A DNA stretch of 64,000 bases, taken from sequence record MK817115.1. One strand, 5' to 3'. A model generated the notes under the pieces. That model ran no database searches. It had not been told where the DNA came from and saw only the letters and a list, made by a program, of their open reading frames with translations. This document shows positions 1 through 64,000 of this stretch, one piece after another (positions within the stretch are counted from its first letter, which is position 1; each line of letters starts with the position of its first letter). The stretch comes from Escherichia phage vB_EcoM_phAPEC6. Both the position numbers and the translations under genes were made by a program.

Positions 1-714
1 AATTGCTGATTGACCTTCGTACACAAATAATACGTCTGCATCATCATATAGATAATCACCGATGCATAGATTTTGTGGGAGCAAATGCTCAATCAAGCTT
101 TTGGAAATGTAATGATACAAACGACGACCAACTTGTTCGGATTGAATATTAGTATTGGTTAAGTTGCTGTATACTTCCCAAAAATTGATTTCCAAATGGT
201 GTTGACCAATGTGAATCAAATCACTATCACCAATAACAATATCATGGCGATAATCTTGTACCTCGACACCATAACTTAGTGCTTTGATACGCATGTTGAT
301 ATCACGAGTTACCAGTACTGATTCTGTTGCTAAAGCTACCAGAATGATTTTATCATCAGGTACTGTGCTTTTGAGAAGGGTTTGAACTTTCTCTTCTGAA
401 CCTTTAGTACGAATTAGTGCTTCAGCTTCTTCGTTTGTAATAACAAACAATTTGCTATCAGGATTCATATTGGTATGAACATCAGCAATATTAACACCAG
501 TACTACTAATCTCATCATGTGATGCATCTGCAATAATTGCTTCAATGTTACGAATAGCAACACGAGCATCGCGTGAAACATCTACATTACGACTCTTAAT
601 TGAATCCAATTCTTCCAGTACTGTAAATGGTAGAATGATTGCAGCACCATCAAAAGCAATAGATGCATTAGGGTCAGATAGTAGTACGTTTGTGTCAATT
701 GTATATTTTTTCAT
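1..714 (-). CDS. PIN-domain N-terminus of a PhoH-like (YlaK/PhoH2-type) protein; 3' end truncated by window edge
   Basis: Own translation from ATG at 714: MKKYTIDTNVLLSDPNASIAFDGAAIILPFTVLEELD...; frame open to position 1; not in ORF track because truncated. Confidence 0.55.
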   Translation of the reverse strand, partial: MKKYTIDTNVLLSDPNASIAFDGAAIILPFTVLEELDSIKSRNVDVSRDARVAIRNIEAIIADASHDEISSTGVNIADVHTNMNPDSKLFVITNEEAEALIRTKGSEEKVQTLLKSTVPDDKIILVALATESVLVTRDINMRIKALSYGVEVQDYRHDIVIGDSDLIHIGQHHLEINFWEVYSNLTNTNIQSEQVGRRLYHYISKSLIEHLLPQNLCIGDYLYDDADVLFVYEGQSAI

Positions 715-774
715 AAAACATCCTTGAGTTATGAGTACATCCTTGTACTCGACTAATGTTATTGACTCGGATTA

Positions 775-1077
775 TTACATATTTGGTTCGTATTCAACAT
801 AGCAACGTGAACCTCGAACCTTTTCTTCCCAGCACTCCTGGTAAACAAGTTGACCAATTGAAACTGGTTCTCTTGATAGTCCATTACGTACTTCACCATT
901 TTGGGTTTTATACATAAATGAACATTTGGACTCGCTACATTGTCCTAAACTAACAACTTCTGCGGTATTGTAGTGAATGTTGGTACGCTTAGTGTTCTCG
1001 TGATACTGTCCGAACCAAAGAACTCCTGCACCTAACAGAACAGTACAAATAAGACTTTTGATGTGTGTTTGAATCAT
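775..1077 (-). CDS. small membrane-anchored protein (N-terminal hydrophobic segment)
   Basis: ORF track; ATGA overlap with upstream gene stop at 1074. Confidence 0.5.
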   Translation of the reverse strand: MIQTHIKSLICTVLLGAGVLWFGQYHENTKRTNIHYNTAEVVSLGQCSESKCSFMYKTQNGEVRNGLSREPVSIGQLVYQECWEEKVRGSRCYVEYEPNM

Positions 1078-1394
1078 AATGAGTTAAATCCATTGTTTAA
1101 GTATGTTTCAATATTAATTTTACCAACAGGATTACTACTGTGAACAAAGTACTCAAACGGTTCTTTAATATTATTATCAAACATATAATCAATAAGAAAC
1201 TTAGCAAAAGAATATCCAGTCTTTTCGTCTTCGCTCACATCACCCAAGTCATGGTCGAATGATACAAATGCTGGAATTCCATTTTCAATAACATATTCAC
1301 ATGCACTTTTAAAGTCACGACATACCACCATATCTTGGTTTGGATAATATAGATTTGCATCACGAATATCATCCAAAAACATTGAGTAAGACAT
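1074..1394 (-). CDS. hypothetical protein, possible receiver (REC)-like domain
   Basis: MFLDDIRD...VSFDHDLG...VHSSNPVG pattern resembles receiver-like domains seen with RNA-repair genes; weak by-eye call. Confidence 0.3.
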   Translation of the reverse strand: MSYSMFLDDIRDANLYYPNQDMVVCRDFKSACEYVIENGIPAFVSFDHDLGDVSEDEKTGYSFAKFLIDYMFDNNIKEPFEYFVHSSNPVGKINIETYLNNGFNSL

Positions 1395-1403
1395 GTTAAA
1401 CTC

Positions 1404-1955
1404 CTATAGATAACTAATTAGTAAGTTTTCTTTTTGAACCAGATACTCCAATTCTTGTCTTGCTGTACCGATGAAGTTCTGTGTCATAAGATTATTATAT
1501 CCCGCTTCTCGATTTTGTCCCTTAGAATAACGAGAAATATGACATAAATTTACACCAGCAACTTCTGCACTTGCATGTTTAGCATTAGTGTATCCATCTC
1601 TAATGTGTTTCAACTCGTCATAGGTTACTTCATAGCTAAAACTGTGACTGTTTGCACCTGGGTAAATTTCAAAAGTTTTGAGTGGTCGAAGATGGGAAAC
1701 AAAAATATTGTAATCCATTTCTTCTTGAACTTCACGACGCAACGCATCTTCTAGTGAGATATCAGTACTTTCTACGGTTCCACCACATCCACCAAGAAGA
1801 CCATCCCATCGTAATTGCAGTAATACTAAATTTACTTCTGGTATATCATTCAACTCATAGTTTTTGTAAGGGTTGCATTTTCTTGCAAAGAAATAACAAA
1901 ATACAAAATTTGCACGTGTGCCATATTCACCAAAGGGAACTTCTTTAACACTCAT
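1404..1955 (-). CDS. Nudix hydrolase
   Basis: Nudix box GGCGGTVESTDISLEDALRREVQEEMD (Gx5Ex7REUxEExGU pattern); ATGA overlap with Sir2 stop. Confidence 0.6.
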   Translation of the reverse strand: MSVKEVPFGEYGTRANFVFCYFFARKCNPYKNYELNDIPEVNLVLLQLRWDGLLGGCGGTVESTDISLEDALRREVQEEMDYNIFVSHLRPLKTFEIYPGANSHSFSYEVTYDELKHIRDGYTNAKHASAEVAGVNLCHISRYSKGQNREAGYNNLMTQNFIGTARQELEYLVQKENLLISYL

Positions 1956-2710
1956 TTCATACGTTCCTTAATTATAGTCTCTAGATGCGGTATTGCTTTG
2001 GTTGCTGGCTTGATAACTTTTTCATTAAACAAAAAATCATTATCATTTTTACGAATGTTAACATTAACACTATAACATGGTAATGCTGCTGCTAATCTCG
2101 ACCATACCAGTACTGTATCGCTACTACCAATTACAATAACTGTATCATTTTCATTAAGAGATTTCAACACATTATTTCGTTCTTCGTAAATTGGTAAGCG
2201 AATACCATCAACATAACGATGATATTCTCCAATCATTACTACATTTGGTTTAGCAAAAACATCATGTTTTGGTATGTATGGTTCGTATCCGCAGTTAATA
2301 ACATTATAATCATCGGAATTGATACTATAATTTTCAATAACTTCGCACAAGTTTCCATGAAGTTTAAGCTCATGACCACCAATACGAGTATAAAGATCGT
2401 CCATGTTAGAAGTCATATGAAGGAAGCAATCACCATATTGATCTTCTAACGATTTTATAAAATAATGCATTGCATTCGGTTCGCATTGTCCCAATTTTAC
2501 ACGTAATGTATTATAGAAAGAATGAACAACATGATATTTTGTAGTTAAACTAGCAATGTTACATACATCATTAATTTTAAATGTATCCCACAAACCATCA
2601 TCAAATCGAAAAGGTTCCATACCACTTTCAACAGAAAGTCCTGCACCTGATATAATCAGTAATCGCTTTTTACCTTCATTGCTTATAAATTTTTCTGATA
2701 TCATATTCAA
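1952..2710 (-). CDS. Sir2-family protein (NAD-dependent deacylase / NADase-like)
   Basis: ISGAGLSVESGMEPFRFDDGLWD matches sirtuin GAGIS..SGIPTFR motif; LHGNLCE matches catalytic HG region. Confidence 0.6.
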   Translation of the reverse strand: MNMISEKFISNEGKKRLLIISGAGLSVESGMEPFRFDDGLWDTFKINDVCNIASLTTKYHVVHSFYNTLRVKLGQCEPNAMHYFIKSLEDQYGDCFLHMTSNMDDLYTRIGGHELKLHGNLCEVIENYSINSDDYNVINCGYEPYIPKHDVFAKPNVVMIGEYHRYVDGIRLPIYEERNNVLKSLNENDTVIVIGSSDTVLVWSRLAAALPCYSVNVNIRKNDNDFLFNEKVIKPATKAIPHLETIIKERMK

Positions 2711-2907
2711 TCCTTATAAAAAACAATTAAATATATTGATAATAACAGAATGATTCCAATATGATAGGCATACATAAAATTATTATCTTTGTGATAACCA
2801 TTGGATTTCAAGTCCCTATATAAGCATTTAGCATTGTTATAAATTACAACAATAGAAAAAACTATAAAAAAACTCAAAACCCATTCATAAATTGTGTATG
2901 CCATCAT
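2707..2907 (-). CDS. small membrane protein
   Basis: Two hydrophobic segments; overlaps upstream stop. Confidence 0.45.
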   Translation of the reverse strand: MMAYTIYEWVLSFFIVFSIVVIYNNAKCLYRDLKSNGYHKDNNFMYAYHIGIILLLSIYLIVFYKD

Positions 2908-2934
2908 CTATTCTCTCTTATAATATTAGTACTT

Positions 2935-3528
2935 TTAATATTTTAAAACATCAAACTCTTCGCTTACGCTTGTTACATTATCACTAACAATTTTAAAAAT
3001 TGATTTGATACGTTCGTGTAGTGGTTTTTTAGATTCGTTCTCAACTTCAATATATGCTTGCATTGCTGCAATTGCATGATATGTCCCACTACCTACTGCG
3101 GTAATTCTTGTTTTAGGTTGTAGTACTGAAAAGTCTTCTTGAACTTCATAGATTGTATGATTGTGGAGAATGATAAATTGTCCACCTCCTACATCTTGTG
3201 ATGCATCTCGTGCACCCCATTCTTCTTTAAACATTTGACGAATAATTGGAATAACTTTAAGAACCAAATATTGTGAAAATGTTTGACTAGCATCTTGTTC
3301 AGGTAAATTAAGGTTATAATTTAACAACTGACCCATACGAAATGATGTAGTATAACCCAATGCCATTACTTCTTTAGTTCTAGTTAGTCCATCATCATGT
3401 AACTTGATAAATTCTTTCTCGAATACCTTTGGCTCAGTTTGAACAGTTTTTGTAAATCCATTGCTTCCTAACTTATCCCCAGCAATAAAAGAACTTACTC
3501 CGTCAGTGTGTGCAATAATACAGGTCAT
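2935..3528 (-). CDS. HslV/proteasome-beta-like Ntn-hydrolase peptidase
   Basis: After Met, TCIIAHTDGVSSFIAGD (N-terminal Thr nucleophile) and AVGSGTYHAIAAMQAY vs HslV AIGSGGPYAQAAARA; start set at ATG 3528 (track start 3597 is over-extended); ATGA overlap with 3525..3785. Confidence 0.6.
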   Translation of the reverse strand: MTCIIAHTDGVSSFIAGDKLGSNGFTKTVQTEPKVFEKEFIKLHDDGLTRTKEVMALGYTTSFRMGQLLNYNLNLPEQDASQTFSQYLVLKVIPIIRQMFKEEWGARDASQDVGGGQFIILHNHTIYEVQEDFSVLQPKTRITAVGSGTYHAIAAMQAYIEVENESKKPLHERIKSIFKIVSDNVTSVSEEFDVLKY

Positions 3529-3785
3529 AAAATAGCTCCAATTGCAAATAATGTTGTGTATAAGATATAAATTAGTGCTCCTAACAACATTAGGCACACC
3601 AAGTATGAAGTTGATAGTACATAATAAATTATTGCTTCGAATTTTGAATTGAACTTCATTGTAGTTGAATCAATAAAGCCATTACGATAATCTTTGTAAA
3701 TGAAAACTGTTAGAAAAATAACTGTAGCATACATTACTACAGTAGCATAAAAAATAATAGATGTCAAGTTTTGGATGTTTGTCAT
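3525..3785 (-). CDS. small integral membrane protein
   Basis: Hydrophobic throughout; ORF track. Confidence 0.5.
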   Translation of the reverse strand: MTNIQNLTSIIFYATVVMYATVIFLTVFIYKDYRNGFIDSTTMKFNSKFEAIIYYVLSTSYLVCLMLLGALIYILYTTLFAIGAIL

Positions 3786-3855
3786 AGTTATATAATCTCA
3801 ATATAATTAATAACAAAGGAAGTACATCATAATCATCCTGTTATTTTAATTATTT

Positions 3856-4464
3856 TTATTGTTTGACTGAACCGTAAAAAACCAGTTCTGGTTTTGTTAA
3901 TATTACAACATCTTCACCACGAGAACGACTAACTCTAAATAGAACTTCTGGTGGGATTCCATTTGCTGCATATAGTGAAAAAAGGAAACCTACCTTTGTT
4001 GCCATTTCTTCGGTAAAAGTTGATAACTGTCTTACAGACACAAATGAATTATCACCATCAGTAACATTACTTTTAATCGAAATGTTATGAAGACCCAGTA
4101 CTGAGCGATTTGTCATATATCGCTTTTCGGGAGATACACTAAAGAATACCACAGTACATGCTGAATTGCAATACCTAGAAACAATTAAATTTATCCCATT
4201 GTCTCTAACAAAGTTTGCCATTCGAATACCTGCATCAAAATCACCACCAGGAGATGTAATTGTGATGGTATCATAGTGTTCTTTATCATACAACTCTATC
4301 ATACGCTTGAGTGACCCATCTGTAATATCTGATATGAAATATACATTTCGGGTTTCAGGATTATACTTTATCACATTTTTACTTTCAATACCAGCACTGG
4401 CTGGAAAATTTATTAACAATAGAAACATTGCTGCTTGTATCACTTCAAGCCATAGTCTTTTCAT
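3856..4464 (-). CDS. secreted Clp-protease-fold (S14/S49-like) protein
   Basis: Signal-peptide-like MKRLWLEVIQAAMFLLLINFPASAG; TSPGGDFDAGIRMANFV...CNSACTVVFF resembles ClpP SPGG/AASMG region; track start 4479 is a TTG, ATG at 4464 has a GAGGA RBS. Confidence 0.45.
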   Translation of the reverse strand: MKRLWLEVIQAAMFLLLINFPASAGIESKNVIKYNPETRNVYFISDITDGSLKRMIELYDKEHYDTITITSPGGDFDAGIRMANFVRDNGINLIVSRYCNSACTVVFFSVSPEKRYMTNRSVLGLHNISIKSNVTDGDNSFVSVRQLSTFTEEMATKVGFLFSLYAANGIPPEVLFRVSRSRGEDVVILTKPELVFYGSVKQ

Positions 4465-4499
4465 ATAACAAGTCCTCAATTTTGTTTAGGAAGATATAA

Positions 4500-4528
4500 A
4501 TAATATAGTACTTAAACACTTAAGTCAA
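4500..4528 (-). promoter_or_regulatory. sigma70-like promoter (-35 TTGACT, 17-nt spacer, -10 TATTAT) upstream of 3856..4464
   Basis: Minus-strand reading of 4500-4528. Confidence 0.35.
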
Positions 4529-4689
4529 ACTTTTTCTGTACTTAACTCAAATTTTTAAAAATAAAACTTAAGGTGTACAGTTTATAACAGATCATATCAT
4601 ACCACTGATGTTTTGTCAACTAGTTCATGGTGCATCTGATGTAAAAAACAAATATATTTCATACTTATATTTAAAAAAGGAAATAAAAT

Positions 4690-5067
4690 ATGAAAGCTAT
4701 CGCAGCACAAGGTAAACTACCATTCAATATCGGCGGGTTTTGTGTAACCGCAGCTAATATAAACGGTGAATTGAAATATAACTTGAACATCTTTAATCAA
4801 CGTTCTAGTTGTGTTTACGATCTCATTGATACTGATTTTAATGTTTATCGTTTTGTAACTATCACTAGTTATGATAAAGATAAAATTAGATTAGATGCAT
4901 CTAAAACAGCATTGGAAATTGCACCAACTCTAGCCAAAAATACTTTTTGTATTAAGATTGACGATAGTGCATTTGCTGAATCATTCCAGTTTCATAAAAT
5001 TAAATTGAGTACTGGGGCGATGAAATATCACCCTTGGGATTTGTATTATTGCAACCTCCCAGGTTAA
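4690..5067 (+). CDS. hypothetical protein (only convincing plus-strand gene)
   Basis: Strong RBS AAAAAAGGAAATAAAAT-ATG; ends at bidirectional terminator. Confidence 0.6.
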   Translation: MKAIAAQGKLPFNIGGFCVTAANINGELKYNLNIFNQRSSCVYDLIDTDFNVYRFVTITSYDKDKIRLDASKTALEIAPTLAKNTFCIKIDDSAFAESFQFHKIKLSTGAMKYHPWDLYYCNLPG

Positions 5068-5097
5068 CAAAAAAGGAGCCTTGTGGCTCCTTTTTTT
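5068..5097. terminator. bidirectional rho-independent terminator between convergent genes
   Basis: AAAAAAGGAGCC-TTGT-GGCTCCTTTTTTT: GC stem flanked by A-run and T-run. Confidence 0.7.
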
Positions 5098-5353
5098 ATT
5101 CTACAGTATTAAGCTTCTGACAAATCATATCAGCTTCTACTCGGTCTTTATAATAAATGGTAAATCCAAATCTACTTGTTACCCTTTTCTCACTACGGTG
5201 TATACAGTTTACAATATAGTACTTATTATTTTGTGCAGAAAAACGAACTTCATAATTTCGAAAAGAAGTATTAGGTTCATCCATAGCAACTATATATAAC
5301 ATAAAAATAAAAAACACTGTTATTAGAAAAGCAATAATAATTATTACTGTCAT
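5096..5353 (-). CDS. small membrane-anchored protein
   Basis: N-terminal TM helix MTVIIIIAFLITVFFIFMLYIVA. Confidence 0.5.
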   Translation of the reverse strand: MTVIIIIAFLITVFFIFMLYIVAMDEPNTSFRNYEVRFSAQNNKYYIVNCIHRSEKRVTSRFGFTIYYKDRVEADMICQKLNTVE

Positions 5354-5829
5354 TTATCAAGACCCTTATCATAAATGCAATTAACAATAATTCCAGCATC
5401 TTCCAGTACTTTAATAGCTTCTGGTGGTGTACGAGGATAATTTTTGAGATAAATTACACGTGAAATCCCACTACCTGCGATCAACTTAGAACAAGTATAA
5501 CATGGTTGTAGTGTTGTGTAAAGAGTAGCACCTTGACGTTCAGTAGGAGAACTATAGAGTAAAGCGTTCATTTCAGCATGGATTTCATGAATATTACTCC
5601 ACTCATGATGTTCATGCTTTGCTTCATCACTAACCCAGTCTTGAAAACGTCCATCATTGACTAAGTGTTGATTCACATCACAACAATTTGGTTGTTTTGA
5701 TGGAGTACCATTGTATCCAGTACTCAATACTCGGTTATTTTTAACAATAACACAACCAACTTTTTGTGAAATACATTTACTTTCCTCAGCAACTACTTCT
5801 GCTATCTTCAACCAAGTCGTATGTTTCAT
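5350..5829 (-). CDS. cd: dCMP deaminase
   Basis: HAEMNAL and PCYTCSKLI zinc motifs; N-terminus MKHTTWLKIAEVVAEESKC aligns with T4 Cd MKASTVLQIAYLVSQESKC; track start 5841 probably 4 codons too long. Confidence 0.85.
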   Translation of the reverse strand: MKHTTWLKIAEVVAEESKCISQKVGCVIVKNNRVLSTGYNGTPSKQPNCCDVNQHLVNDGRFQDWVSDEAKHEHHEWSNIHEIHAEMNALLYSSPTERQGATLYTTLQPCYTCSKLIAGSGISRVIYLKNYPRTPPEAIKVLEDAGIIVNCIYDKGLDK

Positions 5830-6310
5830 TATAAGCTCCAATACTTAACAATGCGTTTTTACACAAATCATGAATTTTCATAACTCGAATATAGTTTAAC
5901 ACATCTGTTTCATTAATTTCAAATGGTTTATCTGCATATGTGGACCACGTTTGATTTAATTCAATAACAAATGTAATTTTATCTGTATCCATAATATTAT
6001 CACAAAATCTACGAAAATCTTGCTCTTCATCGGAAAGTCTGAAATTTAAATCATTTTTTAAACCATTAACTGTGAAGCAAATACCAGTACTGTAACCGAT
6101 GCAAATATCTTCAATATCATATAATCCATAAATTAATTTAGAGATAAACGTGCTATATTTGTTTCTATGATAATAGTTTAATATTTCTTGTTTAATATTA
6201 ATTTCAATATCAGTAGTTTTTTGTAATGTAAGTTTAATTAATTCTAATGTCTTGATTATGTTATCTAACCAGATATTAGTATCATCTATACTTAGGTGTG
6301 TGTATTTCAT
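5786..6310 (-). CDS. hypothetical protein
   Basis: ORF track; tight packing. Confidence 0.45.
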   Translation of the reverse strand: MKYTHLSIDDTNIWLDNIIKTLELIKLTLQKTTDIEINIKQEILNYYHRNKYSTFISKLIYGLYDIEDICIGYSTGICFTVNGLKNDLNFRLSDEEQDFRRFCDNIMDTDKITFVIELNQTWSTYADKPFEINETDVLNYIRVMKIHDLCKNALLSIGAYNETYDLVEDSRSSC

Positions 6311-6836
6311 TATGTCCCTCTAGATTCCAATCATCAACGAGTTTAGAACAAACTTCCATATGATTATAGTACTTTTCATCCAATACATACGGTTTATTAT
6401 GATATTGTCGTACATCAGTGAATATATCATAATTTCTATATATGAATGACATATTTTTATGCATTAATTCTATAGTTTTCCAAATTTTCTCAATATCATA
6501 TAGAATTGTTTCTAATGACAAACCTGTTAACTTGGAAATTCTTTCAACTTTAAACCCTGATAACATCATAGTACTGTTGTGTTTAGTTAAGTAACTATAT
6601 CCAATAGAACTATGTATTAACTCAATACTATCAGTGTATGTGATTGTTTTTAGAAATGATTTTATATTTCTATTAAACCAATACCACTTTTTGTTTTTAT
6701 TATAACAACTATACCATTTCTTCAATATATCAATTGCTTCAGAATTAATTTTTAAAGCAAATTCATCAATTAAAAACATATGATGGTAAAAAATATCACT
6801 TTGTTCTTCAGTTAAATTATATTGCTGCATATTCAC
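6282..6836 (-). CDS. hypothetical protein
   Basis: ORF track. Confidence 0.45.
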   Translation of the reverse strand: MNMQQYNLTEEQSDIFYHHMFLIDEFALKINSEAIDILKKWYSCYNKNKKWYWFNRNIKSFLKTITYTDSIELIHSSIGYSYLTKHNSTMMLSGFKVERISKLTGLSLETILYDIEKIWKTIELMHKNMSFIYRNYDIFTDVRQYHNKPYVLDEKYYNHMEVCSKLVDDWNLEGHNEIHTPKYR

Positions 6837-6915
6837 CTACCCTAGTAACAATGATTCCTTGGGTATTTAGCTCATATAGATCAAAATATGATCAATGGAA
6901 AATTGATATACAGCA

Positions 6916-6946
6916 ATAAAAATAGGAATCCCATGATAGGATTCCT
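6916..6946 (-). terminator. rho-independent terminator downstream of 6957..7403
   Basis: AGGAATC-CCATGATAG-GATTCCT hairpin followed by T-run on minus strand. Confidence 0.5.
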
Positions 6947-6956
6947 TTTCACAATA

Positions 6957-7403
6957 TTATTTTTGATATGGGGTGTACTGATATTTTTCACAATCAGCGA
7001 CAGTTAGAACACCTTCATCATAACCATATTGAAGTACAAGGTCAAATGCTTTATCAACCATAGCAACAACATCTTTATAACGAACAATCTTATGAGATTG
7101 ATTCTCAACTGCTTTCATAATCCCCATTAGCAACCAGCGACCTTCATCGGTGTGTAATTTAGCAAAGCGTGGACGCTTTGTCGCTGCCATAATATCAGTC
7201 CATTCAGCTTTAAAAATGTGTGGACGTTTTGGAATATCATATAGTGTAGTAGGGAAAGTTACATTATTTTTCTTCATTGCTTCTGCTTGTGCTGCACGAT
7301 AGCCCTGACGATATAATGGATGCTGCATTTTTAGCTGTTCAGCACTTAGAACTACTTTTGCTTTGTATGCGTCATAACCATCTTTATATTGTGCATTGGA
7401 CAT
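6957..7403 (-). CDS. hypothetical protein
   Basis: ORF track. Confidence 0.5.
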   Translation of the reverse strand: MSNAQYKDGYDAYKAKVVLSAEQLKMQHPLYRQGYRAAQAEAMKKNNVTFPTTLYDIPKRPHIFKAEWTDIMAATKRPRFAKLHTDEGRWLLMGIMKAVENQSHKIVRYKDVVAMVDKAFDLVLQYGYDEGVLTVADCEKYQYTPYQK

Positions 7404-7404
7404 A

Positions 7405-7722
7405 TTATTCTTTTACCTCATCAGTTTGAATGTATTTTTTGTCAGAGAATGTACCGTGTTCTTTACGCACAGCTTCTGCATGTTGAACCGCATCAACTGG
7501 ATTAATGTTCTTTTTAATTAGTACTTCCTTCATTAATTCAAGTACAATTGCAAAACCATTCAGCACACGCTCAGATTCATCTACATTTTTTAATTCAAGT
7601 GCTACTGCACTAATTTGATCGAACGCAACATTAATAAAATCGGAATCTTCTAATACATTTGCAACTTCAGTATTATTACGCACTAGTACTTTCATATAAT
7701 CTCCACAAAGATGATGCCCCAT
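7405..7722 (-). CDS. hypothetical protein
   Basis: ORF track; directly upstream of clpP in transcription order. Confidence 0.5.
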   Translation of the reverse strand: MGHHLCGDYMKVLVRNNTEVANVLEDSDFINVAFDQISAVALELKNVDESERVLNGFAIVLELMKEVLIKKNINPVDAVQHAEAVRKEHGTFSDKKYIQTDEVKE

Positions 7723-7743
7723 ATTGAGGCATCAAAATCTATC

Positions 7744-8439
7744 TTACACCCACTCTTCCACGCCACCGCGACGCTTAACTAAGTACTTGCCTTCTTCGTT
7801 ACGTGGTCCAAGAATAATACCATCAATGAAACCATGTTCACCATATTCAAGAGCTTCTTCTGCATTTAACCACAAATCACGGTCAGCATCTTTAAGTAGT
7901 TGTTCGTGTGTTACACCAACTGCTTCTGCAATTTCTTTAGTCAATAGAGTGTTTAGGGCATCAGAATGTTTAAGTGAAATCTTCTGGTCAGTAATTAGAC
8001 CTTGTGTACCAGAACTTACTTGGTGACACATGAAATAAGAACGCTTACCACCTAAACGGAAACCTTTAGTACCAATTACAGATTGTGTATAGCAACCCAT
8101 TGATGCTGCATAGCCCATTACTACAGTGCGAATTGGAGAAATACAAGACTTAGCAACATCTGCAATACCCAAACCTGCGTGTACTGAACCACCCGGTGAA
8201 CTAATGTAGAATGTAATAGGGGAATCACCTTGTGAGTCTAACCATACCAATTGTTGTTTGATGATATGTGCCATTTGATCATTGAAATCAGTATCAAGGA
8301 AAATGATACGGTCTTGCATCATACGAGATGCTAGATCATATGTACGTTCTGAACCATTAACTTTCTCAACTACGTAAGGAATAGAAATGTTACGTACTTC
8401 GCCATTAGCATAACCACCAAACATGAATTGTTCAACCAT
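7744..8439 (-). CDS. clpP: ATP-dependent Clp protease proteolytic subunit ClpP
   Basis: YISSPGGSVHAG, MGYAASMG (Ser), MCHQV (His), DRDLWLNAEEALEYG (Asp) align with E. coli ClpP INSPGG / GQAASMG / MIHQP / DRDRFLSAPEAVEYG. Confidence 0.9.
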   Translation of the reverse strand: MVEQFMFGGYANGEVRNISIPYVVEKVNGSERTYDLASRMMQDRIIFLDTDFNDQMAHIIKQQLVWLDSQGDSPITFYISSPGGSVHAGLGIADVAKSCISPIRTVVMGYAASMGCYTQSVIGTKGFRLGGKRSYFMCHQVSSGTQGLITDQKISLKHSDALNTLLTKEIAEAVGVTHEQLLKDADRDLWLNAEEALEYGEHGFIDGIILGPRNEEGKYLVKRRGGVEEWV

Positions 8440-8473
8440 TATTAATTTCCTCTATTATTTCGTTGTTGTGAGT

Positions 8474-8502
8474 ATTATATCACTAAGATTTAAAATGTCC
8501 AA
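8474..8502 (-). promoter_or_regulatory. sigma70-like promoter for clpP (-35 TTGGAC, 17-nt spacer, -10 TATAAT)
   Basis: Minus-strand reading; -10 at 8474-8479, -35 at 8497-8502, RBS GAGGAAA before ATG 8439. Confidence 0.45.
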
Positions 8503-8503
8503 A

Positions 8504-8944
8504 CTATTTTACTGGAATATTTGAAAAGAAATCAGTCATCCAATACGCCGTCTCTTTGTTGAATAATACTGGATCAAACTTAAGTAACTCAACATGACTT
8601 GTATCATACACGCTTGTATCGGTAATGTCAAACAAAGTTTTAGTACTGAATAGTGGATTACTCACTAGAAAGTAGTAATCAGCAGTAGTGCTAATGTCAT
8701 CATAAAACACACCGTCATACCATCCATCATCATATACATAAACAGAATCGTCATGAAGATAGTAAACTTCTATATGTAAACTCAAGTTCTTCATGGTTTC
8801 AATCATTTTTGCCGTATGAGGATTTAACTTATTGACATTTTCAAACACATAAGAGTGTTTTTTATTCATATCAACAAATGAAAATATTCGTACTGAACGT
8901 ATATTCATATTACTCCAAATAAACAAGTGAATTAATGAAATCAT
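8504..8944 (-). CDS. hypothetical protein
   Basis: ORF track. Confidence 0.45.
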   Translation of the reverse strand: MISLIHLFIWSNMNIRSVRIFSFVDMNKKHSYVFENVNKLNPHTAKMIETMKNLSLHIEVYYLHDDSVYVYDDGWYDGVFYDDISTTADYYFLVSNPLFSTKTLFDITDTSVYDTSHVELLKFDPVLFNKETAYWMTDFFSNIPVK

Positions 8945-9293
8945 ATTTCAATTTATCATCAACATAATTCAAATCAACTTTAATCATCGGAGCATGGGAA
9001 CGTATAGACAGTGTTTCCATAAAGTACTGATTAAGTTTGTATGTATGGAAAAGATGAATATCTCGTTTCAACACCACCATTACTTCCCCGAACAGATCAC
9101 AGAGTTCAACTTCAGTGTTAGTTGGGTCAAACCCATAACGATTCTTTAATGTACGTGGTTCTTTATTTCGATAATAATGCACAGCTTTATTACTATTCAC
9201 TAACAAGTGATGATATGCATTACTATAAACTGAGCAAATAACTCGGCTTGGATAATTGGTATATTCTGGTAGTTCAAAATAAATTAATGACAC
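8910..9293 (-). CDS. hypothetical protein
   Basis: ORF track. Confidence 0.45.
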   Translation of the reverse strand: MSLIYFELPEYTNYPSRVICSVYSNAYHHLLVNSNKAVHYYRNKEPRTLKNRYGFDPTNTEVELCDLFGEVMVVLKRDIHLFHTYKLNQYFMETLSIRSHAPMIKVDLNYVDDKLKYDFINSLVYLE

Positions 9294-9305
9294 AATATCC
9301 TCTCA

Positions 9306-10097
9306 TTAAATTTCAAATACAAATTTAGGATTGTAATCAAAATTCTCACAAGCTCCACTGTATGATTCATAGCCTCGTGGATTACAAATGATACGTGTCT
9401 TACCAATGTGGTAGTCAAAACTACTATGAACATGACCATGAATCCAAACATCAGCACCCAAATCTTCAATGTACTGATCCATATCGGAACAGTAACAACC
9501 ATTCAGTGAATCATTTTTATATTTTGGTGAAACACTTTGATAACTTGGTGCGTGATGGGTAACCACGATTACCTTGAAATCATTATCATGCATAAAGCGA
9601 ACTGTGTCAATAGAATTTTTGATAAATTGTTTATCTTTGTGATGCATAAACTCAGTATCATCTGGTGTCAGTTTCTTACGCCAAGGCTCTGATGTTGTTC
9701 CATGACGGATATGTTTGTAATCGTTCATCTTCAGACGAGCATCAAACTTCGTCAAAGAATTACCTTTATCGAAGTCTGTCCACAGAGTACTACCAACAAG
9801 CAGTACTCCATCCAGCCATACAAATTTGTTTTGCAAAAAGATGAAATTAGGAATCTCATCTTGCATATCGGACAGTACTTTATGCGTTTTGTGGATATTG
9901 GAACCATAATATTCATGATTGCCAGGAACCAGTACTACATTCTTAAACTGCTTACATAGTGATTCTATACCAGTACGGTAACGACTGCGTTTAACTTCAT
10001 CGAAGTCCCCAGCAATAATCAGTACTGTATCACTGTAATCACCACTATGGAGGTAATCAGTACCACCGTGTACGTCAGACGTTACAACAAATTTCAT
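9306..10097 (-). CDS. calcineurin-like metallophosphoesterase
   Basis: Motifs DVHGG, GDFDE, GNHEY, GHVH. Confidence 0.7.
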   Translation of the reverse strand: MKFVVTSDVHGGTDYLHSGDYSDTVLIIAGDFDEVKRSRYRTGIESLCKQFKNVVLVPGNHEYYGSNIHKTHKVLSDMQDEIPNFIFLQNKFVWLDGVLLVGSTLWTDFDKGNSLTKFDARLKMNDYKHIRHGTTSEPWRKKLTPDDTEFMHHKDKQFIKNSIDTVRFMHDNDFKVIVVTHHAPSYQSVSPKYKNDSLNGCYCSDMDQYIEDLGADVWIHGHVHSSFDYHIGKTRIICNPRGYESYSGACENFDYNPKFVFEI

Positions 10098-10116
10098 AAT
10101 TACCTCCTATAAGTGT

Positions 10117-11535
10117 TTAGCCAAGTGATTCAATGATACTGTTTGAGAACACCTCAACAGCACTATCACGAATTTCTAAAATACGAGTATAGTCGTCACA
10201 AGTGTTTTTGTCAAATCTAAATTCAATAAACACTGGTAAGAACAGTGATGGCTCACCAGTACGCTTGTCGAATACAATGTCATTACACTCAACTGTAACC
10301 ACTTTACCAATAAGTTCTTGCATTCTTTCCCAAATGGTTTTAAATGTCCATTCAGCATCTTTCTCTTTGATACCAGTACCCACATTAACTTTCAATGAAC
10401 CACAAGCACTTTCCAGTTGTAAAGAACCTAGGCTTCCTTTACGTTTACCTTCACCTTCATTGAAACCAACAATACGCAAGTCTAGTTGCATTTTCAATTT
10501 CATTTTCAACTGCTTCGGAGAAGTGTGAGATTTCCAGATACCATCTTCACATTTCAGTACTGAACCCTCTTCACCTTCGTTCATTAGTTCACTATTGTAC
10601 TCAAATGCTTCTTTGATGTTTAGAACTTTACGGAATCCAACCATACGAACAAAATCACTATTGAGTTCGTTAATTGCATCTACTAAGATCTCGCGACGTT
10701 CTTTACGTTTTACATCCCATACACCTTCACAAAATGCATCATATGGAACAACATCCCATAGAACGAATACAGTACGCATTGCTTCATTCTGACTGATGCT
10801 ATCTTTACCAGCTTTCTGAATTATACCGTTGCCAGTAGTGCGTGGGAGAATGGTTTCCCCATCATTGTCCAGTACTACACCTTCCCCCATAAAGACCACA
10901 CCACTACTAAAACGTTCATCTTTACTTTGGATGATGTGAGCAAGACCTGCCATCTCACCATCACGACAACCCAGGAAGTCGTATAGTTTACCATTACGGG
11001 ATGTAGAAGTTAATGAACCATTAATAACAACGTGGTTCAAGTACTGACCATCCATTTTCACTTCTGATATAGCGTAACCATAATCTTTGAAGTTGATGTT
11101 CTTTGCAGTCTTTTTGTCAATCAAAGAACAACGCATATATGGTTCGTCTTTAATAAAGCCTTTACCAAATACATCATTGCAGTTCTTTTCTTGAATACCA
11201 CAATCAAGGTTTTTAGTAAGCATTTTACGGAGAACTTCCTGATCATCTTCAGATACAGAACCCAGTACTGAAGCAATGAAATCACGCCCCGCATTTCCTG
11301 TCACATCACGCTTGTAAATGCATTCTAGCTTATCAATTGCTTCATCTAACGTCATATGTTGATATACGTCATCAGCGGCAGGGAGCTTCTTATAGCCACT
11401 AACGATAGAAGGGTCTAGAGTATATTTCAGTACTTTTTGTAAAGTTACATTATCTTTATTTTGTTCAAGAATAGCTTTTTTGCCTAGTGTACTGCTAGTA
11501 TTTTTAATGCTTTCAAGAATTGCTAAAATGCTCAT
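10117..11535 (-). CDS. ATP-dependent DNA ligase (T4 gp30-like)
   Basis: EVKMDGQ (KxDG adenylation motif); N-terminus MSILAILESIKNTSSTLGKKAILEQNKDN aligns with T4 ligase MILKILNEIASIGSTKQKQAILEKNKDN. Confidence 0.9.
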   Translation of the reverse strand: MSILAILESIKNTSSTLGKKAILEQNKDNVTLQKVLKYTLDPSIVSGYKKLPAADDVYQHMTLDEAIDKLECIYKRDVTGNAGRDFIASVLGSVSEDDQEVLRKMLTKNLDCGIQEKNCNDVFGKGFIKDEPYMRCSLIDKKTAKNINFKDYGYAISEVKMDGQYLNHVVINGSLTSTSRNGKLYDFLGCRDGEMAGLAHIIQSKDERFSSGVVFMGEGVVLDNDGETILPRTTGNGIIQKAGKDSISQNEAMRTVFVLWDVVPYDAFCEGVWDVKRKERREILVDAINELNSDFVRMVGFRKVLNIKEAFEYNSELMNEGEEGSVLKCEDGIWKSHTSPKQLKMKLKMQLDLRIVGFNEGEGKRKGSLGSLQLESACGSLKVNVGTGIKEKDAEWTFKTIWERMQELIGKVVTVECNDIVFDKRTGEPSLFLPVFIEFRFDKNTCDDYTRILEIRDSAVEVFSNSIIESLG

Positions 11536-11546
11536 TGTATATTCCT

Positions 11547-12749
11547 TTATAGATAATACTTTCCAATATAAAGTGGATTACTAATTGATAGTTGAACGTG
11601 ACACGGCTTATCTTGGTAGTAACGAGAACTTGATGTTTTGCGTTCATTTGGTGGGAAGAATGGGGAACGATAGCCATTCCATGTACTAAATGATGAGTGT
11701 TCATTAATATCAACATCCATTACCATAATCCCATTATCATCAATTTGAACTGGATATGCACTAAAGCGTTCAAATTTATCATTATAATGGATATTATAAT
11801 CTCCACTACGCCCATAATAACTACGCGTTGTATTATTACTTACACCAAAAAATACGCGATATGTTTGTTCATTATCTTTAGTCATAAATGGTACGTTCTC
11901 GTTGAAACGTCCATTATTCATAAGATCATCAACATTTATTTCTTCATATTTAATTTTTAGGTCTTTTGCTTTAAATGATTTATTGTGTACCAGTACTGGA
12001 ATGTTAGATTCACCTAATGGGTTATGTCTGTTTGTTCTATAGCTTTGCCAAAAATCATTAGCAAGTTTAATTTCTTCATCTGCCGTAGTCTTCTTATTCA
12101 AGAGTGCACGAGGTTCCAGATTGTAATTATCCAAACGTTGATTCAATGCATAAGTTCCACGAGTACTGTTGAAAAGTAAATGATAAACAGAACTTTTGTC
12201 GGGGTATGCAAATTCTTTAGTTTTCTTTATACAAATTGCATGAACTTTACCGCAGTAATAGTAATCTTCTTTGAGATAAGTGAAACCATCACCAACTTTA
12301 AGACCTGCTACAGTTTCTTTTTGTTGTTCTTTTTTATTTTCTTTTTCAACTAACTTAGCAAACGTTTTTGTTTTACCATTAATTAATTCTAAGTTATTGT
12401 TGAAAAACATTGGGTCTACAAAAACACCTTTGATTATATCGTTATTGATAATTAAATCATTCATGTTTTTGGCACTAATCATAAATTCAAATCCTTCTGG
12501 GTGACGGATCGTGAAATATGTTTCTCGTGCATGAGTTGTTAATTTATCAACTACACAAAATCCCGTAGTTGGAACGTTGTCAATATATAACGATGGAAGA
12601 TTGTTCTTCTTTGCCCAGTACTCTGCTCTCTCTTTCTTTGTTTCAAACGCTTTTGTATGTGATTTTGTTGCATCGATAATAAAACCATCAACTTGGTTGT
12701 GGTTTACATAGGAACGTGCAACAAATAACTTCTCTGGAAAATCCATCAA
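11547..12749 (-). CDS. hypothetical protein (400 aa)
   Basis: ORF track; no recognised motif. Confidence 0.5.
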   Translation of the reverse strand: MMDFPEKLFVARSYVNHNQVDGFIIDATKSHTKAFETKKERAEYWAKKNNLPSLYIDNVPTTGFCVVDKLTTHARETYFTIRHPEGFEFMISAKNMNDLIINNDIIKGVFVDPMFFNNNLELINGKTKTFAKLVEKENKKEQQKETVAGLKVGDGFTYLKEDYYYCGKVHAICIKKTKEFAYPDKSSVYHLLFNSTRGTYALNQRLDNYNLEPRALLNKKTTADEEIKLANDFWQSYRTNRHNPLGESNIPVLVHNKSFKAKDLKIKYEEINVDDLMNNGRFNENVPFMTKDNEQTYRVFFGVSNNTTRSYYGRSGDYNIHYNDKFERFSAYPVQIDDNGIMVMDVDINEHSSFSTWNGYRSPFFPPNERKTSSSRYYQDKPCHVQLSISNPLYIGKYYL

Positions 12750-13165
12750 ATAGTCCTCATTGTGCTGATTGCTTTTAATGTGTCAAACAATGCACCATAT
12801 TTTACTTGCATTAGTTGATCACCAGCAGGAAGATTCATACGCATAACAGCCATGTCTTCAATCATTTCAGACGTACACAGTACTGCTACACAGGTAATAG
12901 CATCATTCAATCCAGCTTCATTGAATTTGGCAAACGGAACTTTTCCCTGTTTGCTAAGGTTGTTATAATAAGAATTTAACTTATCATGTCCACCAGCATT
13001 TAGTACTACAATAGTTTCGTGTTCATAGTACCATTCATCAATAATAGTACTGAAAGCAGTACCTTCATATTCTTTAATTAGTTTAACACCAGCATGGAAT
13101 GCTTGAATACCAGCTTGGACACCTTGGCAGTACATATTAGTTAAACAATACAATTTCATTTCCAT
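12746..13165 (-). CDS. hypothetical protein
   Basis: ORF track; ATGA-type coupling. Confidence 0.5.
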   Translation of the reverse strand: MEMKLYCLTNMYCQGVQAGIQAFHAGVKLIKEYEGTAFSTIIDEWYYEHETIVVLNAGGHDKLNSYYNNLSKQGKVPFAKFNEAGLNDAITCVAVLCTSEMIEDMAVMRMNLPAGDQLMQVKYGALFDTLKAISTMRTI

Positions 13166-13383
13166 ACCTCTTGTTTTTCTACGTAGCCTTTCCCATCACA
13201 GTGTGGACAAGCATAAAAGCTGCGGTAATCTTCTGACGGTACTTGTTGTGTTCCATTACATGTAGGACATACTTTACGTGCACCCGAAATAATACGTTCA
13301 TGGTGTTCAGCTTGTTTAGCTGAATCAAAAATACGACCATCTTCAGTTTGGTATTTTTCTACCATAACTTGAATTACTTTCAT
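13156..13383 (-). CDS. small zinc-ribbon protein
   Basis: CPTCNG ... CPHCDG two CxxC pairs. Confidence 0.5.
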   Translation of the reverse strand: MKVIQVMVEKYQTEDGRIFDSAKQAEHHERIISGARKVCPTCNGTQQVPSEDYRSFYACPHCDGKGYVEKQEVWK

Positions 13384-13393
13384 TTCTATTTCC

Positions 13394-13663
13394 TTATAAA
13401 AATGTTAAATCTTCAGTACTTAATTGTGATAATTTACCATCATATTCAATTTCAACATATACATTTTGGTCATAAACAGCAACTACACGTTTAATAACTC
13501 CAATCTTCACGACATTCTTTTTGTAGTTGAACTCAACTGAACAACCAATAAGTTTATTTGATAGAATCTCACGTATTTGATTAGCATGGTCTTTTAGGAT
13601 AGAATTAATAGATTTTTTCATAATATATCTATCATTCAAATATTTTTTAACTACATCATGCAT
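13394..13663 (-). CDS. small helix+beta family protein (family C)
   Basis: N-terminal helix then LIGCSVEF...VVKIGVIKRV beta-rich pattern shared with other family C members. Confidence 0.45.
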   Translation of the reverse strand: MHDVVKKYLNDRYIMKKSINSILKDHANQIREILSNKLIGCSVEFNYKKNVVKIGVIKRVVAVYDQNVYVEIEYDGKLSQLSTEDLTFL

Positions 13664-13668
13664 AATTA

Positions 13669-14427
13669 TTACCTTTTGAAACGATTGAATGAGTACTCAT
13701 CTTTTTCTTTACGTAAGTATCTCATTCCACCACTTTGTGGAGTAGCGAGAGTTAAGTCACCCGTCAAGAACTGACTATCAATCCAAATGCGATTACCGTA
13801 AATTAGTGGATCTGTAACTGCTGTATGTCCACTAAAGACACAATGCACTCCATCTAACTTAGGTGCATAATATGTATTATTAGTTCTACAATAATCGAAT
13901 GTTTTTCTATCCCACAAGCACTTATCAATTATATCAGCACTAAGTGATTTTGTCCCATTAACAAATCGTTCCCATGTTGTATATTCCAACGGAACTCCAG
14001 CATGAACTAACCCAATCTTCAATCCTCGGTGATTGATTTGGATAATCATAGGGAGATCCTTTAAGTACTGACGAAAGAATTGAATGCCTGTTCCTCCAAC
14101 TTCATCAAGGAATTTATCACCACCATTACTTATCCAACAATGATACCAATCTCGAAGTGTTTCCGAATCAACGCACATCATCTCATGATTACCCGCAATC
14201 ATGTAACGATTTTCTCCGAACAAAAATTCAAAAAGGAGCTTTGAATTTTGTTCTCCACGGTCGATAATATCACCTACACTGAAAACATAATCATTGTGTG
14301 TAATACCAAATTCTTTCACTGTAGCATCCCATAGTTTACCATTACCATGCAAATCACCTACAATGTATAAATCTTTATCATCAGGTACGGTTACTTCTAA
14401 GAAGTGTTTCATTATTACTCCAACCAT
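13669..14427 (-). CDS. PPP-family Ser/Thr protein phosphatase (metallophosphatase)
   Basis: GDLHG, GDIIDRG, GNHE motifs. Confidence 0.75.
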   Translation of the reverse strand: MVGVIMKHFLEVTVPDDKDLYIVGDLHGNGKLWDATVKEFGITHNDYVFSVGDIIDRGEQNSKLLFEFLFGENRYMIAGNHEMMCVDSETLRDWYHCWISNGGDKFLDEVGGTGIQFFRQYLKDLPMIIQINHRGLKIGLVHAGVPLEYTTWERFVNGTKSLSADIIDKCLWDRKTFDYCRTNNTYYAPKLDGVHCVFSGHTAVTDPLIYGNRIWIDSQFLTGDLTLATPQSGGMRYLRKEKDEYSFNRFKR

Positions 14428-14666
14428 ATAATATTAGTGTGTTTAGTAACTTGTGTTCCAGCAAAAGAACCATCTTTAAGATAAGTATTAATTTTAAAAC
14501 GCCATTCACCACCACTAATATACATATCAGTAATAATATACTTTCCATACCCTCTGGAGTTTATTAATCGTACTTCTTGACCAATATATTTTGGCTTCAG
14601 ATCATTTATAAAATCATCAGCCAAAGACATAAGATATCGCAGATGTGATAAGTCAGTGTTGAACAT
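14415..14666 (-). CDS. small helix+beta family protein (family C)
   Basis: DLKPKYIGQEVRLIN motif. Confidence 0.5.
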   Translation of the reverse strand: MFNTDLSHLRYLMSLADDFINDLKPKYIGQEVRLINSRGYGKYIITDMYISGGEWRFKINTYLKDGSFAGTQVTKHTNIIWLE

Positions 14667-14881
14667 TATTTCTTTCTCTTATATTTGTTAATAATATCTT
14701 GGGTAAGTGAAATAAAAATATATACTAATGTTACAGGCCAAATAATAGCCATCAGTGCTGCTGTTTGGAGATTCATGATAATCATGATTTCATCTTTAAA
14801 ACAACCCCAATTGAGTACTAGAAAGTTGGTTATAAATGTAACAAATGCTACAAATCCATATATTGCAAAAAATGTTATCAT
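14666..14881 (-). CDS. small membrane protein (2 TM)
   Basis: Hydrophobic segments; ORF track. Confidence 0.5.
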   Translation of the reverse strand: MITFFAIYGFVAFVTFITNFLVLNWGCFKDEIMIIMNLQTAALMAIIWPVTLVYIFISLTQDIINKYKRKK

Positions 14882-14883
14882 AA

Positions 14884-15213
14884 TTATTCCTCATCATCCA
14901 CTAAAACAAGATAATCCAAACTCAACTCGGTATCTATGTAACAATCACAATTCAAGTACTCAATTTCAGCACCTATAGTTCTCCCATTCTTAAATATCTC
15001 AATGATTTTCATTCTAGTATTGGGATTAATGTGTTCAATGTCGTATTCGTATTCAGGGTCAATATACTCACTTGTCATACGTTTGATGTATTGTTCCGAA
15101 TATCGTACAGTTTTACCTATAAGATCATTACTCAACGTCTGATAAAAATCATCTTGAATTTTGAATAATGACCTATAAAAAATATTATGTTGAATTAGTG
15201 GTTTCATTGACAT
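14884..15213 (-). CDS. small helix+beta family protein (family C)
   Basis: SNDLIGKTVRYSEQ motif. Confidence 0.5.
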   Translation of the reverse strand: MSMKPLIQHNIFYRSLFKIQDDFYQTLSNDLIGKTVRYSEQYIKRMTSEYIDPEYEYDIEHINPNTRMKIIEIFKNGRTIGAEIEYLNCDCYIDTELSLDYLVLVDDEE

Positions 15214-15830
15214 TAATCACAACTTCCAGACGATGAACTTGAATCAGAACTAGAGCTATCATAGGAACAAGAATCAGAGGAAGAACTGCTGTGACGGCTA
15301 TAATCACTGTAATCATCATTGTTGTAGATTGGTGATGTTACGATTGCTGCTGCGGTCGCTGCCGTTGCAATTTGTGCAGTATGGTCATGAACATCTAGTT
15401 TTGGTTCATCCTTAGATTTACCTTTGTTCTTACCTTTAGTGTAACGAGCTTTCTTTGCAGTTTTAGTATTTTTCTGTACTTTAGGAGCTTTTGGTTTCAC
15501 ATCTTCAACTACTGGAACTACATTCACTACAACTTTAGGATCAGTTTCTTCAAGTGTATTATACACTTTAACTTGCATTTGAACTTCAACTTCTTTAACT
15601 TCTGGAATAACTGTTTCTGGTGCTGGAGTGATTTTATCAAGTTCTTTAGTAATAAAGAAGCTTGTATTTTTCTCACCTAGCATAACAAGAAGACCAATGG
15701 CAATCACTGGACTTAGTACTGTACCAAGTACTACATAACCTAGAACACTTCTGTTATAGTTATATGCAAGCATACCAGAAATAATAATACCGATTACATA
15801 TGCACTGCTAAGAATAATTGGGGTTAACAT
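15213..15830 (-). CDS. membrane protein with Lys-rich and Ser/Asp/Cys-rich low-complexity tail
   Basis: N-terminal TM helices, then KVQKNTKTAKKARYTKGKNKGKSK and SSSSSDSCSYDSSSSDSSSSSGSCD. Confidence 0.5.
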   Translation of the reverse strand: MLTPIILSSAYVIGIIISGMLAYNYNRSVLGYVVLGTVLSPVIAIGLLVMLGEKNTSFFITKELDKITPAPETVIPEVKEVEVQMQVKVYNTLEETDPKVVVNVVPVVEDVKPKAPKVQKNTKTAKKARYTKGKNKGKSKDEPKLDVHDHTAQIATAATAAAIVTSPIYNNDDYSDYSRHSSSSSDSCSYDSSSSDSSSSSGSCD

Positions 15831-16134
15831 ATTCTACTCCTTTGTATATAAATTTACTAACTTCTTCGATGTATAAAGACAACCCTGAACGTTCATTTAG
15901 AACTAACCAAGCACCAAAACCACATCGAATCTCGGATATACGAAACTCTTCTACACTATAAATTGAATACGCGTTAAATGGACATATTTCATCAGATATA
16001 CTTACCACATAGTTATTATTAATTGAATCTAACACCTGGGTATTGTATAAATTATTAGTACTGAAAATCTGCATTAACGAGCTAGAAAGCATCTCGGTTG
16101 TCTTTTCTAATATTGTTAAAAACGAACCATTCAC
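15808..16134 (-). CDS. hypothetical protein
   Basis: ORF track. Confidence 0.45.
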   Translation of the reverse strand: MNGSFLTILEKTTEMLSSSLMQIFSTNNLYNTQVLDSINNNYVVSISDEICPFNAYSIYSVEEFRISEIRCGFGAWLVLNERSGLSLYIEEVSKFIYKGVEYVNPNYS

Positions 16135-16191
16135 TTCAACTTCTCCCTATTGGTGATGTAATCAAATTATATCACCGAATTCTGATACGTC

Positions 16192-16497
16192 TCATGATAT
16201 TCGCATTTCATCTATATATAATGAACATGATTCAGAATTATCGTCTAAACTTAAACCTAAATCGACCATCAAACCGCAATGCGTTCCCCAGAATTTCTTT
16301 ATGTATAGTTTTTTGCTACTATTACCTAAATCATAAACATATTCATTTTTAAATATACTTTTTAATTCTTCACATATACATTTTATTATCTTCATTACTT
16401 GATTATGATATTCGTATGGTATTCCATCAAGTTCGTTAATTATTAATGCAAAACCATTATCATAGTACTTAAGTTTATTGAATGTTTGTATATCCAT
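16192..16497 (-). CDS. hypothetical protein
   Basis: ORF track. Confidence 0.45.
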   Translation of the reverse strand: MDIQTFNKLKYYDNGFALIINELDGIPYEYHNQVMKIIKCICEELKSIFKNEYVYDLGNSSKKLYIKKFWGTHCGLMVDLGLSLDDNSESCSLYIDEMRIS

Positions 16498-16794
16498 TTA
16501 ATATATAATCTCACTAGCTTCTATTGTGTAGACACCATCATCAGTCATTAATCTTACTGCAACTTTAATATTACTAGACATTCGTGTAACTATCAATCCA
16601 ATAATTATACCATTCTTTAAAGTACCATTATGGTATCTAACTTTTACTTCAGTTTTATTATCAATTAAGTATCTTCTAATTATGTGTATTTCATTTCTGA
16701 ATAATTCTAAAAAAGCTTCACTATTTTCTTTATCTGACCCGTCTGAACACCAGTACAATAAATTTACTTGTTCAAATAATTTTTTTATATTCAT
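16498..16794 (-). CDS. hypothetical protein (family C-like)
   Basis: ORF track; helix then beta-rich C-terminus. Confidence 0.4.
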   Translation of the reverse strand: MNIKKLFEQVNLLYWCSDGSDKENSEAFLELFRNEIHIIRRYLIDNKTEVKVRYHNGTLKNGIIIGLIVTRMSSNIKVAVRLMTDDGVYTIEASEIIY

Positions 16795-17150
16795 AAAAAT
16801 CTCACAGATTTAATATTACTGGTTACATGATTTACCCAAGTGTTATCGAACTTGTAAACAATTGTATTAAGTGATTTATGAAAATTAACCTCGCACACTA
16901 AAGCCTTGGAACCATTGATTGTACAGACCGTGGATGGTAAGTTGTTTGCTAATATCTCTTTTTCATCTAAACATAGTGAACTAATACAATCATAATAGAG
17001 AGGTTCAAGAACTTTTTCAGTACTGAGAAAGTCAAAAGAAAGATCATCTATTAGTTTTATGTAATCGAATAAATTATGATAATATTCATTCATTGTAGAT
17101 CCTTTTAAATTTAGCATTATTAGAATATGTATATGAATGACCAAAATCAT
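16791..17150 (-). CDS. hypothetical protein
   Basis: ORF track. Confidence 0.45.
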   Translation of the reverse strand: MILVIHIHILIMLNLKGSTMNEYYHNLFDYIKLIDDLSFDFLSTEKVLEPLYYDCISSLCLDEKEILANNLPSTVCTINGSKALVCEVNFHKSLNTIVYKFDNTWVNHVTSNIKSVRFL

Positions 17151-17337
17151 TTACACCATGTACATTTAGTACACCGTCACTGAAATAAATTCGATCAATA
17201 GTGAGTTCACGTTTATAATCCCAATCATCATACCAGCACAGAACACGAATGCCTTTGTACTTTGTAGTTAAATCATTTTCTAATATAGTCAAGTAATCAA
17301 TATGACTTTTGAATATCTCTAAGTCCTGCTCAAACAT
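17086..17337 (-). CDS. small helix+beta family protein (family C)
   Basis: DLTTKYKGIRVLCW motif. Confidence 0.5.
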   Translation of the reverse strand: MFEQDLEIFKSHIDYLTILENDLTTKYKGIRVLCWYDDWDYKRELTIDRIYFSDGVLNVHGVNDFGHSYTYSNNAKFKRIYNE

Positions 17338-17597
17338 TATTGTTCCTCGTATAATTCTATATCATCAACTCCAACTTGGCGAATTGCAGTACTTCTGATG
17401 AATGTATTTTTTTCAAACAAACATACTGTTAAACGTATTTCACACTTCAATGCACTGTAATAAATCATATCAATAACACCATATGTTTCATACATTTCTA
17501 CGTATACATTTCGACCTAAGTACTTTTCTTCTAAATCAGTAATTAGACTATTGATAAGATTACCTATCTGTGTTATATCTGTGTGAAATTTATCCAT
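17337..17597 (-). CDS. small helix+beta family protein (family C)
   Basis: DLEEKYLGRNVYVE motif. Confidence 0.5.
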   Translation of the reverse strand: MDKFHTDITQIGNLINSLITDLEEKYLGRNVYVEMYETYGVIDMIYYSALKCEIRLTVCLFEKNTFIRSTAIRQVGVDDIELYEEQ

Positions 17598-17773
17598 TAT
17601 AATAAACCTCTCACATAAAACATTGATGAAAATAGATAATCATCAGTACTTGTGTTTAGATGTTTAGAAAAGCTATATTTTTTATGTTTTTTTTCGTATA
17701 AAGACAATCTATAGAACATTTCTATATTTTCTAAGTATTCTTTTTGTAATAACATCTGTGTTTTTACATTCAT
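17597..17773 (-). CDS. small hypothetical protein (MNVKTQ...)
   Basis: ATG at 17773 with AAGGA RBS; track start 17842 would run through the pnk terminator. Confidence 0.4.
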   Translation of the reverse strand: MNVKTQMLLQKEYLENIEMFYRLSLYEKKHKKYSFSKHLNTSTDDYLFSSMFYVRGLL

Positions 17774-17785
17774 TATAATATTCCT

Positions 17786-17818
17786 TAAAAGAAAAAGGGA
17801 CCAACATATGATCCCTTT
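17786..17818 (-). terminator. rho-independent terminator downstream of pnk
   Basis: AAAGGGA-(11-nt loop)-TCCCTTT then TTCTTTT on minus strand. Confidence 0.55.
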
Positions 17819-17822
17819 TGTA

Positions 17823-18755
17823 TTAGAAATTTCCTTCTGCAACTTGAAAAACTTTCAAGCCAAGTAGCTTACGCCACATGAATACGACTTGTGTTCGGTC
17901 ATCATATACCTTTTTAACATCGTAATGATCAACCACATTTTTCATGTACAGGTCGAATTTTACAACATCATCAGGACGTTTATCATCGATATCTCGCATA
18001 AACAATGCATCGTAAGGAACACCCCAATTCTTAAGCCACTGTTCGGTATCCGCACGACACCCTTCAGTACGCCCACTCATGACGATAATCTTGCGTTTAT
18101 GAAAAACTGCTTCAGCGATAATAGACAAAATAACTTCTTCATCAGGTGTATCCTGAAGAACAGTACTTTCATCGTAAGGATTACGACCCCATTTATGAGC
18201 AAGAGTTCCATCGATATCAACGATGATAGCAGCTTCGCGTGAATTACCATAGTAACCAATGTGTAATGCTTTACTATAATAGTACGTATCTGCCATTTTG
18301 TCAATGATATCATCTGGTACTGAACGCTCACGCTGGAGGTTATATTTCTTACAAAGTTTTACGAACTCTTTAATCTTAAAGAATTCATGAACATCTGCAC
18401 CACGGTCTTCATTAGGTACAAAATCATCATAGAAGTTCTTTTCTTTGTAATCATAACCATTATCTGTAGCCCATACTTTCCAGAGATTACGGAAATGTGG
18501 TTTAAGGTTTGTATCGGATACTATGATGTTCCAACCATTCTCTGCTGCTGAATTTGCTGCACTGAACTGTAAATTATCTACGTACTGCTCATTAGCATCG
18601 TTGAATTTGTAAGCATCATGTGACCCAGCCATAGATTCACGAATATCATCACGGTTGATGTTGATAGTCTTGGATTTGGCTTTTTTAATCTCTTGCACTG
18701 CCCATGTAGTTTTACCACACCCAGGCAATCCAACTGTTAGTGTGATAGTTGGCAT
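17823..18755 (-). CDS. pseT: polynucleotide 5'-kinase / 3'-phosphatase (T4 Pnk-like)
   Basis: Walker A GLPGCGKTT; phosphatase DIDGTLA; C-terminus DDRTQVVFMWRKLLGLKVFQVAEGNF aligns with T4 Pnk [25 protein letters not shown]. Confidence 0.9.
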   Translation of the reverse strand: MPTITLTVGLPGCGKTTWAVQEIKKAKSKTININRDDIRESMAGSHDAYKFNDANEQYVDNLQFSAANSAAENGWNIIVSDTNLKPHFRNLWKVWATDNGYDYKEKNFYDDFVPNEDRGADVHEFFKIKEFVKLCKKYNLQRERSVPDDIIDKMADTYYYSKALHIGYYGNSREAAIIVDIDGTLAHKWGRNPYDESTVLQDTPDEEVILSIIAEAVFHKRKIIVMSGRTEGCRADTEQWLKNWGVPYDALFMRDIDDKRPDDVVKFDLYMKNVVDHYDVKKVYDDRTQVVFMWRKLLGLKVFQVAEGNF

Positions 18756-18758
18756 CCT

Positions 18759-19088
18759 TTAATCCTCTAAAAATTTAACATGCTCTATATTATGATAGGT
18801 GAGCCATTCCTGTGGTGTTCCCTTTCGTATTAAAACACCAATATACGCAATACCATTAATTAGACCATTACTATCAGTATTCACATCAACTTTCACAATC
18901 TCGGAATCGTACCAGTGTTTAAATGTGTAATCCCAACATCTGACTTTCTTCCCAATAAGATTGCTCTTGTATTTGTCAATCATTTCATCGACGATAGTTT
19001 GTACTGAATTTTTAATTTCAGCTTCTACTGACTTTATATATAGTAAATTACTTTGTGCATTGTTTATCATTATATTTCCCAACTCCAA
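18759..19088 (-). CDS. small helix+beta family protein (family C)
   Basis: DKYKSNLIGKKVRCWD motif. Confidence 0.5.
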   Translation of the reverse strand: MELGNIMINNAQSNLLYIKSVEAEIKNSVQTIVDEMIDKYKSNLIGKKVRCWDYTFKHWYDSEIVKVDVNTDSNGLINGIAYIGVLIRKGTPQEWLTYHNIEHVKFLED

Positions 19089-19284
19089 ATCGCTTGGAGA
19101 TTTTCACAAGTACAGATTCATCACAACGAATACTAGCAGTATCATTGGATGAACTGTACTTTAATGGGGTCCACTGTAATTGAGATTCTTCTAGGAACTT
19201 GATACATCTGAAATAATCTTTCAAGGAAAGAAATTTAACTACTGACATATCCTGAACAATACTATGCTGAACTTCAACTTTCAT
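19048..19284 (-). CDS. hypothetical protein
   Basis: ORF track. Confidence 0.4.
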   Translation of the reverse strand: MKVEVQHSIVQDMSVVKFLSLKDYFRCIKFLEESQLQWTPLKYSSSNDTASIRCDESVLVKISKRFGVGKYNDKQCTK

Positions 19285-19293
19285 ATGAACTCC

Positions 19294-19551
19294 TTATAGT
19301 GGGTCAAATTTATTTTCACGTTTCGATGTATAGCGAGTTACATCATGTATTCTCGGCTTAACACCTTTTGGTTTCCTTTTCTTCTTGTATTCAGTACTAC
19401 TACATCCGAAGGTATTCTCGATTCGTTTCTTACTTATCTTCACACCTTTCATTGAGCGTTTGTGCTGTAATTCATCGATTTCTTCTTGTATTTTCCTGAA
19501 CTCAGTCGGAGAAAGGGAACCGTCATTTTTATACTTAGGTTTAGCCATCAC
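19294..19551 (-). CDS. small basic protein
   Basis: Lys/Arg-rich; ORF track. Confidence 0.45.
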   Translation of the reverse strand: MMAKPKYKNDGSLSPTEFRKIQEEIDELQHKRSMKGVKISKKRIENTFGCSSTEYKKKRKPKGVKPRIHDVTRYTSKRENKFDPL

Positions 19552-19578
19552 TTCTCCTTGTGCTTAGGCTAGATAGTA

Positions 19579-20721
19579 CTAAAAATCCTTTAGTACAATT
19601 TTCATGTATTTTATAAGAGTCTCTTTGTAATCAACTTTCTTATTGTTATACATTGCAAAGGCCAAGCCCTGACGATTCAGTTCATTAGTTAAACACTCCT
19701 GAACCTTCATTGCGAATTCCTTTCGCTCCAAGTGCTTGTGTTCCTTGACGAAGCTTTCTACTTCATCTTGTAATGCATTATAGCACGAAAATACCAATTG
19801 TTCCATTCTTAATATCTTTTGCATAGCATATTCATCAGTACTGAACAATTGTTTTAAATCATCACTTGAACCATTTAATACTGCTTCATATAAATGAGAA
19901 TCAATAATAATACTATCTTTTGTAAGATGTAATGAACTGTACCAGTCAGTCTTTATTTTACACATTGTCCCATTATTTAGGATGCACACAAAACCCTCAA
20001 TATCAAGCATTTTATGAACTTCCTCCACGCTTTCACGGAAGGTATTTCGTACCGGAAAAGTGTGATGAATATCTTTTCCAGTCATATTAGTACTGTACTG
20101 TGCAAGACATGGAAACTTATCACGTAGTGCTTTACCACATAGCAACTCACCACTCACACGATGACGAACGTTCAGTACAAACAGTTGTTCTACCTGATAT
20201 GGTAATACAATTCGGTACTCTGGGCTTGTATACTCCATATTAACTGTGTAACCTAAACGTTCCGCTTCGTCGATGTACTGATACAAATTCTGGTTCTCGT
20301 TAATAAGTCGAGTACTGTTAATCGCATGGTCAGAATACAATGCAGTATGTGATTTACAACGAATCTCACCATCATTATCACGGTAAGTACTGATAATCGA
20401 ACCATCCAACTTAGGCATCACTACCGCAATGTCATCGCATGTGGTGTTAGCAGGGAACATTGTAGCAGGATTCTCGTAAGCATTGAAGAACTTTTTCATT
20501 GTACGTGCTGCACAACGTATCATTTCACCTTCTTCATCAATTTCCCACATAGAGCCACGGGTTTCCAACGCATTTGGTTGCATGAAATCAGTGTATGATG
20601 CTAGACGATAACTGAATACACGATACGTGCCACCAGCAGGACTTTTATGATCCACATAAAAGAATGCATCGTTTGTATTACATAAGTGCATTAAATCTTC
20701 ATATATTTGCAAAAGGGTCAT
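19579..20721 (-). CDS. rnlA: RNA ligase 1 (T4 Rnl1/gp63-like)
   Basis: TYRVFSYRLASYTDF and MPKLDGS (KxDG) align with T4 Rnl1 TYRIFSYNYASYSDW / TKEDGS; similar length. Confidence 0.9.
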   Translation of the reverse strand: MTLLQIYEDLMHLCNTNDAFFYVDHKSPAGGTYRVFSYRLASYTDFMQPNALETRGSMWEIDEEGEMIRCAARTMKKFFNAYENPATMFPANTTCDDIAVVMPKLDGSIISTYRDNDGEIRCKSHTALYSDHAINSTRLINENQNLYQYIDEAERLGYTVNMEYTSPEYRIVLPYQVEQLFVLNVRHRVSGELLCGKALRDKFPCLAQYSTNMTGKDIHHTFPVRNTFRESVEEVHKMLDIEGFVCILNNGTMCKIKTDWYSSLHLTKDSIIIDSHLYEAVLNGSSDDLKQLFSTDEYAMQKILRMEQLVFSCYNALQDEVESFVKEHKHLERKEFAMKVQECLTNELNRQGLAFAMYNNKKVDYKETLIKYMKIVLKDF

Positions 20722-21026
20722 TTTATTACCTCTATATCTACATCAGTTCCATAATATGATATTAATCCATCATCAGATTCACACTGAATAGACAACTCAG
20801 ATTCATAGTATGTTACTTTATTCACTGTTAGTACTTGTTCTTCAATTACTCCAGAAAAATAATTCATCTCACGTACACGAACTTTAGTTCCTTTAGGTAG
20901 TTCATCTGAGATTTTTCGAACAAGATCATAAGCAGCCTGTTCAAGTGTGTACAGTAATTGTAATCTATCTTGAATATTCATATTATTTCCACCAACTGGT
21001 ATCACGTCCATTAGACAAAGATTCAT
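20718..21026 (-). CDS. small helix+beta family protein (family C-like)
   Basis: ISDELPKGTKVRVRE motif. Confidence 0.45.
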   Translation of the reverse strand: MNLCLMDVIPVGGNNMNIQDRLQLLYTLEQAAYDLVRKISDELPKGTKVRVREMNYFSGVIEEQVLTVNKVTYYESELSIQCESDDGLISYYGTDVDIEVIK

Positions 21027-21672
21027 TGTACTGATGCCTAAAATTAGTTTTTGGATTATTGTTCATAGTACTAATAAAATCAAATTTAACATTCTCTTGA
21101 ATATATTTTTTAACACTATCTTTAAATTTAATAGTACTGAAGTCTAAATCTAGATGTTCATACAATACCGGATGACAAAACTCATGTGTACGCAACGCTG
21201 GCATGGTATCCTTAATGTATTGCACAGTGTTAATCATTGCATTGTATTCCGGCATAGCACGCATCATCATTAGCTGAAAGTGTTCTTCCTCTGACATTGA
21301 CTCATCCAAATCAATAACGACTTCATCATTTTTAGAGTCATAAACTTTAATGGTACTCTTGGTTGGATCAAGCATAGCCCACTCTGGATACAGGCATGTT
21401 TTCCAAAAAGGATTATTGCACTGAAACATACTAATGAGATTTTGATCTTTATCAAAAATAGCAAATCCAAGATCCGAACTTGGTTGTACTTCACATACAC
21501 AAATATCGTAAGACGAGTCTTCAGTACTGAGTGAACCAACTACATTTGATATATGTGAATATGGAGTTTCTCTTGACTCCAACTGAAATGTACTTTCAAT
21601 TCGATTGATTTGTGGATGTAATGTAATTACACCCCTTAGTACATATAAAATTCTATCTAAATCTTTAATCAA
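20983..21672 (-). CDS. hypothetical protein, divergent EE-FQ family member
   Basis: SEEEHFQLMMM. Confidence 0.45.
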   Translation of the reverse strand: MIKDLDRILYVLRGVITLHPQINRIESTFQLESRETPYSHISNVVGSLSTEDSSYDICVCEVQPSSDLGFAIFDKDQNLISMFQCNNPFWKTCLYPEWAMLDPTKSTIKVYDSKNDEVVIDLDESMSEEEHFQLMMMRAMPEYNAMINTVQYIKDTMPALRTHEFCHPVLYEHLDLDFSTIKFKDSVKKYIQENVKFDFISTMNNNPKTNFRHQYNESLSNGRDTSWWK

Positions 21673-22247
21673 AATTCTATCCCCGTATCAGTTAATTTCG
21701 TTCCGTCCATGTACTTAACAGTTATTTCAATGCGTCGATCAGTACTCAATTTTTGAAGATCATTGTAGTACAATTTAAATTCTTCAAAGAACTCAAGTGG
21801 TGGAATATCGTATAAAGTACTAATCTGGAAGTGCTCAGGTAATCCAAATTCCAATATATCAATCTTAGGCATAAGTCCATCGGCTGCTGCACCTTCTGGA
21901 GTACTGCTATCTGCTACATAAAACATAGAATTACCATGACGCTGGATAACGAATATGCAATCATCTTCACTTACATAAATCATATTTCCAAGGTATGGAT
22001 CGTTATCACACCAATTATCATGGACGAGTTGTTCAACTTGAAGTAAATCTTTTATAATTCCCTGACCACTATCGTCAACTAGAATATGTAAACCAGAACA
22101 ATCTTTGCTCAACCAGCGGTATCTTGCATCACATCCTGATTCCATAAATGGATATTTTGAAAAATCCATATCAGTACCATTATAAAACCAATCGTACCAC
22201 TCATTACGCATACTAATCAGCTTAGTACTTAATTCTAATACATTCAT
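21669..22247 (-). CDS. EE-FQ family paralogue (dispersed copy)
   Basis: LPEHFQISTLYDIP. Confidence 0.5.
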   Translation of the reverse strand: MNVLELSTKLISMRNEWYDWFYNGTDMDFSKYPFMESGCDARYRWLSKDCSGLHILVDDSGQGIIKDLLQVEQLVHDNWCDNDPYLGNMIYVSEDDCIFVIQRHGNSMFYVADSSTPEGAAADGLMPKIDILEFGLPEHFQISTLYDIPPLEFFEEFKLYYNDLQKLSTDRRIEITVKYMDGTKLTDTGIEF

Positions 22248-22254
22248 TTTAGTT

Positions 22255-22557
22255 TTATCCTCTTAATTTAATAGTACTGGCTGGATATTCTACAAAAGTA
22301 TTATCTGGTAATCCTATACAGTAATAAGGTAAATACCCCATCTTTATATTAATACCAATTAAAATTCCTGTTTTATATGAAGTATTAATTCCATAGTAAT
22401 CGTCTATATCAACAGCAAGTCCATATAATGATATGTTACAATCCTTGATGTATCGGTCAAACATTTTATACATTGATGGATATAAAGTTCCATTGGATTG
22501 TCTCACCAAATCAGCCAACATTTTGATAGTACTGTTAATTAAATCTATACTGAACAT
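22255..22557 (-). CDS. hypothetical protein
   Basis: ORF track. Confidence 0.45.
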   Translation of the reverse strand: MFSIDLINSTIKMLADLVRQSNGTLYPSMYKMFDRYIKDCNISLYGLAVDIDDYYGINTSYKTGILIGINIKMGYLPYYCIGLPDNTFVEYPASTIKLRG

Positions 22558-22570
22558 CTTTGTACCTGCG

Positions 22571-22594
22571 AAAAAAGACCAGCAAACGCTGGCC
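22571..22594 (-). terminator. rho-independent terminator downstream of 22602..22883
   Basis: GGCCAGC-GTTT-GCTGGTC then TTTTTT on minus strand. Confidence 0.5.
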
Positions 22595-22601
22595 TAAGAA
22601 T

Positions 22602-22883
22602 TTAAATTATTTCATAAAGACAATATACACCATCAACGCCAGCATCAGGAAAATCAACATAGAAATTCACACTAACAGTGTCGTAATCTATATCAGTGAT
22701 TCGTCCGGTTTTACCTACACTTTTTACAAATATATCAGACCCAAGATACACAAACTCGAACTCGTCAGCATACTCTTTTATGATATCTGCGAACCTACAA
22801 CCACACCTAGGTTCTGTGTTAATAATTTCAAGATATAATGTAATATATTGTTCGTATGTCCATGTGTGTAGATAAAAATCCAT
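22602..22883 (-). CDS. hypothetical protein
   Basis: ORF track. Confidence 0.45.
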   Translation of the reverse strand: MDFYLHTWTYEQYITLYLEIINTEPRCGCRFADIIKEYADEFEFVYLGSDIFVKSVGKTGRITDIDYDTVSVNFYVDFPDAGVDGVYCLYEII

Positions 22884-22893
22884 AGAAGTTTCC

Positions 22894-23631
22894 TTAGAAA
22901 TATATCATACCCATCAATTCAGAATCGGCGGGGCGAGTATAACCTTGCTTCTTAACTTTAAAATAGAATGATTCATGCTCTTCTAAATTATAACGTTTTT
23001 TCAAGCAACGAGTGTATGTCTGACAATTTGGGTGAACCCATTCATAAATGTGAATGCCATTTTCGTCATAACCATTTATACTACAACGATTTCCTTCATG
23101 CTTCATAAAGTTTTTACTTTTTTCAGTAAATTCTTTCACTGTAGTTGTATATGGAGATTTGTATTCAAAAGGAACTTCAGTCATACGAAAATAATAGTAT
23201 TCTTCGTCTTCATCATATCCCAAGAGCACTGTGTTAGTTTCACGTACATTGTAATGATTCTTACTTTTTAATTCATTTTCGTATATATCTTTCAGTACTT
23301 CTGCAAAAACTTCATCGCTTGATGCATTAGGATTAGATACACCTGATACTCGGCGTTCAATAATAAAATCAGTGAATTTGCGGTCTTCGGCAATATCTTC
23401 GTTCATATAAAGACTAACAAACTTATCCTTATATGTCTTTACACTATATTGCTTACTTTGTACTTCACTATAAACATCTGCTAACATATTCTCCTGACCA
23501 CACTGCACACCACTTACAGAATAAGCACATGCATGTTCAGCCATTACTGATGTTAACATTTGGAAATTTGCCATGTTTAATTCATTCGCCATCTCTGTAG
23601 CGAAACGGATACGGTCAAGCATTTCACACAC
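22894..23631 (-). CDS. hypothetical protein
   Basis: ORF track. Confidence 0.5.
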   Translation of the reverse strand: MCEMLDRIRFATEMANELNMANFQMLTSVMAEHACAYSVSGVQCGQENMLADVYSEVQSKQYSVKTYKDKFVSLYMNEDIAEDRKFTDFIIERRVSGVSNPNASSDEVFAEVLKDIYENELKSKNHYNVRETNTVLLGYDEDEEYYYFRMTEVPFEYKSPYTTTVKEFTEKSKNFMKHEGNRCSINGYDENGIHIYEWVHPNCQTYTRCLKKRYNLEEHESFYFKVKKQGYTRPADSELMGMIYF

Positions 23632-23662
23632 TCCTTGTGTTAATTATTGTTCCTTACCCATT

Positions 23663-23690
23663 ATTATATCATGAATTAGACTATTGTCCC
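23663..23690 (-). promoter_or_regulatory. candidate promoter with extended -10 (TGATATAAT)
   Basis: Minus-strand reading of 23663-23671; weak -35 GGGACA. Confidence 0.3.
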
Positions 23691-23959
23691 TGTTTATAGC
23701 AATAAAGATTCTCTAATTTAAAATCTACTAGATCACATTCAGAACGTACTCGATTCTTGTTCCAGAATAAAATACGAATCCTTTCATAATCACGATAAAC
23801 ACTAATAATGCTTCTGTGCTTGGATTTGTAGTACTCCTGTACTATCCCCAGATACACAGTCCTCAATAAAGACTTAGTTGGATATGGCATATTCTGTGCT
23901 GACGTGATATCGTAAATCATCTTCATTGTTTCAGCAACAAGTACTTCATTTGTTCTCAT
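23681..23959 (-). CDS. hypothetical protein (MRTNEV...)
   Basis: ATG at 23959; track start 23977 lies inside the upstream small ORF. Confidence 0.45.
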   Translation of the reverse strand: MRTNEVLVAETMKMIYDITSAQNMPYPTKSLLRTVYLGIVQEYYKSKHRSIISVYRDYERIRILFWNKNRVRSECDLVDFKLENLYCYKQGQ

Positions 23960-24122
23960 TGTAATCCTTACATACACTATGTAAAGTAAATCCTAATCCA
24001 ACACCGACAAATGGAAATAGTAAATTGATATACCAAGTATTAATTGTTGAAAGGAAACAAATCCCACATACTGTCAGTACTGCCAATGAAAAAAGACTCC
24101 AGATAAAAAATACTGTTCTCAT
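23946..24122 (-). CDS. unlisted small hydrophobic membrane protein (58 aa)
   Basis: Own translation MRTVFFIWSLFSLAVLTVCGICFLSTINTWYINLLFPFVGVGLGFTLHSVCKDYNENK; ATGA overlap with stop of 24119..24409. Confidence 0.4.
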   Translation of the reverse strand: MRTVFFIWSLFSLAVLTVCGICFLSTINTWYINLLFPFVGVGLGFTLHSVCKDYNENK

Positions 24123-24409
24123 AAAAATGTTACCTCATCAAATGAAAAGTTTAAGTACGTTGTTGAATCTTGGTCTAAACTATGAATAGTAATATGACCA
24201 TTGAAATAAAAAGAAACATCAACTATTTGAAGTTTTGGGTATTTTCTAGTACTGAAATACCTTCCTACTACTAAGTCAGAAAACATATTTCTGTATTCTT
24301 GTGTTACGTTTTTGTATAGGTTATGTAGAGCACTTTCTTGTGAATCGAAAGTAATGGAATAATCTTTCACCAATATAGCATATGTTTTCTGCATTAAAAT
24401 GATATTCAT
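24119..24409 (-). CDS. small helix+beta family protein (family C)
   Basis: FSDLVVGRYFS motif. Confidence 0.5.
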   Translation of the reverse strand: MNIILMQKTYAILVKDYSITFDSQESALHNLYKNVTQEYRNMFSDLVVGRYFSTRKYPKLQIVDVSFYFNGHITIHSLDQDSTTYLNFSFDEVTFL

Positions 24410-24669
24410 AAATCTCCTAATATCTCAAAAATTATTGATATTGGGTATACTGGGTTATCAGATGAAGTAACACATACTATTAGTACGTTTTTTCCAGGTG
24501 CTACATCCTTTACCGTGAAATTAATATTATTAAGAATCAGTGATTTACCAATATAATGCTCTTTCAATAATTCAACAAAATAATCCAGTACTGGATTATC
24601 TGCACTATATGATAACTCAGTACTTGATATCATTTTATATGTATGAACTATTAGTTCAGCTTTAGTCAT
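24406..24669 (-). CDS. small helix+beta family protein (family C)
   Basis: LKEHYIGKSLILNN; start set at ATG 24669 (MTKAEL) to avoid a 131-nt overlap. Confidence 0.45.
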   Translation of the reverse strand: MTKAELIVHTYKMISSTELSYSADNPVLDYFVELLKEHYIGKSLILNNINFTVKDVAPGKNVLIVCVTSSDNPVYPISIIFEILGDL

Positions 24670-24862
24670 GAACACGCTCACAATTAAGGCAATAAATGCA
24701 CTCAATGTCAGGTCGCCATGATTTATCAAAATCTTTGTGCTGTTCTTCGGTGTATTCTGCATCATCATTAATAGGGAAGAAATCACCAGCACCAGTCGCC
24801 CAGTCTGAATCTAAACGGAAACGAGCTAATTGAGTACTGTTACAATATGGACATTTATTCAA
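24662..24862 (-). CDS. small zinc-ribbon protein
   Basis: CPYCNS ... CIYCLNC. Confidence 0.45.
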   Translation of the reverse strand: MNKCPYCNSTQLARFRLDSDWATGAGDFFPINDDAEYTEEQHKDFDKSWRPDIECIYCLNCERVHD

Positions 24863-25139
24863 AATTTATTCCTTCTAACTGATATACGTTTAATGAAAAT
24901 GACCCATTATTATTATCGCATCTGAAACACAGTGTTAAAGAACCATTAAAACTAACAACATCAGTACATATACATTTTTCACCATTGGATATGATAGATT
25001 TTCCTATATATAAATCTCTTACTATAGTACGGTAATGTTGCCATAAAAAATAATACACACTTTCATAGTACTCATCTTTTACATATGACAAGTATAAGAA
25101 TTTATAAAATACTTGTATTTCCTTTAAGTTGTTTTTCAT
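24855..25139 (-). CDS. small helix+beta family protein (family C, DIQFTYK subgroup)
   Basis: LKEIQVFYKFLYLSY ... DLYIGKSII. Confidence 0.5.
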   Translation of the reverse strand: MKNNLKEIQVFYKFLYLSYVKDEYYESVYYFLWQHYRTIVRDLYIGKSIISNGEKCICTDVVSFNGSLTLCFRCDNNNGSFSLNVYQLEGINFE

Positions 25140-25413
25140 TCTCCAACTCCAGTAAATTTACACCAATCCAATCAACATCACTATCAGTACTTAATTCCAA
25201 TCGTAGCTTACCGCTATGACTAACAATATCGCGGAATTTGTATATTTTATTATCACGAACTATACACAAATCATGGTAATATTCATGTAATTCATCCAAA
25301 AACTTTATCCATACCGAACGATAGATTTCACCGTAGAGATATTCTCCAGCATCAACCGTAGCGTATTGGATATACAAAAATTTGTATGTGAATTGTATAT
25401 CATTTAATAACAT
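25102..25413 (-). CDS. small helix+beta family protein (family C, DIQFTYK subgroup)
   Basis: MLLNDIQFTYKFLYIQY. Confidence 0.5.
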   Translation of the reverse strand: MLLNDIQFTYKFLYIQYATVDAGEYLYGEIYRSVWIKFLDELHEYYHDLCIVRDNKIYKFRDIVSHSGKLRLELSTDSDVDWIGVNLLELENEKQLKGNTSIL

Positions 25414-25423
25414 ATGTAACCTC

Positions 25424-25735
25424 TTATAAATTCACCAACTTCACAACTTTAATCTCGATAAATCCCCTATCGGTTATTTCAAGAAATTCAACATGGATAA
25501 TCCCATTGTATGATTTAACTCCAGAGAACTCGAATATATCATTTCCGTCGATAAAAGTACTGTAATTCTTTTTTATATATTCACCTACTGAATCTAAGTA
25601 CTCAATATATAAATCAATAAATGGTTGTTCTTTGTATGGGTTATGTGAACCTATTTTGTTACTAACAAGGTATACATCATACAAATCATATAGGATCTTA
25701 TAAGTGAATTGTATATCATTTAAATTTAATCCCAA
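25424..25735 (-). CDS. small helix+beta family protein (family C, DIQFTYK subgroup)
   Basis: LNDIQFTYKILYDLY. Confidence 0.5.
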   Translation of the reverse strand: MGLNLNDIQFTYKILYDLYDVYLVSNKIGSHNPYKEQPFIDLYIEYLDSVGEYIKKNYSTFIDGNDIFEFSGVKSYNGIIHVEFLEITDRGFIEIKVVKLVNL

Positions 25736-25992
25736 GGGAATATCTCCAACGGAATACTGGTAAATCCAAAATCAGTGTAGTACTGAACCTCAACTTTACC
25801 ATCACGTCTAATGATTATATCAGAAAATTCTGCATGGTCATCACCAATAATAACAGTACTGAATTTTTTTTTAATCTTACCACGAATTGTATGAATCATT
25901 TCAGTGCATGTGTCTTCTAGACTAGGGCTATCATTGTCGTGTGCTAAATCTCGAATAATCTTGTATGTTAGTAGGAAATCTTTATAATTCAT
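25726..25992 (-). CDS. small helix+beta family protein (family C, DIQFTYK subgroup)
   Basis: MNYKDFLLTYKIIRDL. Confidence 0.5.
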   Translation of the reverse strand: MNYKDFLLTYKIIRDLAHDNDSPSLEDTCTEMIHTIRGKIKKKFSTVIIGDDHAEFSDIIIRRDGKVEVQYYTDFGFTSIPLEIFPWD

Positions 25993-26264
25993 ATGTCCAC
26001 CAAATCTATACTATATCTTTCATTAGTATTACTATCTATAAATGATAGTACTAATTTACCACCAAAACTATTAACTTGTTCTATCTTCTGTTTTTTACCA
26101 CGAATGATTATCTCACTATTAACAAAATATTCACGTATCATTATTAAGTGATTAATCCAGATAGTATGAGTGAATGTGTTTTCTCGTATTGTATTGAGAT
26201 ATCTTCCATTGTGATGTAAATCAAACAAAACACTGTATGTATATTGTAGAACTTTATAATTCAT
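25989..26264 (-). CDS. small helix+beta family protein (family C, DIQFTYK subgroup)
   Basis: MNYKVLQYTYSVLFDL. Confidence 0.5.
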   Translation of the reverse strand: MNYKVLQYTYSVLFDLHHNGRYLNTIRENTFTHTIWINHLIMIREYFVNSEIIIRGKKQKIEQVNSFGGKLVLSFIDSNTNERYSIDLVDI

Positions 26265-26275
26265 ATATCCCCTTA

Positions 26276-26304
26276 CAAAAATAGCCCGAACTTATGTCGG
26301 GCTA
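26276..26304 (-). terminator. rho-independent terminator downstream of 26311..26997
   Basis: TAGCCCGA-CATAAGT-TCGGGCTA then TTTTTG on minus strand. Confidence 0.55.
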
Positions 26305-26310
26305 TGTACA

Positions 26311-26997
26311 TTATTCATCGTCGTCATCGTCATCTAGATCGATATAGATACTATCATCACCATCATCAAAGTACTCCACAATAACTCCTGGAATATTAAG
26401 AGCAGTAAACATTGCATCATATTTCTCATCAGATGGAATCAAAACAAATTCATCAATGTTTTGAACTTCTGGCATTTTATCTTCGGGGATACCCATATCA
26501 ACAAGTGACTGAATAATCTTTTCTTTGAATTCTAAAAACTTCTCTTCAGATTCAAAATCCATAATAAGCTGTGCAACATATCCTTCATCGTTACCGAATG
26601 AAATTGACATTTGTGCATCAGTACCGACATAGCACCAAACACGTTTACCTGTGTGCTGCTCAATAAAGTTTTGAATCTGTAACACAATGTCATGGCGAGA
26701 ACTGTTAGCAATGTTGTTAAGATTTTCTACACCAGCATTAATTCCAGTACTGTCATTTGTTTCTTCAAATTCACCATAATCACCCAATACATACTGTACA
26801 CCTTCATGATGTAATGCATATGCATAGTCAAGGTCAGCGAGTGAATCGCACTTTCCACGGATCGGACGTAGGGAAAGACCTAAGCGAAGATAACGGAAGT
26901 ATGTATTAGTATTTGTATTTGTCAACGTAATGCTCCTTAACAATATAAAAGTAGTTGCTGTTATTGTCAAAAAAGATAACCATCCCTTTATAGACAT
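26311..26997 (-). CDS. acidic protein with poly-Asp C-terminus
   Basis: Ends YIDLDDDDDDE; likely true start is TTG at 26925 (AGGAG RBS 7 nt upstream), since the first 24 codons overlap 26906..27205. Confidence 0.45.
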   Translation of the reverse strand: MSIKGWLSFLTITATTFILLRSITLTNTNTNTYFRYLRLGLSLRPIRGKCDSLADLDYAYALHHEGVQYVLGDYGEFEETNDSTGINAGVENLNNIANSSRHDIVLQIQNFIEQHTGKRVWCYVGTDAQMSISFGNDEGYVAQLIMDFESEEKFLEFKEKIIQSLVDMGIPEDKMPEVQNIDEFVLIPSDEKYDAMFTALNIPGVIVEYFDDGDDSIYIDLDDDDDDE

Positions 26998-27205
26998 TTA
27001 CACCAATTTTGATTTCACATATGTTATTTGATTTACTCGCTTCAGTCAATAACATTTTGTGCTCTTTACTGAAAGTGTGGAACAGTGGTTTGACATGCCA
27101 CATTTCGATACCATCCAGTACTGAAAATTTTTCACTAAATTTAATCATTGATTCTTGTAAAAAATATCCTGTAAGATTTATTTCATCACACATGCAAGTT
27201 TCCAA
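26906..27205 (-). CDS. hypothetical protein
   Basis: ORF track. Confidence 0.4.
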   Translation of the reverse strand: METCMCDEINLTGYFLQESMIKFSEKFSVLDGIEMWHVKPLFHTFSKEHKMLLTEASKSNNICEIKIGVNVYKGMVIFFDNNSNYFYIVKEHYVDKYKY

Positions 27206-27479
27206 GAAAATTAATCACATCTGCATGTGATAATGTATCATTACCTTCTAGTACATTAATGATAAACGGCACTTGGCGATATAGTTCAGCCAGGAATTGT
27301 ACCTCATCAGATGTGTAAGAATATCCCATAGGAACAACCTGTGCAGTCCAGTTTCCTAGAGTTTTGTTAGCAATAATTGCAACTACAGTATTACCTTTGT
27401 ATTCAACATGGATGGAACGAAATCCTGATTGCTCATTTTGATCCCAAAGTACTGGATTGGTTTTGAACAGTACTGACAT
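27186..27479 (-). CDS. hypothetical protein
   Basis: ORF track. Confidence 0.45.
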   Translation of the reverse strand: MSVLFKTNPVLWDQNEQSGFRSIHVEYKGNTVVAIIANKTLGNWTAQVVPMGYSYTSDEVQFLAELYRQVPFIINVLEGNDTLSHADVINFLGNLHV

Positions 27480-27481
27480 AA

Positions 27482-28015
27482 TTATTTCCTCATGTATTTT
27501 ATAACGTCTTCAAATAATTGTATTTTTAAGTCCTCGTCATTTCCAGGTAAAAACTCACGAAAACTATCAAAATCTTCATTTTTTGCGAAGTTACGCATTT
27601 GTGTTGAGCTATATTGACTTACATTACGGTCAATACCTGCCTGAATTGCTTTTATACTACAAAAATTATACAACTTACCATTGTACATGTCAAGAGTTTT
27701 TTGAAAAGAATCAATACGGTCAGAACCACAAATGAAAAGAACATCTAAGTACTTTCCATCCAGTTCTCTCATTATATCAAATAGATTGTCTTCTGTGTAG
27801 ATGTTCTCTTGCACTGAAGGATAGAATCCCTCTGTATAATACATTTTTAGTTCAGGTGGGAGTGGGTTTTTTATATTGTCAGTACTGGTGCTTAGATATA
27901 TTTTTAAATCAGCATTGTACTGTTCTTGTAATGTTTTGGCCTTTTCAAAAACTAAACCATGTCCACGATGTACAGGATTAATACGACCAAACGTTAATAC
28001 ACATGTTTCTTTCAT
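27482..28015 (-). CDS. cytidylyltransferase-like nucleotidyltransferase (NMN/NaMN adenylyltransferase-like)
   Basis: FGRINPVHRGH (HxGH) and SQYSSTQMR (ISSTxxR-like) motifs. Confidence 0.5.
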   Translation of the reverse strand: MKETCVLTFGRINPVHRGHGLVFEKAKTLQEQYNADLKIYLSTSTDNIKNPLPPELKMYYTEGFYPSVQENIYTEDNLFDIMRELDGKYLDVLFICGSDRIDSFQKTLDMYNGKLYNFCSIKAIQAGIDRNVSQYSSTQMRNFAKNEDFDSFREFLPGNDEDLKIQLFEDVIKYMRK

Positions 28016-28533
28016 AAATTCTTCATCACCAACCCAAGAGATTTAAGATAATTGATTTTAGCAGTGGTTAAGTACTTATCCAGTACTATCAGACACGAAG
28101 GAAATGGTGCTGAATCTGTTTTCTTATCGGGTTCTTCTGGTATACCAAATCGTAATCTTCCCTTAATAAAACAAATACAATCACATATTTTAGCAGCATA
28201 ATCCTGAAAAGCAATTGTGTCGGTTCTTGAGGGTACAAGAATAACTACAGTTGCCCCGTTATTATATGCATCTACTGCTTTAGATAACCAAGTTTTCAAG
28301 TCACTGTATGGTGGATTCAACCAAACTATATTATTTCCCCAATCCTGTGATAGTGAATCATCTTCTGGAGTGAAAAAATTATCACACAATGCAGTCTCAT
28401 CAACACAAGCAGCATCAAGTGTAAATCCCCATAACTCATCCAAATCTTCAAAGAAATCTTTGGGAGTTGTCCAGTTATCTTTTCCAGTACTGAAATGTAC
28501 TGAATGTTTTTTCGAAGCATCCTTCTTCGACAT
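28012..28533 (-). CDS. phage Dam-family DNA N6-adenine methyltransferase
   Basis: WTTP, FTLDAA, WLNPPYS, LVPSRTDT, GRLRF motifs. Confidence 0.75.
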   Translation of the reverse strand: MSKKDASKKHSVHFSTGKDNWTTPKDFFEDLDELWGFTLDAACVDETALCDNFFTPEDDSLSQDWGNNIVWLNPPYSDLKTWLSKAVDAYNNGATVVILVPSRTDTIAFQDYAAKICDCICFIKGRLRFGIPEEPDKKTDSAPFPSCLIVLDKYLTTAKINYLKSLGLVMKNL

Positions 28534-28549
28534 TATATAATTCCTTTTG

Positions 28550-29170
28550 TTAGAGACAGTTGTGTACTATCTTATCAAAAGTACTACTGTCAATGTTATA
28601 TTCATATAAAAATTTAAAATGTGAACCGTAACGCATCATCAGATTAAACTCTTCTTCAGTATTGAACTTGTAATCATGAATAGTCTCAGGGGTACATTTT
28701 AAACCCAAGAACTCTATAATTTCAGATGTTACATCATATCCTGAATTGAAGTATTTAACCCAAACACATTTTCCTTGTGGGTTGTATTTTCTATATTCTC
28801 CTTCTAGTTCTCCTTTAATAATATGAGCCTTAACACTTATTGAATTATTACTATATCTTTCTTCAAAATAATTACCATACTGGGCTTTTGATATTGTTGG
28901 TTTTTGAGTAGGAAGTAATTTAACTGAAGTCACTTCAATTCCATTTTGTAATTCCTTTATATAAGAAATGCATCCTTTTTCTTTAATAACCACATATCCA
29001 GTAAAGATATCTTCGTCTTGTGATTGATTAATGCAATCATCAAAATTCAAAGTTTTATAAGTAACAGTTTTTTCTTTTCTAATAAATGCCATCATTATTC
29101 CTATGGAAACATCAATGAATATACGTGACGTTGATTGCATCAACATCAGTAGAATTATCATGCTACGCAT
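28550..29170 (-). CDS. hypothetical protein (possible MORN-like repeats)
   Basis: ORF track; GYVVIKEKG / GEYRKYNPQGKCVWVKYFNSGY; N-terminus probably over-extended. Confidence 0.4.
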   Translation of the reverse strand: MRSMIILLMLMQSTSRIFIDVSIGIMMAFIRKEKTVTYKTLNFDDCINQSQDEDIFTGYVVIKEKGCISYIKELQNGIEVTSVKLLPTQKPTISKAQYGNYFEERYSNNSISVKAHIIKGELEGEYRKYNPQGKCVWVKYFNSGYDVTSEIIEFLGLKCTPETIHDYKFNTEEEFNLMMRYGSHFKFLYEYNIDSSTFDKIVHNCL

Positions 29171-29708
29171 GTCTAATTCTACAAGTACTATTTTCTTTTA
29201 ATTAATATTGACGGGGTTTGCTTGAGCATATTTCATCCCCCCGCAGGGGAAAGAACAAAAAAATTTGACGCTGGTGGCCTTCACATAGTTCATATCACGA
29301 ATTCTCTTACGAGACGAAAGCGGGTTGCTCTGTTTCTCTCTATCGCGGTTCTTGTAGCAACGGTCGTCGGTCTTAAACATCCCGACACATAATACAAATA
29401 CCATATGACCAGTACTTGTATTTGATTTCACAAAATTTGGACGCAACTATATTGTATAATTCCGACCGCATATTTCTTATGAAATCTCCCTTAGATAATT
29501 GGTAAGGTGCGATCCTTATATGTCTATCGAGGAACTCTCTTTATCCTATTGGAGTTCTTTATACAGCCGCATTGCCGTGAGTGGTTCAAACTATGCCATC
29601 ATCTAACGGGTTTCATCTGCTGTTCGTACTGAAAGGACTACTCATCTACCCTCTACATTTTCGAGTGGATTAGGCTTTTAATCATTTCCTTATGGGAACC
29701 TTTCAGGA
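29171..29708. other. GC-rich non-coding island; candidate structured RNA or regulatory region
   Basis: Hand-counted about 41-50% GC in an otherwise AT-rich window (roughly 35% GC on a 60-nt sample); no convincing ORF; 8-bp inverted repeat CTGAAAGG (29629-29636) / CCTTTCAG (29699-29706). Confidence 0.3.
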
Positions 29709-29745
29709 TTAAAAAAAGGTGACTAACATATTATGTTGTCACCTT
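29709..29745 (-). terminator. rho-independent terminator downstream of 29774..30628
   Basis: AAGGTGAC-(AACAT-ATT-ATGTT)-GTCACCTT hairpin followed by TTTTTTT on minus strand. Confidence 0.65.
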
Positions 29746-29773
29746 ATATTATATCATTAACTTATCATTTGTC

Positions 29774-30628
29774 TCAGTTATATTCGGTTTTTTCTGTGAA
29801 ATTTGTTAGTATATCAACACTAAAACTTCGAATAACCTCAATCCTGCTTGGCATGAAACGATGTTTATTTTTAATATACAACTCATCATCTTCAATAAAA
29901 GACGTAAAAATAAATGTCATATCTTCACGTGGAATTTGTAAAATATCACACATTTCATTTGCCGATGCTACTGGTGAATCGTTGTAGTACTGAGAGTATG
30001 CACTAGATTGGCGACCGATTATAATAGAATTTCTGATTAGAAAATTACTACAGTACTGAAAATCTTTGTAGTACTTTTCAATAATGTACGGCATAAGTGC
30101 TTCTTTCACGTCTTCATAACCATTAGTACTATCAATTGCTATACAGTAATCTTCACGTTCTTTTTTCTCATGATGGTAATCATAAACATACTCAAAGAAT
30201 GAATTTTTATTTAATGAATCATTTAAACCAACTGACCCACTATAGTATGATTTTCTATCATTCATTCGATCATCTGGGCATGATGCATACATAGAAGTGT
30301 CATGTGATGATGTACCAATATAAATTTTCTTAGTAATATGATTATACGCTATGTAATCATAATCTTGAACTCCAGTCAGCATTAACTGGAACATTAAATC
30401 ATCAGGAACATCAATTAACGGGTACTCAAACTTCGAATATCTACTGCGGCAGAAGTTCTTTTCAAATGCTCGGTATGCGATAAAATCTTTTAGATTTTTA
30501 CAAGATTCATGCTCATGAGCACTACTGCTACGTACATTGACATTAGTCGATGTGCAATATCCATCCGAATCTTCGGTGAAGTTACCAGCATAATCCTTAT
30601 TGTAGTCAACGATTAGATAAAGTTTCAT
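29774..30628 (-). CDS. hypothetical protein
   Basis: Start set at ATG 30628 (MKLYLIV); track start 30661 would run through the upstream terminator. Confidence 0.5.
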   Translation of the reverse strand: MKLYLIVDYNKDYAGNFTEDSDGYCTSTNVNVRSSSAHEHESCKNLKDFIAYRAFEKNFCRSRYSKFEYPLIDVPDDLMFQLMLTGVQDYDYIAYNHITKKIYIGTSSHDTSMYASCPDDRMNDRKSYYSGSVGLNDSLNKNSFFEYVYDYHHEKKEREDYCIAIDSTNGYEDVKEALMPYIIEKYYKDFQYCSNFLIRNSIIIGRQSSAYSQYYNDSPVASANEMCDILQIPREDMTFIFTSFIEDDELYIKNKHRFMPSRIEVIRSFSVDILTNFTEKTEYN

Positions 30629-30640
30629 ACATCTCCAGAC

Positions 30641-30673
30641 AAAAAAAGGACGAGATAACAAATCCCGTCCTTT
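30641..30673 (-). terminator. rho-independent terminator downstream of 30680..30985
   Basis: AAAGGACG-(12-nt loop)-CGTCCTTT followed by TTTTTTT on minus strand. Confidence 0.6.
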
Positions 30674-30679
30674 GGTTTA

Positions 30680-30985
30680 TTAGTGACTTGCCCAGCAGTA
30701 AACAGGACGTAGATTTTCCATTGGATTTACTTCAGGCTTCAGTACTGTTACACGTACTTCATATGGAGTTCCATCTGCATGATGGAATGTTTCATAATGA
30801 ATACTTTCAATAAATGTTTCGTATTCTTCTTGTGAACGTGAACGTACTGCTGATGAATATTTCTTCTTAGAATCTGCTTTAAGTGTAACACTGACTAGTT
30901 CTGATTCCTCACCTTCTTCAAGTTTGTTGAAATCGAACTCTGGTACACCTTCAAACATATCAAATTTCATTCCATTGTCTTCCAT
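30680..30985 (-). CDS. small acidic protein
   Basis: ORF track; Glu/Asp-rich. Confidence 0.5.
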   Translation of the reverse strand: MEDNGMKFDMFEGVPEFDFNKLEEGEESELVSVTLKADSKKKYSSAVRSRSQEEYETFIESIHYETFHHADGTPYEVRVTVLKPEVNPMENLRPVYCWASH

Positions 30986-31034
30986 TTTTAAATTCCTTTT
31001 ATATAATGTTAATTAGATATTTTTAATAAGCAGA

Positions 31035-31421
31035 TTAGATTGTGTCATACTGTAGTGTTCCGTGACGGAATTTTTCAAGTCGTGCTAGAACTTCTTTTCG
31101 TTCAACAATTTCTGGAACATCTTCTTGTAGTTGATCACAAACTTCAACAATGAAGTCCCAATCACTCTCACAACTTTGTCGTACCGCCTCAATTGTTTTC
31201 CAATCAGTACTGATATCACCATCAGCATTTTGATATACAGGCCAAACTTTTCCATAATCAGCAATGGATTTGTCATTTAGAATACGAATGGCATTGAAAA
31301 TCTGACCAGTACTGAAGTGTTTTGTATTCTTCATATCTTCTAAACAGCATAGCTTTGGCTCACCTTTTACTTCAATGAGTAAAACACCACCAATTGCTTT
31401 TAGGACTGAACTTGTATTCAT
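31035..31421 (-). CDS. hypothetical protein
   Basis: ORF track. Confidence 0.5.
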   Translation of the reverse strand: MNTSSVLKAIGGVLLIEVKGEPKLCCLEDMKNTKHFSTGQIFNAIRILNDKSIADYGKVWPVYQNADGDISTDWKTIEAVRQSCESDWDFIVEVCDQLQEDVPEIVERKEVLARLEKFRHGTLQYDTI

Positions 31422-31436
31422 CTATATCTCCGTTAT

Positions 31437-31481
31437 CAAAAAAAGATGTGAACATTATATCACAAGAATCTAATATGTTCA
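31437..31481 (-). terminator. rho-independent terminator downstream of 31493..31786
   Basis: TGTGAACAT ... ATGTTCACA inverted repeat followed by TTTTTTT on minus strand. Confidence 0.5.
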
Positions 31482-31492
31482 CATTATTTTCA

Positions 31493-31786
31493 TTAGATTT
31501 TAATAATATTGTACCAGTTATCAAAATCCTCAATTGCTAGAATGAACATATTTTCATCATTGAAATCTAAAATATGTTCATTGTATAGGTAACTAATGTA
31601 CTTGTTTTTGCATAGTCTAGCATTCATTAGTAACATTTCTACTGCACGTTCATAAGAACAAGGAACAAGGTATAACTTAGTACCATCTTGGTGAATAATT
31701 TCCTCAGCACCATGTGGTATAAAACGTTCTGCTGTATGTGGAATATACGGCTTAGTTTTAAAAATAATTTTGAATTTAGTATCCAT
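31493..31786 (-). CDS. hypothetical protein
   Basis: ORF track. Confidence 0.45.
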   Translation of the reverse strand: MDTKFKIIFKTKPYIPHTAERFIPHGAEEIIHQDGTKLYLVPCSYERAVEMLLMNARLCKNKYISYLYNEHILDFNDENMFILAIEDFDNWYNIIKI

Positions 31787-31802
31787 ACCAAATCCTCCAG
31801 AT

Positions 31803-32657
31803 TTATAATGTTTCTTTTATGTTATGTAACATAGTATTAACTATGCACATCTTACCACCTAACTTGTAGTAATATTCTAACTTATTAATAATATTACTTT
31901 TTAATATATCAAATATTTGATATTCATTTGGATCGAAACTAAGTTCGAATTGGAATGTATATAAATTGTTAAAGAGGTGAACTAATGATGCATCTGGTGA
32001 TTCCATTGTAACTGTATATTTTTCACGATAACCAGTACTAATCACTACTTCGGATATATCACCTTTCATGTATATGTCAATATTGTACATCATTGGTCTG
32101 CCTGTGGCAATATCTTTCATGCGAAAGAATGCAGTACTACGATATACAATGCCTTCTGAAACCTGTTCTTGTATAGTGATATTTGAAACTTCACTCTCTT
32201 GGAATTTGGACTCGAATGAATGAGTGTAATTTGTTTTTTCATTATCTGTGTGCATAGTACATGTGTATTTTCCAAAATCATCTCTAGATGTATATGATTT
32301 ATCACTGCTAGTTTTATAGAACGAAACACCATTAATATGTTGTTCTTTATACATCATCGTGTCATGGGATTTGTAGTATGAACAATTAGGTGTTGAAAGA
32401 GATTCAAACTTGTTCACGTCATGACAGTAAGAAATAGAAGAATCGCTATACATTACTACATCACGAATTGCAACTTCTTTTGTAAAACCTTTTTTGACGG
32501 AAATTTGAAAGTCATTGTATGGGAAGATTGTATATCCATCGTATGCATCTGATGTACTGATACCAAATGGTGTAGTAGAATTCAGAAATTCGTTGATATG
32601 TTCAAGTACTGAATACTTTTTAAAATTAAGAAAATCTGAAATATCTAACATATACAA
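31803..32657 (-). CDS. hypothetical protein
   Basis: ORF track. Confidence 0.5.
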   Translation of the reverse strand: MYMLDISDFLNFKKYSVLEHINEFLNSTTPFGISTSDAYDGYTIFPYNDFQISVKKGFTKEVAIRDVVMYSDSSISYCHDVNKFESLSTPNCSYYKSHDTMMYKEQHINGVSFYKTSSDKSYTSRDDFGKYTCTMHTDNEKTNYTHSFESKFQESEVSNITIQEQVSEGIVYRSTAFFRMKDIATGRPMMYNIDIYMKGDISEVVISTGYREKYTVTMESPDASLVHLFNNLYTFQFELSFDPNEYQIFDILKSNIINKLEYYYKLGGKMCIVNTMLHNIKETL

Positions 32658-32674
32658 TCCTCATAAATTTAGAC

Positions 32675-32703
32675 AAAAAATTAGTCGAGAATAAATCTCG
32701 ACT
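32675..32703 (-). terminator. terminator-like hairpin with T-run
   Basis: AGTCGAGA-TTTAT-TCTCGACT then AATTTTTTG on minus strand. Confidence 0.4.
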
Positions 32704-32812
32704 TGTGTTTTACTTTACCATTTTTCATTTCTTTTTTACGATCCACATGTGTGTGAGGCTTGTTAAACTCATTCATGTGTTTCTGTACGAAATTGTTTAC
32801 TTTCTTAGCCAT
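32681..32812 (-). CDS. unlisted small basic protein (43 aa)
   Basis: Own translation MAKKVNNFVQKHMNEFNKPHTHVDRKKEMKNGKVKHKSRFILD; GGAG RBS 6 nt upstream. Confidence 0.35.
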   Translation of the reverse strand: MAKKVNNFVQKHMNEFNKPHTHVDRKKEMKNGKVKHKSRFILD

Positions 32813-32814
32813 AC

Positions 32815-33288
32815 TTACTCCAAACTGGGATCTTTAACTGTTAGACTTTCTATGTCACTCGCATAAAGAACTACATTGGATTGATTTTCAGACACTTTAA
32901 AGTCGTGATAACTGTCTTTGACGATAAAATTATCTAATATAAACCCTTTACTACAGCACATCATAATTTTATCATCTTTGATTGTGTAGGTGTTTTTCTT
33001 TTTACGTACTTCAGATTGTGGCGTAATACTATCGTTATTACGAATAACACAATCAATATATTGTTCATTTGTACTCATAGGCATACCCATGATAAACGAG
33101 TTTTCAGTACTGATTGTTAGTATAAAAACGTTAGTATTTGGGTTGTGAAAAAAATCATGCATTGTCTTGCTACACAAAAATAGACATTGAATAATGTCCT
33201 TCACATTAAACATTATATCATGAACTTTGAATGCGTCCAACTCTAAAATGTCATCAATTTTCCCATTTTCAACAGTTTTAATCTCCAT
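32815..33288 (-). CDS. hypothetical protein
   Basis: ORF track. Confidence 0.5.
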   Translation of the reverse strand: MEIKTVENGKIDDILELDAFKVHDIMFNVKDIIQCLFLCSKTMHDFFHNPNTNVFILTISTENSFIMGMPMSTNEQYIDCVIRNNDSITPQSEVRKKKNTYTIKDDKIMMCCSKGFILDNFIVKDSYHDFKVSENQSNVVLYASDIESLTVKDPSLE

Positions 33289-33330
33289 GATCTATCCTTG
33301 ATCTTCTAATGCACTCCATGTGCGTTTTTA

Positions 33331-33828
33331 TTAAGTCACTGCATTATACTTCTCTATAGCATTAGTAATATTTAATATAGCTTCAGGAACCATTTCTTTA
33401 TTGTATTCACGTTTTAAATTTTCCATTTTCTTAATAATTTCCAAGAAAAATGGCAAAATGCATGAAGTATCTGTGAAATTACATGAGTACAAAGTACTCA
33501 TTTGAAATAATTCACCTGAATCAATATTAAGAGATTTGTATTCCTTAACAATGTTTTCGTTTGTATTGAAAATATGAAATACTGTTCCCATGTGATGAAG
33601 ATATACACCATTCTCATTTTGAATATTGCATGGTGTGATTACAATAGCAGTGTTGTCAATATTATTTACTATTGATAAACGTAGACTATGTAAACCTAAA
33701 ATAACAGTACAATCACTTGAACTGCTTTGAATTTGGTCAGCAGTTTGTGTAACACTTGTAATATTTTCCCCATCAAGACAACTCTTGATTTTATCAAATG
33801 AATTTTTCATTGATTTAGTTAGATACAT
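33331..33828 (-). CDS. EE-FQ family paralogue
   Basis: SGELFQMSTLYS. Confidence 0.5.
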   Translation of the reverse strand: MYLTKSMKNSFDKIKSCLDGENITSVTQTADQIQSSSSDCTVILGLHSLRLSIVNNIDNTAIVITPCNIQNENGVYLHHMGTVFHIFNTNENIVKEYKSLNIDSGELFQMSTLYSCNFTDTSCILPFFLEIIKKMENLKREYNKEMVPEAILNITNAIEKYNAVT

Positions 33829-34232
33829 TTATGAACACCTTCGAAATATTTGATTAATGATTTTATCTTATCGCTACTAATGCCATGTAAGTCAACACCT
33901 AAACACTCGTATTGAAAAAAATCAATATCCTCAAGCGTGTTTAGATCAATTTCCACCTTATCATGACCCAACGAATTCATAATAACGTTTTTATCATTAA
34001 TTGTCAAGAAAGTTTTTTTATCTGAACCTAAAAAGATTTTTACGTGTTTTTTTGGCATTACATCATAAGATAAAGATTGTGAACCATAAATGTATATGCC
34101 TTCCATTGAACCAATATCTATAAAATATAGACGAATCCCTTTGTGGTATTTTGACTCCTTAGTGATCGCCTCTATTAGTTCATCTGTGGTTGTTAACCTT
34201 GTTTCTTTCTTCTCTAAATTGCTCAAATGCAT
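33819..34232 (-). CDS. hypothetical protein
   Basis: ORF track. Confidence 0.45.
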   Translation of the reverse strand: MHLSNLEKKETRLTTTDELIEAITKESKYHKGIRLYFIDIGSMEGIYIYGSQSLSYDVMPKKHVKIFLGSDKKTFLTINDKNVIMNSLGHDKVEIDLNTLEDIDFFQYECLGVDLHGISSDKIKSLIKYFEGVHKCI

Positions 34233-34653
34233 AAAATAATACCTTGATCATTTGTAATGTTTCTGACATTACATCAGCAGAAAATTGAACATCAGTGTAT
34301 TTTACCATAGTACTTTGAGTAAAGAAAGTAGCTTCAATATCATCAAGGTCAAATGGTTCATCAAATAAATTAGTACTGAACATATCAGTTTTTTTCTTAT
34401 AAGTCAACATAAACTTAGCACTGTATCTCAATACAATTTCATCTTTACTTACTAAAATTCGTGCAATGTTCTGTCTACCCAGTGTTGTAATGTTAACATT
34501 AAACGTATTCTTTCGTGCCTCAACAATATCAACGAAATAACCATCACCTTGGTAAACGTTATGACGAACTTCTAATCCTTGTTGAACTGTATTGAACAGT
34601 GCGTCCTGGATAAAATAATTTGCAGTATCGATGTTTCCTAAAATATCTAACAT
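34180..34653 (-). CDS. hypothetical protein, divergent EE-FQ-like
   Basis: DIEATFFTQSTMVKY. Confidence 0.45.
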   Translation of the reverse strand: MLDILGNIDTANYFIQDALFNTVQQGLEVRHNVYQGDGYFVDIVEARKNTFNVNITTLGRQNIARILVSKDEIVLRYSAKFMLTYKKKTDMFSTNLFDEPFDLDDIEATFFTQSTMVKYTDVQFSADVMSETLQMIKVLFYAFEQFREERNKVNNHR

Positions 34654-35183
34654 AACTTCTCCTTTATAGCTGTCATATTTAGAAGAAATTCAGTAAGCAA
34701 TTCCTCCGTAACATGCTCTGTATACCAGAATATCACAATATCTTTTGAAAGTCGTGTATTCATAAAAATATCTACTAACTCTTTGTAGTACTCTAGCGTT
34801 TCGAGATTTGTGAGAATTAACGAGTACTGAAAGAGTAATTCTTCAGTTAGATTAAATTCTGGATAAAGTAAATCATTGAACTCATGTGATGCAGTTTGAA
34901 CTTGAATTCGGTCAAAGTTATTGGTTATACAACCGGAATAAATATTTCGGTGCAACTCTCTGTACAACGCAGCATAATCTATGAATTTTGCTTTAGGGTT
35001 AAAATCAAGAACACTTTCACCTTTATATGACAATCGGTGGAACGCCGAGAACATAGTCACTTCCCACGGTTGCCTAATATCTAGCTCAGTGATATCAATA
35101 TTATTGGACAGAAGAACCGTAAAAATCTCACCAATCTTTAATAGTAATTTTGTACGTGCCAGTGCTACCATCGGGTCAGTCAT
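34647..35183 (-). CDS. EE-FQ family paralogue
   Basis: TEELLFQYSLIL. Confidence 0.55.
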   Translation of the reverse strand: MTDPMVALARTKLLLKIGEIFTVLLSNNIDITELDIRQPWEVTMFSAFHRLSYKGESVLDFNPKAKFIDYAALYRELHRNIYSGCITNNFDRIQVQTASHEFNDLLYPEFNLTEELLFQYSLILTNLETLEYYKELVDIFMNTRLSKDIVIFWYTEHVTEELLTEFLLNMTAIKEKLC

Positions 35184-35596
35184 TATACACCTTCATATTC
35201 ATCAAGAAAATCTTCGATAATCATTTCAGCTTCATCCATATGCATAGCATCAACTTCAATGATGCGAACTTTAGATGCATCCCAAATCATATAACTAGGA
35301 ACATTATCAGGCTCGTAGTCATTTTTGTACTGAACAGCATCGTAACCTTTCGAAATACAATGTTCAATTAGTGCACGCCACTCATCATCACTACCTAAAT
35401 CTTCACACAGAAGCACGTTATCAACATCAACTTCTAAGGTATGCAAGTATACTGTACATGCGTCTACTACGTTCAGTGGGCTTCTCAGCTTGCGTAAGGC
35501 AGCTTCCAAAGCACTGTGTTTGCCTCCCATATGAAGTCCACCATACGGGATATAAAAGTTATCAATTTTTACAGTACTCGCATGATACAGTTTCAT
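35183..35596 (-). CDS. hypothetical protein
   Basis: ORF track. Confidence 0.45.
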   Translation of the reverse strand: MKLYHASTVKIDNFYIPYGGLHMGGKHSALEAALRKLRSPLNVVDACTVYLHTLEVDVDNVLLCEDLGSDDEWRALIEHCISKGYDAVQYKNDYEPDNVPSYMIWDASKVRIIEVDAMHMDEAEMIIEDFLDEYEGV

Positions 35597-35605
35597 ATTT
35601 CATTC

Positions 35606-36190
35606 CTATTTCAGTACTTTAGTCAATGCTTTCACAGCGGTTTCGAGTTGAGCATAGTCGTTAATTGTAAGGTAATGAATACCATGTGCATTCATTTCAG
35701 CATCTATTTTATTATATAAATCAAACATGTCAAGGATATGATTGTATGCATATGAAGTATTTGAAACACACAATTCTTGGAACAAACGTTCTTCCAAGTC
35801 ATTCACAACTTCTCCATGAATATCAAGTACTACACCATCTTTGTAAGTGTAGTACTCTTCACTCCACTCTTCAGAAAGTCGGAACAGTAACGGATTCCCG
35901 CCGAACACTTCCATGTCATAGGAATTTATCTCACTAAGTAGTGTTTCACCTGGTTCTGGTGTGAAGTCAAAATATGCGAGTGTTGTACCATCATAGTCCT
36001 TGAGTGATATACCAGTATGATTTAAGGTTACTTCACCATAATTATTATTCTTGAACTTGATTTTGATATTAATCTCAATGTATTTTATTGTCTCATCATC
36101 ACTGAAATTGTAATCAATTTTATACTTTTTCCAAAGAAGTTTGATATCTTTGAAGTACTTTAATTTACTTTCAATTTCTTTAAAGTCCAT
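35606..36190 (-). CDS. EE-FQ family paralogue (divergent)
   Basis: EERLFQELCVS. Confidence 0.5.
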   Translation of the reverse strand: MDFKEIESKLKYFKDIKLLWKKYKIDYNFSDDETIKYIEINIKIKFKNNNYGEVTLNHTGISLKDYDGTTLAYFDFTPEPGETLLSEINSYDMEVFGGNPLLFRLSEEWSEEYYTYKDGVVLDIHGEVVNDLEERLFQELCVSNTSYAYNHILDMFDLYNKIDAEMNAHGIHYLTINDYAQLETAVKALTKVLK

Positions 36191-36782
36191 CTGGAACCAC
36201 CATTTCTTGAATGTGCTTACATTTTATATTTGCCATATTGGTATGTAATATAATGCTGTGTTTACGCAATGATTTTACTTTGTAGCACTCATTGAGTACC
36301 GAAATAATTCCCCATAACTCTTCTACACTAATAGTGATAGGTTCACTTGTACTCAGTTGCATCAGTGCTGCTTGAACATCATCTTTGTTATTAATAGTGA
36401 ACTGGATTCCTCTTTTGAGAATTTTAGTTTTTGGATTGTACTCAGCTAATACATCACCTTCTGGATAACCCTCATGAAGTAATAATGTTGTTTCAAAATC
36501 ACCGCAGTTGAAGTTAATTTCATCATAATCAGGTACACAAATGTTCCCTTCCCCGTACTCATTAGGTTCAGATTCTAGTGTTAAAATACGCTGAGTCTCA
36601 TTGCTCAGGATGATAGAATCATTCCAGTACTGGGTAGTGAATGCTCTACGTTTCTTTTGAAAGCACATACTCGACATTGACCCATACTTCTTGTATATGG
36701 ACTTCTTGAACTCAATAGCAGCAGGAGCCACCTTGATAACTTCACGAATTAAGTCAATAGCTTCTTGATAACTTTTTCTCAT
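36180..36782 (-). CDS. hypothetical protein
   Basis: ORF track. Confidence 0.45.
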   Translation of the reverse strand: MRKSYQEAIDLIREVIKVAPAAIEFKKSIYKKYGSMSSMCFQKKRRAFTTQYWNDSIILSNETQRILTLESEPNEYGEGNICVPDYDEINFNCGDFETTLLLHEGYPEGDVLAEYNPKTKILKRGIQFTINNKDDVQAALMQLSTSEPITISVEELWGIISVLNECYKVKSLRKHSIILHTNMANIKCKHIQEMVVPDGL

Positions 36783-37330
36783 TTATCGTATCCATATAAA
36801 ATATGATCTAGTGTACTTTGGACTTCTTCATGAAAGAATGAAGGGTAAACTTGTATTAATTTATCTTTAAGTTCAAGGGAATGGCATAGTTCTAATGTTT
36901 TGTAACAATCCTCGTACTGTGCCAGATCATGTAATGTACTTAACTGAAAATGTTGTTCTTCGGAGTACAATAAATCATAAACCATATTATCGGATAAAAG
37001 ATTAGATTTGATTGAAGGATCAAGTACTGTCTGGTGGTGACCAACCCAAAAGATAGCTTTTGAGTTAATGTTATTACAACCCCATCCTTTCCCCATCTTT
37101 TGGTGAATAGCAAATACACAGGAATCATACAAATTAATGCTCAGACGTTCTTCGTCTGCATGGATAGTTACACCATCAATAGATAGTGTATATTTGAAAT
37201 CCATAGCCCCCTCACTTCGTGCACGAGAACTAAAGACCAGATATCGATGAATTATGGTATTGATTTTATCTGTCCATCCATCAACACATTTGGATGCACA
37301 TAATGTAAAAAGATCATGATTGTAGTTCAT
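36779..37330 (-). CDS. EE-FQ family paralogue
   Basis: EEQHFQLSTLHD. Confidence 0.55.
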   Translation of the reverse strand: MNYNHDLFTLCASKCVDGWTDKINTIIHRYLVFSSRARSEGAMDFKYTLSIDGVTIHADEERLSINLYDSCVFAIHQKMGKGWGCNNINSKAIFWVGHHQTVLDPSIKSNLLSDNMVYDLLYSEEQHFQLSTLHDLAQYEDCYKTLELCHSLELKDKLIQVYPSFFHEEVQSTLDHILYGYDK

Positions 37331-37360
37331 AAAATTCTCCTTTAGGACAATGTATCATAC

Positions 37361-37386
37361 AAAAATACCAGAGTCAACCCCTGGTA
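37361..37386 (-). terminator. rho-independent terminator downstream of 37392..37973
   Basis: TACCAG-(9-nt loop)-CTGGTA then TTTTTG on minus strand. Confidence 0.4.
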
Positions 37387-37391
37387 CGAAT

Positions 37392-37973
37392 TTAATCCAT
37401 CATAAGTGGGATAATTGCCCATATCTTTTTCATAATCATATCTTCAGTAAAAACAAATGTTTTAGGAGCAGTATATGATATTGACACACCAAATGGAAGT
37501 TTGATTGCATCATCAATTATATTATGAATATCAAACCATGTTTTAACATAATCATACGGTGGAAGTTCATGAATTGTACTTAACTGAAAGTAATTCTCTT
37601 CACCAAAATCACTATATTCAATTTCACAAATTTTAGTGAATTGATGATTCCATTTAGATATAATACTATTTTTATTATTGTACATAGTAGTTCTATGCAT
37701 AAAACCATTTTTGCTAGTATGATTTGATATTACGTTTTCTTCAATGTCAGTATCTATTTTAAAATTCATATCAAAGTTGTAGTACGGACTTGACGATTCT
37801 TTGAATTTTAAATGTAAATTGCGATTGTTATTAATTTCAATTTCAATACAAAACACATCTGAATCAAAACGATTAAACTTGTAATCGTTATCTTCCGGTA
37901 GATTCTGTATTTTTTTCATAATACTAAGCATAGGGTGTACTACACTTTTAATAAAATCATTTGTTATTTTCAT
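37392..37973 (-). CDS. EE-FQ family paralogue
   Basis: EENYFQLSTIHE. Confidence 0.55.
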   Translation of the reverse strand: MKITNDFIKSVVHPMLSIMKKIQNLPEDNDYKFNRFDSDVFCIEIEINNNRNLHLKFKESSSPYYNFDMNFKIDTDIEENVISNHTSKNGFMHRTTMYNNKNSIISKWNHQFTKICEIEYSDFGEENYFQLSTIHELPPYDYVKTWFDIHNIIDDAIKLPFGVSISYTAPKTFVFTEDMIMKKIWAIIPLMMD

Positions 37974-38466
37974 AGTATTCCTTTAGAACTTTATATGATT
38001 CAACAATACTATCTTGTGTATAATTTGAACTATATACAACAGCACTTGTTTTAGTTGACCATAGATATGACATAAAGGTTATAACACTACTACATGGACT
38101 TAATGTATTGTTTTGAAATTCAATTTCTTCAATGTTATCAGTACTGGTATAGATGAATTGGAAAGTACCCATTGATTTATTGGACAGCGATACTATAGTA
38201 GAATCCGTACCAGGACTATACATGAATGTCTCATTACTAATTGAACTATCATTAGTATATGATGGTTTGGGAATATAAATCAAACGCATGATATCGCGTT
38301 CAAGACCTGACTTATTACTTTCCACCAAAGAAATCATATCTATATTTGATATATGTTCAACACTGACATGGAACTTTTTGTCGAGAATCACATCTCCATG
38401 AGAATTTTTATATGAAGACAAAATCTCATACATCTCAACTAATTCGCGTGCATTTAATAAACTCAT
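37957..38466 (-). CDS. EE-FQ family paralogue (divergent)
   Basis: EEIEFQNNTLS. Confidence 0.5.
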   Translation of the reverse strand: MSLLNARELVEMYEILSSYKNSHGDVILDKKFHVSVEHISNIDMISLVESNKSGLERDIMRLIYIPKPSYTNDSSISNETFMYSPGTDSTIVSLSNKSMGTFQFIYTSTDNIEEIEFQNNTLSPCSSVITFMSYLWSTKTSAVVYSSNYTQDSIVESYKVLKEYYENNK

Positions 38467-38891
38467 GTTTTGTCTCTTAATGAAAGAATATCCTTAGTAT
38501 AAACTGAAACAGAAATATGATTATATTTCATCATTAATTTATACACATAAGAAGCTAGTACTAAATCGTAAATTAATTTAGTATTATACAGTACTTGGTA
38601 TTGTAACGCAAGTGAATCAATATCATCTTTACTTTCAATATCCAGAAATGTACCGAAAAATGTAGTACCGTAGAGATGAAAAGTGGAATTAATGCAATCA
38701 ATGCATTCATTGTCCAATAGAGTAGATGCTGATGCCCTCGGTGAATCCCAAATAGTCACTGCGTGTATGCCCTCAACGAACAAATCTATCCATATTTTGT
38801 GTCGTTGTCTTTTTTTTGTTTTATAATTTTCTGGATTTGAAAGTGTAGTTTCAATTATATCCCATATGTACAAACAATCATCTCTTGTCAT
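38463..38891 (-). CDS. hypothetical protein
   Basis: ORF track. Confidence 0.45.
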   Translation of the reverse strand: MTRDDCLYIWDIIETTLSNPENYKTKKRQRHKIWIDLFVEGIHAVTIWDSPRASASTLLDNECIDCINSTFHLYGTTFFGTFLDIESKDDIDSLALQYQVLYNTKLIYDLVLASYVYKLMMKYNHISVSVYTKDILSLRDKT

Positions 38892-39469
38892 TGTAGCACC
38901 TTATCCATTGCTGCATTTAATGCTTTTAAACGATCAACATTCAAAGTATTGAAGATGTACGTTCCTAAAATGTGGAAATCGAATTGGTTCTTTTTGTATG
39001 TATGATAAATTAAACTACAAAAAACAACAGTACTAAGAACCTCTTCAGGTATAACAGTGCTCATCTGGAACAGTTCTTCTTCAACTGTACTTGAATCTGG
39101 ATTGATAGCTTTTAACACATACTCTTCATCACCGAATAGTACTTTAATATTATATAAAACACCAATAGTACTAATATGGAATGGGTGATGTGAAAAACTT
39201 CCATCATCCTTAATTTGTATATCGGTTCTAATCTCACACTCTTCATTACTTTTACTTTTATTTTTTACAATACAAATATTTCTGGCCCCAGAAATAGTAA
39301 GAATACCGTGGTCGTAATATTCATTTGACCAACATTTAGATGAAATTGATACATCACGGATGAGATATTGTTTTTCAATTTCTTTCGCACTACCAACAAT
39401 TGATAGCATTTTTTTACTGATATCATATAATAACTGATGGCGTTCTGTCATATAACTATAAGCGTTCAT
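38888..39469 (-). CDS. EE-FQ family paralogue
   Basis: EEELFQMSTVI. Confidence 0.55.
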   Translation of the reverse strand: MNAYSYMTERHQLLYDISKKMLSIVGSAKEIEKQYLIRDVSISSKCWSNEYYDHGILTISGARNICIVKNKSKSNEECEIRTDIQIKDDGSFSHHPFHISTIGVLYNIKVLFGDEEYVLKAINPDSSTVEEELFQMSTVIPEEVLSTVVFCSLIYHTYKKNQFDFHILGTYIFNTLNVDRLKALNAAMDKVLQ

Positions 39470-40040
39470 ATTTTTCCTTAACAGATTCTATATTTTGAAG
39501 TAGTGTATTCAGAACATCAGTCTTGCAATTGATAAAATCATTGTACATAACTAGTTCACCACAATCAAGAATTTTTGCAGTATCGTAACAAAGCATTAAG
39601 TACTCGAATTCTTTGTAATTGTCCAACAAGGATTTCTGGAAAATGAATGCATCTCGAATATCTTCACTTTGGTCTAATTCTGGTGGAACATCCAACCCAA
39701 TAAATCCATCATCTTCACTGAAATTAGATTCTACAATTTTATTCATTTTTTCATGTAATGCATTCGCAAATACCATATTAGAAGAAATAGAACCAATACG
39801 TTCACGATTTCTGGATGTGCGAATGTACATAGTAATCGTATCCCATGAACTTTTAATTTTTTTAGAAAATTCATAAGTTTTATATACATCCAACTGAACT
39901 GATCCAAAACGATGTTTGGATTTGTTTTCAATTTTCAGTCGATAATCATCAAATTCAACAATTTCTGTAATGTCATGAATCTCTGAAAGTTCTGCAATGT
40001 CATGCATGAGTCTCAAAATTTTAGTTCTGATATGGTTCAT
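39456..40040 (-). CDS. EE-FQ family paralogue
   Basis: RDAFIFQKSLLD. Confidence 0.5.
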   Translation of the reverse strand: MNHIRTKILRLMHDIAELSEIHDITEIVEFDDYRLKIENKSKHRFGSVQLDVYKTYEFSKKIKSSWDTITMYIRTSRNRERIGSISSNMVFANALHEKMNKIVESNFSEDDGFIGLDVPPELDQSEDIRDAFIFQKSLLDNYKEFEYLMLCYDTAKILDCGELVMYNDFINCKTDVLNTLLQNIESVKEKYERL

Positions 40041-40615
40041 TGTGCATCCTCGAATTTAACAGGTACATGTTCATTAATGAAATTCTTAAGAGCCTGTACT
40101 AAATCCTCTAATTCTTTTGTACTGTATTTTAAAATAGTTTTAAAGTGAATCAAATCTTTTCTTTCCATGATCTTTGGAATTTTATATGCTAACTCTAAAC
40201 AGCGTACAGTACTGGCATCATACAAAAGGTTTGCGTTGAACATTAGAACATTGTATTCATCAGATGAAATTTTATAATTATATGTATCAATCACTTCATG
40301 TGTGTATAAATTCTTATACACAATTTTATTCTCACTGAAGTTTGAGCAAACACACAGATGATCGTTGTAAAATGAAGAACGATAATCTTGTTTACGTTGT
40401 ACATCTGCTATGATTTGTAATACTGTATATTTTTCTTCAGAATCCAACTCAATGTTAGCATAACTGCTCGCAGTTTCAGATACAAGGATATTGATGTTAT
40501 ATTTCTCATTAACTTTAATGTACTGGCGTGAGCCAGTATCAGGAATGAACTTAAAACAATGCTTCAGAAGTAATGTGACTTCTTTAATTAATTCAGTACT
40601 CATAGATTCCTCCAA
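40037..40615 (-). CDS. hypothetical protein
   Basis: ORF track. Confidence 0.45.
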   Translation of the reverse strand: MEESMSTELIKEVTLLLKHCFKFIPDTGSRQYIKVNEKYNINILVSETASSYANIELDSEEKYTVLQIIADVQRKQDYRSSFYNDHLCVCSNFSENKIVYKNLYTHEVIDTYNYKISSDEYNVLMFNANLLYDASTVRCLELAYKIPKIMERKDLIHFKTILKYSTKELEDLVQALKNFINEHVPVKFEDAQ

Positions 40616-40669
40616 CTCTAGTTAAAATCAAGTATAACACACCTGAATGCTCTTGTAAAGCCATAAACA

Positions 40670-40690
40670 CAAAAAGACCCATACGGGTCT
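40670..40690 (-). terminator. rho-independent terminator directly after 40691..41257
   Basis: AGACCC-ATAC-GGGTCT with flanking A-run and T-run. Confidence 0.55.
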
Positions 40691-41257
40691 TTATTTTGGT
40701 AAAACACTGTCAATGTACGCTAGAACCTCATCTCGAAGGTACGTTCCATCTATAGTTAGGTAATAGTTCATGGGAATATCACTCCCAACCTTCTCATAAA
40801 TTTTCATACATGATATCACATCTTCATCACAAATGGTACTCAATTGAAAAAGAACTTCATCGGTTAACGGTACGATATCATGTTTAGATAGGGGATTTGT
40901 ATTTTCATTCAACACAATATTAATCAAGTTAGGAGTATTCTTTGACGAAATATAACGATGCTTACTACGAATTACCATTCTCGATAGTGAAATACTGGAA
41001 CTCCATCTTGGATCAACATCTTCATATGATAACGATATTAACATCTCGTGAAAATCTTGAAATTTCATTGACGCATAATATGTTTTATCCTCACCGTACA
41101 TACCAAATGATTTAAATTCAATATCCCCCACTTTGTATGTATCGACATCATTATTTGAGAACTTTATTAAACTATTAATTAGTCTAATTAGAATATCATC
41201 TTTATCCATTCTTAAATAACTCCAAGTGCATGTCGTATAAATCTCTGAAGTCTTCAT
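40691..41257 (-). CDS. EE-FQ family paralogue
   Basis: DEVLFQLSTICD. Confidence 0.55.
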   Translation of the reverse strand: MKTSEIYTTCTWSYLRMDKDDILIRLINSLIKFSNNDVDTYKVGDIEFKSFGMYGEDKTYYASMKFQDFHEMLISLSYEDVDPRWSSSISLSRMVIRSKHRYISSKNTPNLINIVLNENTNPLSKHDIVPLTDEVLFQLSTICDEDVISCMKIYEKVGSDIPMNYYLTIDGTYLRDEVLAYIDSVLPK

Positions 41258-41765
41258 AGAAATCTTTTTCTACCAGAATATCCTTTAAACTAGGAAACTC
41301 TTCCATAATTTCTTCTATATCCGATTCTATGAAAAACCCTGATGGTTTATCGTAGTTTTGTAACAGATAACTGAAAGTAATAATGTAAAGAAGTTCATTA
41401 GGATTGTGAATTAAACTTAGCTGGAACATAGCTGATTCTAAATCGGATTCAGTACTAAGATCAACCCAACGTGAATTTCTATAATCAATTCGTACTTGAC
41501 TTGTATTTGGATTCCATGTGAAGCAATGTGTACCAATATGACCTATACAACCAACCCTTGTACTGTCTCCGGTATCAACACTGATATCAACAAATAGTTC
41601 AACACAGATATCGGATGATGTTACACGACCTTTTTTCAGAAATAAATCATTATCCTTACGAAATTGTTTGGATGAAAGAGTGTCAATGATGCACATCAAT
41701 GTTTTTGCAAATGCAACACAATGACGAAATTCAAGCCTATGAAATTGGTAATCATTGATATTCAT
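41202..41765 (-). CDS. EE-FQ family paralogue
   Basis: ESAMFQLSLIHN. Confidence 0.55.
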   Translation of the reverse strand: MNINDYQFHRLEFRHCVAFAKTLMCIIDTLSSKQFRKDNDLFLKKGRVTSSDICVELFVDISVDTGDSTRVGCIGHIGTHCFTWNPNTSQVRIDYRNSRWVDLSTESDLESAMFQLSLIHNPNELLYIITFSYLLQNYDKPSGFFIESDIEEIMEEFPSLKDILVEKDFYEDFRDLYDMHLELFKNG

Positions 41766-42304
41766 AATTCAACCCCCAATATTTTATCAGCAATTGATAT
41801 AACCTTATCATTGAATACATTACCAATCTCAATCCTTATATACATAGCAGGTGGAATCTTTCCTTGTAGTGAATAATATGTTTGTATACCTAAGTACTCA
41901 TTATCTGATAATGAAAATTTGATTCTCTCCATATCAATGTCTGTTACTGGTAAATCAATCATTTCATAATGGTAGTCAACGTTTTCAGTGTATATTTTAT
42001 CGAAGTAATTTGAATAATCACTACTAATATAGATGCTATCATCACGAATAATCACTTTATAATCAGAAGGTTCAAATTTATCTTTAGAAGAAAAGAATGC
42101 ATCATCTATCTTCTCTTCTCTTATACCGAATAACATTTTACCATCATATTTTACATCAAGAATACTACCTAGTATATTAATGGTACAATGCTCATCAATA
42201 TTATGACGTAAAGAACGAGTCTTGTATTTTGGGTTAATGAAAATTTTCATTAATTTTATACAAATGTCAGTAATGCATTTTACATTCTCATTTTCTATGT
42301 ACAT
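41762..42304 (-). CDS. hypothetical protein
   Basis: ORF track. Confidence 0.45.
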   Translation of the reverse strand: MYIENENVKCITDICIKLMKIFINPKYKTRSLRHNIDEHCTINILGSILDVKYDGKMLFGIREEKIDDAFFSSKDKFEPSDYKVIIRDDSIYISSDYSNYFDKIYTENVDYHYEMIDLPVTDIDMERIKFSLSDNEYLGIQTYYSLQGKIPPAMYIRIEIGNVFNDKVISIADKILGVEL

Positions 42305-42791
42305 TAAAAGCCCTCTTTAATTCTTTTACATTTTTAATGAATACTTTCATTGCAGAAATCTCAAAAGATAATGTATTAAATTTGCAGTACTTTTTAAAGT
42401 ACGACATTATGAATAACATTTTGAGTTCTTTTTCTGTATAAATTAAACTGTTTTGAAAGTAACTTTCTTCGGAAATGTCCGTAAGAAAAGAATAAAATGT
42501 ATTTTGCTTGTGCACAATTTTAATACTATCAGACCAAGATTTGTATGAAACGTAATCAGTACGTGCAAAATCATATAGTGAATTAGATGTATCTGTGTAT
42601 GTTTCCGAGAACACAATCTTATATATCTTATCTTGAATTCGAGAACATATGTACCTATGGTCATCTGTCTCACTGATTGCAATGTATCTATGGAGTAAAT
42701 CTTTATGAGCATTGATGAACTCAAACACTTCTAAACACTCCTTAGCGAACTTCATAGTTTCTCTGTACTTTCGGTTCATTAGTCTCTCCAA
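42288..42791 (-). CDS. EE-FQ family paralogue
   Basis: EESYFQNSLIYT. Confidence 0.55.
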   Translation of the reverse strand: MERLMNRKYRETMKFAKECLEVFEFINAHKDLLHRYIAISETDDHRYICSRIQDKIYKIVFSETYTDTSNSLYDFARTDYVSYKSWSDSIKIVHKQNTFYSFLTDISEESYFQNSLIYTEKELKMLFIMSYFKKYCKFNTLSFEISAMKVFIKNVKELKRAFNVHRK

Positions 42792-43192
42792 ACTTTACCA
42801 GGGAAGTGTTTCTCGTAGTACTCATCATCACTTAACATATAATCAGGAGTTTCTACTTCTATGGTTTTGAAGATTGTTTCTGGAATGTGTGTGACTTTAT
42901 TGGGTTGTACTTTATGTTCGCGTAAAACCTTCTGTATCGCTCCTAGACGTTGTAAATCGATACATGTAGGAAAGACTAAGCTGTACTGAAATAACTCATC
43001 AGGGGTCATTATAGACACATCTTTAGCTTGTTTGATTTGATAATTAGTACTAATGAATATATCAAATCCTTGTACAGCATTATAGCTTACATAGGTTGTT
43101 TTATTTTTGTCAATAGGAGCACTTAAACGATATCCATATATCCCGTGTTGGTCAACAAGACAGCGTTGCATAATTTTAATCATTTCTAACAT
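42779..43192 (-). CDS. EE-FQ family paralogue
   Basis: PDELFQYSLVF. Confidence 0.55.
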   Translation of the reverse strand: MLEMIKIMQRCLVDQHGIYGYRLSAPIDKNKTTYVSYNAVQGFDIFISTNYQIKQAKDVSIMTPDELFQYSLVFPTCIDLQRLGAIQKVLREHKVQPNKVTHIPETIFKTIEVETPDYMLSDDEYYEKHFPGKVWRD

Positions 43193-43538
43193 AATTTACC
43201 TCATATGTATTGTAACACCACGGTTTAACAATATCGATTTGTATATCATTTGCTTCATGAAAATGTTTAAGTACCTTCTGGTATTCCATTATTTCGTACA
43301 CATCTTCAGTACTTATAGTGCTCTCCTGAAATAATTCCTCTTCTGATAAAGTACTATAATCAGGGATTTTTATTTCTGAATATATATCATTTATCTTTCC
43401 ATTATATTGATAAATCTGGATATAAAATTGATTGTATTCTGGAATATAGGTTACATAATGGTTGTGGTTGATTACATATCTTGAAACAAAGTATTCAGTA
43501 CCATCAGTCATGTACTGAATTGTTGTCGTATTTTGCAT
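43176..43538 (-). CDS. EE-FQ family paralogue
   Basis: EEELFQESTIS. Confidence 0.55.
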   Translation of the reverse strand: MQNTTTIQYMTDGTEYFVSRYVINHNHYVTYIPEYNQFYIQIYQYNGKINDIYSEIKIPDYSTLSEEELFQESTISTEDVYEIMEYQKVLKHFHEANDIQIDIVKPWCYNTYEVNYVRND

Positions 43539-43998
43539 TCAAATAATCCACGCATTTATAGTATACTGCTAAATCTAAAAAGAATCGTTGTTTGTATTTG
43601 TAATGATGAAGTAGTGCACCATAAAATAACATAGCATTAAGTACTTTTGTATCATTAATCAATGATTTCTGAAAGTACATTTCCTCTGACATGAATACTA
43701 AATCATTATATGGAACTTGTACTGCTTCTCTAAATGTATCAATATTAATCTTCAAATCAGACCCAGGGCAATATGAAATGTATTCTGCTTTGTAATGAAA
43801 GTCATTATTATCAAAGTACTCCGCGTAGATTTGATTACCTCTACCATTAGTAAATGCTAGTCTTCCTTTAGATGAACTGAACTCATCGTATTGAAACATA
43901 CCACCAAAAGGTTTAGGACTTCTGAACTCCTTTGCAATGCGATAGATATTTTCTGCAAATTCTAAAACACCATCGTAATCATATTCTGTAGTAATCAT
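43504..43998 (-). CDS. EE-FQ family paralogue
   Basis: EEMYFQKSLIND. Confidence 0.55.
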   Translation of the reverse strand: MITTEYDYDGVLEFAENIYRIAKEFRSPKPFGGMFQYDEFSSSKGRLAFTNGRGNQIYAEYFDNNDFHYKAEYISYCPGSDLKINIDTFREAVQVPYNDLVFMSEEMYFQKSLINDTKVLNAMLFYGALLHHYKYKQRFFLDLAVYYKCVDYLNAKYDNNSVHD

Positions 43999-44471
43999 AA
44001 ACCATTTTTCTCCAGGTACTCAATAATACAATCGACATTGTTCAGGTCCAAGTAGAAATGATCACTATCGGAATTTAGTTCATTTTTAAGGGCTGTTAAA
44101 ATCACTGAACTGAAAACAATCCTCTCTGGATACACAGTACTGTACTGGAAGAACTCTTCTTCAGTGTTAATTACAATCGTATCAAATGCTTCATTTATAA
44201 GAAGATGATTGTAGTATTTGAAATTATCTGAACTTGGGAAATGGTATGAAATAAAATCACCACTTGGTACTTCATCAAGCACTCTAATACTACAAGTTGA
44301 TTCATCTGAGCTATAGAGTAACCCATCCATAAAGGAAAGATATCCATTTCGTTTAATAACTTTATTTTTATCAATTAAAAAATCTTCAGTAACATTCGCA
44401 AGGAATTTATAAACCCTGATAATGTCTTTTGCTATTTTTTGTGCATTGCTAAATGATAGGTCTTTGGACAT
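43995..44471 (-). CDS. EE-FQ family paralogue
   Basis: EEEFFQYSTVYP. Confidence 0.55.
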   Translation of the reverse strand: MSKDLSFSNAQKIAKDIIRVYKFLANVTEDFLIDKNKVIKRNGYLSFMDGLLYSSDESTCSIRVLDEVPSGDFISYHFPSSDNFKYYNHLLINEAFDTIVINTEEEFFQYSTVYPERIVFSSVILTALKNELNSDSDHFYLDLNNVDCIIEYLEKNGL

Positions 44472-44530
44472 TGTGTTATAACCCTTTACAATTAATATAA
44501 AGGGATTATATCACAAAAAATCGGTGGGTG

Positions 44531-45115
44531 TCAAGAGTGGTTGCGAAGTTCTACCATTTCTTCCCAAACTAATTGGTAATCTTCTAAGTCCAGATAGAAG
44601 TCTTCATTCCAGTGCTCATGAAAGTACTTATACATGAATAGAACTCCTAAATCGTATGCAGGAAACAATAATGATAGTTGAAAGTAGTATTCCTGATTTA
44701 AAACTATATCAATAAACTCTAATGTACGTATGCCACCTTTCGATGAACGTATCTCAATGTGTGAGGTATCCTTCATACTGTAACACATGAAACCACCTCT
44801 AAATTCTGGATCATATTCACATTCGAACTGCTCACTGTTGTTATAGAAATCTCTCCCACTTTCTTGATCTTTCGGTCTACGTACTGATACATGAATATTT
44901 TTATCACGGTACATTGAACGATTTAGTATTTTCAAACATTTGAACTTATCTTCTTTAATGAACTTGATAATATCAATTATATCTTGTGCTGTACTGATAG
45001 CTGATTCGAATGTATCCAACTTAAGATGATTATATTGGGTTCCAGAGTTCATTTTTTTATCTAACATATAAACCTCATAATTCATACATTTTTGATTTGA
45101 ACTGCATATGACCAC
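44531..45115 (-). CDS. EE-FQ family paralogue
   Basis: QEYYFQLSLLF. Confidence 0.55.
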   Translation of the reverse strand: MVICSSNQKCMNYEVYMLDKKMNSGTQYNHLKLDTFESAISTAQDIIDIIKFIKEDKFKCLKILNRSMYRDKNIHVSVRRPKDQESGRDFYNNSEQFECEYDPEFRGGFMCYSMKDTSHIEIRSSKGGIRTLEFIDIVLNQEYYFQLSLLFPAYDLGVLFMYKYFHEHWNEDFYLDLEDYQLVWEEMVELRNHS

Positions 45116-45416
45116 CTATTTCACATGGATAACAATTCATAATTTTGTTCAATAGAATCTGGTATTTTTTAATAACTTCTATATCAATTTTTATATTACT
45201 ATTAAAAACTAATGATTCTTGAAATAATTCCCCCTCGTCAAGTGAAGTAAAATCATTTATCTTCAAGGGTATATTGTTGCATCGCAAGGAGAATGTATTT
45301 TCATCACGAATTAAAGTATAGAAATCATTATGTTTTTTATTATAATCAAATTTAACAAGTAGTAGTTTAATATGAGTAGCGTACATTACTTTAACTAATT
45401 CAGATTCACGTCGCAT
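45075..45416 (-). CDS. EE-FQ family paralogue
   Basis: EGELFQESLVFN. Confidence 0.55.
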   Translation of the reverse strand: MRRESELVKVMYATHIKLLLVKFDYNKKHNDFYTLIRDENTFSLRCNNIPLKINDFTSLDEGELFQESLVFNSNIKIDIEVIKKYQILLNKIMNCYPCEIGGHMQFKSKMYEL

Positions 45417-45838
45417 ACAATACCTCTCTTATGATGCAAACATTCTTGCATAATGTGTTGTATTTTTCGTAACAGAAACACATCCAGTTCATTAAAAACA
45501 GTACTGTACTGGAACATCTCTTCTTCCCCGTACTCAGTTAAATCATCAATTTCATCTCTAGAAACAGCTACAATATTAAAACCACGTGTACTACAATAAC
45601 CCTTAGTAAGATAATATATGTACTTGTACTCTCCGTTGATATCTAAGAGATCTTGTGTGATACAGAAGCTTTTGGGTGACAGTTTATCATCAGGAACCAT
45701 ATGCCTTGCTTGTACATAGCAACGGATACCATCACCTATACTATATGTAATAACTTCAAATTCAATCTTCATAGGTGAATATAATCCTTTTATATTGCTC
45801 AGGTGCAGTACTGAAACGTTTGATTGGATAATTATCAA
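45395..45838 (-). CDS. EE-FQ family paralogue
   Basis: EEEMFQYSTVFN. Confidence 0.55.
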   Translation of the reverse strand: MIIIQSNVSVLHLSNIKGLYSPMKIEFEVITYSIGDGIRCYVQARHMVPDDKLSPKSFCITQDLLDINGEYKYIYYLTKGYCSTRGFNIVAVSRDEIDDLTEYGEEEMFQYSTVFNELDVFLLRKIQHIMQECLHHKRGIVCDVNLN

Positions 45839-46124
45839 AGATTCTTTTCATTTCTTTCTGGATTAAACATAAGAAATCAAAGTTACAATCGTACTTATTA
45901 TCCCATACTAAACTTTCTTGGAATAACTCATCCTCTTGCATTAGTGTAGTGTCAATTACATCTTCACGGACATAGCTATATACTTCATAGCTCTTGAAGC
46001 CATCTTCTGATAATTCTAATTCATATGCAGCCATATCAAACATATCATCATGGTTTGTCTTCAAAGATATTAAACAAGTAACTAATTTTTTAGTTGTATA
46101 GTATGTAATACTTAATGTGTTCAT
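45762..46124 (-). CDS. EE-FQ family paralogue
   Basis: EDELFQESLVWD. Confidence 0.55.
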   Translation of the reverse strand: MNTLSITYYTTKKLVTCLISLKTNHDDMFDMAAYELELSEDGFKSYEVYSYVREDVIDTTLMQEDELFQESLVWDNKYDCNFDFLCLIQKEMKRIFDNYPIKRFSTAPEQYKRIIFTYED

Positions 46125-46129
46125 TTGTT

Positions 46130-46732
46130 TTATACCTCAGTATATAGCTTACAATAGCTTTCATCGAAATTACAAACACTTCTCAAGTACTGACACAGGT
46201 CATTGAAAATATTTACATTTGATATATATACATTATCAAATTCTGTTCGTTGAAAGAATGTATACATAGAATTTGTAATATATCGCATTGCATCTTCACG
46301 TCCCATAGTTATATCATTTGTGAACATTGCATCTTCATCAGTACTGATGTGTTCTATTTTAAATGATTTCATAAATGGAATACTCTTTCCTAGGGCATAA
46401 CCATCACCATATGATGCTTCTACTGCACCTTTGGAATAAAGGAATTGATATAAGTCCGAATCACGATTATAAAAAGTACGACATACGGAGGAACATAATT
46501 TATTATCTATATGAAATAAAAATCTTTTAGCATTTTTGTCTAATACTATTCGCAATGCATCACTCTCTAGAAATATATCACCATCAAGCATAAATGAGAA
46601 CTGTACTAATGCTTTTTCTAAATCCGCTCGTTTGTGATAAATCATTTCCTGCATATATATAATATCATTTGCTAATTTCTTAAAAAACAAATGCACATCT
46701 GCACTACAACATTTATTTGCATTTATTGACAT
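46130..46732 (-). CDS. hypothetical protein, divergent EE-FQ-like
   Basis: DEDAMFTNDITMG. Confidence 0.45.
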   Translation of the reverse strand: MSINANKCCSADVHLFFKKLANDIIYMQEMIYHKRADLEKALVQFSFMLDGDIFLESDALRIVLDKNAKRFLFHIDNKLCSSVCRTFYNRDSDLYQFLYSKGAVEASYGDGYALGKSIPFMKSFKIEHISTDEDAMFTNDITMGREDAMRYITNSMYTFFQRTEFDNVYISNVNIFNDLCQYLRSVCNFDESYCKLYTEV

Positions 46733-47283
46733 AATAGTTCCTTATACATATGATGTACTTTACAAATCTCATTATAGTATTTCATATCAATGTCATTTGT
46801 ATTAAAAACGGAAACAGACAATACTGCTAACTTATCAATTAAGTAATTATTATCGGCGTACTGTTTTAACTTATTGAACATATAGATGCATTTTATACTT
46901 AATTCATCATGCAACACACTGTTCTGAAAAATATTCTCTTCAGTATTAGGAGATAAGTAATCTTCAATTATATACGATAAACTACTATCGCAATCTTTAT
47001 AGATTGAAATTGATGGATGTAATGTGTCATACATTACACTAAACAGATCACCGTCATATGTGGATATTAAACTATTATTGGAAACAGTAGGATGATAATA
47101 TTTCAGTACTGAAAACTTTGAACAATCAGTGCAGTAAAAATGATCCATCCCTCGACGACTTTCGTATGAGAATAGTTTACTTGTATATTCAATCCCTTTG
47201 GTGCGACGGATTGTTTCATGCATTTCTGCACATTGCATTAAAATTACCATACGTTCAAACGCAAGATCTAAATCATCGTACAT
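46723..47283 (-). CDS. EE-FQ family paralogue
   Basis: EENIFQNSVLHD. Confidence 0.55.
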   Translation of the reverse strand: MYDDLDLAFERMVILMQCAEMHETIRRTKGIEYTSKLFSYESRRGMDHFYCTDCSKFSVLKYYHPTVSNNSLISTYDGDLFSVMYDTLHPSISIYKDCDSSLSYIIEDYLSPNTEENIFQNSVLHDELSIKCIYMFNKLKQYADNNYLIDKLAVLSVSVFNTNDIDMKYYNEICKVHHMYKELLCQ

Positions 47284-47464
47284 AACGGATATCCTTCTTC
47301 AACGAATTAATATATTCCAAAATAACTTGTTCCTGATATTGGGTTCCCAAGTACATCAGTACTTTCAACTCTTTGAATTCAGTACTATATGAGTCTGTTT
47401 GCATCATTCTAGTAGAATATATATTGAATAGTTTAGCAATATCATCTTGGTCTATTATTTTCAT
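47273..47464 (-). CDS. LGT-QE family small protein (dispersed copy)
   Basis: LMYLGTQYQEQVILEYINSL. Confidence 0.5.
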   Translation of the reverse strand: MKIIDQDDIAKLFNIYSTRMMQTDSYSTEFKELKVLMYLGTQYQEQVILEYINSLKKDIRYVR

Positions 47465-47660
47465 TAACCCTCTTCTGTATTAGTTCCTGTAAGTGCTGAA
47501 TATAACCCTTCATTGCAACATCCTGTTTGTTAGAGCCAACGAAGAACAAGAGCTTAAAGTCATGGTAATCCATTTTTGGTTTAGTAGTGAACCATATGTC
47601 CCACACTGCACTCACAGTTCTCATGTATTCAATTCGATTAAATGTTTTTGAATACTTCAT
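47442..47660 (-). CDS. LGT-QE family small protein (divergent)
   Basis: LFFVGSNKQDVAMKGYIQHL. Confidence 0.45.
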   Translation of the reverse strand: MKYSKTFNRIEYMRTVSAVWDIWFTTKPKMDYHDFKLLFFVGSNKQDVAMKGYIQHLQELIQKRVNENNRPR

Positions 47661-48174
47661 CGATGTTCATTGCCAATAAGTTAATATACAAATTACTGTT
47701 AAATGCTATCTGCAATTCCATATAGAACTGAATGATTGCATAGTCAGGGTCAGTACACGATAGTTGAAAACACTGTTCGTCGAATGCATTGTAATTGTAC
47801 TTAGGGATGTGAATTTCACGCTTCAAATCAGGTTGCCCCCACTTCATCGCGTACACACCAATGTTATTGTTCTTTTTCCTTTTCTTAAATGTTAATTGTT
47901 GAATATTTCCTGCGTTATCCAGGAAAATAGAATTATTCGACACAGGTGCACCAATAGAAAACAATGATGTATCAATTACGTGTTTCTCACGTACATCACA
48001 CTTCTGAAATGCACCTGTACCCTGTAATACACGATGAAAATTGTACTTCTCATTAACAACAGTACTAGGATCAATTAAACCAGTACTGCATTTTTTGAGT
48101 ACTGGTACGATGATACGAATCTTTTTTGATAAATCTTGTAATGCATCAAAGTCATTGATGTTAACTTTCATCAC
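47638..48174 (-). CDS. EE-FQ family paralogue
   Basis: DEQCFQLSCTD. Confidence 0.5.
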   Translation of the reverse strand: MMKVNINDFDALQDLSKKIRIIVPVLKKCSTGLIDPSTVVNEKYNFHRVLQGTGAFQKCDVREKHVIDTSLFSIGAPVSNNSIFLDNAGNIQQLTFKKRKKNNNIGVYAMKWGQPDLKREIHIPKYNYNAFDEQCFQLSCTDPDYAIIQFYMELQIAFNSNLYINLLAMNIDEVFKNI

Positions 48175-48620
48175 TCAAATGTGGCCTCTTCAGTAGTAAC
48201 AAAATTGATTAGTGTATCCAGTTCAGCAGTGTCAAGATAAAATACATCCAGTACTGATTTCTGATATATTACACTGAATGTGCATAGATTGTCAAGCGTT
48301 CCTTGTTCATAAACAGTACTACCCTGGAAGTACCCTTCTTCAGTACTCAGGGATAAAATGTCTGAAATTTTAAAAGATTCTTCAGTCGCATGTCTTTCTA
48401 TATTAACTAAATGTCCGTTTCGGTTCAATGAAATATAATCGTATGCTAACTCAATTAGACTATAATTATCCGCATTAGTGTCAAATAAAGCGACAATTTT
48501 TCGTCTCAATCTCTCATCGTGATCATGGTTTTCATCAGCTAAGTATTCAGGATTTTCTTTGAAGAACTTAACAACTTTTAGAATATCATTTGCTTTCTTG
48601 ATTGCACTTTCGTAACTCAT
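48171..48620 (-). CDS. EE-FQ family paralogue
   Basis: EEGYFQGSTVYE; N-terminus MSYESAIKKANDIL. Confidence 0.55.
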   Translation of the reverse strand: MSYESAIKKANDILKVVKFFKENPEYLADENHDHDERLRRKIVALFDTNADNYSLIELAYDYISLNRNGHLVNIERHATEESFKISDILSLSTEEGYFQGSTVYEQGTLDNLCTFSVIYQKSVLDVFYLDTAELDTLINFVTTEEATFE

Positions 48621-48925
48621 AATAATTCAACCACTCCATCTCTAAAGTACATATAACTACCACCATTGGATACTGTGAATTCTATTGTCCCCAATAATAT
48701 ATTATATTTTTTTATTTCACATGTAGTACTTGTAGTGTAAGGCTCACCATCTCCTAAGTACATTGACATATGACATAGAACTTTTCTACCAGCATATTTC
48801 TCTTCAAACGATTGTTCAAAACTATGCATAATTTGATTTAAAGCTGAAATGTAATTAATAAAGTCAGGTATTTCTGTCAATGAATTATAAACCGTACAAA
48901 GTGAATCAAATTCATTTTTAGTCAT
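48617..48925 (-). CDS. small helix+beta family protein (family C)
   Basis: FEEKYAGRKVLCHM. Confidence 0.5.
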   Translation of the reverse strand: MTKNEFDSLCTVYNSLTEIPDFINYISALNQIMHSFEQSFEEKYAGRKVLCHMSMYLGDGEPYTTSTTCEIKKYNILLGTIEFTVSNGGSYMYFRDGVVELL

Positions 48926-49239
48926 TATATTTCTATCTCAATGTAATCCTGTGTGATTAAGTAATCCCAATGATACTTCACCTGCTTTTGTAATTCAATT
49001 AACGTAAAGAAGTTGATCGATTTATCCCATACGAGCGATTCCTGGAAAATAAATGATTCATGTTCATCGTAATAATCACACTCTAAAAAATCAGGTATAT
49101 ATTCACTATCGTGAATGTATTCAACAAACGAACTAGCTTGGCATTTCTTTACTACTAGTAATAATGAATTATCATGATCAAACAGATACAATAAACTAAT
49201 TTCACCAGGGACGTACTGAACACTGAATAAGTTTTTCAT
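48925..49239 (-). CDS. EE-FQ family paralogue
   Basis: ESFIFQESLVWD. Confidence 0.55.
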   Translation of the reverse strand: MKNLFSVQYVPGEISLLYLFDHDNSLLLVVKKCQASSFVEYIHDSEYIPDFLECDYYDEHESFIFQESLVWDKSINFFTLIELQKQVKYHWDYLITQDYIEIEI

Positions 49240-49688
49240 TCTATACCTTCTGGATCTTTACGAAGTTCTTCGAAATCCAAATAAAATCGAGGACAGTTAA
49301 CACTCTTTAAATACCACATAATAACTAATGCTTCAAGTACTTCATCATCGTAAACAGTACTGTTTTGGAAGTAATACTCTTCACTATCCCACGGACCATC
49401 CAGTACTTCATAATTCAAAATTAATGGTTTTTTGCGATTAATAAAACGAATGCTACCATTTTCAACATAACTAATAAATTCTGCATCTCTATTGTATTCA
49501 GAAAACGATATAGGACTATTGGAATTCAACCCAAGAATAACCCTTACACCAACGGAGTTATTATACATTTCATCTTTGTAGTAGTTGCCGTTCTCGGCTT
49601 TGTACACTTCTTTGAACTTTCCTGCCTTTATATCGTCAAAGTATCCATGTAGTTCTTTTGCTTTTTCAAGAGCACTTTGTAATGACAT
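49236..49688 (-). CDS. EE-FQ family paralogue (recent tandem duplicate 1 of 5)
   Basis: MSLQSALEKAKELH ... EEYYFQNSTVYD ... VIMWYLKS. Confidence 0.6.
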   Translation of the reverse strand: MSLQSALEKAKELHGYFDDIKAGKFKEVYKAENGNYYKDEMYNNSVGVRVILGLNSNSPISFSEYNRDAEFISYVENGSIRFINRKKPLILNYEVLDGPWDSEEYYFQNSTVYDDEVLEALVIMWYLKSVNCPRFYLDFEELRKDPEGIE

Positions 49689-50154
49689 TACCTTCTCCTA
49701 CAGTATTCTCTACATATTCATAATCAAAATAGAAACTACTGGAGTCAATACTTTTGAAATACCACATAATCACAATAACATCCAGTTCTTCTTCATTGTA
49801 CAACGTACTATTCTGGAAGTAATACTCTTCACTATCCCACGGACCTTCTAGTACTGAATAAGGAATGATAGTGTCATCAGCATCACTATCTGTGTTGTAG
49901 ATGGTAATATCTTCATTACGGCAATAACTAATGTACTGATTGTACATATGATATTCACAGTTATCACTGTCACCAGTATCAGTGTGCAGTACTAATGTTT
50001 CTGCACATATCTCGGACTCGTCATAATCGTCACGGTCTTTTACAAAAAATTCAGTATCAGATGTTTTATATACACCTGGAACTGAACCTTCTTGTACCAT
50101 AATCATATACTCATGAATCTTCTTTGCTTCTTTCAATGCACTTTGTAACGACAT
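49666..50154 (-). CDS. EE-FQ family paralogue (recent tandem duplicate 2 of 5)
   Basis: MSLQSALKEAKKIH ... EEYYFQNSTLYN. Confidence 0.6.
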   Translation of the reverse strand: MSLQSALKEAKKIHEYMIMVQEGSVPGVYKTSDTEFFVKDRDDYDESEICAETLVLHTDTGDSDNCEYHMYNQYISYCRNEDITIYNTDSDADDTIIPYSVLEGPWDSEEYYFQNSTLYNEEELDVIVIMWYFKSIDSSSFYFDYEYVENTVGEGNVITKCS

Positions 50155-50597
50155 TACAAATCCCCTGAACTTAAATATTCACATGCTCCCCAGTCAAGAA
50201 AGAATGGTTCAAAATTCAATTCCTTAAAGTACCACAACACAACCAAGGAATCAAGCATTTCTTGGTTAAAAATGAAACTCTGTTGGAAGTAATACTCTTC
50301 AGTACCCCACGGGCCATCAAGTACCCCGAAGTCAACAGGTGCATTTGATGTGTCAAACGTAATCTTAGTACCTGGAATATATACAAAAAAACTAGTATAT
50401 TGACTACATGAAGAGTACTGTATAGTATTGTCTTTATCCTGTCCCATAAGTAAAATATCATCAGAGTATGTCTTTATACCTGATAGATAATACTCATCAC
50501 CAAATGCACTTACTTTATCACCATAGAACCCACTTTTTATGTTATCGTGGAAGTGATGTATTCTGTGTGCTAGTTCAAGTGCACTTGCTAAACTCAT
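50154..50597 (-). CDS. EE-FQ family paralogue (recent tandem duplicate 3 of 5)
   Basis: MSLASALELAHRIH ... EEYYFQQSFIFN. Confidence 0.6.
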   Translation of the reverse strand: MSLASALELAHRIHHFHDNIKSGFYGDKVSAFGDEYYLSGIKTYSDDILLMGQDKDNTIQYSSCSQYTSFFVYIPGTKITFDTSNAPVDFGVLDGPWGTEEYYFQQSFIFNQEMLDSLVVLWYFKELNFEPFFLDWGACEYLSSGDL

Positions 50598-51064
50598 ATA
50601 TCCTCTTTAATAACTCGTAGTAGATCCAAGTCCAAATAGAAGCTAGGACAATCTGTATTATTAAAGTACCACAGAATGACAAGCTTGTCAAGTACATCTT
50701 CCTCGTAGATAGTATTCTGCTGGAAGTAGTACTCTTCACTTCCCCAGTCATTATCCAGTACTGAATACGGAAGATGTTTCTCTGCTGCACCAGATATAAT
50801 GTCAGAATCTTGTATTAAAATATCAGCATCACGACAGAAGTACATGTAATTATCTTCCAAATTAACATCACACCCATTGAGTGTTGTTTCAGAAGAATCT
50901 AAGTTTTCTTCATACATGTGAATGTACTCACTACTGTCATCGTATCTCATTCGACAATAAGATTTACCTTCCTTGAATAGATATCCATTGAGACAATTTG
51001 CTACAATTTCTTTGCTGCATAAATCAATTAACTTCGCAATCTCTAATGCTCTTTCTAAACTCAT
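50594..51064 (-). CDS. EE-FQ family paralogue (recent tandem duplicate 4 of 5)
   Basis: MSLERALEIAKLID ... EEYYFQQNTIYE. Confidence 0.6.
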   Translation of the reverse strand: MSLERALEIAKLIDLCSKEIVANCLNGYLFKEGKSYCRMRYDDSSEYIHMYEENLDSSETTLNGCDVNLEDNYMYFCRDADILIQDSDIISGAAEKHLPYSVLDNDWGSEEYYFQQNTIYEEDVLDKLVILWYFNNTDCPSFYLDLDLLRVIKEDI

Positions 51065-51065
51065 T

Positions 51066-51557
51066 TTAACCCCTGTTAATACCGTTATCTACAGTTTTCT
51101 TTACGTATTTGTAATCGAAATAGAAGTTCCCAGAACCAATACTTTTAAAGTACCACATAATTATAATAACATCAAGTACTTCATTATCGTATACAGTACT
51201 TTGTTGGAAGTAATACTCTTCACTATCCCACGGACCTTCCAGTACTTCACTCGGAATTATAATGTCATCGGAATCGCTATCAGTACTGTAGATGGTATCT
51301 GTATCATTAATATAGACCATGTACTCATTATGCATATTAATGAAGCATTCATAATCATTAGGGTCGGTATCCAGTACACACGTTTCTGTATCCAGTACGC
51401 ACGTTTCTGTATCTGAGCAGTCATTATAAAGGAGGTTATCCGGTACATAATATTGAGTACTTGTGTCTTTGAAAACACCGTAAACTGAACCTTCTTTTGC
51501 CATATTCATGTACTCATGAATCTTCTTTGCTTTTTCCAATGAACTCTGTAATGTCAT
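51066..51557 (-). CDS. EE-FQ family paralogue (recent tandem duplicate 5 of 5)
   Basis: MTLQSSLEKAKKIH ... EEYYFQQSTVYD; carries internal 7-aa duplication DTETCVL. Confidence 0.6.
   Translation of the reverse strand: MTLQSSLEKAKKIHEYMNMAKEGSVYGVFKDTSTQYYVPDNLLYNDCSDTETCVLDTETCVLDTDPNDYECFINMHNEYMVYINDTDTIYSTDSDSDDIIIPSEVLEGPWDSEEYYFQQSTVYDNEVLDVIIIMWYFKSIGSGNFYFDYKYVKKTVDNGINRG
51370..51411. repeat. 21-bp tandem direct repeat (2 units, 1 mismatch), in-frame within 51066..51557
   Basis: tccagtacacacgtttctgta / tccagtacgcacgtttctgta. Confidence 0.8.
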
Positions 51558-51566
51558 TTTATAATC

Positions 51567-51926
51567 TCATATATTGAAATAATAATTATTCGTTCTTGAT
51601 GGGGATGGATTAAATACGTTTTCTTTTTCAAATCTCTTCATTTCATTTTGCAAAGAAACCATTTCTTCAAATGTACAGGAGTACTTATTCTTATCAAACA
51701 CTAATGCAGCCTGAAATAGTTCACCATCGTCCAGTACTGTATAATCTATAAGACTCTCAGATTCATAGTCATAGTCGTCATGTGATACATGAATAAATTT
51801 AAAACAAGAATCTTTGTAATGCATATATAAACTCAACTCATGTTCCGAGTCGCCCTTAATAAGATTACAGCACAAGTCCCATCCTTTAGGTAACTTATAA
51901 TAGTACATAGAATAATCATATGTCAT
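51567..51926 (-). CDS. EE-FQ family paralogue (short subfamily)
   Basis: DDGELFQAALVFDKNKYSCTFEEM. Confidence 0.55.
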   Translation of the reverse strand: MTYDYSMYYYKLPKGWDLCCNLIKGDSEHELSLYMHYKDSCFKFIHVSHDDYDYESESLIDYTVLDDGELFQAALVFDKNKYSCTFEEMVSLQNEMKRFEKENVFNPSPSRTNNYYFNI

Positions 51927-52279
51927 TCTTGAATTCCTAAATTGAATTTGTATTCTTGATTAATACTTGCATTGGGTTTATGCAAAGCAGCATACTCTTT
52001 CATTTCATTTTGTATTGCAATAACTTCTTCAAATGTACACAAGTACTTCTTATCAAATACTAATGATTCTTGGAATAGTTCTGCGGTATCCATTAATGTA
52101 TAGTCCGGCATATCTTGGTGTGGATACTGTAATGAACTGTAATCAATGAATGTAAATTTACCCTGAGTGTAATGAATATACTCATTTGCACTGTGCATTA
52201 AATCACCTTTGTTTAAATTACAAAAGTACTGATAACTGTGCTTGAAAGTATGTACTGATATTAAAAAATCAAATTCCAT
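51923..52279 (-). CDS. EE-FQ family paralogue (short subfamily)
   Basis: DTAELFQESLVFDKKYLCTFEEV. Confidence 0.55.
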   Translation of the reverse strand: MEFDFLISVHTFKHSYQYFCNLNKGDLMHSANEYIHYTQGKFTFIDYSSLQYPHQDMPDYTLMDTAELFQESLVFDKKYLCTFEEVIAIQNEMKEYAALHKPNASINQEYKFNLGIQE

Positions 52280-52291
52280 CAGTACTCAACC
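52210..52291. repeat. 82-bp direct repeat, copy A (5' end of gene 51923..52279)
   Basis: Near-identical to 52729..52810 (2 mismatches by eye). Confidence 0.75.
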
Positions 52292-52650
52292 TCTACATAA
52301 ATAGATTCAGGAAACTTAGTCATATAATCTTCTGGATAGTTCTGCATTACTTTGATCATTTCTGCCTGTGTAGCACGGACGTATTCAATTGGTGCTCCTG
52401 GTAAATTCCAGACAGTACTTTCCTGAAAGAATTCCTCTTCTGACAGTACTGTCAGATTTACAAAATCATTACGGTAATTTTTTGAATCATCATATGTGAA
52501 GATTTTAAAAGACCCATTTTCATATAGTACAAGAACAAAATGGGAGAATTTTTGTAATGCACCACCAAGGCTTTCCACGACCGCATGATTCAGTGTACAG
52601 ATGACCTCTTTTTTCCTCATACCGAATTGAATTCTAATTTCTTTTTTCAT
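52279..52650 (-). CDS. EE-FQ family paralogue (short subfamily)
   Basis: SEEEFFQESTVWN. Confidence 0.55.
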   Translation of the reverse strand: MKKEIRIQFGMRKKEVICTLNHAVVESLGGALQKFSHFVLVLYENGSFKIFTYDDSKNYRNDFVNLTVLSEEEFFQESTVWNLPGAPIEYVRATQAEMIKVMQNYPEDYMTKFPESIYVEVEY

Positions 52651-52651
52651 A

Positions 52652-52808
52652 AAATCTCCTTCAGATTAGTACTGAATTTGTACAGAATATTAGAACTGTA
52701 TACAGCCTCTGTATCTGTATCCATAATCAAATCACCTTTGTTTAAATTACAAAAGTACTGATAACTGTGCTTAAAAGAATGTACTGATATTAAAAAATCA
52801 AATTCCAT
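52652..52808 (-). pseudogene. remnant ORF (52 aa): duplicated N-terminus of an EE-FQ short-subfamily gene
   Basis: Own translation MEFDFLISVHSFKHSYQYFCNLNKGDLIMDTDTEAVYSSNILYKFSTNLKEIL; first 27 aa almost identical to N-terminus of 51923..52279; overlaps neighbours at both ends. Confidence 0.5.
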
Positions 52809-52810
52809 CA
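52729..52810. repeat. 82-bp direct repeat, copy B
   Basis: aaatcacctttgtttaaattacaaaagtactgataactgtgctt...tcaaattccatca. Confidence 0.75.
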
Positions 52811-53185
52811 CTCTTCCCCTAGATTGAAATGATTACAAAAATCATCTTCACCAGTACTGCACCAGATATCTATACATTCCCTGTGAATACATTTAATTCT
52901 ACGCTGTAATTCAATCATCTCTTCTAATGTACAGATGTACTTCTTATCAAATACTAATGCCGCCTGAAACAGTGCAGCATCATCAAGTACTGTATAGTCC
53001 AACATCTCGGTTGCTTTACCCCTAAACCCAGTACTAAAATCCATCAAATAAAAGTCAGCATTCCAGTACTTTAAAATCTTGTCCCTAGCGTAGTTTAAAT
53101 CACCCTTGTATAAGTTAGAGTGCGTAACTAACTCACCAGTGTACATCCATGTCCTTGCACAAAATTCATTATATTTTATTTCCAT
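52808..53185 (-). CDS. EE-FQ family paralogue (short subfamily)
   Basis: DDAALFQAALVFDKKYICTLEEM; start set at MEIKYNEF (track start 53293 over-extended). Confidence 0.5.
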   Translation of the reverse strand: MEIKYNEFCARTWMYTGELVTHSNLYKGDLNYARDKILKYWNADFYLMDFSTGFRGKATEMLDYTVLDDAALFQAALVFDKKYICTLEEMIELQRRIKCIHRECIDIWCSTGEDDFCNHFNLGEE

Positions 53186-53381
53186 CTTAATCTCTACTAT
53201 AATTAATAAGGTAAACTCCAATATAAGGAGCACGTTGCGGGGGCGGGGTATTTTTTGTTTCAGGAAACATGAACTGTACTCTGAAAAACACAATATAAAA
53301 CTTTATATTAAACATATACCTTAGCATGTTTTTCAGCGGAAATTTTTTTGACCCCCTGCGGCCTGTCAAAACGAAACGTCT

Positions 53382-53606
53382 CTATTTATTCAGCCTAGAA
53401 ACCTTGATTTCTTCAATCCTTTTCATTGCACAAAGCCTTCGACTCGTCCTCTCGTATATATTCAATACTCGCTGTAATGCATTATCTGTATTATCTGCAA
53501 CTGCAATCTGAACCAAATATGTATCCTTCAAAATAGAATCCATCATGAATTCAAAACCTTTCACACTAAAGCAATATGCCACTTCCGGCTCTTCAAACGT
53601 AATCAT
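53382..53606 (-). CDS. hypothetical protein
   Basis: ORF track. Confidence 0.4.
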   Translation of the reverse strand: MITFEEPEVAYCFSVKGFEFMMDSILKDTYLVQIAVADNTDNALQRVLNIYERTSRRLCAMKRIEEIKVSRLNK

Positions 53607-53796
53607 AATTCCAATCCCCTATTCCCTCTAACCTTCTAAGATATCTTGCGTAAATTATTTCGAAATATCTGTGCAACGAAATTACGGATTGCTCATAATC
53701 ATCATTCCTGTACATTGTGCATGTCAGAAAATCATTTAACCCAAAATCTAAACTGCACTTGAACTTCTCCTTAGCAACATCTCTAAAATTATTCAT
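53593..53796 (-). CDS. hypothetical protein
   Basis: ORF track. Confidence 0.4.
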   Translation of the reverse strand: MNNFRDVAKEKFKCSLDFGLNDFLTCTMYRNDDYEQSVISLHRYFEIIYARYLRRLEGIGDWNYDYV

Positions 53797-53978
53797 AATA
53801 TGTCCTCTGTACAGCGTAGGTGTACTGTGAACTCAGCACCACTAATAGGTAATCTATATTGTAAGCACGATTTCCTCGTTGACTAGCACGGCTGGAATAA
53901 AGAATATTATCCACATATGTATTGAACTGATCTTCAAATAACTCTTTCATCAGCATTATACCATCACATAATCATACA

Positions 53979-54531
53979 TCATACATTAACAACTTTATCG
54001 ATGTAATCTTCTAACATATCAATATATCTGGTATTGGTTCTAACTAAAAGGTATGCAAATCCAGAGAACTCCTGTGTATAATGCTTTACAGCGTACATAC
54101 AACGAAGCTTATCATTGTCATACATTGTACTGTACTGAAACAAACTCTCGTCTGATAGCTCTAATAACGCTTGGGCTTCACTTCTCGTGAACTTCATAGG
54201 GTCATGTACTGCATCACAAAAACAAACCTGTGTCTCGCTATTGAAACCCTGTGATAGATATATACCTTCACACTCTGAACGCACCGATACTGCATTATAA
54301 CTATGTGTTGCCCCCATCATATCTGAACTCAAAACTAAAATCAACCCATTTTTATTTTTAATCAACAAATCTGACTTAAGGGATTTGATCTCCGTATGGG
54401 AAATATCACCAAATCTTCCTGGGACTTCAAACTTATCAACGTTGTATACAATCTTTTGTACTTGCTCTTTTAAACGCTTAATTGCACTTCTGTCTTTTTC
54501 TAATGTATCTAATAAACTCATTGAACTCATT
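53979..54531 (-). CDS. EE-FQ family paralogue
   Basis: DESLFQYSTMYD; start set at MSSMSLLDTLEK, matching the family N-terminus. Confidence 0.5.
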
Positions 54532-54540
54532 GTACTTTCC

Positions 54541-54882
54541 TTACATATTTGTACCGAACAAAACGGAACTGCGAACGTCATTGATCGACAATTCATGTAC
54601 ATATATATTTTGTCTGAACAAAGGAACTAATTGAACTAAACTTTGTTGCATAACAATATGCATATGTAAATTGTCATATGCCGTTTCGTATTGGAAACGT
54701 GCTGCTTCATCTTCTATGAAATTAGGAACTTGGACTGGATTTTCAAAATTTGTTCTTGAACTGAACTGCACATCATTATCCTGTACTTTAATACCATATG
54801 CATTATCATCATCATATACATCTAATTCAATTAAACTACCATCACTTTTTATGTTTACCACACAAACCGAAAATCGACTCAT
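54541..54882 (-). CDS. EE-FQ family paralogue
   Basis: EAARFQYETAYD. Confidence 0.5.
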   Translation of the reverse strand: MSRFSVCVVNIKSDGSLIELDVYDDDNAYGIKVQDNDVQFSSRTNFENPVQVPNFIEDEAARFQYETAYDNLHMHIVMQQSLVQLVPLFRQNIYVHELSINDVRSSVLFGTNM

Positions 54883-55394
54883 AAACCTATTTCCTCTAAA
54901 TCTTTGACAAATGTATCATAATCCGATAATGACAAAAATATGTCTGTACTGATGTTTTGACGTAATGTATTAAACAAATTATGTACCTGTAATAAATCAG
55001 GTGCATAAATCAGGGATTGCTGGAAATACGATTCTTCTGTATCTAATATATCCCTGCACTCAATTTCACGAACTCGTTGGTATATTGAATTTAATAATAC
55101 ATTTTCATCTTTGAGCATTGGAAGGTATCTGATGTACATGTGCTCCATCAACTCATCCTGGATTGAACCCCTGAACTGCAACACGTATTCAAAACACATC
55201 ACTACATCTTGTAGGTAATTGGCACTGTAATTATTGCTGTAAACAATCTTATGACTTCTGAACTCATCATCATTTCTGAACCAATCGTCACCCACTTTGG
55301 TGTACTTATGACTAAGCTTCCCATCCTCCAACGCTCGAATGAACTTCATAATGTTAATTGCAAAATCATATGAATGATGCTTGTGTTGATGCAT
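54879..55394 (-). CDS. EE-FQ family paralogue
   Basis: EESYFQQSLIYA. Confidence 0.55.
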   Translation of the reverse strand: MHQHKHHSYDFAINIMKFIRALEDGKLSHKYTKVGDDWFRNDDEFRSHKIVYSNNYSANYLQDVVMCFEYVLQFRGSIQDELMEHMYIRYLPMLKDENVLLNSIYQRVREIECRDILDTEESYFQQSLIYAPDLLQVHNLFNTLRQNISTDIFLSLSDYDTFVKDLEEIGL

Positions 55395-55402
55395 TTTTTA
55401 CC

Positions 55403-55597
55403 TCAATTCTGTCCGAAAAAATAACCAAAATGTTTAAAACAAGAAAGCATTACTATGTTCATCACTCTATCATCAAATTCATCTTGTGTTTCTGCACATA
55501 ATGTTTCACAGATATTCAAATGTAATAATTCAAGCTGGAAACTGTCGGTGAACCAATCAAACTTACGGTATTTTTGTTTAACATCAACTGTAAGCAT
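55403..55597 (-). CDS. small hypothetical protein
   Basis: ORF track. Confidence 0.4.
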   Translation of the reverse strand: MLTVDVKQKYRKFDWFTDSFQLELLHLNICETLCAETQDEFDDRVMNIVMLSCFKHFGYFFGQN

Positions 55598-55598
55598 A

Positions 55599-56222
55599 CT
55601 ATATATCCAACCCTTTTACAACATCTACGAAATGTTCAAACACTTCTTTTGAAAAATAACCACCTTCACAAAAAAGCATACTAAACGGTGGCAGCATGTC
55701 CGATAACTCTTTAGCTAAATTGATTTCTGCTCTTAACTCTTGAACATCAATGATATCATGTACTAACGATAATTGAAACATGAATGCATCTACATCTTCA
55801 TTCATTTCTGAATTGTAATATAACTCTTCAGGGAATTTGTCGGTTTCGTAATAATAAAAAACTTTATTGTTGAACACACCACTAATAGGAACATCATTTT
55901 CATCTTTCTTTGAAATGTTTGTTTCCCATGACTCTATATTATTAGGAACAAAAAAATCATAGGCTGATTTTGAACCCTGTACTGAATCCAACTTTATTCC
56001 ATAATATTCCGTATCCATGTATTTCTGCTGTAATGTAATACCACGTGTACTGACATTCACTTGGAATATATCATCTTTATCTGGAACACTAAATGGAATA
56101 CATAACACTGAATTCTCAGGGTATTTGGCAATGAATGCATCCAGCACTTTATTAAGCACCGGAATGGCAATTTTACTGTACTGCATCAAATCATACATTT
56201 TAATTCTGGTCATATCATTCAC
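55599..56222 (-). CDS. EE-FQ family paralogue
   Basis: DAFMFQLSLVHD. Confidence 0.55.
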   Translation of the reverse strand: MNDMTRIKMYDLMQYSKIAIPVLNKVLDAFIAKYPENSVLCIPFSVPDKDDIFQVNVSTRGITLQQKYMDTEYYGIKLDSVQGSKSAYDFFVPNNIESWETNISKKDENDVPISGVFNNKVFYYYETDKFPEELYYNSEMNEDVDAFMFQLSLVHDIIDVQELRAEINLAKELSDMLPPFSMLFCEGGYFSKEVFEHFVDVVKGLDI

Positions 56223-56742
56223 CTGTGTATGTTTTCACCCTTAGCGATTCAAAATCCCATACATCACTGATTGTACCATTGTGCCTGTAATCATAATATT
56301 CTACTAATACATTATACAATAACTTCAACGATACAAATTCATGATTCCACGGAGCTTTATTCTCATGAACACATTTGGTGATATAAGGTATAATATATAA
56401 ACTAAACAACACTAATGGTGAATGTATACATTGCATTTGAAAATATTCTTCTTCTTGCATACAATGCTCAGGAATAATCAATTCCGTATGTGACCCTAAG
56501 CTATACGAACCTGCTGTGTATTTTTTCGTATCACATGCGTACCATATTGTACTATCCGAAATAAATGGAATGATACCATTATTGTTTGCAATGTACATCA
56601 TATGGTAAGAGCGATTTGTCTTGTTAAATATCTCAATACTTTCGATATTACTACAAATCATGTATTCAATGCAATCAATAATCTTATCTTTAAATGCACC
56701 AATTTCATTGAATGTCATTGATTTCTGCACTTCACTGCTCAT
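56215..56742 (-). CDS. EE-FQ family paralogue
   Basis: EEEYFQMQCIHS. Confidence 0.55.
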   Translation of the reverse strand: MSSEVQKSMTFNEIGAFKDKIIDCIEYMICSNIESIEIFNKTNRSYHMMYIANNNGIIPFISDSTIWYACDTKKYTAGSYSLGSHTELIIPEHCMQEEEYFQMQCIHSPLVLFSLYIIPYITKCVHENKAPWNHEFVSLKLLYNVLVEYYDYRHNGTISDVWDFESLRVKTYTGE

Positions 56743-57281
56743 ATGTTCTCCTTAAAAAAATTCAAATACTCTTCATTGAAAGCATATGTATCATCTTTTT
56801 TGTTATGCACCACATAATCATAAAGAGCTATGAATGCAGGGATTATGATCTTACATGATTTATTATTGTATTTGTACTGCTCCAAATCAACGGTGTTCAA
56901 TTTAGCAATAAGCATAGCAGCAAAGATATCTTCATGGCGGTGTACTGTGCTGTACTGAAAATATTCATCCTCTCCAATATCGGGATGATATAACGGTATA
57001 ACCAAATTATTACGAATTGACATCTTATATTTTTGTAATGCAGCTAAATGTATGAACCACAATCTATCTTCATTGAAATATGGAAAAATAATTTTGTCTG
57101 TGCTAATAAAAATTTCTTCATTTCGATTATTTGTCACAAGAGGTGCATACATTTTAATTTTTGCAGATTTAATAATTAAATTAAAAATATAATGAATCTT
57201 ATGAACTGCACTTGATGCATCTTCGTATGTACTTGGGATTATGAAACTCACTATATGTTCTCCTTTAAAATGAATACACAT
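56739..57281 (-). CDS. EE-FQ family paralogue
   Basis: EDEYFQYSTVHR. Confidence 0.55.
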   Translation of the reverse strand: MCIHFKGEHIVSFIIPSTYEDASSAVHKIHYIFNLIIKSAKIKMYAPLVTNNRNEEIFISTDKIIFPYFNEDRLWFIHLAALQKYKMSIRNNLVIPLYHPDIGEDEYFQYSTVHRHEDIFAAMLIAKLNTVDLEQYKYNNKSCKIIIPAFIALYDYVVHNKKDDTYAFNEEYLNFFKENI

Positions 57282-57333
57282 GATAACAGCTTTGGTCTTC
57301 TATGTCAATACCAAAACGAAAAAAGCCCATATC

Positions 57334-57840
57334 TTACGATACAGGCGTTCTGGGCATGTTGATTTGAATTTCATTGTACAAATCATCAATATATAGACAT
57401 GAAAAAAATACACTATCTTGTACTATATTGTTGTGATAAAGCATTTTAAATACTACATAAAAAAATAAATCAATATCATCGTGGACTAAATTCTGCTGGA
57501 ACCACCACTCGTCTGTTAAATCTTGTGCATTAAAATCATCAGGAACTTCAATGAACGACATATCACAATCTTCTTTGTACTCAAACCACATGTCGTCATT
57601 CGGATAACGTTCATGCTTCTCTGGGTAACAATTGCTGGGATTAAATGTTAAAATATTAAACCCCGTAGAGCAACGTTCTTTATTTAAAAATGTATTATTC
57701 CATACCTGATATTTTTCACCAACATCAAGCTCTTCTGTTACTGATTTTATTGCACATAATGTACTGTATATTGTTTCTATCTTGTGAACATATTTAAATG
57801 CAGCATCTAAGCTGAACTCTAAATCATACATGTACTGCAT
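57334..57840 (-). CDS. EE-FQ family paralogue
   Basis: DEWWFQQNLVHD. Confidence 0.55.
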   Translation of the reverse strand: MQYMYDLEFSLDAAFKYVHKIETIYSTLCAIKSVTEELDVGEKYQVWNNTFLNKERCSTGFNILTFNPSNCYPEKHERYPNDDMWFEYKEDCDMSFIEVPDDFNAQDLTDEWWFQQNLVHDDIDLFFYVVFKMLYHNNIVQDSVFFSCLYIDDLYNEIQINMPRTPVS

Positions 57841-58160
57841 AAAATTACCTCAACTAAAGCAAGGACTGTATTGAATTCCACTATACTTGTAATTCCTTGA
57901 AGGTACATATACTTTGCTACTACATATTTCTGTACTAAATTATAATTATTAAATTCCTCAAAATTGTAATTTAGAACAAAATCTGTACTCAAAAATATCT
58001 TATGCATCTCTAATGCACTTTGATAATACGCGTACAACTCACTGATATCAATACTGGTTAAATTATATTGTTCATATCTATGATACGGGATGGCTTCAAT
58101 TTCAATACTATAAAACCATTCTCTTAACTTATTAATATCAAATGTATTATTCAGCTTCAT
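57819..58160 (-). CDS. hypothetical protein
   Basis: ORF track. Confidence 0.45.
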   Translation of the reverse strand: MKLNNTFDINKLREWFYSIEIEAIPYHRYEQYNLTSIDISELYAYYQSALEMHKIFLSTDFVLNYNFEEFNNYNLVQKYVVAKYMYLQGITSIVEFNTVLALVEVILCSTCMI

Positions 58161-58713
58161 AACTCAATACCTCCATTAAACACTCATACACACCATCAAT
58201 CGCATAAGCACAAAAATTGAAATTAATTTTGTGATTCTTGTGTAATGGACTATTGTGTACTGTACTCATTATGACATTATAAAATAACAAACGCACTGGT
58301 ACAAGCATTGAACCTTGGAAAAATTCTTCCTCTGATTTATATGTATTGTACTCTATTGTTTTGTTCGTTTCTTTATCATATGTTACCATTACTAATGGGG
58401 CATTTTTATTATACCATGCGTACTCTAAATCATTCTTTCCAATAACAGCACCAGGTGCGAAATCCAAAAGACCAATAACACTACGGGAATTTGGGGTATC
58501 AGGTGTATTGAATCGTTTATCAAAATGACTCGTGCACGCAATATATGTATTGTACTTCGATGGAATAATACCAATACATTTGTGGAAATGACGCTTGTGA
58601 TATTTCTGGGCATTATATAAGGCTGCAACAATACAAGCTAACTTTTGTCCCATAAGGATTGCATTAGCGTAGGTGTACTGAATTTCATTGCTGGTACGGT
58701 ACTTCGAGGTCAT
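58147..58713 (-). CDS. EE-FQ family paralogue
   Basis: EEEFFQGSMLVP. Confidence 0.55.
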   Translation of the reverse strand: MTSKYRTSNEIQYTYANAILMGQKLACIVAALYNAQKYHKRHFHKCIGIIPSKYNTYIACTSHFDKRFNTPDTPNSRSVIGLLDFAPGAVIGKNDLEYAWYNKNAPLVMVTYDKETNKTIEYNTYKSEEEFFQGSMLVPVRLLFYNVIMSTVHNSPLHKNHKINFNFCAYAIDGVYECLMEVLSYEAE

Positions 58714-58996
58714 AATATTTCCTTTGCCATATCATGGGCTTAAAATCAATAACAGCTTTCTGTATCTTTTTTAATAATAAGACATCATAACCACCCGTGT
58801 CAATCACTAATTGCTGTTGGAACAATTCTTCATCGGATAATGTATTGAAATCTACAAAATAATCTGTAACTATCGAATCATTTAAATGTGCCATGTACCA
58901 ACCTGAACTTCTTGAATAAATCAAATTCCACCCATCGTCATCATCTTCTAATTCAACATAAATCATATCTGGGGTATACATCATTTTATACTTCAT
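58685..58996 (-). CDS. EE-FQ family paralogue
   Basis: DEELFQQQLVID. Confidence 0.55.
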   Translation of the reverse strand: MKYKMMYTPDMIYVELEDDDDGWNLIYSRSSGWYMAHLNDSIVTDYFVDFNTLSDEELFQQQLVIDTGGYDVLLLKKIQKAVIDFKPMIWQRKYYDLEVPYQQ

Positions 58997-59534
58997 AACT
59001 ATATCCTTGCATTAATAAATCATAAACTACATGGACTAAATTTAATTGAATATAAAATTTTAAACCTTTAATTAATGGATTCAAATGCATTGTACTGAAT
59101 AACATTAGATACATCATCTCATGCGGTTTTGTGATTAATGATTTTTGAAATACTTCAGCTTCATCATAAGGGTCTATGAACTGAAATTTGTCTTCATCAT
59201 AATTTGTATTGGAATGCTGATATATAAAATAATCATCATTGGTATTGTACCACAAATATCCTTCGAATCCTGTACTAACATCTTTGGTCAATGGGGATGC
59301 TGATACTGGATTTGAACTGATTAATGCACCTACATCAACAATCCCCGTTGTATCATATTCGATTTCAACATCAATATCAATGTATTTCCTTGCGATATCC
59401 GCGTTTATGGACAAATATAAACTACCACCTGTCCTCTGACTCAGGATTCCATCTATATGCGATATAGGATGGTTGTTATTGAGGATAAGCATTATTGTAC
59501 TTATCTTGTGTGCTAATAACTCTATCTCATTCAT
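58986..59534 (-). CDS. EE-FQ family paralogue
   Basis: EAEVFQKSLITK. Confidence 0.55.
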   Translation of the reverse strand: MNEIELLAHKISTIMLILNNNHPISHIDGILSQRTGGSLYLSINADIARKYIDIDVEIEYDTTGIVDVGALISSNPVSASPLTKDVSTGFEGYLWYNTNDDYFIYQHSNTNYDEDKFQFIDPYDEAEVFQKSLITKPHEMMYLMLFSTMHLNPLIKGLKFYIQLNLVHVVYDLLMQGYSYEV

Positions 59535-59734
59535 AATTTACCTATCGATGGATACCTAGGATTTGTAGGATGTAAAATCCTGTCCTGTACTGAAAGGTGC
59601 TCAAATGTAATTAAACTCAAATAATAATCGTAATTATCAATACCACCCTTCAAATGTATATTGTAATACATCTTAATACTATCTAATAATGAATCCTGTA
59701 ATGCATTTAATGTTATCGTATTAATCTTTTGCAT
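59531..59734 (-). CDS. small hypothetical protein
   Basis: ORF track. Confidence 0.4.
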   Translation of the reverse strand: MQKINTITLNALQDSLLDSIKMYYNIHLKGGIDNYDYYLSLITFEHLSVQDRILHPTNPRYPSIGKL

Positions 59735-59882
59735 TAATGTTCTTCTCTTAAAAATCGTTTGATAGCATAATCTAAATAAAATTCATAACACATGCTATCT
59801 CTGTTCTTTATCCATATTTTGTAATCGGATTTTATATTACGCAACAAATAATTTGTATTAATTGTGTAATAATCTAATCGCC

Positions 59883-60275
59883 CTAATCTTTCCATTTAAT
59901 AGGATACTCCTTTCCTTGTACTATATATGACAAAATCCATCCGTAATGAATAGGATGATTTTTGTCTGAATCAGGAATAAAATATAAAGCTGTACTTGGA
60001 TTATGACTGAATAAATCTTTATTGTCAAATGTAAAATGTGATAATATAATTTTCCTTGCACTTGGACGAATAACATTCTTAACACTGAACTCTGAACCTT
60101 TGTATTTCTCCGATAATTCAAATAATGCATCTGTAATTAAATCACTGATCTCTTGGATTACAAAATTCTGATAAAATGCATTAATCTCTTTTAACTCTGT
60201 ATACAATTCACTTCTGGTATTCAAAAGAAATATTACTTTTTTAAGATCCTGAACTATTTCTGGATTCATATTCAT
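59883..60275 (-). CDS. hypothetical protein
   Basis: ORF track. Confidence 0.45.
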   Translation of the reverse strand: MNMNPEIVQDLKKVIFLLNTRSELYTELKEINAFYQNFVIQEISDLITDALFELSEKYKGSEFSVKNVIRPSARKIILSHFTFDNKDLFSHNPSTALYFIPDSDKNHPIHYGWILSYIVQGKEYPIKWKD

Positions 60276-60507
60276 TTATCTCATTCTGTATCTTAAGCAT
60301 CAAAATTTGCATATTAATTTTTTGTACAAGGTGCTTGATAAATTTCTGTGCCATTTCTTCTTGTTCTTTTGTACCAAGATAAAATAACAGATTAAATTCT
60401 GATAATCGCAAAGAAAAATCTTCATCACCACCCTTTAAACAAAAATCCCTGTACTTTGTAGCGTACAAATATTGGTTTACCTTTTTATAATACCCTGTGT
60501 TTTGCAT
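60241..60507 (-). CDS. LGT-QE family small protein (dispersed copy)
   Basis: LLFYLGTKEQEEMAQKFIKHL. Confidence 0.5.
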   Translation of the reverse strand: MQNTGYYKKVNQYLYATKYRDFCLKGGDEDFSLRLSEFNLLFYLGTKEQEEMAQKFIKHLVQKINMQILMLKIQNEINEYESRNSSGS

Positions 60508-60695
60508 ACTATCTCCGTTCGCAACGAATTTATATAATAATGAACAAATTGTTCTTGTGAACGTGTTCCAAGAAAAATAAACATATCAAACTCTGTTGTT
60601 TTTAAATTCAATGCATCTTTTGTAAAATTCCTGTTGAATTCCCTGTACTTTTGGGTCTTCCATTCTTGATTAATTGTCTTGTATATCGATTTCAA
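60477..60695 (-). CDS. LGT-QE family small protein (dispersed copy)
   Basis: FIFLGTRSQEQFVHYYINSL. Confidence 0.5.
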   Translation of the reverse strand: MKSIYKTINQEWKTQKYREFNRNFTKDALNLKTTEFDMFIFLGTRSQEQFVHYYINSLRTEIVCKTQGIIKR

Positions 60696-60996
60696 TGATT
60701 CTCCCTGATGTACCTTGTATTAGCTTATCATACATATCGAGCATCACTTTTTGAATACTAATTAGTACTGGCATCGTGCAAATATCAATGTCGTATACTA
60801 AGCTGTACTGGAATAATTCATCTTCCTGCATTTGTACTAAATTAGGTAAAGGATAATTGTCTGCCTCTTCATCCTGGTACTTGAAATGCATAACACCATC
60901 CTTTTTGTACAAAAGAATGTCAATATCACCTAACTCATCAGCATAACCAAAAATACATATACTCGATGTTTTTGCTATATTAAATTTCATCTCCAC
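60670..60996 (-). CDS. EE-FQ family paralogue
   Basis: EDELFQYSLVYD. Confidence 0.55.
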   Translation of the reverse strand: MEMKFNIAKTSSICIFGYADELGDIDILLYKKDGVMHFKYQDEEADNYPLPNLVQMQEDELFQYSLVYDIDICTMPVLISIQKVMLDMYDKLIQGTSGRIIEIDIQDN

Positions 60997-61232
60997 CTCT
61001 CTCCGTCAGCACAAGAGTACTGGTACGTTGTCGTTAGGGTAGGGACCATGTTTGTAATGGGCATGTTGTTAACAATAACCGTAACAGGCATAAGAATCGT
61101 CTCTACTCTACTCTGTCCTGTCCTTGTGCAATTCATCTTCTGCATTTCATCTGAATCCATGAAATACAATACAAATGGTGCAATCCCAAGAACAATACAC
61201 AAGACGATAAGGAAATTTAAAAAATTTAACAT
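60987..61232 (-). CDS. small membrane protein
   Basis: N-terminal TM segment MLNFLNFLIVLCIVLGIAPFVLYF. Confidence 0.45.
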   Translation of the reverse strand: MLNFLNFLIVLCIVLGIAPFVLYFMDSDEMQKMNCTRTGQSRVETILMPVTVIVNNMPITNMVPTLTTTYQYSCADGERWR

Positions 61233-61291
61233 AATTTTTACCCTATGATTAACGTTAGTGTACTATATCAGTAATGAAAAGTACTGTCAAG

Positions 61292-61696
61292 CTAGTATTG
61301 CACTGTTCTAATGAAAGTACCTTTACTCATGGATTTAAGCTTATGAACCTCTTCCTGCATACCCTTAATTAACCCTAAAGGTATAGGTAAATCATGTACT
61401 AAGCTGTACTGAAAGTATTCTTCTTCAGATAAAGTACTAACATCTGGAACGCCAATTTTAGTTATATAATCTTGATGTGTTGACCAATAAATTATATCTT
61501 CAGTACTATTGTACTCCCCATATACTGAACAATATTGATGAATATCTTTCCTGTACCCTTGAGCAATAAAGAACTTATCTAATGCATTACCAGCATTAAT
61601 AGAATTTACTTCGATTGTCACAGTACTTGAGCTTGTATAACTCTTAATATTATCAGTACTCTTAATACTCAACGATGTGTTCTTCATAATCACCAT
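61292..61696 (-). CDS. EE-FQ family paralogue
   Basis: EEEYFQYSLVHD. Confidence 0.55.
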   Translation of the reverse strand: MVIMKNTSLSIKSTDNIKSYTSSSTVTIEVNSINAGNALDKFFIAQGYRKDIHQYCSVYGEYNSTEDIIYWSTHQDYITKIGVPDVSTLSEEEYFQYSLVHDLPIPLGLIKGMQEEVHKLKSMSKGTFIRTVQY

Positions 61697-62006
61697 TAGG
61701 CTCCTGTTTAGATTCTTTCATTAGTACTATCATCTTATGTACTAATGGCATAGGAAACTCTAAATCCCATACTAATGATTCCTGAAAGTATTCCTCTGGT
61801 GATAAAGTACTTAAATCTTTAATATCAACGTGCTTGTATATTTTATTTTCGTAATTAACAAATGATATATATAAATCACTAACATAAGAATCATAGGTAA
61901 TTGTGAATGGTTTACCCTTGTAATCCATTACATCTCTACATAGACTACTTTTGATATATGTATGTTCAAATGATTTATATACCTTGAGTTGTATATTAGT
62001 TTTCAT
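61662..62006 (-). CDS. EE-FQ family paralogue
   Basis: PEEYFQESLVWD. Confidence 0.55.
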   Translation of the reverse strand: MKTNIQLKVYKSFEHTYIKSSLCRDVMDYKGKPFTITYDSYVSDLYISFVNYENKIYKHVDIKDLSTLSPEEYFQESLVWDLEFPMPLVHKMIVLMKESKQEPNGDYEEHIVEY

Positions 62007-62256
62007 ATTTCTCTTTATTAGCTTGTTTGGTTTTATAGTGAATTAAATCTATTAATGTAATCAAGTACAACGTCAAATAGTACTCTTGTTGATCTGTACC
62101 TAATGATACAAAGAACTTGTGCTCATAGATTAAAACCTGTTTCTCTTCAAATGGACATTTAATCCTCTGTATAGGCTTAAGTAAATGATAGTACTTATTA
62201 AATCTATGATACATTTCTAGTTCTGTCAGTACTTTCATATTAAACACATACTCCAT
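61996..62256 (-). CDS. LGT-QE family small protein (array copy)
   Basis: FFVSLGTDQQEYYLTLYL. Confidence 0.5.
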   Translation of the reverse strand: MEYVFNMKVLTELEMYHRFNKYYHLLKPIQRIKCPFEEKQVLIYEHKFFVSLGTDQQEYYLTLYLITLIDLIHYKTKQANKEKYEN

Positions 62257-62461
62257 TAGCAGTAGCAGTACTTAAAGCACTCAAATACCTCTGTACGGCT
62301 TGCTCTTGATGATCTGTACCTAAAAGTATATACACCCATAATTCATTGTAGTGTACATCTTCTGTATAAGGGTTGTTGTAACTTTTTGATAATATAGCAT
62401 CAAATTCAGATGCATAATCCCTTGTGAACTTAAACATATCTTGTTGTGTTATGATTCTCAT
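62240..62461 (-). CDS. LGT-QE family small protein (array copy)
   Basis: YILLGTDHQEQAVQRYLSAL. Confidence 0.55.
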   Translation of the reverse strand: MRIITQQDMFKFTRDYASEFDAILSKSYNNPYTEDVHYNELWVYILLGTDHQEQAVQRYLSALSTATANGVCV

Positions 62462-62673
62462 AACTTTTCCTGTATAAGCTTCTTAAGTATTTCTATGTGT
62501 GAATTAACAGTTCTTTCTTGATGCTGTGTTCCTAAGAGTGTCAGTACTATCATCTCTGAACGCAAAAGATTTTTTTCAAGTTCACTTATATCAGTTCTTG
62601 AATCAAGTGCCATATATTTGTGATTATTCTTCCTGAATAGTGCCAAGTACTCTTGATTTGATATTTCCTTCAT
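62458..62673 (-). CDS. LGT-QE family small protein (array copy)
   Basis: LTLLGTQHQERTVNSHIEIL. Confidence 0.55.
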   Translation of the reverse strand: MKEISNQEYLALFRKNNHKYMALDSRTDISELEKNLLRSEMIVLTLLGTQHQERTVNSHIEILKKLIQEKL

Positions 62674-62900
62674 AGTTTATTCCTGATGCCATTTAAAAGT
62701 GCTCTAATATGCTCATTGACAAATCGCTCTTGGGAATCTGTTCCTAGAGTGAGTAGCAATCTTAAATCTGAACTTTTGATGTGATATTCTAAATCATTCT
62801 TTGATTCTTGCATCAGTTTCTTAAAGGATGAGAAGTTTGCAGCCATTAGTTCAATGTATTCTGCTGTTCCTAGGGGTTTGTGTGTGTGCTGTCTGTGCAT
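62670..62900 (-). CDS. LGT-QE family small protein (array copy)
   Basis: LLTLGTDSQERFVNEHIRAL. Confidence 0.55.
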   Translation of the reverse strand: MHRQHTHKPLGTAEYIELMAANFSSFKKLMQESKNDLEYHIKSSDLRLLLTLGTDSQERFVNEHIRALLNGIRNKL

Positions 62901-63112
62901 TTTAATTGTATTACCCTTTTGAGTGTATTAATGTAATTATACACATTGGCTTCTTGATAGTTTGTTCCTAGAGTAGCTTGAACGTAGATTTCATTTAACT
63001 TAATAATTTTATCAGAATCTGGAAGTTTTGATGTGTTAATGGCAAATAACTTCGAAAACAGTCCATTTATGATTGTTAGGTATTCTACTTCGGTAATGAT
63101 TCGCATTTGCAT
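62870..63112 (-). CDS. LGT-QE family small protein (array copy)
   Basis: VQATLGTNYQEANVYNYINTL. Confidence 0.55.
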   Translation of the reverse strand: MQMRIITEVEYLTIINGLFSKLFAINTSKLPDSDKIIKLNEIYVQATLGTNYQEANVYNYINTLKRVIQLKCTDSTHTNP

Positions 63113-63324
63113 TGGATAAACCTTTTTAGTTCATTGATGTAATCATTAATATTGCATTCTTGATAGTTAGTCCCTAGTGTAGCTTGAACATAGATTTCAC
63201 TTACTAGAATACTTATTTCATCATCTGGTAATTTCATGCTTTTTGTTATAAACAGCTTTAGAATTAAACTACTTAATAGTTGGTTGTATTCTGTGGGTGA
63301 AATGATTTTCATTTGCATTTGCAT
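63085..63324 (-). CDS. LGT-QE family small protein (array copy)
   Basis: VQATLGTNYQECNINDYINEL. Confidence 0.55.
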   Translation of the reverse strand: MQMQMKIISPTEYNQLLSSLILKLFITKSMKLPDDEISILVSEIYVQATLGTNYQECNINDYINELKRFIQCKCESLPK

Positions 63325-63530
63325 TTTCTCAGTACTGATTCTTTAAGTTCATTAATGTAGCACTCTACATATTCTTCTTGTAGGTTTGTTCCGATATGTA
63401 ACAGTACTCTTAAATCTGCTCTCAGTACTTCTTTATCATCTTCATCTATATCAGACAGTGTTATGTTTAAGAATTTACTTGAACTCTCTATAAGTAATAT
63501 TACTGAATCACCTTTGCTTAAAATTTTCAT
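63309..63530 (-). CDS. LGT-QE family small protein (array copy)
   Basis: LLHIGTNLQEEYVECYINEL. Confidence 0.55.
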   Translation of the reverse strand: MKILSKGDSVILLIESSSKFLNITLSDIDEDDKEVLRADLRVLLHIGTNLQEEYVECYINELKESVLRKCKCK

Positions 63531-63738
63531 AATCTCTTTTTGCTTTCCTCGCCAAAAGGTACATATACGATTCTTCGTATTGTGCTTGGTAGTTTGTGTT
63601 TAAGAGTCGAAACAACTTCTGTTCTGCTAGAACGAGTTGCTTATCTTCATAACAACGATAGCGTATCAACTTTTTGTATTCGATGTTGATTACATCCATT
63701 ACTATAAGCCCATGTTCATCATCTGTCAAGTGTTTCAT
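63508..63738 (-). CDS. LGT-QE family small protein (array copy, divergent)
   Basis: FRLLNTNYQAQYEESYMYLL. Confidence 0.5.
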   Translation of the reverse strand: MKHLTDDEHGLIVMDVINIEYKKLIRYRCYEDKQLVLAEQKLFRLLNTNYQAQYEESYMYLLARKAKRDYENFKQR

Positions 63739-63977
63739 GCATTTTTTCTTTTTCTTATATGTTTAGTTAAAAGGTATATTAGTTTTCTATTGTATTCTTC
63801 CTGATAGTTTGTTCCTAATAGTGCAAGAAGTTTTGCTTCAACTAAAGCTAATTGACGTTCTTCAAATGTGTGTTCCAGTATGTACTTGGGGTTTGATTTT
63901 TTAGCGTAAGCACTATTAGTCTTCATTACAATCTTATGATATTCATTAGCAGTTAGGATTTTTAAATACTTGATCAT
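63735..63977 (-). CDS. LGT-QE family small protein (array copy)
   Basis: LALLGTNYQEEYNRKLIYLL. Confidence 0.55.
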   Translation of the reverse strand: MIKYLKILTANEYHKIVMKTNSAYAKKSNPKYILEHTFEERQLALVEAKLLALLGTNYQEEYNRKLIYLLTKHIRKRKNA

Positions 63978-64000
63978 GTATCTTTTCCTTTATAGAGAAT

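What the first reader, a model, noticed from the sequence alone, without database searches (positions are those of the whole stretch)
1404..2710. NAD-handling gene set: Sir2 and Nudix operon, plus NMNAT-like enzyme 25 kb away
Sir2-family (1952..2710) and Nudix (1404..1955) genes are translationally coupled (ATGA overlap), and an HxGH/SSTxxR nucleotidyltransferase resembling NMN adenylyltransferases lies at 27482..28015. Phage NAD+ salvage or reconstitution pathways are known to counter NAD-depleting defences, and Sir2 domains are themselves NADases or deacylases. I found no phosphoribosyltransferase (Nampt-like) candidate, so the pathway may be incomplete or non-canonical.
Basis: partly seen in the sequence, partly recalled or inferred. 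Interest (0 to 1): 0.65.

Follow-up and report, generated by a model that had tools for sequence, protein, structure and literature searches.

The report
Phage sirtuin–Nudix–cREC NAD-consuming module
The Sir2 and Nudix genes are real, but they belong to a jumbo-phage gene module, already predicted in the literature, that spends NAD+ (probably to clean up damaged RNA ends) rather than making it. This phage has no NAD+ synthesis pathway, and the distant "NMNAT-like" gene is an unrelated enzyme of unknown substrate.

Summary
The window comes from an Asteriusvirus-type jumbo coliphage (G17/121Q group). It encodes a CobB-like sirtuin (2704..1952, minus strand) whose stop overlaps (ATGA) the start of a NUDT16-like Nudix gene (1955..1404). 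An HxGH/SxxxxR nucleotidyltransferase lies at 28015..27482.

The NAD+ salvage reading does not hold for this phage.
Iyer et al. 2022 already described this module computationally as a predicted NAD+-using RNA-repair system.
- In Nudix-lacking phage lineages (rV5-like, T5-like) the same sirtuin clade also sits beside RNA-repair domains: an RNA ligase plus cREC, or HAD_SAK_2.
- In sister jumbo genera, genuine NadV+NatV salvage genes lie directly upstream of Sir2. Here that slot holds proteases, and a near-identical 352-kb genome has no NadV or NatV.
- The distant transferase belongs to a separate, uncharacterised family. It sits in cyanophage replication modules and coexists with NatV in relatives. 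Only its ATP-binding half resembles NadM.

Verdict: a known kind of system with no experimentally tested function. Moderate interest.

The parts
1952..2704 (-). Sirtuin (Sir2), 250 aa. CobB/class III-like catalytic core without the zinc-binding cysteines. It is the NAD+-consuming enzyme of the module.
   Evidence: Pfam SIR2 3.7e-20, PHROG 2162 2e-77. E. coli CobB E=3e-22. AF2 pLDDT 91.7; Foldseek best match is CobB, TM 0.77-0.86. GAGxSxxSG, N100, D102 and H116-G117 are invariant, while the CobB Zn cysteines and the VYPA motif are not conserved.
1404..1955 (-). NUDT16-like Nudix hydrolase, 183 aa. Its start overlaps the Sir2 stop (ATGA).
   Evidence: Pfam Nudt16-like 7e-19; PHROG 9999 5e-90. 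Human NUDT16/X29 E~1e-12, with the R74-E75-x2-E78-E79 box and NUDT16-type spacing. Fused to cREC in phage CBB.
1074..1394 (-). cREC, a receiver-like domain predicted to process cyclic phosphates, 106 aa.
   Evidence: Pfam PF20274 cREC_REC 1.5e-22, 80.5 bits against a cut-off of 27. Orthologues in RaK2 and in the CBB fusion. Described in PMC7824862 and PMC9503650.
775..1077 (-). Small conserved protein (100 aa, annotated as a membrane protein in relatives) between cREC and PIN-PhoH.
   Evidence: 41% identical to CBB_122. The same position is occupied in 121Q, RaK2 and the metagenomic contigs. No Pfam hit.
1..714 (-). N-terminal part of a PIN-PhoH (PhoH2/YlaK-type) protein, cut by the window start. 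A predicted RNA helicase/nuclease.
   Evidence: Translation from 714 reads MKKYTIDTNVLL...VLEELD. 59% identical to CBB_123, which is annotated PIN_4 + PhoH. PIN_4 + PhoH occupy the same position in L027-L029.
2707..2907 (-). 66-aa hydrophobic ORF directly upstream of Sir2. Membership of the module is uncertain.
   Evidence: ORF list; no family hit.
2935..4479 (-). HslV-like peptidase (3597..2935), an 86-aa ORF and a ClpP-like protease (4479..3856). Context only. In sister genera, NatV and NadV lie in this slot between the protease and Sir2; the protease itself is retained in RaK2.
   Evidence: PHROG 1040 and 26024. Synteny with CBB, RaK2 and 121Q.
27482..28015 (-). Standalone HIGH-motif nucleotidyltransferase, 177 aa, substrate unknown. 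Not part of the Sir2 module. Its start overlaps the stop of the Dam methyltransferase gene (28533..28012).
17823..18755 (-). T4 Pnkp-type polynucleotide kinase/phosphatase. A possible functional partner in RNA repair, about 15 kb away on the same strand.
   Evidence: Pfam HAD_PNKP 1.6e-43 plus AAA_33 2.9e-13.
19579..20721 (-). T4 Rnl1-type RNA ligase. A possible functional partner in RNA repair.
   Evidence: Pfam RNA_lig_T4_1 1e-15 plus T4_Rnl1_C 6.6e-17.

Best explanation
Sir2 and Nudix are the first two genes of a conserved jumbo-phage module: Sir2, NUDT16-like Nudix, cREC, a small membrane protein and PIN-PhoH. The module spends NAD+ rather than making it.

The mechanism I commit to is inferred, not shown:
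1. The zinc-less, CobB-like sirtuin uses NAD+ to ADP-ribosylate a terminal or 2' phosphate on damaged RNA, as Tpt1/KptA does. [quoted passage not shown]
2. The NUDT16-like Nudix cleaves the pyrophosphate of that by-product, or of an ADPr-RNA adduct, giving AMP.
3. cREC opens the cyclic phosphate.
4. PIN-PhoH supplies RNA unwinding and trimming.
5. The phage's T4-type Pnkp and Rnl1, 15-18 kb away, can finish and seal the ends.

In sister genera NadV+NatV lie directly upstream and would rebuild NAD+ from the released nicotinamide. This phage lacks that arm. The transferase at 27482..28015 is an unrelated enzyme of unknown substrate.

What is shown: domain identities, intact catalytic residues, conserved gene order, the Nudix-cREC fusion, and the absence of NadV and NatV. 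What is inferred: the substrate and every chemical step.

My estimates: about 0.85 that this is the Iyer-type NAD+-consuming module and not a salvage pathway; about 0.4 that RNA ends are the substrate.
For: - The same gene order occurs in 121Q, CBB, RaK2 and three metagenomic contigs whose Sir2 is only 47-63% identical.
- Nudix and cREC are fused in CBB_121.
- In Nudix-lacking lineages, the sirtuin clade also sits beside RNA-repair domains. In rV5-like FFH2 the order is RNA_lig_T4_1, cREC, Sir2. In T5-like NBEco002, Sir2 is followed (one small ORF between) by HAD_SAK_2. In contig L028 an Acb1/2H gene overlaps the Sir2 start.
- These are the contexts described in PMC9503650 section 3.7.3.
- The NAD+-binding and catalytic residues of Sir2 are invariant. 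The Zn cysteines and the VYPA stretch of CobB are not conserved, and the clade has its own invariant residues.
- NUDT16 relatives bind RNA (PDB names X29 a U8 snoRNA-binding protein; their decapping and ADPr-conjugate activities are from my own knowledge).
- Pnkp and Rnl1 are encoded in the same window.
- NadV and NatV are absent.
Against: - No sirtuin is known to act on nucleic-acid phosphates. The published proposal is purely computational, and my literature searches found no experiment.
- The closest characterised relatives are lysine deacylases (CobB, SIRT5), and the FGE loop is retained.
- T4-type Pnkp/Rnl1 repair leaves no 2'-phosphate, so a Tpt1-like step is not obviously needed.
- PIN nucleases depend on metal and do not make cyclic phosphates.
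- Adjacency to NadV/NatV and, in one contig, to an Acb1-like gene fits a counter-defence island equally well.
- Pnkp and Rnl1 are 15 kb away, not adjacent.
Confidence: 0.4

Rival explanations
1. The sirtuin is a CobB-like protein lysine deacylase, or a protein mono-ADP-ribosyltransferase, that reprogrammes host or phage proteins. The Nudix hydrolyses the O-acyl-ADP-ribose by-product or trims protein-linked ADP-ribose, as NUDT16 does.
For: Best sequence and structure matches are E. coli CobB (E=3e-22; TM 0.77-0.86, 28% identity), then Sir2Af and SIRT5. NCBIfam deacylase models give weak hits. All catalytic residues and the FGE loop are kept. That O-acyl-ADPr and protein-ADPr are Nudix/NUDT16 substrates is my own knowledge.
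Against: The zinc ribbon cysteines and the VYPA stretch are lost across the clade, and the R95-equivalent residue for acidic acyl groups is absent in the jumbo clade. All NCBIfam scores are far below the equivalog cut-offs (93 against 318). This reading does not explain the conserved linkage to cREC, PIN-PhoH, RNA ligase, HAD_SAK_2 and 2H.
Confidence: 0.25
2. Counter-defence island acting on small molecules. The Nudix and cREC destroy ADPR-derived or cyclic-nucleotide immune signals, or recycle ADPR made by host NADases. Sir2 modulates or detoxifies NAD-derived molecules. In relatives the module works alongside NadV/NatV (NARP2).
For: The module lies directly downstream of NadV/NatV in CBB, RaK2 and L027-L029, and next to an Acb1-like 2H gene in L028. 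NARP2 is an experimentally shown counter-defence (citing Osterman et al.). Iyer et al. argue that phage Nudix and cREC target soluble ADPr derivatives.
Against: A sirtuin consumes NAD+, which works against NAD-depleting defences. No PADLOC or anti-defence family hit. This phage keeps the module after losing NadV/NatV, so the module works without them. The RNA-repair neighbours in rV5-like and T5-like phages are left unexplained.
Confidence: 0.2
3. One reading: a non-canonical NAD+ salvage or reconstitution set in which the distant transferase is an NMN adenylyltransferase working with Sir2 and Nudix.
Against: - No NadV or NatV in the window or in a near-identical 352-kb genome.
- No PRTase, PRPP-synthase, PnuC or RNK domain reached E<=0.001 in the window-wide Pfam scans.
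- The transferase scores below the Pfam and TIGR NMNAT cut-offs, whereas RaK2 NatV scores 44.6 bits.
- The substrate-binding half does not align, and the NatV NMN-loop residues D78/Y79/W85 have no conserved counterpart.
- Foldseek ranks PPAT first.
- The family coexists with NatV in Muenster, 7t3 and XaC1, and lies in UvsX/gp41/RNase H modules in marine phages.
- A 25-kb separation in a 350-kb genome is not linkage.
Confidence: 0.07

Closest known systems
Sirtuin-centred NAD+-utilising RNA-repair neighbourhood, configuration 1 (Serratia phage BF; Iyer, Burroughs, Anantharaman & Aravind 2022, Viruses 14:1977, section 3.7.3)
   Same: [quoted passage not shown] I reproduced the gene order independently.
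   Different: Here Nudix and cREC are separate genes, whereas they are fused in BF and CBB. No 2H gene is adjacent. NadV and NatV are missing from their upstream slot. The published function is a prediction only.
NARP2 / KVP40-type NAD+ salvage (NadV Nampt + NatV NMNAT-Nudix)
   Same: Lies directly upstream of the same Sir2 module in CBB, GAP32, BF, RaK2 and the metagenomic relatives. It deals with the same metabolites (nicotinamide, ADPR).
   Different: Neither enzyme is present in this phage. The window's Nudix belongs to the NUDT16 family, not the NatV ADPR-pyrophosphatase domain. The standalone transferase resembles NatV only in its ATP-binding half.
E. coli CobB / human SIRT5 (class III sirtuin deacylases)
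   Same: Same fold (TM up to 0.86) and the GAGxS, N, D, H and FGE catalytic and NAD-binding motifs.
   Different: No Zn-binding cysteines, no VYPA stretch, no R95 equivalent, and clade-specific invariant residues (W39, DVCNI, H61, GY140, W201). A 17-residue insert follows the FGE loop in the jumbo clade.
NUDT16 / X29 (U8 snoRNA-decapping Nudix; also acts on ADP-ribose conjugates)
   Same: Pfam Nudt16-like above the cut-off. Same extended Nudix box (G-x5-E-x11-RE-x2-EE) and the SLED motif.
   Different: About 25-30% identity. Among phages it is confined to Rak2-like jumbo phages plus a few Aeromonas phages (74 records). Its substrate is untested.
Tpt1/KptA RNA 2'-phosphotransferase
   Same: Proposed functional analogue: NAD+-dependent ADP-ribosylation of an RNA phosphate that yields Appr>p.
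   Different: Unrelated fold (ART, not Rossmann sirtuin). The analogy is an inference with no biochemical support.
NadM-type NMN adenylyltransferases (2QJT, 1F9A) and PPAT/CoaD
   Same: The transferase shares the HIGH-superfamily fold, the (H/T)xGH motif and the SxxxxR motif.
   Different: 13-18% identity and below family cut-offs. Its own invariant motifs are GSDR and YNG. Its genomic context is different.

Membership tests
Sirtuin (Sir2) superfamily, PF02146 | Profile score above the curated cut-off | tested here: met
   73.1 bits against 24.
Sirtuin (Sir2) superfamily, PF02146 | NAD+-binding GAGxSxxSG motif, the catalytic Asn/Asp (TQNID-type) and the catalytic His | tested here: met
   G20, G22, S27, G28, N100, D102 and H116-G117 are invariant in 27 homologues and align to CobB H147.
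Canonical deacylase sirtuins (CobB, Sir2Tm, SIRT1-7) | Four-cysteine zinc ribbon in the small domain | tested here: not met
   The columns of CobB C155, C174, C176 and C177 are K/T/L/V or unaligned in the phage clade. The window protein has two non-conserved Cys.
Canonical deacylase sirtuins (CobB, Sir2Tm, SIRT1-7) | NCBIfam equivalog score for CobB or NAD-dependent deacylase | tested here: not met
   Best score 93 bits against a cut-off of 318.
Canonical deacylase sirtuins (CobB, Sir2Tm, SIRT1-7) | Lysine deacylase activity | not testable with these tools
   Needs biochemistry.
Defence-type Sir2 NADases (ThsA, DSR, Sir2-HerA) | Match to PADLOC defence models, or partner domains (SLOG, HerA, etc.) | tested here: not met
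   No PADLOC hit. Structural neighbours are CobB, Sir2Af and SIRT5.
NUDT16-like Nudix, PF22327 | Profile above the cut-off and an intact REx2EE catalytic box | tested here: met
   68.8 bits against 27. R74, E75, E78 and E79 are present. Aligns to human NUDT16 over residues 38-179.
cREC, PF20274 | Profile above the cut-off; receiver-like acidic residues | tested here: met
   80.5 bits against 27. The LDD and FDHD motifs are visible in the sequence.
Iyer-type sirtuin RNA-repair neighbourhood (configuration 1) | [quoted passage not shown] | tested here: met
   Gene order 2704..<1 on the minus strand. Conserved in relatives.
Iyer-type sirtuin RNA-repair neighbourhood (configuration 1) | Adjacent 2H phosphoesterase | tested here: not met
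   No 2H or Acb1 family reached E<=0.001 in the window-wide Pfam scans. One is present in relative L028.
Iyer-type sirtuin RNA-repair neighbourhood (configuration 1) | RNA 2'-phosphate removal activity | not testable with these tools
   Prediction only; no experiment found.
NMN/NaMN adenylyltransferase (NadM, NadD, NadR, NatV) | (H/T)xGH and SxxxxR motifs of the HIGH superfamily | tested here: met
   H16-R-G-H19 and S136...R141. These motifs are shared by PPAT, GCT and FMNAT, so they are not specific.
NMN/NaMN adenylyltransferase (NadM, NadD, NadR, NatV) | Family profile score above the cut-off | tested here: not met
   TIGR00482 19.8 against 112; NF000840 15.3 against 150; PF01467 17.3 against 21. 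No PDB sequence hit.
NMN/NaMN adenylyltransferase (NadM, NadD, NadR, NatV) | Closest structural neighbours are NMNATs | tested here: inconclusive
NMN/NaMN adenylyltransferase (NadM, NadD, NadR, NatV) | NMN-binding loop (D78/Y79/W85 in KVP40 NatV) | tested here: not met
   hhalign aligns only columns 14-75 of the profile. The region after strand 3 has no conserved D, Y or W.
NARP2 (Nampt + Nmnat) | Nampt/NadV encoded by the phage | tested here: not met
   tblastn of CBB NadV gives no hit in the window, and a best E of 8.9 in the 352-kb ECO103 4-12-1 genome. No Asteriusvirus appears among the top NadV hits.
NARP1 (Adps + Namat) and NARP3 (PnuC + NadR) | PRPP-synthase-like or NAPRTase-like pair; PnuC transporter plus RNK-NMNAT | tested here: not met
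   None of these Pfam families is among those found in ORFs of at least 45 aa across the window. The whole genome was not scanned for them.

The most novel reading that the evidence does not exclude
The zinc-less phage sirtuin clade, present in about 970 phage records including T5-like, rV5-like, KVP40-like and Rak2-like phages, is a nucleic-acid-directed enzyme. It would be a sirtuin analogue of Tpt1/KptA that ADP-ribosylates RNA-end phosphates, with the NUDT16-like Nudix and cREC disposing of Appr>p or ADPr-RNA. That would be the first sirtuin shown to act on RNA, and a new NAD+-dependent branch of phage RNA repair or decapping.
Probability: 0.3. Interest if true: 0.8.

Novelty: already known. 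Interest (0 to 1): 0.38.

Why it matters
Phage sirtuins are common. This clade occurs in 974 records of the phage collection, including model T5-like and rV5-like coliphages, yet no experiment has tested what they do. This locus shows that the Sir2–Nudt16–cREC–PIN-PhoH module persists without the NadV/NatV salvage genes that flank it in sister genera. Its role is therefore separable from NAD+ resynthesis.

If the RNA-end hypothesis is right, it would extend sirtuin chemistry to nucleic acids and add an NAD+-dependent arm to phage RNA repair. If the deacylase or counter-defence readings are right, the module becomes a new host-takeover or anti-immunity tool. For the scan itself, the practical result is a correction: this is not a NARP-type pathway.

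Tried and rejected
- NadV/NatV search: tblastn of the CBB proteins against the window and a near-identical whole genome found nothing.
- PADLOC scan of Sir2, Nudix, cREC and the transferase gave no defence-system match beyond one weak Nudix hit.
- Direct sequence search of the transferase against PDB found nothing. The profile search gave only weak hits, to TmcAL-like MJ0951 (E=0.01) and NadD (E~0.5).
- Pfam on the long cyanophage-type forms of the transferase showed only DUF5824, with no informative partner domain.
- Promoter and terminator scans were at chance level (36 found against 34.8 expected). I draw no operon boundaries from them, apart from noting a strong -35/-10 match at 4619..4591 upstream of the protease gene.
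- tblastn with the rV5-type RNA ligase missed the phage's own ligase. The window-wide Pfam scan then found a T4 Rnl1-type ligase and Pnkp.
- No tRNA genes lie in the window. Seven lie elsewhere in the relative's genome.
- The supplementary tables of the jumbo-phage paper are not held.
- I considered and rejected a defence-type Sir2 NADase (structure and sequence point to CobB/SIRT5).
- I also rejected the ATGA overlap as meaningful evidence of special coupling.
Full report
**Source of the window.** The window matches jumbo coliphages of the Asteriusvirus group. Bases 1000-5000 are 100% identical to Escherichia phages vB_EcoM_G17 and Sharanji, and 93-99.8% identical to PBECO4, 121Q and others. 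Bases 26500-29500 are 100% identical to 121Q. GC content is 0.29-0.36 with negative GC skew throughout. Almost all genes lie on the minus strand.

**The observation.**
- The two ORFs exist as described.
- The upstream one is a sirtuin: Pfam SIR2 73 bits against a 24-bit cut-off, and PHROG 2162 E=2e-77. Its likely start is the ATG at 2704, which gives the 250 aa annotated in 121Q and has an AAGGA 7 nt upstream. The TTG at 2710 is less likely.
- The downstream one is a Nudix hydrolase of the NUDT16 family: PF22327 68.8 bits against 27, and human NUDT16/X29 at E about 1e-12. It has the family's extended Nudix box and an intact R74-E75-x2-E78-E79.
- The Sir2 stop and the Nudix start overlap as ATGA. 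This is ordinary here: 28 of 131 same-strand junctions in the window overlap by 4 nt.
- The third gene (28015..27482) has H16-R-G-H19 and the S136...R141 motif.

- The gene directly after the Nudix gene (1394..1074) is a cREC domain protein (PF20274, 80.5 bits).
- After cREC comes a conserved 100-aa protein, annotated as a membrane protein in relatives.
- After that comes the N-terminus of a PIN-PhoH protein, which runs off the window start.
- The unit is therefore Sir2, Nudt16-like Nudix, cREC, small protein, PIN-PhoH. This is the order of 121Q genes 476-480.

**The module is conserved and already described.**
- I found the same order in three named phages. They are Pectobacterium phage CBB, Klebsiella phage RaK2 and 121Q. 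In CBB, Nudix and cREC are fused into one 299-aa protein that is 54% identical across window 1946..1086.
- I also found it in three metagenomic contigs whose sirtuins are only 47-63% identical to this one.
- The NUDT16-like Nudix occurs in only 74 phage records. Essentially all are Rak2-like jumbo phages. It abuts Sir2 wherever both annotations are listed under the match.
- Iyer et al. [quoted passage not shown] They predict an NAD+-dependent RNA-repair role in which the sirtuin acts like KptA/Tpt1.
- I confirmed their other two configurations. In rV5-like FFH2 the order is RNA_lig_T4_1, cREC, Sir2. In T5-like NBEco002, Sir2 is followed, one small ORF later, by a HAD_SAK_2 "Swiss-army-knife RNA repair" phosphatase. 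In contig L028 an Acb1/2H phosphodiesterase gene overlaps the Sir2 start.
- My literature searches found no experimental work on these phage sirtuins.

**The sirtuin itself.**
- Homologues occur in 974 phage records: T5-like, rV5-like, KVP40-like and Rak2-like.
- The nearest characterised proteins are E. coli CobB (E=3e-22), archaeal Sir2Af and SIRT5.
- The AF2 model (pLDDT 91.7) superposes best on CobB (TM 0.77-0.86, 28% identity). There is no PADLOC defence hit.
- GAGxSxxSG, N100, D102, H116-G117 and the xGE loop are invariant, so the enzyme should bind and cleave NAD+.
- Three features differ from deacylases. The CobB zinc cysteines (C155, C174, C176, C177) are not conserved. The CobB VYPA stretch is replaced. 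The clade has its own invariant residues (W39, DVCNI, H61, G139-Y140, W201). The R95 equivalent for acidic acyl groups is absent in the jumbo clade.
- From my own knowledge, the zinc module and the VxP strand help hold peptide substrates. Their loss is weak evidence for a different macromolecular substrate.

**NAD+ synthesis is absent here but present next door in relatives.**
- In CBB the order is NatV (NMNAT-Nudix), a hypothetical gene, NadV, four more genes, then Sir2. In RaK2 it is protease, NatV, HNH, NadV, a hypothetical gene, then Sir2. Contigs L027 and L029 have NatV and NadV upstream of Sir2, and L028 has NadV.
- NadV lies 1-3.5 kb from the Nudix gene in BF, Yen9-04, 7t3 and Muenster as well.
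- In the Asteriusvirus arrangement, the stretch between the ClpP-like protease and Sir2, where RaK2 carries NatV and NadV, holds an HslV-like peptidase and small ORFs.
- tblastn with CBB NadV and NatV finds nothing in the window. It also finds nothing in the complete 352-kb genome of ECO103 4-12-1, which is 93-99% identical across the window; the best E-values are 8.9 and 4.4.
- No Asteriusvirus appears among the NadV hits down to 39% identity.
- Pfam scans of the non-overlapping ORFs of at least 45 aa returned 17 families, plus one borderline DUF (E=9e-4). None is a NAPRTase, PRPP synthase, PnuC, RNK, Macro or ART domain.
- So the lineage-level idea of an NAD gene neighbourhood is sound, but this phage keeps only the NAD+-consuming and ADPr-processing arm.

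**The distant nucleotidyltransferase.**
- It scores below every curated cut-off: PF01467 17.3 against 21, and TIGR00482 19.8 against 112. RaK2 NatV scores 44.6 on PF01467.
- It belongs to a family of about 3900 proteins, mostly from T4-like cyanophages and other marine phages. Members are standalone or form the N-terminal part of 330-720-aa proteins.
- The family's invariant residues are GRxNP, GH, S42, KNPL, GSDR and S...R.
- In marine contigs it sits among UvsX, gp41 helicase and RNase H. Here it overlaps the Dam methyltransferase gene.
- It coexists with genuine NadV/NatV in Muenster, 7t3 and XaC1.
- hhalign against NatV gives 90% probability, but only over the N-terminal ATP-binding half.
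- The NMN-binding loop residues reported for KVP40 NatV (D78, Y79, W85; PMC13464706) have no conserved counterpart.
- I conclude that it is a NadM-related HIGH nucleotidyltransferase of unknown substrate. I put its chance of being an NMNAT at roughly 15%. A 25-kb separation in a 350-kb genome is no evidence of partnership with Sir2.

**RNA-repair context in the window.** The Pfam scan also revealed a T4 Pnkp-type kinase/phosphatase (18755..17823), a T4 Rnl1-type RNA ligase (20721..19579) and a PTH2-like hydrolase (13165..12746), all on the same strand. The related genome carries seven tRNA genes elsewhere. The phage therefore invests in RNA and tRNA repair. However, T4-type healing does not itself create the 2'-phosphate that a Tpt1-like step would remove.

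**Verdict.**
- The set handles NAD+, but it is a consumer and clean-up module, not a salvage pathway. The transferase is unconnected.
- The mechanism I favour, at about 0.4, is NAD+-dependent processing of RNA-end phosphates by the sirtuin, with Nudix and cREC degrading the ADPr by-product.
- The genes are annotated in GenBank relatives and the neighbourhood is published, so the novelty is low. The biochemistry remains untested, which keeps the interest moderate.

Noticed in passing
window 17823-18755 (-) and 19579-20721 (-): A T4-type RNA repair pair: a Pnkp-like polynucleotide kinase/phosphatase (HAD_PNKP 1.6e-43 plus AAA_33) and an Rnl1-like RNA ligase (RNA_lig_T4_1 plus T4_Rnl1_C). They lie 15-18 kb from the Sir2 module on the same strand.
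   Followed up: partly
window 12746-13165 (-): A 139-aa ORF with a PTH2 peptidyl-tRNA hydrolase match (E=2e-5, 25 bits against a 23-bit cut-off). This is another translation-rescue type function near the DNA ligase.
   Followed up: no
window 2935-4479 (-): A ClpP-like protease (PHROG 26024, E=4e-119) and an HslV-like peptidase (PHROG 1040). The stretch between the protease and Sir2 is where sister genera carry NatV and NadV, so this looks like a module replacement at a fixed genomic position.
   Followed up: partly
window 42288-51557 (-), also 24855-26264, 51567-53293, 62458-63324: Tandem arrays of paralogous small ORFs with no Pfam hits: an 8-member family of 137-167-aa proteins at 42.3-51.6 kb and three 4-member families. 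The second half of the window (38-64 kb) gave only one borderline Pfam match among 62 ORFs.
   Followed up: partly
window 28012-28533 (-) and 27482-28015 (-): The Dam-type N6-adenine methyltransferase gene overlaps (ATGA) the start of the nucleotidyltransferase gene. The features listed under the matches suggest Dam adjacency in 7t3, and Dam lies 1.6 kb away in XaC1.
   Followed up: partly
L028:6622-7059 (metagenomic relative): An Acb1-like (anti-CBASS 2H phosphodiesterase) gene overlaps the start of the Sir2 gene in one relative, and a Bax1-I membrane protein sits inside the module in L027 and L028. This hints that the neighbourhood may double as a counter-defence island.
   Followed up: partly
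L015-L018 (P-SSM4, DLP_6, Paride, Melnitz): The nucleotidyltransferase domain is the N-terminal part of much longer proteins (383-722 aa) in cyanophages, a Stenotrophomonas phage and a Methylophilales phage. Their C-terminal regions are unannotated apart from DUF5824. In Pseudomonas phage Paride the next gene encodes a Kelch-repeat protein.
   Followed up: partly
window 5350-5841 (-) and 10117-11535 (-): A dCMP deaminase and an ATP-dependent (not NAD-dependent) DNA ligase, followed by a calcineurin-like phosphoesterase. The order is syntenic with CBB and 121Q.
   Followed up: no

What the first reader, a model, noticed from the sequence alone, without database searches (positions are those of the whole stretch)
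2935..8439. Three protease-fold genes in one phage region: HslV-like, secreted Clp-fold and ClpP
The ClpP call is strong (Ser/His/Asp triad context conserved). The HslV-like protein retains the N-terminal Thr after Met and a GSGxxxAxAA motif. A third protein has a signal peptide plus an SPGG...NSAC Clp/S49-like core. None has an obvious partner unfoldase (ClpX/ClpA/HslU) in this window, so they may use host ATPases. Possible roles are targeted proteolysis of host defence or regulatory proteins, or periplasmic processing for the secreted one.
Basis: partly seen in the sequence, partly recalled or inferred. Interest (0 to 1): 0.6.

Follow-up and report, generated by a model that had tools for sequence, protein, structure and literature searches.

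The report
Three protease genes in jumbo coliphage
A giant E. coli phage of the Rak2-like group carries a true ClpP, a divergent proteasome/HslV-type peptidase and an exported ClpP-fold peptidase; all three are already annotated in public records, and the ClpP has its own phage-encoded ClpA partner elsewhere in the genome, so it need not borrow a host motor.

Summary
The window is an Asteriusvirus (PBECO4/G17/121Q-like jumbo coliphage, 99% identity). All three genes are real, at the stated coordinates, on the minus strand.

- **7744-8439:** a canonical ClpP with an intact Ser113/His139/Asp188 triad, 37% identical to E. coli ClpP.
- **3856-4464:** an exported ClpP-fold protein with a family-invariant SxGG, CxSxC and His.

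The window holds no unfoldase, but the near-identical reference genome encodes a full-length ClpA homologue (44% identical to E. coli ClpA, docking loop SIGL changed to SIGM) and a ClpS-domain protein. No ClpX, HslU or Lon homologue was found. The true head protease is a separate S77 enzyme beside the capsid gene.

The HslV-like family also occurs in many T5-like phages. All three genes were annotated in phage 121Q in 2014, and the Clp set has been discussed in the literature. This is known at annotation level and functionally untested, so interest is modest.

The parts
7744..8439 (-). Canonical ClpP proteolytic subunit, 231 aa. It has an N-terminal extension of about 18 aa (probable propeptide) and a C-terminal extension of about 20 aa.
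   Evidence: Pfam PF00574 3.8e-41. TIGR00493 scores 151 bits, below the equivalog cut-off of 308.6. PDB ClpP chains match at up to 4.6e-36. It is 37% identical to E. coli ClpP, with S113/H139/D188 aligned to S97/H122/D171.
8474..8501 (-). Sigma-70-like promoter candidate upstream of ClpP (TGGACA, 16-nt spacer, TG-TATAAT). GAGGA lies about 9 nt before the ATG.
   Evidence: This is a consensus match only: such sites are not enriched in the region (39 found against 36.7 expected).
7712..7734 (-). Terminator-like hairpin plus a T-rich tail, about 10 nt after the ClpP stop codon.
   Evidence: Terminator-like sites: 5 found against 1.9 +/- 1.3 expected.
3856..4464 (-). Exported ClpP-fold Ser/His peptidase candidate, 202 aa. 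The signal peptide ends FPASA|G. Motifs: S71-x-G73-G74, C99-x-S101-x-C103, H126.
   Evidence: AF2 pLDDT 90.7, with helix 2-18 followed by a disordered stretch at 23-28. The top 50 Foldseek PDB hits are all ClpP, TM 0.55-0.73. The motifs are invariant in 35 relatives down to 17% identity. BLASTP against the phage's own ClpP aligns S101 with S113 and H126 with H139. 32 of 35 relatives have an N-terminal hydrophobic export segment.
4500..4528 (-). Sigma-70-like promoter candidate (TTGACT, 17-nt spacer, TATTAT) upstream of the exported Clp-fold gene. A second candidate lies at 4591-4619.
   Evidence: Consensus match only.
3525..3785 (-). Hydrophobic 86-aa (membrane) protein between the two protease genes. 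Its stop codon overlaps the HslV-like start (ATGA).
   Evidence: No Pfam or PHROG family. An 87-aa ORF holds the same position in a relative at 42% identity. Annotated as gp474 in 121Q.
2935..3528 (-). Proteasome-beta/HslV-fold N-terminal-threonine peptidase, 197 aa, from a phage-specific clade (phrog_1040).

Best explanation
These are three independent, real peptidase genes in the early/metabolic gene block of a Rak2-like jumbo coliphage (Asteriusvirus).

1. **7744-8439** is a bona fide ClpP. Its most likely partner is the phage's own ClpA-type double-ring unfoldase, with a ClpS-like adaptor. Both are encoded about 258 kb away in the reference genome. Together they would give the phage a private ATP-dependent ClpAP protease in the cytoplasm. 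It is not the capsid maturation protease.
2. **2935-3528** is a divergent proteasome-beta/HslV-type threonine peptidase. Methionine removal would expose Thr1 and activate it. It belongs to a phage-specific clade that has no phage-encoded unfoldase. It therefore either works as a stand-alone ring peptidase (as BPH is thought to) or borrows host HslU.
3. **3856-4464** is exported through Sec and acts in the periplasm or on the envelope. There it would be an ATP-independent Ser101/His126 peptidase of the ClpP fold.

Shown here: folds, catalytic residues, export signals, presence of the ClpA/ClpS genes, and their distribution across phages. Inferred: physical ClpA-ClpP pairing, enzymatic activity, oligomeric states, substrates and timing of expression.
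For: **Identity of the window**
- Megablast gives 99.0-99.4% identity to PBECO4, G17, Sharanji and others.

**ClpP**
- Family and triad.
- The N-terminal axial-loop region aligns with that of E. coli ClpP.

**Partner for ClpP**
- PBECO4 gp539 hits Pfam AAA, AAA_lid_9, AAA_2 and ClpB_D2-small.
- It scores 754.7 bits in one stretch, 3-740 on 5-732 of 734, on TIGR02639 ClpA. ClpB models split into two stretches.
- It is 44% identical to E. coli ClpA. Both Walker A/B pairs, KYRG and GYVG are conserved, and SIGL is replaced by SIGM.
- gp457 hits Pfam ClpS at 2e-5.
- ClpA homologues at 99% identity or more are found in 20 records. Both ClpA and ClpP occur in Escherichia, Klebsiella, Erwinia, Yersinia, Salmonella, Pseudomonas and Agrobacterium Rak2-like phages.
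- Attai et al. 2018 (PMC6102473) state that ClpA is conserved in most Rak2-like phages.

**Not a head protease**
- gp520 is Peptidase_S77 (9.9e-21) and sits beside the major head protein gp518 and the portal gp523.
- The same enzyme is reported as the prohead protease in phAPEC6 (PMC7247149), Sharanji (PMC11895373) and RaK2 (PMC3622015).

**HslV-like protein**
- Fold and catalytic residues.
- 196 phage records carry it, and 155 of them match at under 60% identity. Those sampled are mostly Salmonella/Escherichia T5-like (Epseptimavirus-type) genomes of 107-122 kb.
- No AAA+ gene lies within 6 kb in three distant contigs.
- No HslU was found in the whole PBECO4 genome.

**Exported protein**
-.
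Against: - No experiment exists on any of the three proteins.
- The ClpA and ClpS genes lie outside the given window. Their presence in this exact phage is inferred from near-identical genomes.
- Of 12 E. coli ClpP pocket positions that I recalled as contacting the IGF/IGL loop, three are changed (Y60T, F82S, L114G). Docking therefore cannot be read off the sequence.
- The ClpS-like protein differs at the positions I recall as the N-degron pocket.
- ClpP scores below NCBIfam's equivalog cut-offs.
- The HslV-like protein fails the HslV equivalog models (about 20 bits against 137-158) and has no Pfam Proteasome hit. Whether it forms a hexamer or a heptamer is unknown, as is whether the Asteriusvirus-specific insertion of about 20 aa (residues 38-57) affects any docking surface.
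- The position that aligns with the ClpP Asp in the exported protein is not conserved across the family. Its Pfam CLP_protease score (17.5) is below the gathering score (20.2).
- A single ClpP peptide was seen in phage CBB virions (PMC5259590).
Confidence: 0.65

Rival explanations
1. The phage ClpP works with host unfoldases (E. coli ClpX or ClpA), or co-assembles with host ClpP into mixed rings. This would retarget the host's machinery rather than build a private phage ClpAP.
For: It is 37% identical to E. coli ClpP. The axial-loop residues (P, V, E, E-R) and 9 of 12 recalled pocket positions are conserved or conservatively replaced. No phage ClpX exists. Iyer et al. 2021 (PMC7824862) treat jumbo-phage ClpP as a likely anti-host peptidase.
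Against: A full-length phage ClpA that retains a docking tripeptide (IGM) co-occurs with ClpP across the clade. Pocket changes (Y60T, F82S, L114G) and a clade-specific C-terminal extension suggest a co-evolved interface. The two readings are not mutually exclusive.
Confidence: 0.2
2. The ClpP (and, in some records, the exported Clp-fold protein) is the head maturation protease, as PHROG-based annotations say.
For: phrog_94 'head maturation protease' 3.6e-44. This label appears in several GenBank and RefSeq records. One ClpP peptide was found in CBB virions (PMC5259590).
Against: A dedicated T4 gp21-type S77 prohead protease lies beside the capsid and portal genes, and it is detected in RaK2 and phAPEC6 virions (PMC3622015, PMC7247149). 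The ClpP gene sits among ligase, deaminase, Sir2 and Nudix genes, roughly 225 kb from the capsid module. NCBIfam Clp_rel_HeadMat scores 51 bits against a cut-off of 120, while ClpP models score about 151-155. phAPEC6's table of virion proteins lists no protease other than the prohead core scaffold/protease gp227c.
Confidence: 0.03
3. The HslV-like protein docks onto host HslU, displacing or supplementing host HslV and so redirecting a host unfoldase.
For: The fold and all catalytic positions match HslV. There is no propeptide, as in HslV. No phage HslU exists, and the family occurs in enterobacterial phages whose hosts have HslU.
Confidence: 0.3
4. The exported Clp-fold protein, the 86-aa membrane protein and the HslV-like protein form one envelope-spanning functional cassette.
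For: The gene order is conserved at 42% identity. The 86-aa ORF and the HslV-like gene are translationally coupled. A membrane protein also precedes the HslV-like gene in Epseptimavirus S133.
Against: The parts occur separately. The exported protein is in 9 Klebsiella phage records, but the HslV-like protein is in only 2. The T5-like phages sampled carry the HslV-like gene, but no T5-like genome is among the 49 records that match the exported protein.
Confidence: 0.08

Closest known systems
Bacterial ClpAP(S) protease (E. coli ClpP, MEROPS S14, with ClpA and ClpS)
   Same: The phage ClpP keeps the Ser-His-Asp triad, the SPGG oxyanion region, the axial-loop residues and the overall length. The phage ClpA keeps N-D1-D2 architecture, both Walker A/B pairs, the pore loops and the docking tripeptide position. 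A ClpS-domain protein is also present.
   Different: Identity is 37% (ClpP) and 44% (ClpA). All score below NCBIfam equivalog cut-offs. ClpP has N- and C-terminal extensions and three changed pocket positions. The docking loop is IGM rather than IGL. The ClpS-like protein is 181 aa with extra N- and C-terminal parts. The three genes are scattered over the genome rather than forming a clpS-clpA operon.
HslV (ClpQ) and the Betaproteobacteria proteasome homologue BPH (MEROPS T1)
ClpP-fold exported or membrane serine peptidases (SppA, MEROPS S49; NfeD/1510-N)
   Same: It has the ClpP fold and sits outside the cytoplasm, so it must work without ATP. There are weak profile hits to NfeD1b_N and 1510-N.
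   Different: These families use a Ser-Lys dyad (established knowledge). Here a His aligned with the ClpP His is invariant, flanking Cys residues (CxSxC) are invariant, and the best structural matches are ClpP proper. No Pfam or NCBIfam family covers it above cut-off.
Clp gene sets of other Rak2-like jumbo phages (for example Agrobacterium phage Atu_ph07, Attai et al. 2018, PMC6102473)
   Same: That paper lists phage-encoded ClpP, ClpA and ClpS and notes that ClpA is conserved in the clade. Roles are proposed but untested.
   Different: Atu_ph07 is also annotated with ClpX and ClpB. In PBECO4, tblastn found no separate ClpX-like gene, and no ClpB is annotated or seen among the genes scanned (ClpB itself was not used as a tblastn query).

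Membership tests
ClpP (MEROPS S14, Pfam PF00574) - gene 7744-8439 | Profile match above the curated threshold | tested here: met
   PF00574 scores 141.4 bits against a cut-off of 20.2, covering 2-179 of 182 profile positions. The NCBIfam equivalog TIGR00493 scores 151 against 308.6, which is not met, so this is a divergent member.
ClpP (MEROPS S14) - gene 7744-8439 | Ser-His-Asp catalytic triad at the canonical positions | tested here: met
   S113, H139 and D188 align with E. coli S97, H122 and D171.
ClpP (MEROPS S14) - gene 7744-8439 | A cognate Hsp100 unfoldase with an IGF/IGL docking loop | tested here: met
   The ClpA homologue gp539 in the near-identical PBECO4 genome carries SIGM at the SIGL position. 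It lies outside the window. Physical docking is not testable with these tools.
ClpP (MEROPS S14) - gene 7744-8439 | Double-heptamer barrel assembly | not testable with these tools
   No multimer modelling was available.
ClpP-related head maturation protease (NF045542; phrog_94 label) - gene 7744-8439 | Model score above cut-off and a position in the capsid module | tested here: not met
   It scores 51 bits against a cut-off of 120. The gene lies roughly 225 kb from the capsid, portal and S77 protease genes.
HslV proper (TIGR03692, NF003964) - gene 2935-3528 | Equivalog model score | tested here: not met
   It scores 18.9 and 19.9 bits against cut-offs of 157.75 and 137, and only residues 119-171 match.
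HslV proper - gene 2935-3528 | A partner HslU encoded with it | tested here: not met
   tblastn of E. coli HslU over the whole PBECO4 genome hits only the ClpA Walker region (4e-4) and the P-loop of gp010 (E 5). gp010 is a divergent AAA+ ATPase (PHROG 'ATPase', weak Pfam AAA hits) that shares only its P-loop with HslU and ClpX. Its motifs look MoxR/AAA_5-like by my reading.
Proteasome-beta/HslV superfamily (MEROPS T1, Ntn hydrolases) - gene 2935-3528 | N-terminal Thr nucleophile plus Asp17, Lys33, Gly45/47 and Ser124/129 equivalents | tested here: met
   T2, D18, K34, G146 and G148 are invariant, G58 is at least 90% conserved, and S147 is present in this protein. hhalign places them on the HslV positions.
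Proteasome-beta/HslV superfamily - gene 2935-3528 | Fold | tested here: met
ClpP/S14 - gene 3856-4464 | Profile match above threshold, and the full Ser-His-Asp triad | tested here: inconclusive
   PF00574 scores 17.5 bits against 20.2, which is not met. Ser101 and His126 align with the ClpP Ser and His and are invariant. The Asp-equivalent column is variable. The fold is ClpP.
S49 SppA / NfeD - gene 3856-4464 | Ser-Lys dyad and a family profile match | tested here: not met
   NfeD1b_N scores 13.5 bits against 40. The invariant partner residue is His, not Lys.
   The top 50 Foldseek PDB matches are all ClpP chains.
Sec-exported protein - gene 3856-4464 | N-terminal positive residues, a hydrophobic core and a small-x-small cleavage site | tested here: met
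   It has K2 and R3, a hydrophobic 11-mer with a KD mean of 2.67, and ASA|G. AF2 predicts helix 2-18 followed by disorder. 32 of 35 relatives have such a segment, some with lipobox-like L-x-G-C. No dedicated signal-peptide predictor was available.

The most novel reading that the evidence does not exclude
Two of the three genes may stand for uncharacterised protease classes.

(a) A phage-specific proteasome-beta clade is present in about 200 phage genomes, mostly T5-like phages. It either captures host HslU in place of host HslV or is a free-standing phage 'mini-proteasome'.

(b) A widespread exported ClpP-fold family has an invariant CxSxC around the nucleophile and a Ser-His pair: 1889 representatives at E of 0.001 or below. 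It would be an ATP-independent compartmental peptidase of the cell envelope, which jumbo phages have borrowed to remodel the periplasm (for example for superinfection exclusion or control of lysis timing).
Probability: 0.25. Interest if true: 0.6.

Novelty: already known. Interest (0 to 1): 0.3.

Why it matters
If the phage really builds its own ClpA-ClpP-ClpS machine, it controls protein turnover in the infected cell independently of the host. That could remove host defence or regulatory proteins, or time the decay of phage early proteins. The idea can be tested directly with purified components and host clp mutants.

The HslV-like clade and the exported ClpP-fold family are the less-charted parts. 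Both are common in sequence databases and neither has an assigned function. As it stands, though, the finding repeats existing genome annotation of a well-sampled phage genus and brings no new mechanism.

Tried and rejected
1. **Crotonase-type enzyme for 3856-4464.** Rejected: the top 50 solved-structure matches are all ClpP.
2. **ClpP as head maturation protease.** Rejected: a separate S77 protease sits in the capsid module.
3. **gp010 as a hidden HslU or ClpX.** This 441-aa 'ATPase' is the same size as HslU. Rejected: only the P-loop is similar, and by my reading of the sequence its motifs look MoxR/AAA_5-like.
4. **Other 'AAA family ATPase' annotations.** gp484 is a DnaB-type helicase and gp528 is Rad50-like.
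5. **Obligate three-gene cassette (exported Clp / 86 aa / HslV-like).** Rejected on phyletic distribution.
6. **PADLOC defence models.** No hit for any of the three proteases.
7. **Single-sequence searches of PDB.** They gave only noise for the two divergent proteins. Profiles and structure models were needed.
8. **Word-indexed homologue search for 3856-4464.** It found only 16 close relatives, even with a profile. The exhaustive HMMER search found 1889.
9. **Sigma-70 promoter scan.** Sites are not enriched over shuffles (39 against 36.7), so the promoter calls are only suggestions.
10. **AFDB50 fold library.** It was unavailable.
11. **Literature on the HslV-like proteins.** A literature search returned no functional study of phage HslV-like proteins among the listed hits.

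Full report
**What the window is.** Megablast of 2900-8500 finds 21 phage records that cover at least 80% of the query. Eleven are at 99% identity or more, including Escherichia phages BAU.Micro_ELP-22, vB_EcoM_G17, Sharanji and slurp01; PBECO4 matches at 98.9%. Phage 121Q matches at 92%. These are Asteriusvirus, the Rak2-like jumbo myoviruses of about 350 kb. The window is AT-rich (about 32% GC) with a steady negative GC skew. Almost all genes lie on the minus strand.

*ClpP, 7744-8439.*
- It is a 231-aa protein that matches Pfam CLP_protease at 3.8e-41 over the whole profile.
- It matches solved ClpP structures at up to 4.6e-36.
- It is 37% identical to E. coli ClpP. Ser113, His139 and Asp188 align with the E. 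coli triad Ser97, His122 and Asp171. The oxyanion Gly and Met are conserved, as are the axial-loop residues Pro, Val, Glu and Glu-Arg.
- It carries about 18 extra N-terminal residues where E. coli ClpP has its 14-residue propeptide, and about 20 extra C-terminal residues.
- It has a good Shine-Dalgarno sequence (GAGGA), an extended -10 promoter-like site upstream and a hairpin plus T-tract just after the stop codon. These are consensus matches only. Promoter-like sites are not enriched in the region.

*HslV-like gene, 2935-3528.*
- It encodes 197 aa starting MTC.
- In 39 homologues down to 26% identity, M1, T2, C3, D18, K34, G146 and G148 are invariant, and G58 is nearly so.
- A profile-profile alignment with E. 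coli HslV (probability 95.7%) puts these on Thr1, Asp17, Lys33, Gly45 and the Gly-Ser124-Gly motif. That is the catalytic set of proteasome-type threonine peptidases (established knowledge).
- The AlphaFold model is confident, with pLDDT 92.7.
- The protein is not an HslV in the strict sense. It scores about 20 bits on HslV equivalog models whose cut-offs are 137-158. It has no Pfam Proteasome hit. It is only 14-21% identical to any solved relative. It is best described as a phage clade of the T1 family (phrog_1040, 4e-24).

*Exported Clp-fold gene, 3856-4464.*
- It encodes 202 aa. The first 24 residues look like a Sec signal peptide: K2, R3, a hydrophobic core and ASA|G. The model shows a helix at 2-18 followed by a disordered linker.
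- Single-sequence searches are weak (Pfam CLP_protease 0.004, below threshold). A word-indexed search found only close relatives.
- An exhaustive HMMER search with the family profile found 1889 relatives at E of 0.001 or below.
- Across 35 of these, down to 17% identity, the invariant residues are S71, G73, G74, C99, S101, C103 and H126.
- BLASTP against the phage's own ClpP, and a profile search of PDB, align S101 and H126 with the ClpP nucleophile Ser and the catalytic His.
- The position that aligns with the ClpP Asp is variable across the family.
- The model (pLDDT 90.7) has ClpP as its top 50 solved-structure matches (TM 0.55-0.73), not crotonase enzymes. The second refutation test therefore also fails.
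- 32 of the 35 relatives have an N-terminal export segment, some with a lipobox-like motif. Export is thus a property of the family.
- No Pfam or NCBIfam family covers it above cut-off.

**The unfoldase question.** I fetched all 348 kb of PBECO4 and searched it with E. coli ClpX, HslU, Lon, ClpP and HslV.
- Apart from ClpP itself, the only significant AAA+ hit was at 330788-333076, gene gp539, labelled 'ATP-dependent protease'.
- gp539 is a 762-aa protein with Pfam AAA, AAA_lid_9, AAA_2 and ClpB_D2-small domains.
- It matches the ClpA equivalog model end to end at 754.7 bits. ClpB and ClpV models match only in two separated pieces.
- It is 44% identical to E. coli ClpA over the full length. 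Both Walker A/B pairs and the KYRG and GYVG pore loops are conserved. At the place where E. coli ClpA has SIGL (the IGL ClpP-docking loop, recalled from the literature) it has SIGM.
- gp457 (181 aa) contains a ClpS domain, Pfam 2e-5.
- ClpA homologues occur at 99% identity or more in 20 phage records. ClpA and ClpP co-occur in the Escherichia, Klebsiella, Salmonella, Erwinia, Yersinia, Cronobacter, Pseudomonas (PA5oct/MIJ3-type) and Agrobacterium members of the Rak2-like clade.
- The other 'ATPase' annotations resolve as follows:
  - gp484 is a DnaB-type helicase.
  - gp528 is a Rad50-like protein.
  - gp010 is a divergent AAA+ that shares only its P-loop with HslU and ClpX. By my reading of the sequence, its motifs look MoxR/AAA_5-like.

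The most economical reading is that the ClpP in the window is the proteolytic core of a phage-encoded ClpAP(S) machine. Cross-talk with host ClpX or ClpA, or mixed rings with host ClpP, is not excluded. Nine of twelve pocket positions I recalled are conserved or conservatively replaced, and three are changed (Y60T, F82S, L114G).

**Not the head protease.** Several records label the ClpP 'head maturation protease', because PHROG family 94 carries that name. Four observations argue against the label.
- The genome has a T4 gp21-type prohead protease (gp520, Peptidase_S77, 9.9e-21) next to the major head protein and the portal.
- That enzyme is the one reported in RaK2, phAPEC6 and Sharanji (PMC3622015, PMC7247149, PMC11895373).
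- The ClpP gene sits among DNA ligase, dCMP deaminase, Sir2, Nudix and PhoH genes.
- The NCBIfam model for ClpP-related head proteases scores 51 bits against a cut-off of 120.

**Distribution and context of the other two genes.**

*HslV-like family.*
- It is in 196 phage records, and 155 of them match at under 60% identity. Those sampled are mostly Salmonella/Escherichia T5-like (Epseptimavirus-type) genomes of 107-122 kb. It also occurs in Aeromonas, Vibrio, Geobacillus and Moorella phages.
- In Epseptimavirus S133 it sits among nrdAB, DHFR, thymidylate synthase and RNase H genes.
- In an 87-kb metagenomic phage contig it sits between PhoH and the dCMP deaminase and DNA ligase genes.
- No AAA+ gene is nearby in these contexts.
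- The family therefore works without a phage-encoded unfoldase. Either it stands alone, as proposed for BPH (PMC5777263), or it uses host HslU. The data cannot decide between these.

*Exported Clp-fold protein.*
- Among phages it is restricted to 49 records, nearly all of them jumbo phages of 345-386 kb.

*Gene order.*
- The order exported Clp / 86-87-aa membrane protein / HslV-like / Sir2 / Nudix / PhoH is conserved in a relative at 42% identity.
- The 86-aa ORF overlaps the HslV-like start codon.
- The parts nonetheless occur independently in other lineages. I therefore do not treat them as one system.

**Comparison with what is known, and novelty.**
- The 2014 record of phage 121Q already annotates the three genes as 'protease (ClpYQ-like)', 'protease (ClpP-like)' and 'protease (ClpP-like)'.
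- RefSeq PBECO4 names them 'peptidase HslV family', 'protease' and 'head maturation protease'.
- Attai et al. 2018 list Clp-family genes in a Rak2-like phage and note that ClpA is conserved in the clade (PMC6102473).
- Iyer et al. 2021 discuss ClpP and ClpS in jumbo phages as likely anti-host devices (PMC7824862).
- My searches turned up no functional work on any of these phage proteins.

The finding is therefore real but already known at annotation level. Three points are worth correcting or adding.
- ClpP has a phage ClpA partner.
- The 'head maturation' label is very probably wrong.
- 'HslV-like' is a fold-level description of a separate phage clade.

The least-charted element is the exported ClpP-fold family with its CxSxC-His signature.

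**Verdict.**
- Observation: confirmed.
- Interpretation: partly supported.
- Novelty: already known.
- Interest: 0.3.

Noticed in passing
Outside the window: PBECO4 NC_027364.1 330788-333076 (L011:31788-34076, minus strand): A full-length ClpA-type Hsp100 unfoldase, 762 aa. It is 44% identical to E. coli ClpA, with SIGM at the ClpP-docking SIGL position. It is labelled only 'ATP-dependent protease' or 'hypothetical' in several records.
   Followed up: yes
Outside the window: PBECO4 249684-250229 (L010:684-1229, minus strand): A 181-aa protein with a central ClpS adaptor domain (Pfam 2e-5), an N-terminal extension of about 70 aa and a C-terminal extension of about 30 aa. At the positions I recall as the ClpS N-degron pocket (E. 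coli D36 and H66) it has other residues (P and N), so its specificity may differ.
   Followed up: partly
Window 7744-8439, and 3856-4464 in related records: PHROG-derived annotations call the ClpP 'head maturation protease', and in fEgEco12, vB_Ec-M-J and WPEC5 the exported Clp-fold protein too. In OQ708376.1 the feature listed under the exported protein's match is 'nudix hydrolase'. These are probably annotation errors that are propagating through new records.
   Followed up: partly
Window 1074-2710, minus strand: Directly downstream of the HslV-like gene lie a Sir2-family protein (1952-2710), a Nudix hydrolase (1404-1955) and a small cREC/REC-like protein (1074-1394), followed by PhoH. This block is conserved in relatives and may bear on NAD or ADP-ribose metabolism during infection.
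   Followed up: no
Window 45762-53185, minus strand: Two families of five paralogous genes each, mostly in tandem. One has four tandem copies at 51567-53185 and a fifth at 45762-46124. The other has five copies at 49236-51557. All are annotated as hypothetical proteins in PBECO4.
   Followed up: partly
Window 7744-7810 (C-terminus of ClpP): The C-terminal extension of about 20 aa (…GPRNEEGKYLVKRRGGVEEWV) is retained in the Klebsiella, Erwinia, Yersinia and Salmonella Rak2-like phages, where tblastn coverage runs to residue 231. It is absent from E. coli ClpP and from the Pseudomonas and Agrobacterium phage ClpPs. In ClpP structures the C-terminus lies near the unfoldase-docking face (recalled knowledge).
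   Followed up: no
Window 3364-3423 (residues 38-57 of the HslV-like protein): The Asteriusvirus-group members have an insertion of about 20 residues, modelled as a confident beta-hairpin, that is absent from the shorter homologues of 174-190 aa in other phages.
   Followed up: no
Window 4690-5067, plus strand: This is the only plus-strand gene in the region. It is annotated as a virion structural protein with an Ig domain (121Q gp471) and sits between the exported Clp-fold gene and the dCMP deaminase gene.
   Followed up: no
Outside the window: PBECO4 10012-11337 and 14966-15508: gp010 is a divergent 441-aa AAA+ ATPase of unknown role (phrog_1297). Its motifs look MoxR-like by my reading. gp015 is labelled 'Hsp70 heat shock protein' but is only 180 aa and has no Pfam hit, so the label looks doubtful. 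The genome also has a GroES-like gene (gp507).
   Followed up: partly
Window 1-64000: ARAGORN finds no tRNA or tmRNA genes in this 64-kb stretch.
   Followed up: yes

What the first reader, a model, noticed from the sequence alone, without database searches (positions are those of the whole stretch)
13394..26264. Third expanded family: about 90-aa helix-plus-beta proteins, including a six-gene tandem block
At least 14 small proteins interleaved with the enzyme genes share an N-terminal amphipathic helix followed by a 'D-L-x-x-K-Y-x-G-[KR]-x-V' turn and a beta-rich C-terminus (for example DLKPKYIGQEVRLIN, DLEEKYLGRNVYVE, DKYKSNLIGKKVRCWD). The block 24119..26264 is a tandem subgroup with N-termini like LNDIQFTYKFLY. 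One more copy sits in the EE-FQ array at 48617..48925.
Basis: seen in the sequence. Interest (0 to 1): 0.5.

Follow-up and report, generated by a model that had tools for sequence, protein, structure and literature searches.

The report
Expanded small helix-plus-SH3-barrel phage protein family
A jumbo E. coli phage carries about twenty fast-evolving copies of one small gene, each predicted to fold as a helix packed against a small SH3-like barrel, clustered among its RNA-repair enzyme genes; the family is real and undescribed, but what it does is unknown.

Summary
The window is from an Asteriusvirus jumbo phage (99.4% identical to Escherichia phage SHEFM2K). Single-genome BLAST links only five tandem genes. 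Profiles built from orthologs in five related genomes join 19-20 window ORFs, plus 12 each in Klebsiella phages K64-1 and RaK2, into one superfamily. Reversed and shuffled decoys stayed out in all but the last round, and leave-one-orthogroup-out tests support it.

The family has no Pfam match and sits in singleton PHROGs. Among 1.84 billion representative proteins it is found only in this lineage. It evolves 2-3 times faster than its neighbours (omega below 1) and varies in copy number from 15 to 21. Only core residues are conserved, most members are acidic, and none appears in the RaK2 virion proteome.

Best reading: non-enzymatic intracellular binding modules diversified by duplication, probably aimed at host targets. 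That function is inferred, not shown.

The parts
13394..13663 (-). family member, 89 aa, directly downstream of the Ser/Thr phosphatase gene
   Evidence: LOO HMM E 4.2e-6 with 0 of 1686 decoys above it. LOO hhalign E 2.1e-7 over 75 columns.
14415..14666 (-). family member, 83 aa (DLKPKYIGQEVRL), directly upstream of and overlapping the phosphatase gene; target of one AF2 model
14884..15213 (-). family member, 109 aa, with an insertion in the barrel
   Evidence: hhalign E 8.2e-6. LOO HMM E 0.068 with 1 decoy above it. Pairwise profile links to 14415 and 18759 at E ~1e-5.
16192..16497 (-). doubtful member, 101 aa
   Evidence: Recruited late in the iteration but fails cross-validation: LOO HMM E 1.7 with 25 decoys above it; hhalign E 0.012.
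16498..16794 (-). family member, 98 aa
   Evidence: LOO HMM E 0.017 with 0 decoys above it. hhalign E 2.8e-6 over 84 columns.
   Evidence: hhalign against the superfamily gives E 2e-5 over 73 columns, probability 77%. The HMM gave only E 0.048.
17086..17337 (-). family member, 83 aa (DLTTKYKGIRVLC)
   Evidence: LOO HMM E 0.02 with 0 decoys above it. hhalign E 2.7e-8.
17337..17597 (-). family member, 86 aa (DLEEKYLGRNVYV)
   Evidence: LOO HMM E 0.0028 with 0 decoys above it. hhalign E 3.4e-4. Profile link to 48617 at E 6.7e-5.
18759..19088 (-). family member, 103-109 aa (KSNLIGKKVRCW), directly upstream of the PNK gene
   Evidence: LOO HMM E 3.4e-5. hhalign E 2.2e-7. A K64-1 member (gp603) occupies the same position upstream of PNK.
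20718..21026 (-). family member, 102 aa, with a 4-nt overlap onto the RnlA RNA ligase start
   Evidence: hhalign E 1.6e-4. LOO HMM E 0.19 with 2 decoys above it. K64-1 gp597 and RaK2 ORF463 are members in the same RnlA-upstream position.
22255..22557 (-). borderline candidate, 100 aa
   Evidence: hhalign E 1.5e-3 over 44 columns. HMM E 0.05-0.08, never included.
22602..22883 (-). family member, 93 aa, the most acidic (pI 4.1)
   Evidence: hhalign E 1.4e-6. LOO HMM E 0.16 with 3 decoys above it. Sub-threshold Pfam KOW hit at E 0.1.
24119..24409 (-). family member, 96 aa, first gene of the tandem block
   Evidence: Joins the tandem cluster on HMM iteration. LOO HMM E 0.0058 with 0 decoys above it. 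hhalign E 5.2e-4.
24406..24669 (-). family member, 87 aa (EHYIGKSLIL); the longer 128-aa ORF reaching 24792 is not the annotated start
   Evidence: LOO HMM E 3.5e-4. hhalign E 8.6e-5. Annotated as 264 nt in SHEFM2K.
24855..25139 (-). family member, 94 aa, tandem core; target of one AF2 model
25102..25413 (-). family member, 103 aa, tandem core (LNDIQFTYKFLY)
   Evidence: BLASTP E 7e-7 to 25424. hhalign E 2.9e-10.
25424..25735 (-). family member, 103 aa, tandem core
   Evidence: BLASTP. LOO HMM E 0.0014. hhalign E 2.9e-5.
25726..25992 (-). family member, 88 aa, tandem core
   Evidence: BLASTP E 4e-5 to 25424. LOO HMM E 5.3e-4. hhalign E 1.9e-6.
25989..26264 (-). family member, 91 aa, the promoter-proximal gene of the tandem block
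   Evidence: BLASTP E 4.5e-6 to 24855. hhalign E 4.4e-9. A terminator-like hairpin at 26305..26281 lies immediately upstream.
48617..48925 (-). outlying family member, 102 aa (EEKYAGRKVLC), embedded in another paralog array
   Evidence: LOO HMM E 4.3e-6 with 0 decoys above it. hhalign E 8.2e-6.
   Evidence: LOO HMM E 4.6e-4 with 0 decoys above it. hhalign E 1.3e-4, covering only the helix-plus-motif part.
24662..24862 (-). NOT a member: a 66-aa CxxC...CxxC zinc-ribbon ORF interposed in the tandem block
   Evidence: Sequence read; never recruited by the HMM. K64-1 has a 66-aa 'TFIIS-like' ORF among its family members.

Best explanation
These ORFs form one lineage-restricted multigene family of about 20 small (83-130 aa), soluble, mostly acidic proteins per genome.

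Shown or strongly supported:
- The genes descend from a common ancestor by repeated duplication. The most recent duplications are the five contiguous genes 24855..26264.
- They are real genes under purifying but relaxed selection.
- Each is predicted to fold as one or two N-terminal helices whose C-terminal end, together with a glycine turn (the 'KYxG[KR]xV' motif), leads into a five-stranded SH3/Tudor/KOW-like beta-barrel.
- Only buried hydrophobic positions and the turn glycine are conserved; surface residues vary freely.
- Copies are gained, lost and exchanged as alleles between related phages.
- In the sister genus, the members are absent from virions.

Inferred:
- The proteins are not enzymes. 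They are stoichiometric intracellular binders made from the long polycistronic, translationally coupled units that also encode the RNA-repair and nucleotide enzymes (RnlA, PNK, phosphatase).
- One stable scaffold presents many different surfaces, so each paralog probably binds a different host (or phage) macromolecule.
- Their acidity makes protein targets more likely than nucleic acid.
- Rapid divergence and copy turnover fit targets that themselves vary between hosts, such as defence or takeover targets.
- The specific targets are unknown.
For: Homology:
- hhalign top 28 of 561 pairs are all within the candidate set.
- The iterated HMM admitted no decoy below the inclusion threshold until one reversed decoy reached E 0.0072 in the final round.
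- LOO HMM: 13 of 20 beat all 1686 decoys.
- LOO hhalign: E 3e-10 to 5e-4, against a best reversed null of 0.019.

Fold:
- Two AF2 models at pLDDT 88.8 and 89.2, pTM 0.76 and 0.75.

No catalytic signature:
- The lowest-entropy columns are L/I/V/Y/F plus one Gly.
- No Pfam hit and no PDB sequence hit.

Real genes evolving fast:
- Omega is 0.34-0.46 for the family and 0.11-0.15 for neighbours (p<=0.001), all below 1.
- Median identity to phages A4 and JNE01 is 41% and 33% for the family, against 76% and 74% for other genes.

Turnover and distribution:
- 15-21 copies in the syntenic interval of five Asteriusvirus genomes, and 12 in K64-1.
- One copy is present in ECO103 and others but absent here.
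- Whole-genome census: 20 hits, all on one strand within 49 kb.
- Restricted lineage: 23 genuine clusters among 1.84e9 representative proteins, all orthologs of window members. None in the Munch, CBB or GAP32 loci.

Other:
- Not virion proteins: the RaK2 members ORF452-479 are absent from the 54-protein virion MS table.
- Acidic: 14 of 19 have pI below 6.
- Operon-like packing.
Against: - There is no direct functional evidence of any kind: no expression timing, no partner, no phenotype.
- Both AF2 models used essentially the same alignment of about 40 sequences, so they are not independent. Only 2 of about 20 members were modelled.
- Several members are supported by one statistic only. 14884, 20718, 22602 and 25989 have 1-3 decoys above them in the LOO HMM test.
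- For the more diverged genomes, 'orthologs' may partly be paralogs, which would inflate apparent divergence.
- Small non-family neighbours also evolve fairly fast (family vs small non-family identity p = 0.01-0.1), so the rate contrast is partly a small-accessory-gene effect.
- The sigma-70 promoter scan was uninformative (81 found, 90 expected), so 'early' expression rests only on analogy with T4-like gene order.
- In phAPEC6 one 12.33-kDa virion protein (single peptide) could not be mapped. It has the same mass as member 25102.
Confidence: 0.55

Rival explanations
1. There is no family. The shared 'helix, then G-x-x-V, then beta' pattern is convergence or composition in an AT-rich genome full of small ORFs, and only the five-gene tandem block is truly paralogous.
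For: - Single-sequence BLASTP and phmmer link the scattered copies only at E 0.006-0.02, while shuffled decoys reach 0.03.
- No column is invariant, and mean column identity is 18%.
- PHROGs keeps nearly every member in its own family.
Against: - Reversed-sequence decoys keep composition and helix/strand periodicity. None crossed the E<0.01 inclusion threshold until the final round, when one reached E 0.0072.
- Cross-validated scores beat all 1686 decoys for 13 members.
- LOO hhalign separates members (<=5e-4) from same-size neighbours (>=0.03) by two orders of magnitude or more, and alignments span 50-85 columns rather than just the motif.
- AF2 gives the same architecture for a tandem and a scattered member.
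Confidence: 0.05
2. They are packaged internal or ejected proteins, analogous to the T4 internal proteins (IPI-III). On this reading they are small, polymorphic, carry a conserved N-terminal targeting segment ('LNDIQFTYKFLY'), and are injected with the DNA to neutralise host nucleases.
For: - The tandem subgroup shares a conserved N-terminus with a more variable remainder.
- The family is polymorphic between strains.
- The phAPEC6 virion proteome contains an unmapped 12.33-kDa protein (gp182c, 1 peptide) with the same mass as member 25102 at 12.30 kDa.
Against: - None of the 12 RaK2 members (ORF452-479) is among the 54 virion proteins found by MS/MS; the nearest are gp493 and gp496.
- At most 4 of the 62 phAPEC6 virion proteins are in the family's size range.
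- The conserved N-terminus is modelled as helix 1 of a packed helical hairpin at pLDDT ~94, so it is part of the fold rather than a cleavable leader.
- The genes lie among nucleotide/RNA-enzyme genes, far from the structural clusters.
Confidence: 0.07
3. They are nucleic-acid- or RNA-polymerase/ribosome-associated factors that use the barrel as KOW/Tudor/CarD domains do. For example, they could be accessory subunits for the adjacent RNA-repair enzymes (RnlA, PNK) or modulators of host RNAP through the beta lobe.
For: - A family member sits immediately upstream of, and overlaps, RnlA and PNK in both Asteriusvirus and Alcyoneusvirus.
Against: - No Pfam CarD_TRCF_RID or KOW match; the best is E 0.1 for one member.
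- Most members are acidic (net charge down to -11), which argues against direct nucleic-acid binding.
- There are about 20 members but only 3 adjacent enzymes.
- GAP32, CBB and Munch keep RnlA and PNK without detectable family members.
Confidence: 0.15

Closest known systems
Tudor-like RNAP-interacting domains: CarD/TRCF RID (Pfam PF02559; PDB 4l5g) and the UvrD/PcrA C-terminal Tudor domain (PDB 7egs_B, 5dma)
   Different: - Sequence identity is 4-20% and there is no Pfam match.
- Here the helices precede the barrel and pack on it, whereas CarD has a C-terminal helical domain.
- The RNAP-contact residues are not identifiable.
- Binding to RNAP is untested.
KOW / SH3-like barrels of NusG, Spt5 and EF-P/eIF5A domain I (Pfam PF00467 and relatives), and chromo/Tudor/BAH 'royal family' domains
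   Different: - None reaches any Pfam gathering threshold.
- KOW domains are basic and bind RNA or ribosomes; this family is mostly acidic.
- No aromatic cage as in chromo/Tudor readers is conserved.
Lineage-specific paralog families of jumbo phages (RaK2: 'nearly 10% of gene products are paralogues', PMC3622015) and the clusters of small early accessory genes in T4-like phages
   Same: - Small ORFan genes in same-strand polycistronic runs among nucleotide/RNA-enzyme genes.
- Duplicated in tandem.
- Highly variable between related phages.
- Non-structural.
   Different: - This particular superfamily has not been delineated. PHROGs splits it into ~15 singleton families, and only phrog_21004 joins 4 members.
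- Here a common fold and about 20 copies per genome are established.
T4 internal proteins (IPI/IPII/IPIII)
   Same: Small, polymorphic, fast-evolving phage proteins with a conserved N-terminal segment. IPI* is an anti-restriction protein.
   Different: - The RaK2 members are absent from the virion MS list.
- The N-terminus is part of the fold.
- No sequence similarity.

Membership tests
One paralogous superfamily (common descent of the listed ORFs) | Statistically significant profile-level similarity that survives cross-validation and structure-preserving decoys | tested here: met
   Met for 18-19 ORFs, borderline for 22255, not met for 16192.
One paralogous superfamily (common descent of the listed ORFs) | Same predicted three-dimensional architecture in different subgroups | tested here: met
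SH3-like barrel fold class (Tudor/chromo/KOW) | A barrel of about 50 residues with five bent antiparallel strands that superposes on solved representatives | tested here: met
CarD_TRCF_RID (Pfam PF02559) | Match to the family HMM at or above the gathering score | tested here: not met
   The family does not appear in hmmscan at E<=1 for any of 20 ORFs.
CarD_TRCF_RID (Pfam PF02559) | Binding to the RNAP beta-subunit lobe | not testable with these tools
   Needs pull-down, two-hybrid or complex prediction.
KOW (Pfam PF00467) | Match to the KOW HMM at or above the gathering score (22.3 bits) | tested here: not met
   The best is 12.9 bits (E 0.1) for 22602..22883; the others give nothing.
Sm/Hfq-like fold (N-terminal helix + five bent strands) | Structural superposition on Sm/LSm/Hfq proteins | tested here: inconclusive
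Packaged internal proteins (T4 IP-like) | Presence in purified virions | tested here: not met
   The RaK2 members ORF452-479 are absent from RaK2 Table S3 of 54 virion proteins. For Asteriusvirus itself the phAPEC6 list could not be mapped.
Any existing curated protein family (Pfam, PHROGs, PDB sequences) | A significant match that unites the members | tested here: not met
   Pfam: none. PHROGs: ~15 separate unknown-function families. PDB profile search: best E 0.12.

The most novel reading that the evidence does not exclude
The family could be a phage-encoded 'binder library'. On this reading, one helix-plus-Tudor/SH3 scaffold has been duplicated about 20 times and diversified on its surface, so each copy neutralises or redirects a different host protein. 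Possible targets include RNAP via its beta lobe (as CarD and UvrD-CTD bind it), defence-system components, proteases and RNA-damage effectors. The copies would be exchanged as allele cassettes between co-circulating jumbo phages in an arms race with E. coli and Klebsiella strains.
Probability: 0.2. Interest if true: 0.7.

Novelty: new member of a known kind. Interest (0 to 1): 0.4.

Why it matters
More than 80% of the genes in these 350-kb phages are 'hypothetical'. Collapsing about 20 ORFans per genome, currently scattered over ~15 singleton PHROGs, into one family with a confident predicted fold makes that dark matter easier to work on. One scaffold can now be expressed, crystallised and screened. 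The tandem block 24119..26264 is a natural deletion target. The between-strain allele mosaic points to the surfaces under selection. If the members prove to be host-protein binders or anti-defence factors, the family would be a compact source of new inhibitors from therapeutic-candidate coliphages. If not, it is still a clean example of gene-family birth and turnover inside a virus.

Tried and rejected
- Plain BLASTP and phmmer within the window were too weak for the scattered copies, so ortholog-enriched profiles replaced them.
- The first all-vs-all hhalign run timed out and was rerun in parallel.
- Pfam on 20 ORFs gave only noise.
- The PDB sequence-profile search gave a best E of 0.12 to Ocr, matching only an acidic helix.
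- PHROGs returned singleton families of unknown function.
- The 5.8-billion-protein word-indexed search and the exhaustive 1.84-billion HMM search returned only Asteriusvirus orthologs of window members.
- The two long hits P0050 and P0051 are an LRR protein and a low-complexity protein, so both are spurious repeat matches.
- I looked for diverged members at the syntenic positions of Munch, CBB and GAP32 by profile-profile comparison with a reversed null. None was found: best forward E 0.044 against a best null of 0.018.
- The sigma-70 promoter scan showed no enrichment (81 found, 89.9 expected), so it says nothing about timing. Terminator-like sites were modestly enriched (11 found, 4.4 expected).
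- The afdb50 fold library was unavailable.
- I tried to map the family onto the phAPEC6 virion proteome. phAPEC6 is not in the phage collection, its gp numbering is not collinear with PBECO4, and molecular-weight matching is ambiguous. The RaK2 proteome was used instead.
- 61662..62006 was recruited at E 0.005 in the last HMM round. I rejected it because its LOO E is 0.36, it belongs to the 28-member family, and a reversed decoy scored 0.007 in the same round.
- Literature searches found no description of this family.

Full report
**Source and context**

The 64-kb window is 99.4% identical to Escherichia phage SHEFM2K. It is 95-99% identical to about 20 other Asteriusvirus jumbo phages of ~350 kb, including PBECO4 and 121Q. 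All genes in the window lie on the minus strand, and GC content is about 32%.

The region 13394..26264 contains three annotated enzymes: a NinI-like Ser/Thr phosphatase, the PseT polynucleotide kinase and the RnlA RNA ligase. It also contains some 30 'hypothetical' ORFs. These are tightly packed, with -1/-4/-8 nt start/stop overlaps and mostly SD-like sites, as expected for long, translationally coupled polycistronic units.

**Is the family real?**

Within the window alone, BLASTP finds only one significant cluster in the region: the five contiguous genes 24855..26264 (E 1e-5 to 1e-7). The scattered ORFs link only at E~0.006, which is close to shuffled decoys at 0.03.

I therefore fetched the syntenic regions of eight relatives spanning 87% to ~65% DNA identity: Ecwhy_1, ph0011, A4, JNE01, Munch, K64-1, CBB and GAP32. 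From these I built an ortholog alignment for each of 34 small window proteins, 19 of them candidates and 15 neighbouring controls. Four tests followed.

- All-vs-all hhalign: the best 28 of 561 pairs were all candidate-candidate, and the first pair involving a control appeared at E~1e-3.
- Iterated HMM search: starting from three orthogroups (14415, 14884, 18759), I searched all minus-strand ORFs of the window and nine loci, spiked with reversed and shuffled copies of every ORF. It converged on 118 sequences. No decoy fell under the inclusion threshold until the last round, when one reversed decoy reached 0.007.
- Leave-one-orthogroup-out HMM: 13 of 20 window members outscore all 1686 decoys, and four more have only 1-3 decoys above them.
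- Leave-own-orthogroup-out hhalign against the superfamily profile: members score E 3e-10 to 5e-4 over 26-84 aligned columns. The best reversed-alignment null is 0.019, and true non-members score 0.03-0.64.

The last test also flags 16791..17150 (E 2e-5 over 73 columns) as a probable member and 22255..22557 (E 1.5e-3) as borderline. 16192..16497 (E 0.012; LOO HMM E 1.7) is not supported.

**The motif**

The lowest-entropy columns of the whole alignment are all L/I/V/Y/F plus that one glycine. No polar residue is conserved.

**Fold**

I ran AlphaFold2 on a 40-41-row alignment of window paralogs plus database orthologs.

- For tandem member 24855..25139: pLDDT 88.8, pTM 0.76, helices 5-21 and 26-44, then strands 48-51, 54-64, 67-74 and 80-84.
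- For scattered member 14415..14666: pLDDT 89.2, pTM 0.75, helix 7-27, then strands 31-34, 42-51, 54-62, 68-75 and 79-81.

In both models the motif covers the last helical turn, the Gly turn and strand 1. The tandem subgroup's conserved N-terminus ('LNDIQFTYKFLY') is simply an extra first helix.

- For 14415: RBBP1 chromo 6.8, R67 DHFR 6.8, BAH, NusG/Spt5 KOW, ERCC6L2 Tudor and HspQ, with PcrA and UvrD again.

Foldseek against BFVD gives, as the best matches to the 14415 model, uncharacterized proteins of 121Q (top hit), RaK2 (rank 17) and Klebsiella phage Seu621 (rank 30), at E 0.004-0.05.

One caveat applies. Both models rest on overlapping alignments, and only two members were modelled.

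**Databases**

- None of 20 ORFs has a Pfam hit.
- PHROGs assigns almost every member to its own unknown-function family; only phrog_21004 joins four members.
- A PDB sequence-profile search finds nothing.
- The profile search of 5.8 billion proteins returned 31 hits.
- The exhaustive search of 1.84 billion cluster representatives returned 25 hits, two of them spurious repeat or low-complexity proteins.
- Every genuine hit is an ortholog of a window member from an Asteriusvirus phage or a phage contig labelled E. coli.

**Distribution and dynamics**

By local profile search the family also has 12 members in Klebsiella phage K64-1 and 12 in RaK2: ORF452, 456, 460, 461, 463, 467, 469, 471, 472, 473, 478 and 479. 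No members are detectable in the syntenic loci of Munch, CBB or GAP32.

In contrast, neighbouring non-family small proteins (19048, 19294, 27186, 30680) are conserved out to GAP32.

A six-frame census of a complete 352-kb relative (ECO103 4-12-1) finds 20 hits at E<1e-4. All are on one strand within 244.6-293.2 kb, which corresponds to window 13.4-62 kb. Eighteen of them lie in the 13-kb segment, and the best reversed decoy scores 0.073. One of these (250343..250597) has no counterpart in the window, so that member shows a presence/absence polymorphism.

Copy number in the syntenic interval is 15-21 among five Asteriusvirus genomes.

Against the diverged genomes A4 and JNE01, family members are 41% and 33% identical (median), versus 76% and 74% for other genes (p = 0.02 and 5e-5). 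NG86 omega is 0.34-0.46 versus 0.11-0.15 (p<=0.001). All omega values are below 1, so these are real constrained genes evolving fast.

dS varies sharply between adjacent genes. For example, 24119 and 24406 are 94% and 88% identical to A4 but only 56% and 45% identical to Ecwhy_1, while 25102 is 99% identical to Ecwhy_1 and 41% to A4. This indicates cassette-like allele exchange.

Fourteen of 19 members have pI below 6, and net charge goes down to -11.

**Position relative to the enzymes**

In the window a member sits immediately upstream of each enzyme gene: 14415 before the phosphatase (13-nt overlap), 18759 before PNK, and 20718 before RnlA (4-nt overlap). K64-1 and RaK2 also have members immediately upstream of PNK (gp603/ORF469) and RnlA (gp597/ORF463). 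Whether this reflects functional coupling or just conserved gene order is unknown.

**Virion association**

RaK2's 54 MS-identified virion proteins include none of gp451-gp488. The paper maps all virion proteins to two other genome clusters (PMC3622015).

In phAPEC6, an Asteriusvirus, only 4 of 62 virion proteins fall in the 12-15 kDa range (PMC7247149). I could not map its gene numbers. One single-peptide 12.33-kDa protein has the same mass as member 25102 and as several non-family ORFs. That ambiguity remains open.

**Interpretation**

Shown or strongly supported:
- a single paralogous family;
- a helix plus SH3-like barrel fold;
- conservation of the core only;
- fast evolution, copy turnover and recombination;
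- restriction to Asteriusvirus and Alcyoneusvirus;
- no virion association in RaK2.

Inferred: these are non-enzymatic intracellular binding modules. One stable scaffold presents diversified surfaces, so the paralogs probably bind different host (or phage) macromolecules. Their acidity makes protein targets more likely than nucleic acid.

**Novelty**

Paralog families are known in general terms for these phages: 'nearly 10%' of RaK2 proteins are paralogues (PMC3622015). I found no description of this superfamily or its fold in the genome papers I consulted. I rate it a new, lineage-specific family of a well-known fold class, of moderate interest until a function is found.

Noticed in passing
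window 37392..62006 and 47273, 60241..63977: BLASTP clustering shows two other, larger paralog families on the same strand. One has 28 members of ~110-195 aa (37392..62006). The other has 12 members of ~63-88 aa (47273 and a tandem run 60241..63977). Members 48617 and 59883 of the present family are embedded among them.
   Followed up: no
window 24119..25413 compared with L002 and L004: There is sharp allele mosaicism. 24119 and 24406 are 94% and 88% identical to phage A4 but 56% and 45% identical to Ecwhy_1. The adjacent 25102 is 99% identical to Ecwhy_1 and 41% to A4, and dS jumps from ~0 to above 1.5 between neighbouring genes. This implies cassette-like recombination among co-circulating Asteriusvirus phages.
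   Followed up: partly
between window 19070 and 19048 (absent here); OR844650 250343..250597; L003 14668..14922; L004 15341..15595; L005 14319..14573: Many relatives carry an extra ~84-aa family member between the orthologs of 18759 and 19048. It is missing from this window, SHEFM2K and PBECO4. This is the ~280-bp indel that splits many megablast alignments into two pieces.
   Followed up: partly
window 19048..19284 and 19294..19551: Two small proteins (78 and 85 aa) lie between PNK and RnlA. Unlike the family, they are highly conserved: 93-99% within Asteriusvirus, with orthologs at E 1e-20 to 1e-31 in GAP32, CBB and Munch (19048 also in K64-1). Omega is very low. They may be conserved partners of the RNA-repair module.
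   Followed up: no
window 24662..24862: A 66-aa ORF with two CxxC pairs (zinc-ribbon-like) interrupts the tandem block. K64-1 has a 66-aa ORF annotated 'transcription factor IIS-like protein' (gp587) at a comparable place among its family members.
   Followed up: no
window 26305..26281, 22595..22576, 17819..17793 (minus strand): These are strong intrinsic-terminator-like hairpins. The first lies only ~17 nt before the start codon of the first tandem-block gene, which leaves no room for a promoter. The block would therefore have to be expressed by read-through.
   Followed up: no
ortholog of window 16498..16794 in public databases (P0023; ph0011 WAE77043.1): This 98-aa family member is named 'Mononegavirus-type SAM-dependent 2'-O-MTase domain-containing protein' in UniRef and GenBank records. 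The name is almost certainly a spurious automatic annotation, because no Pfam methyltransferase hit exists.
   Followed up: partly
window 13156..13383: This 75-aa ORF has CxxCxGxG-type zinc-finger repeats (annotated 'chaperone protein'/DnaJ-like in relatives). It lies just downstream of the first family member and is conserved to Salmonella phage Munch.
   Followed up: no
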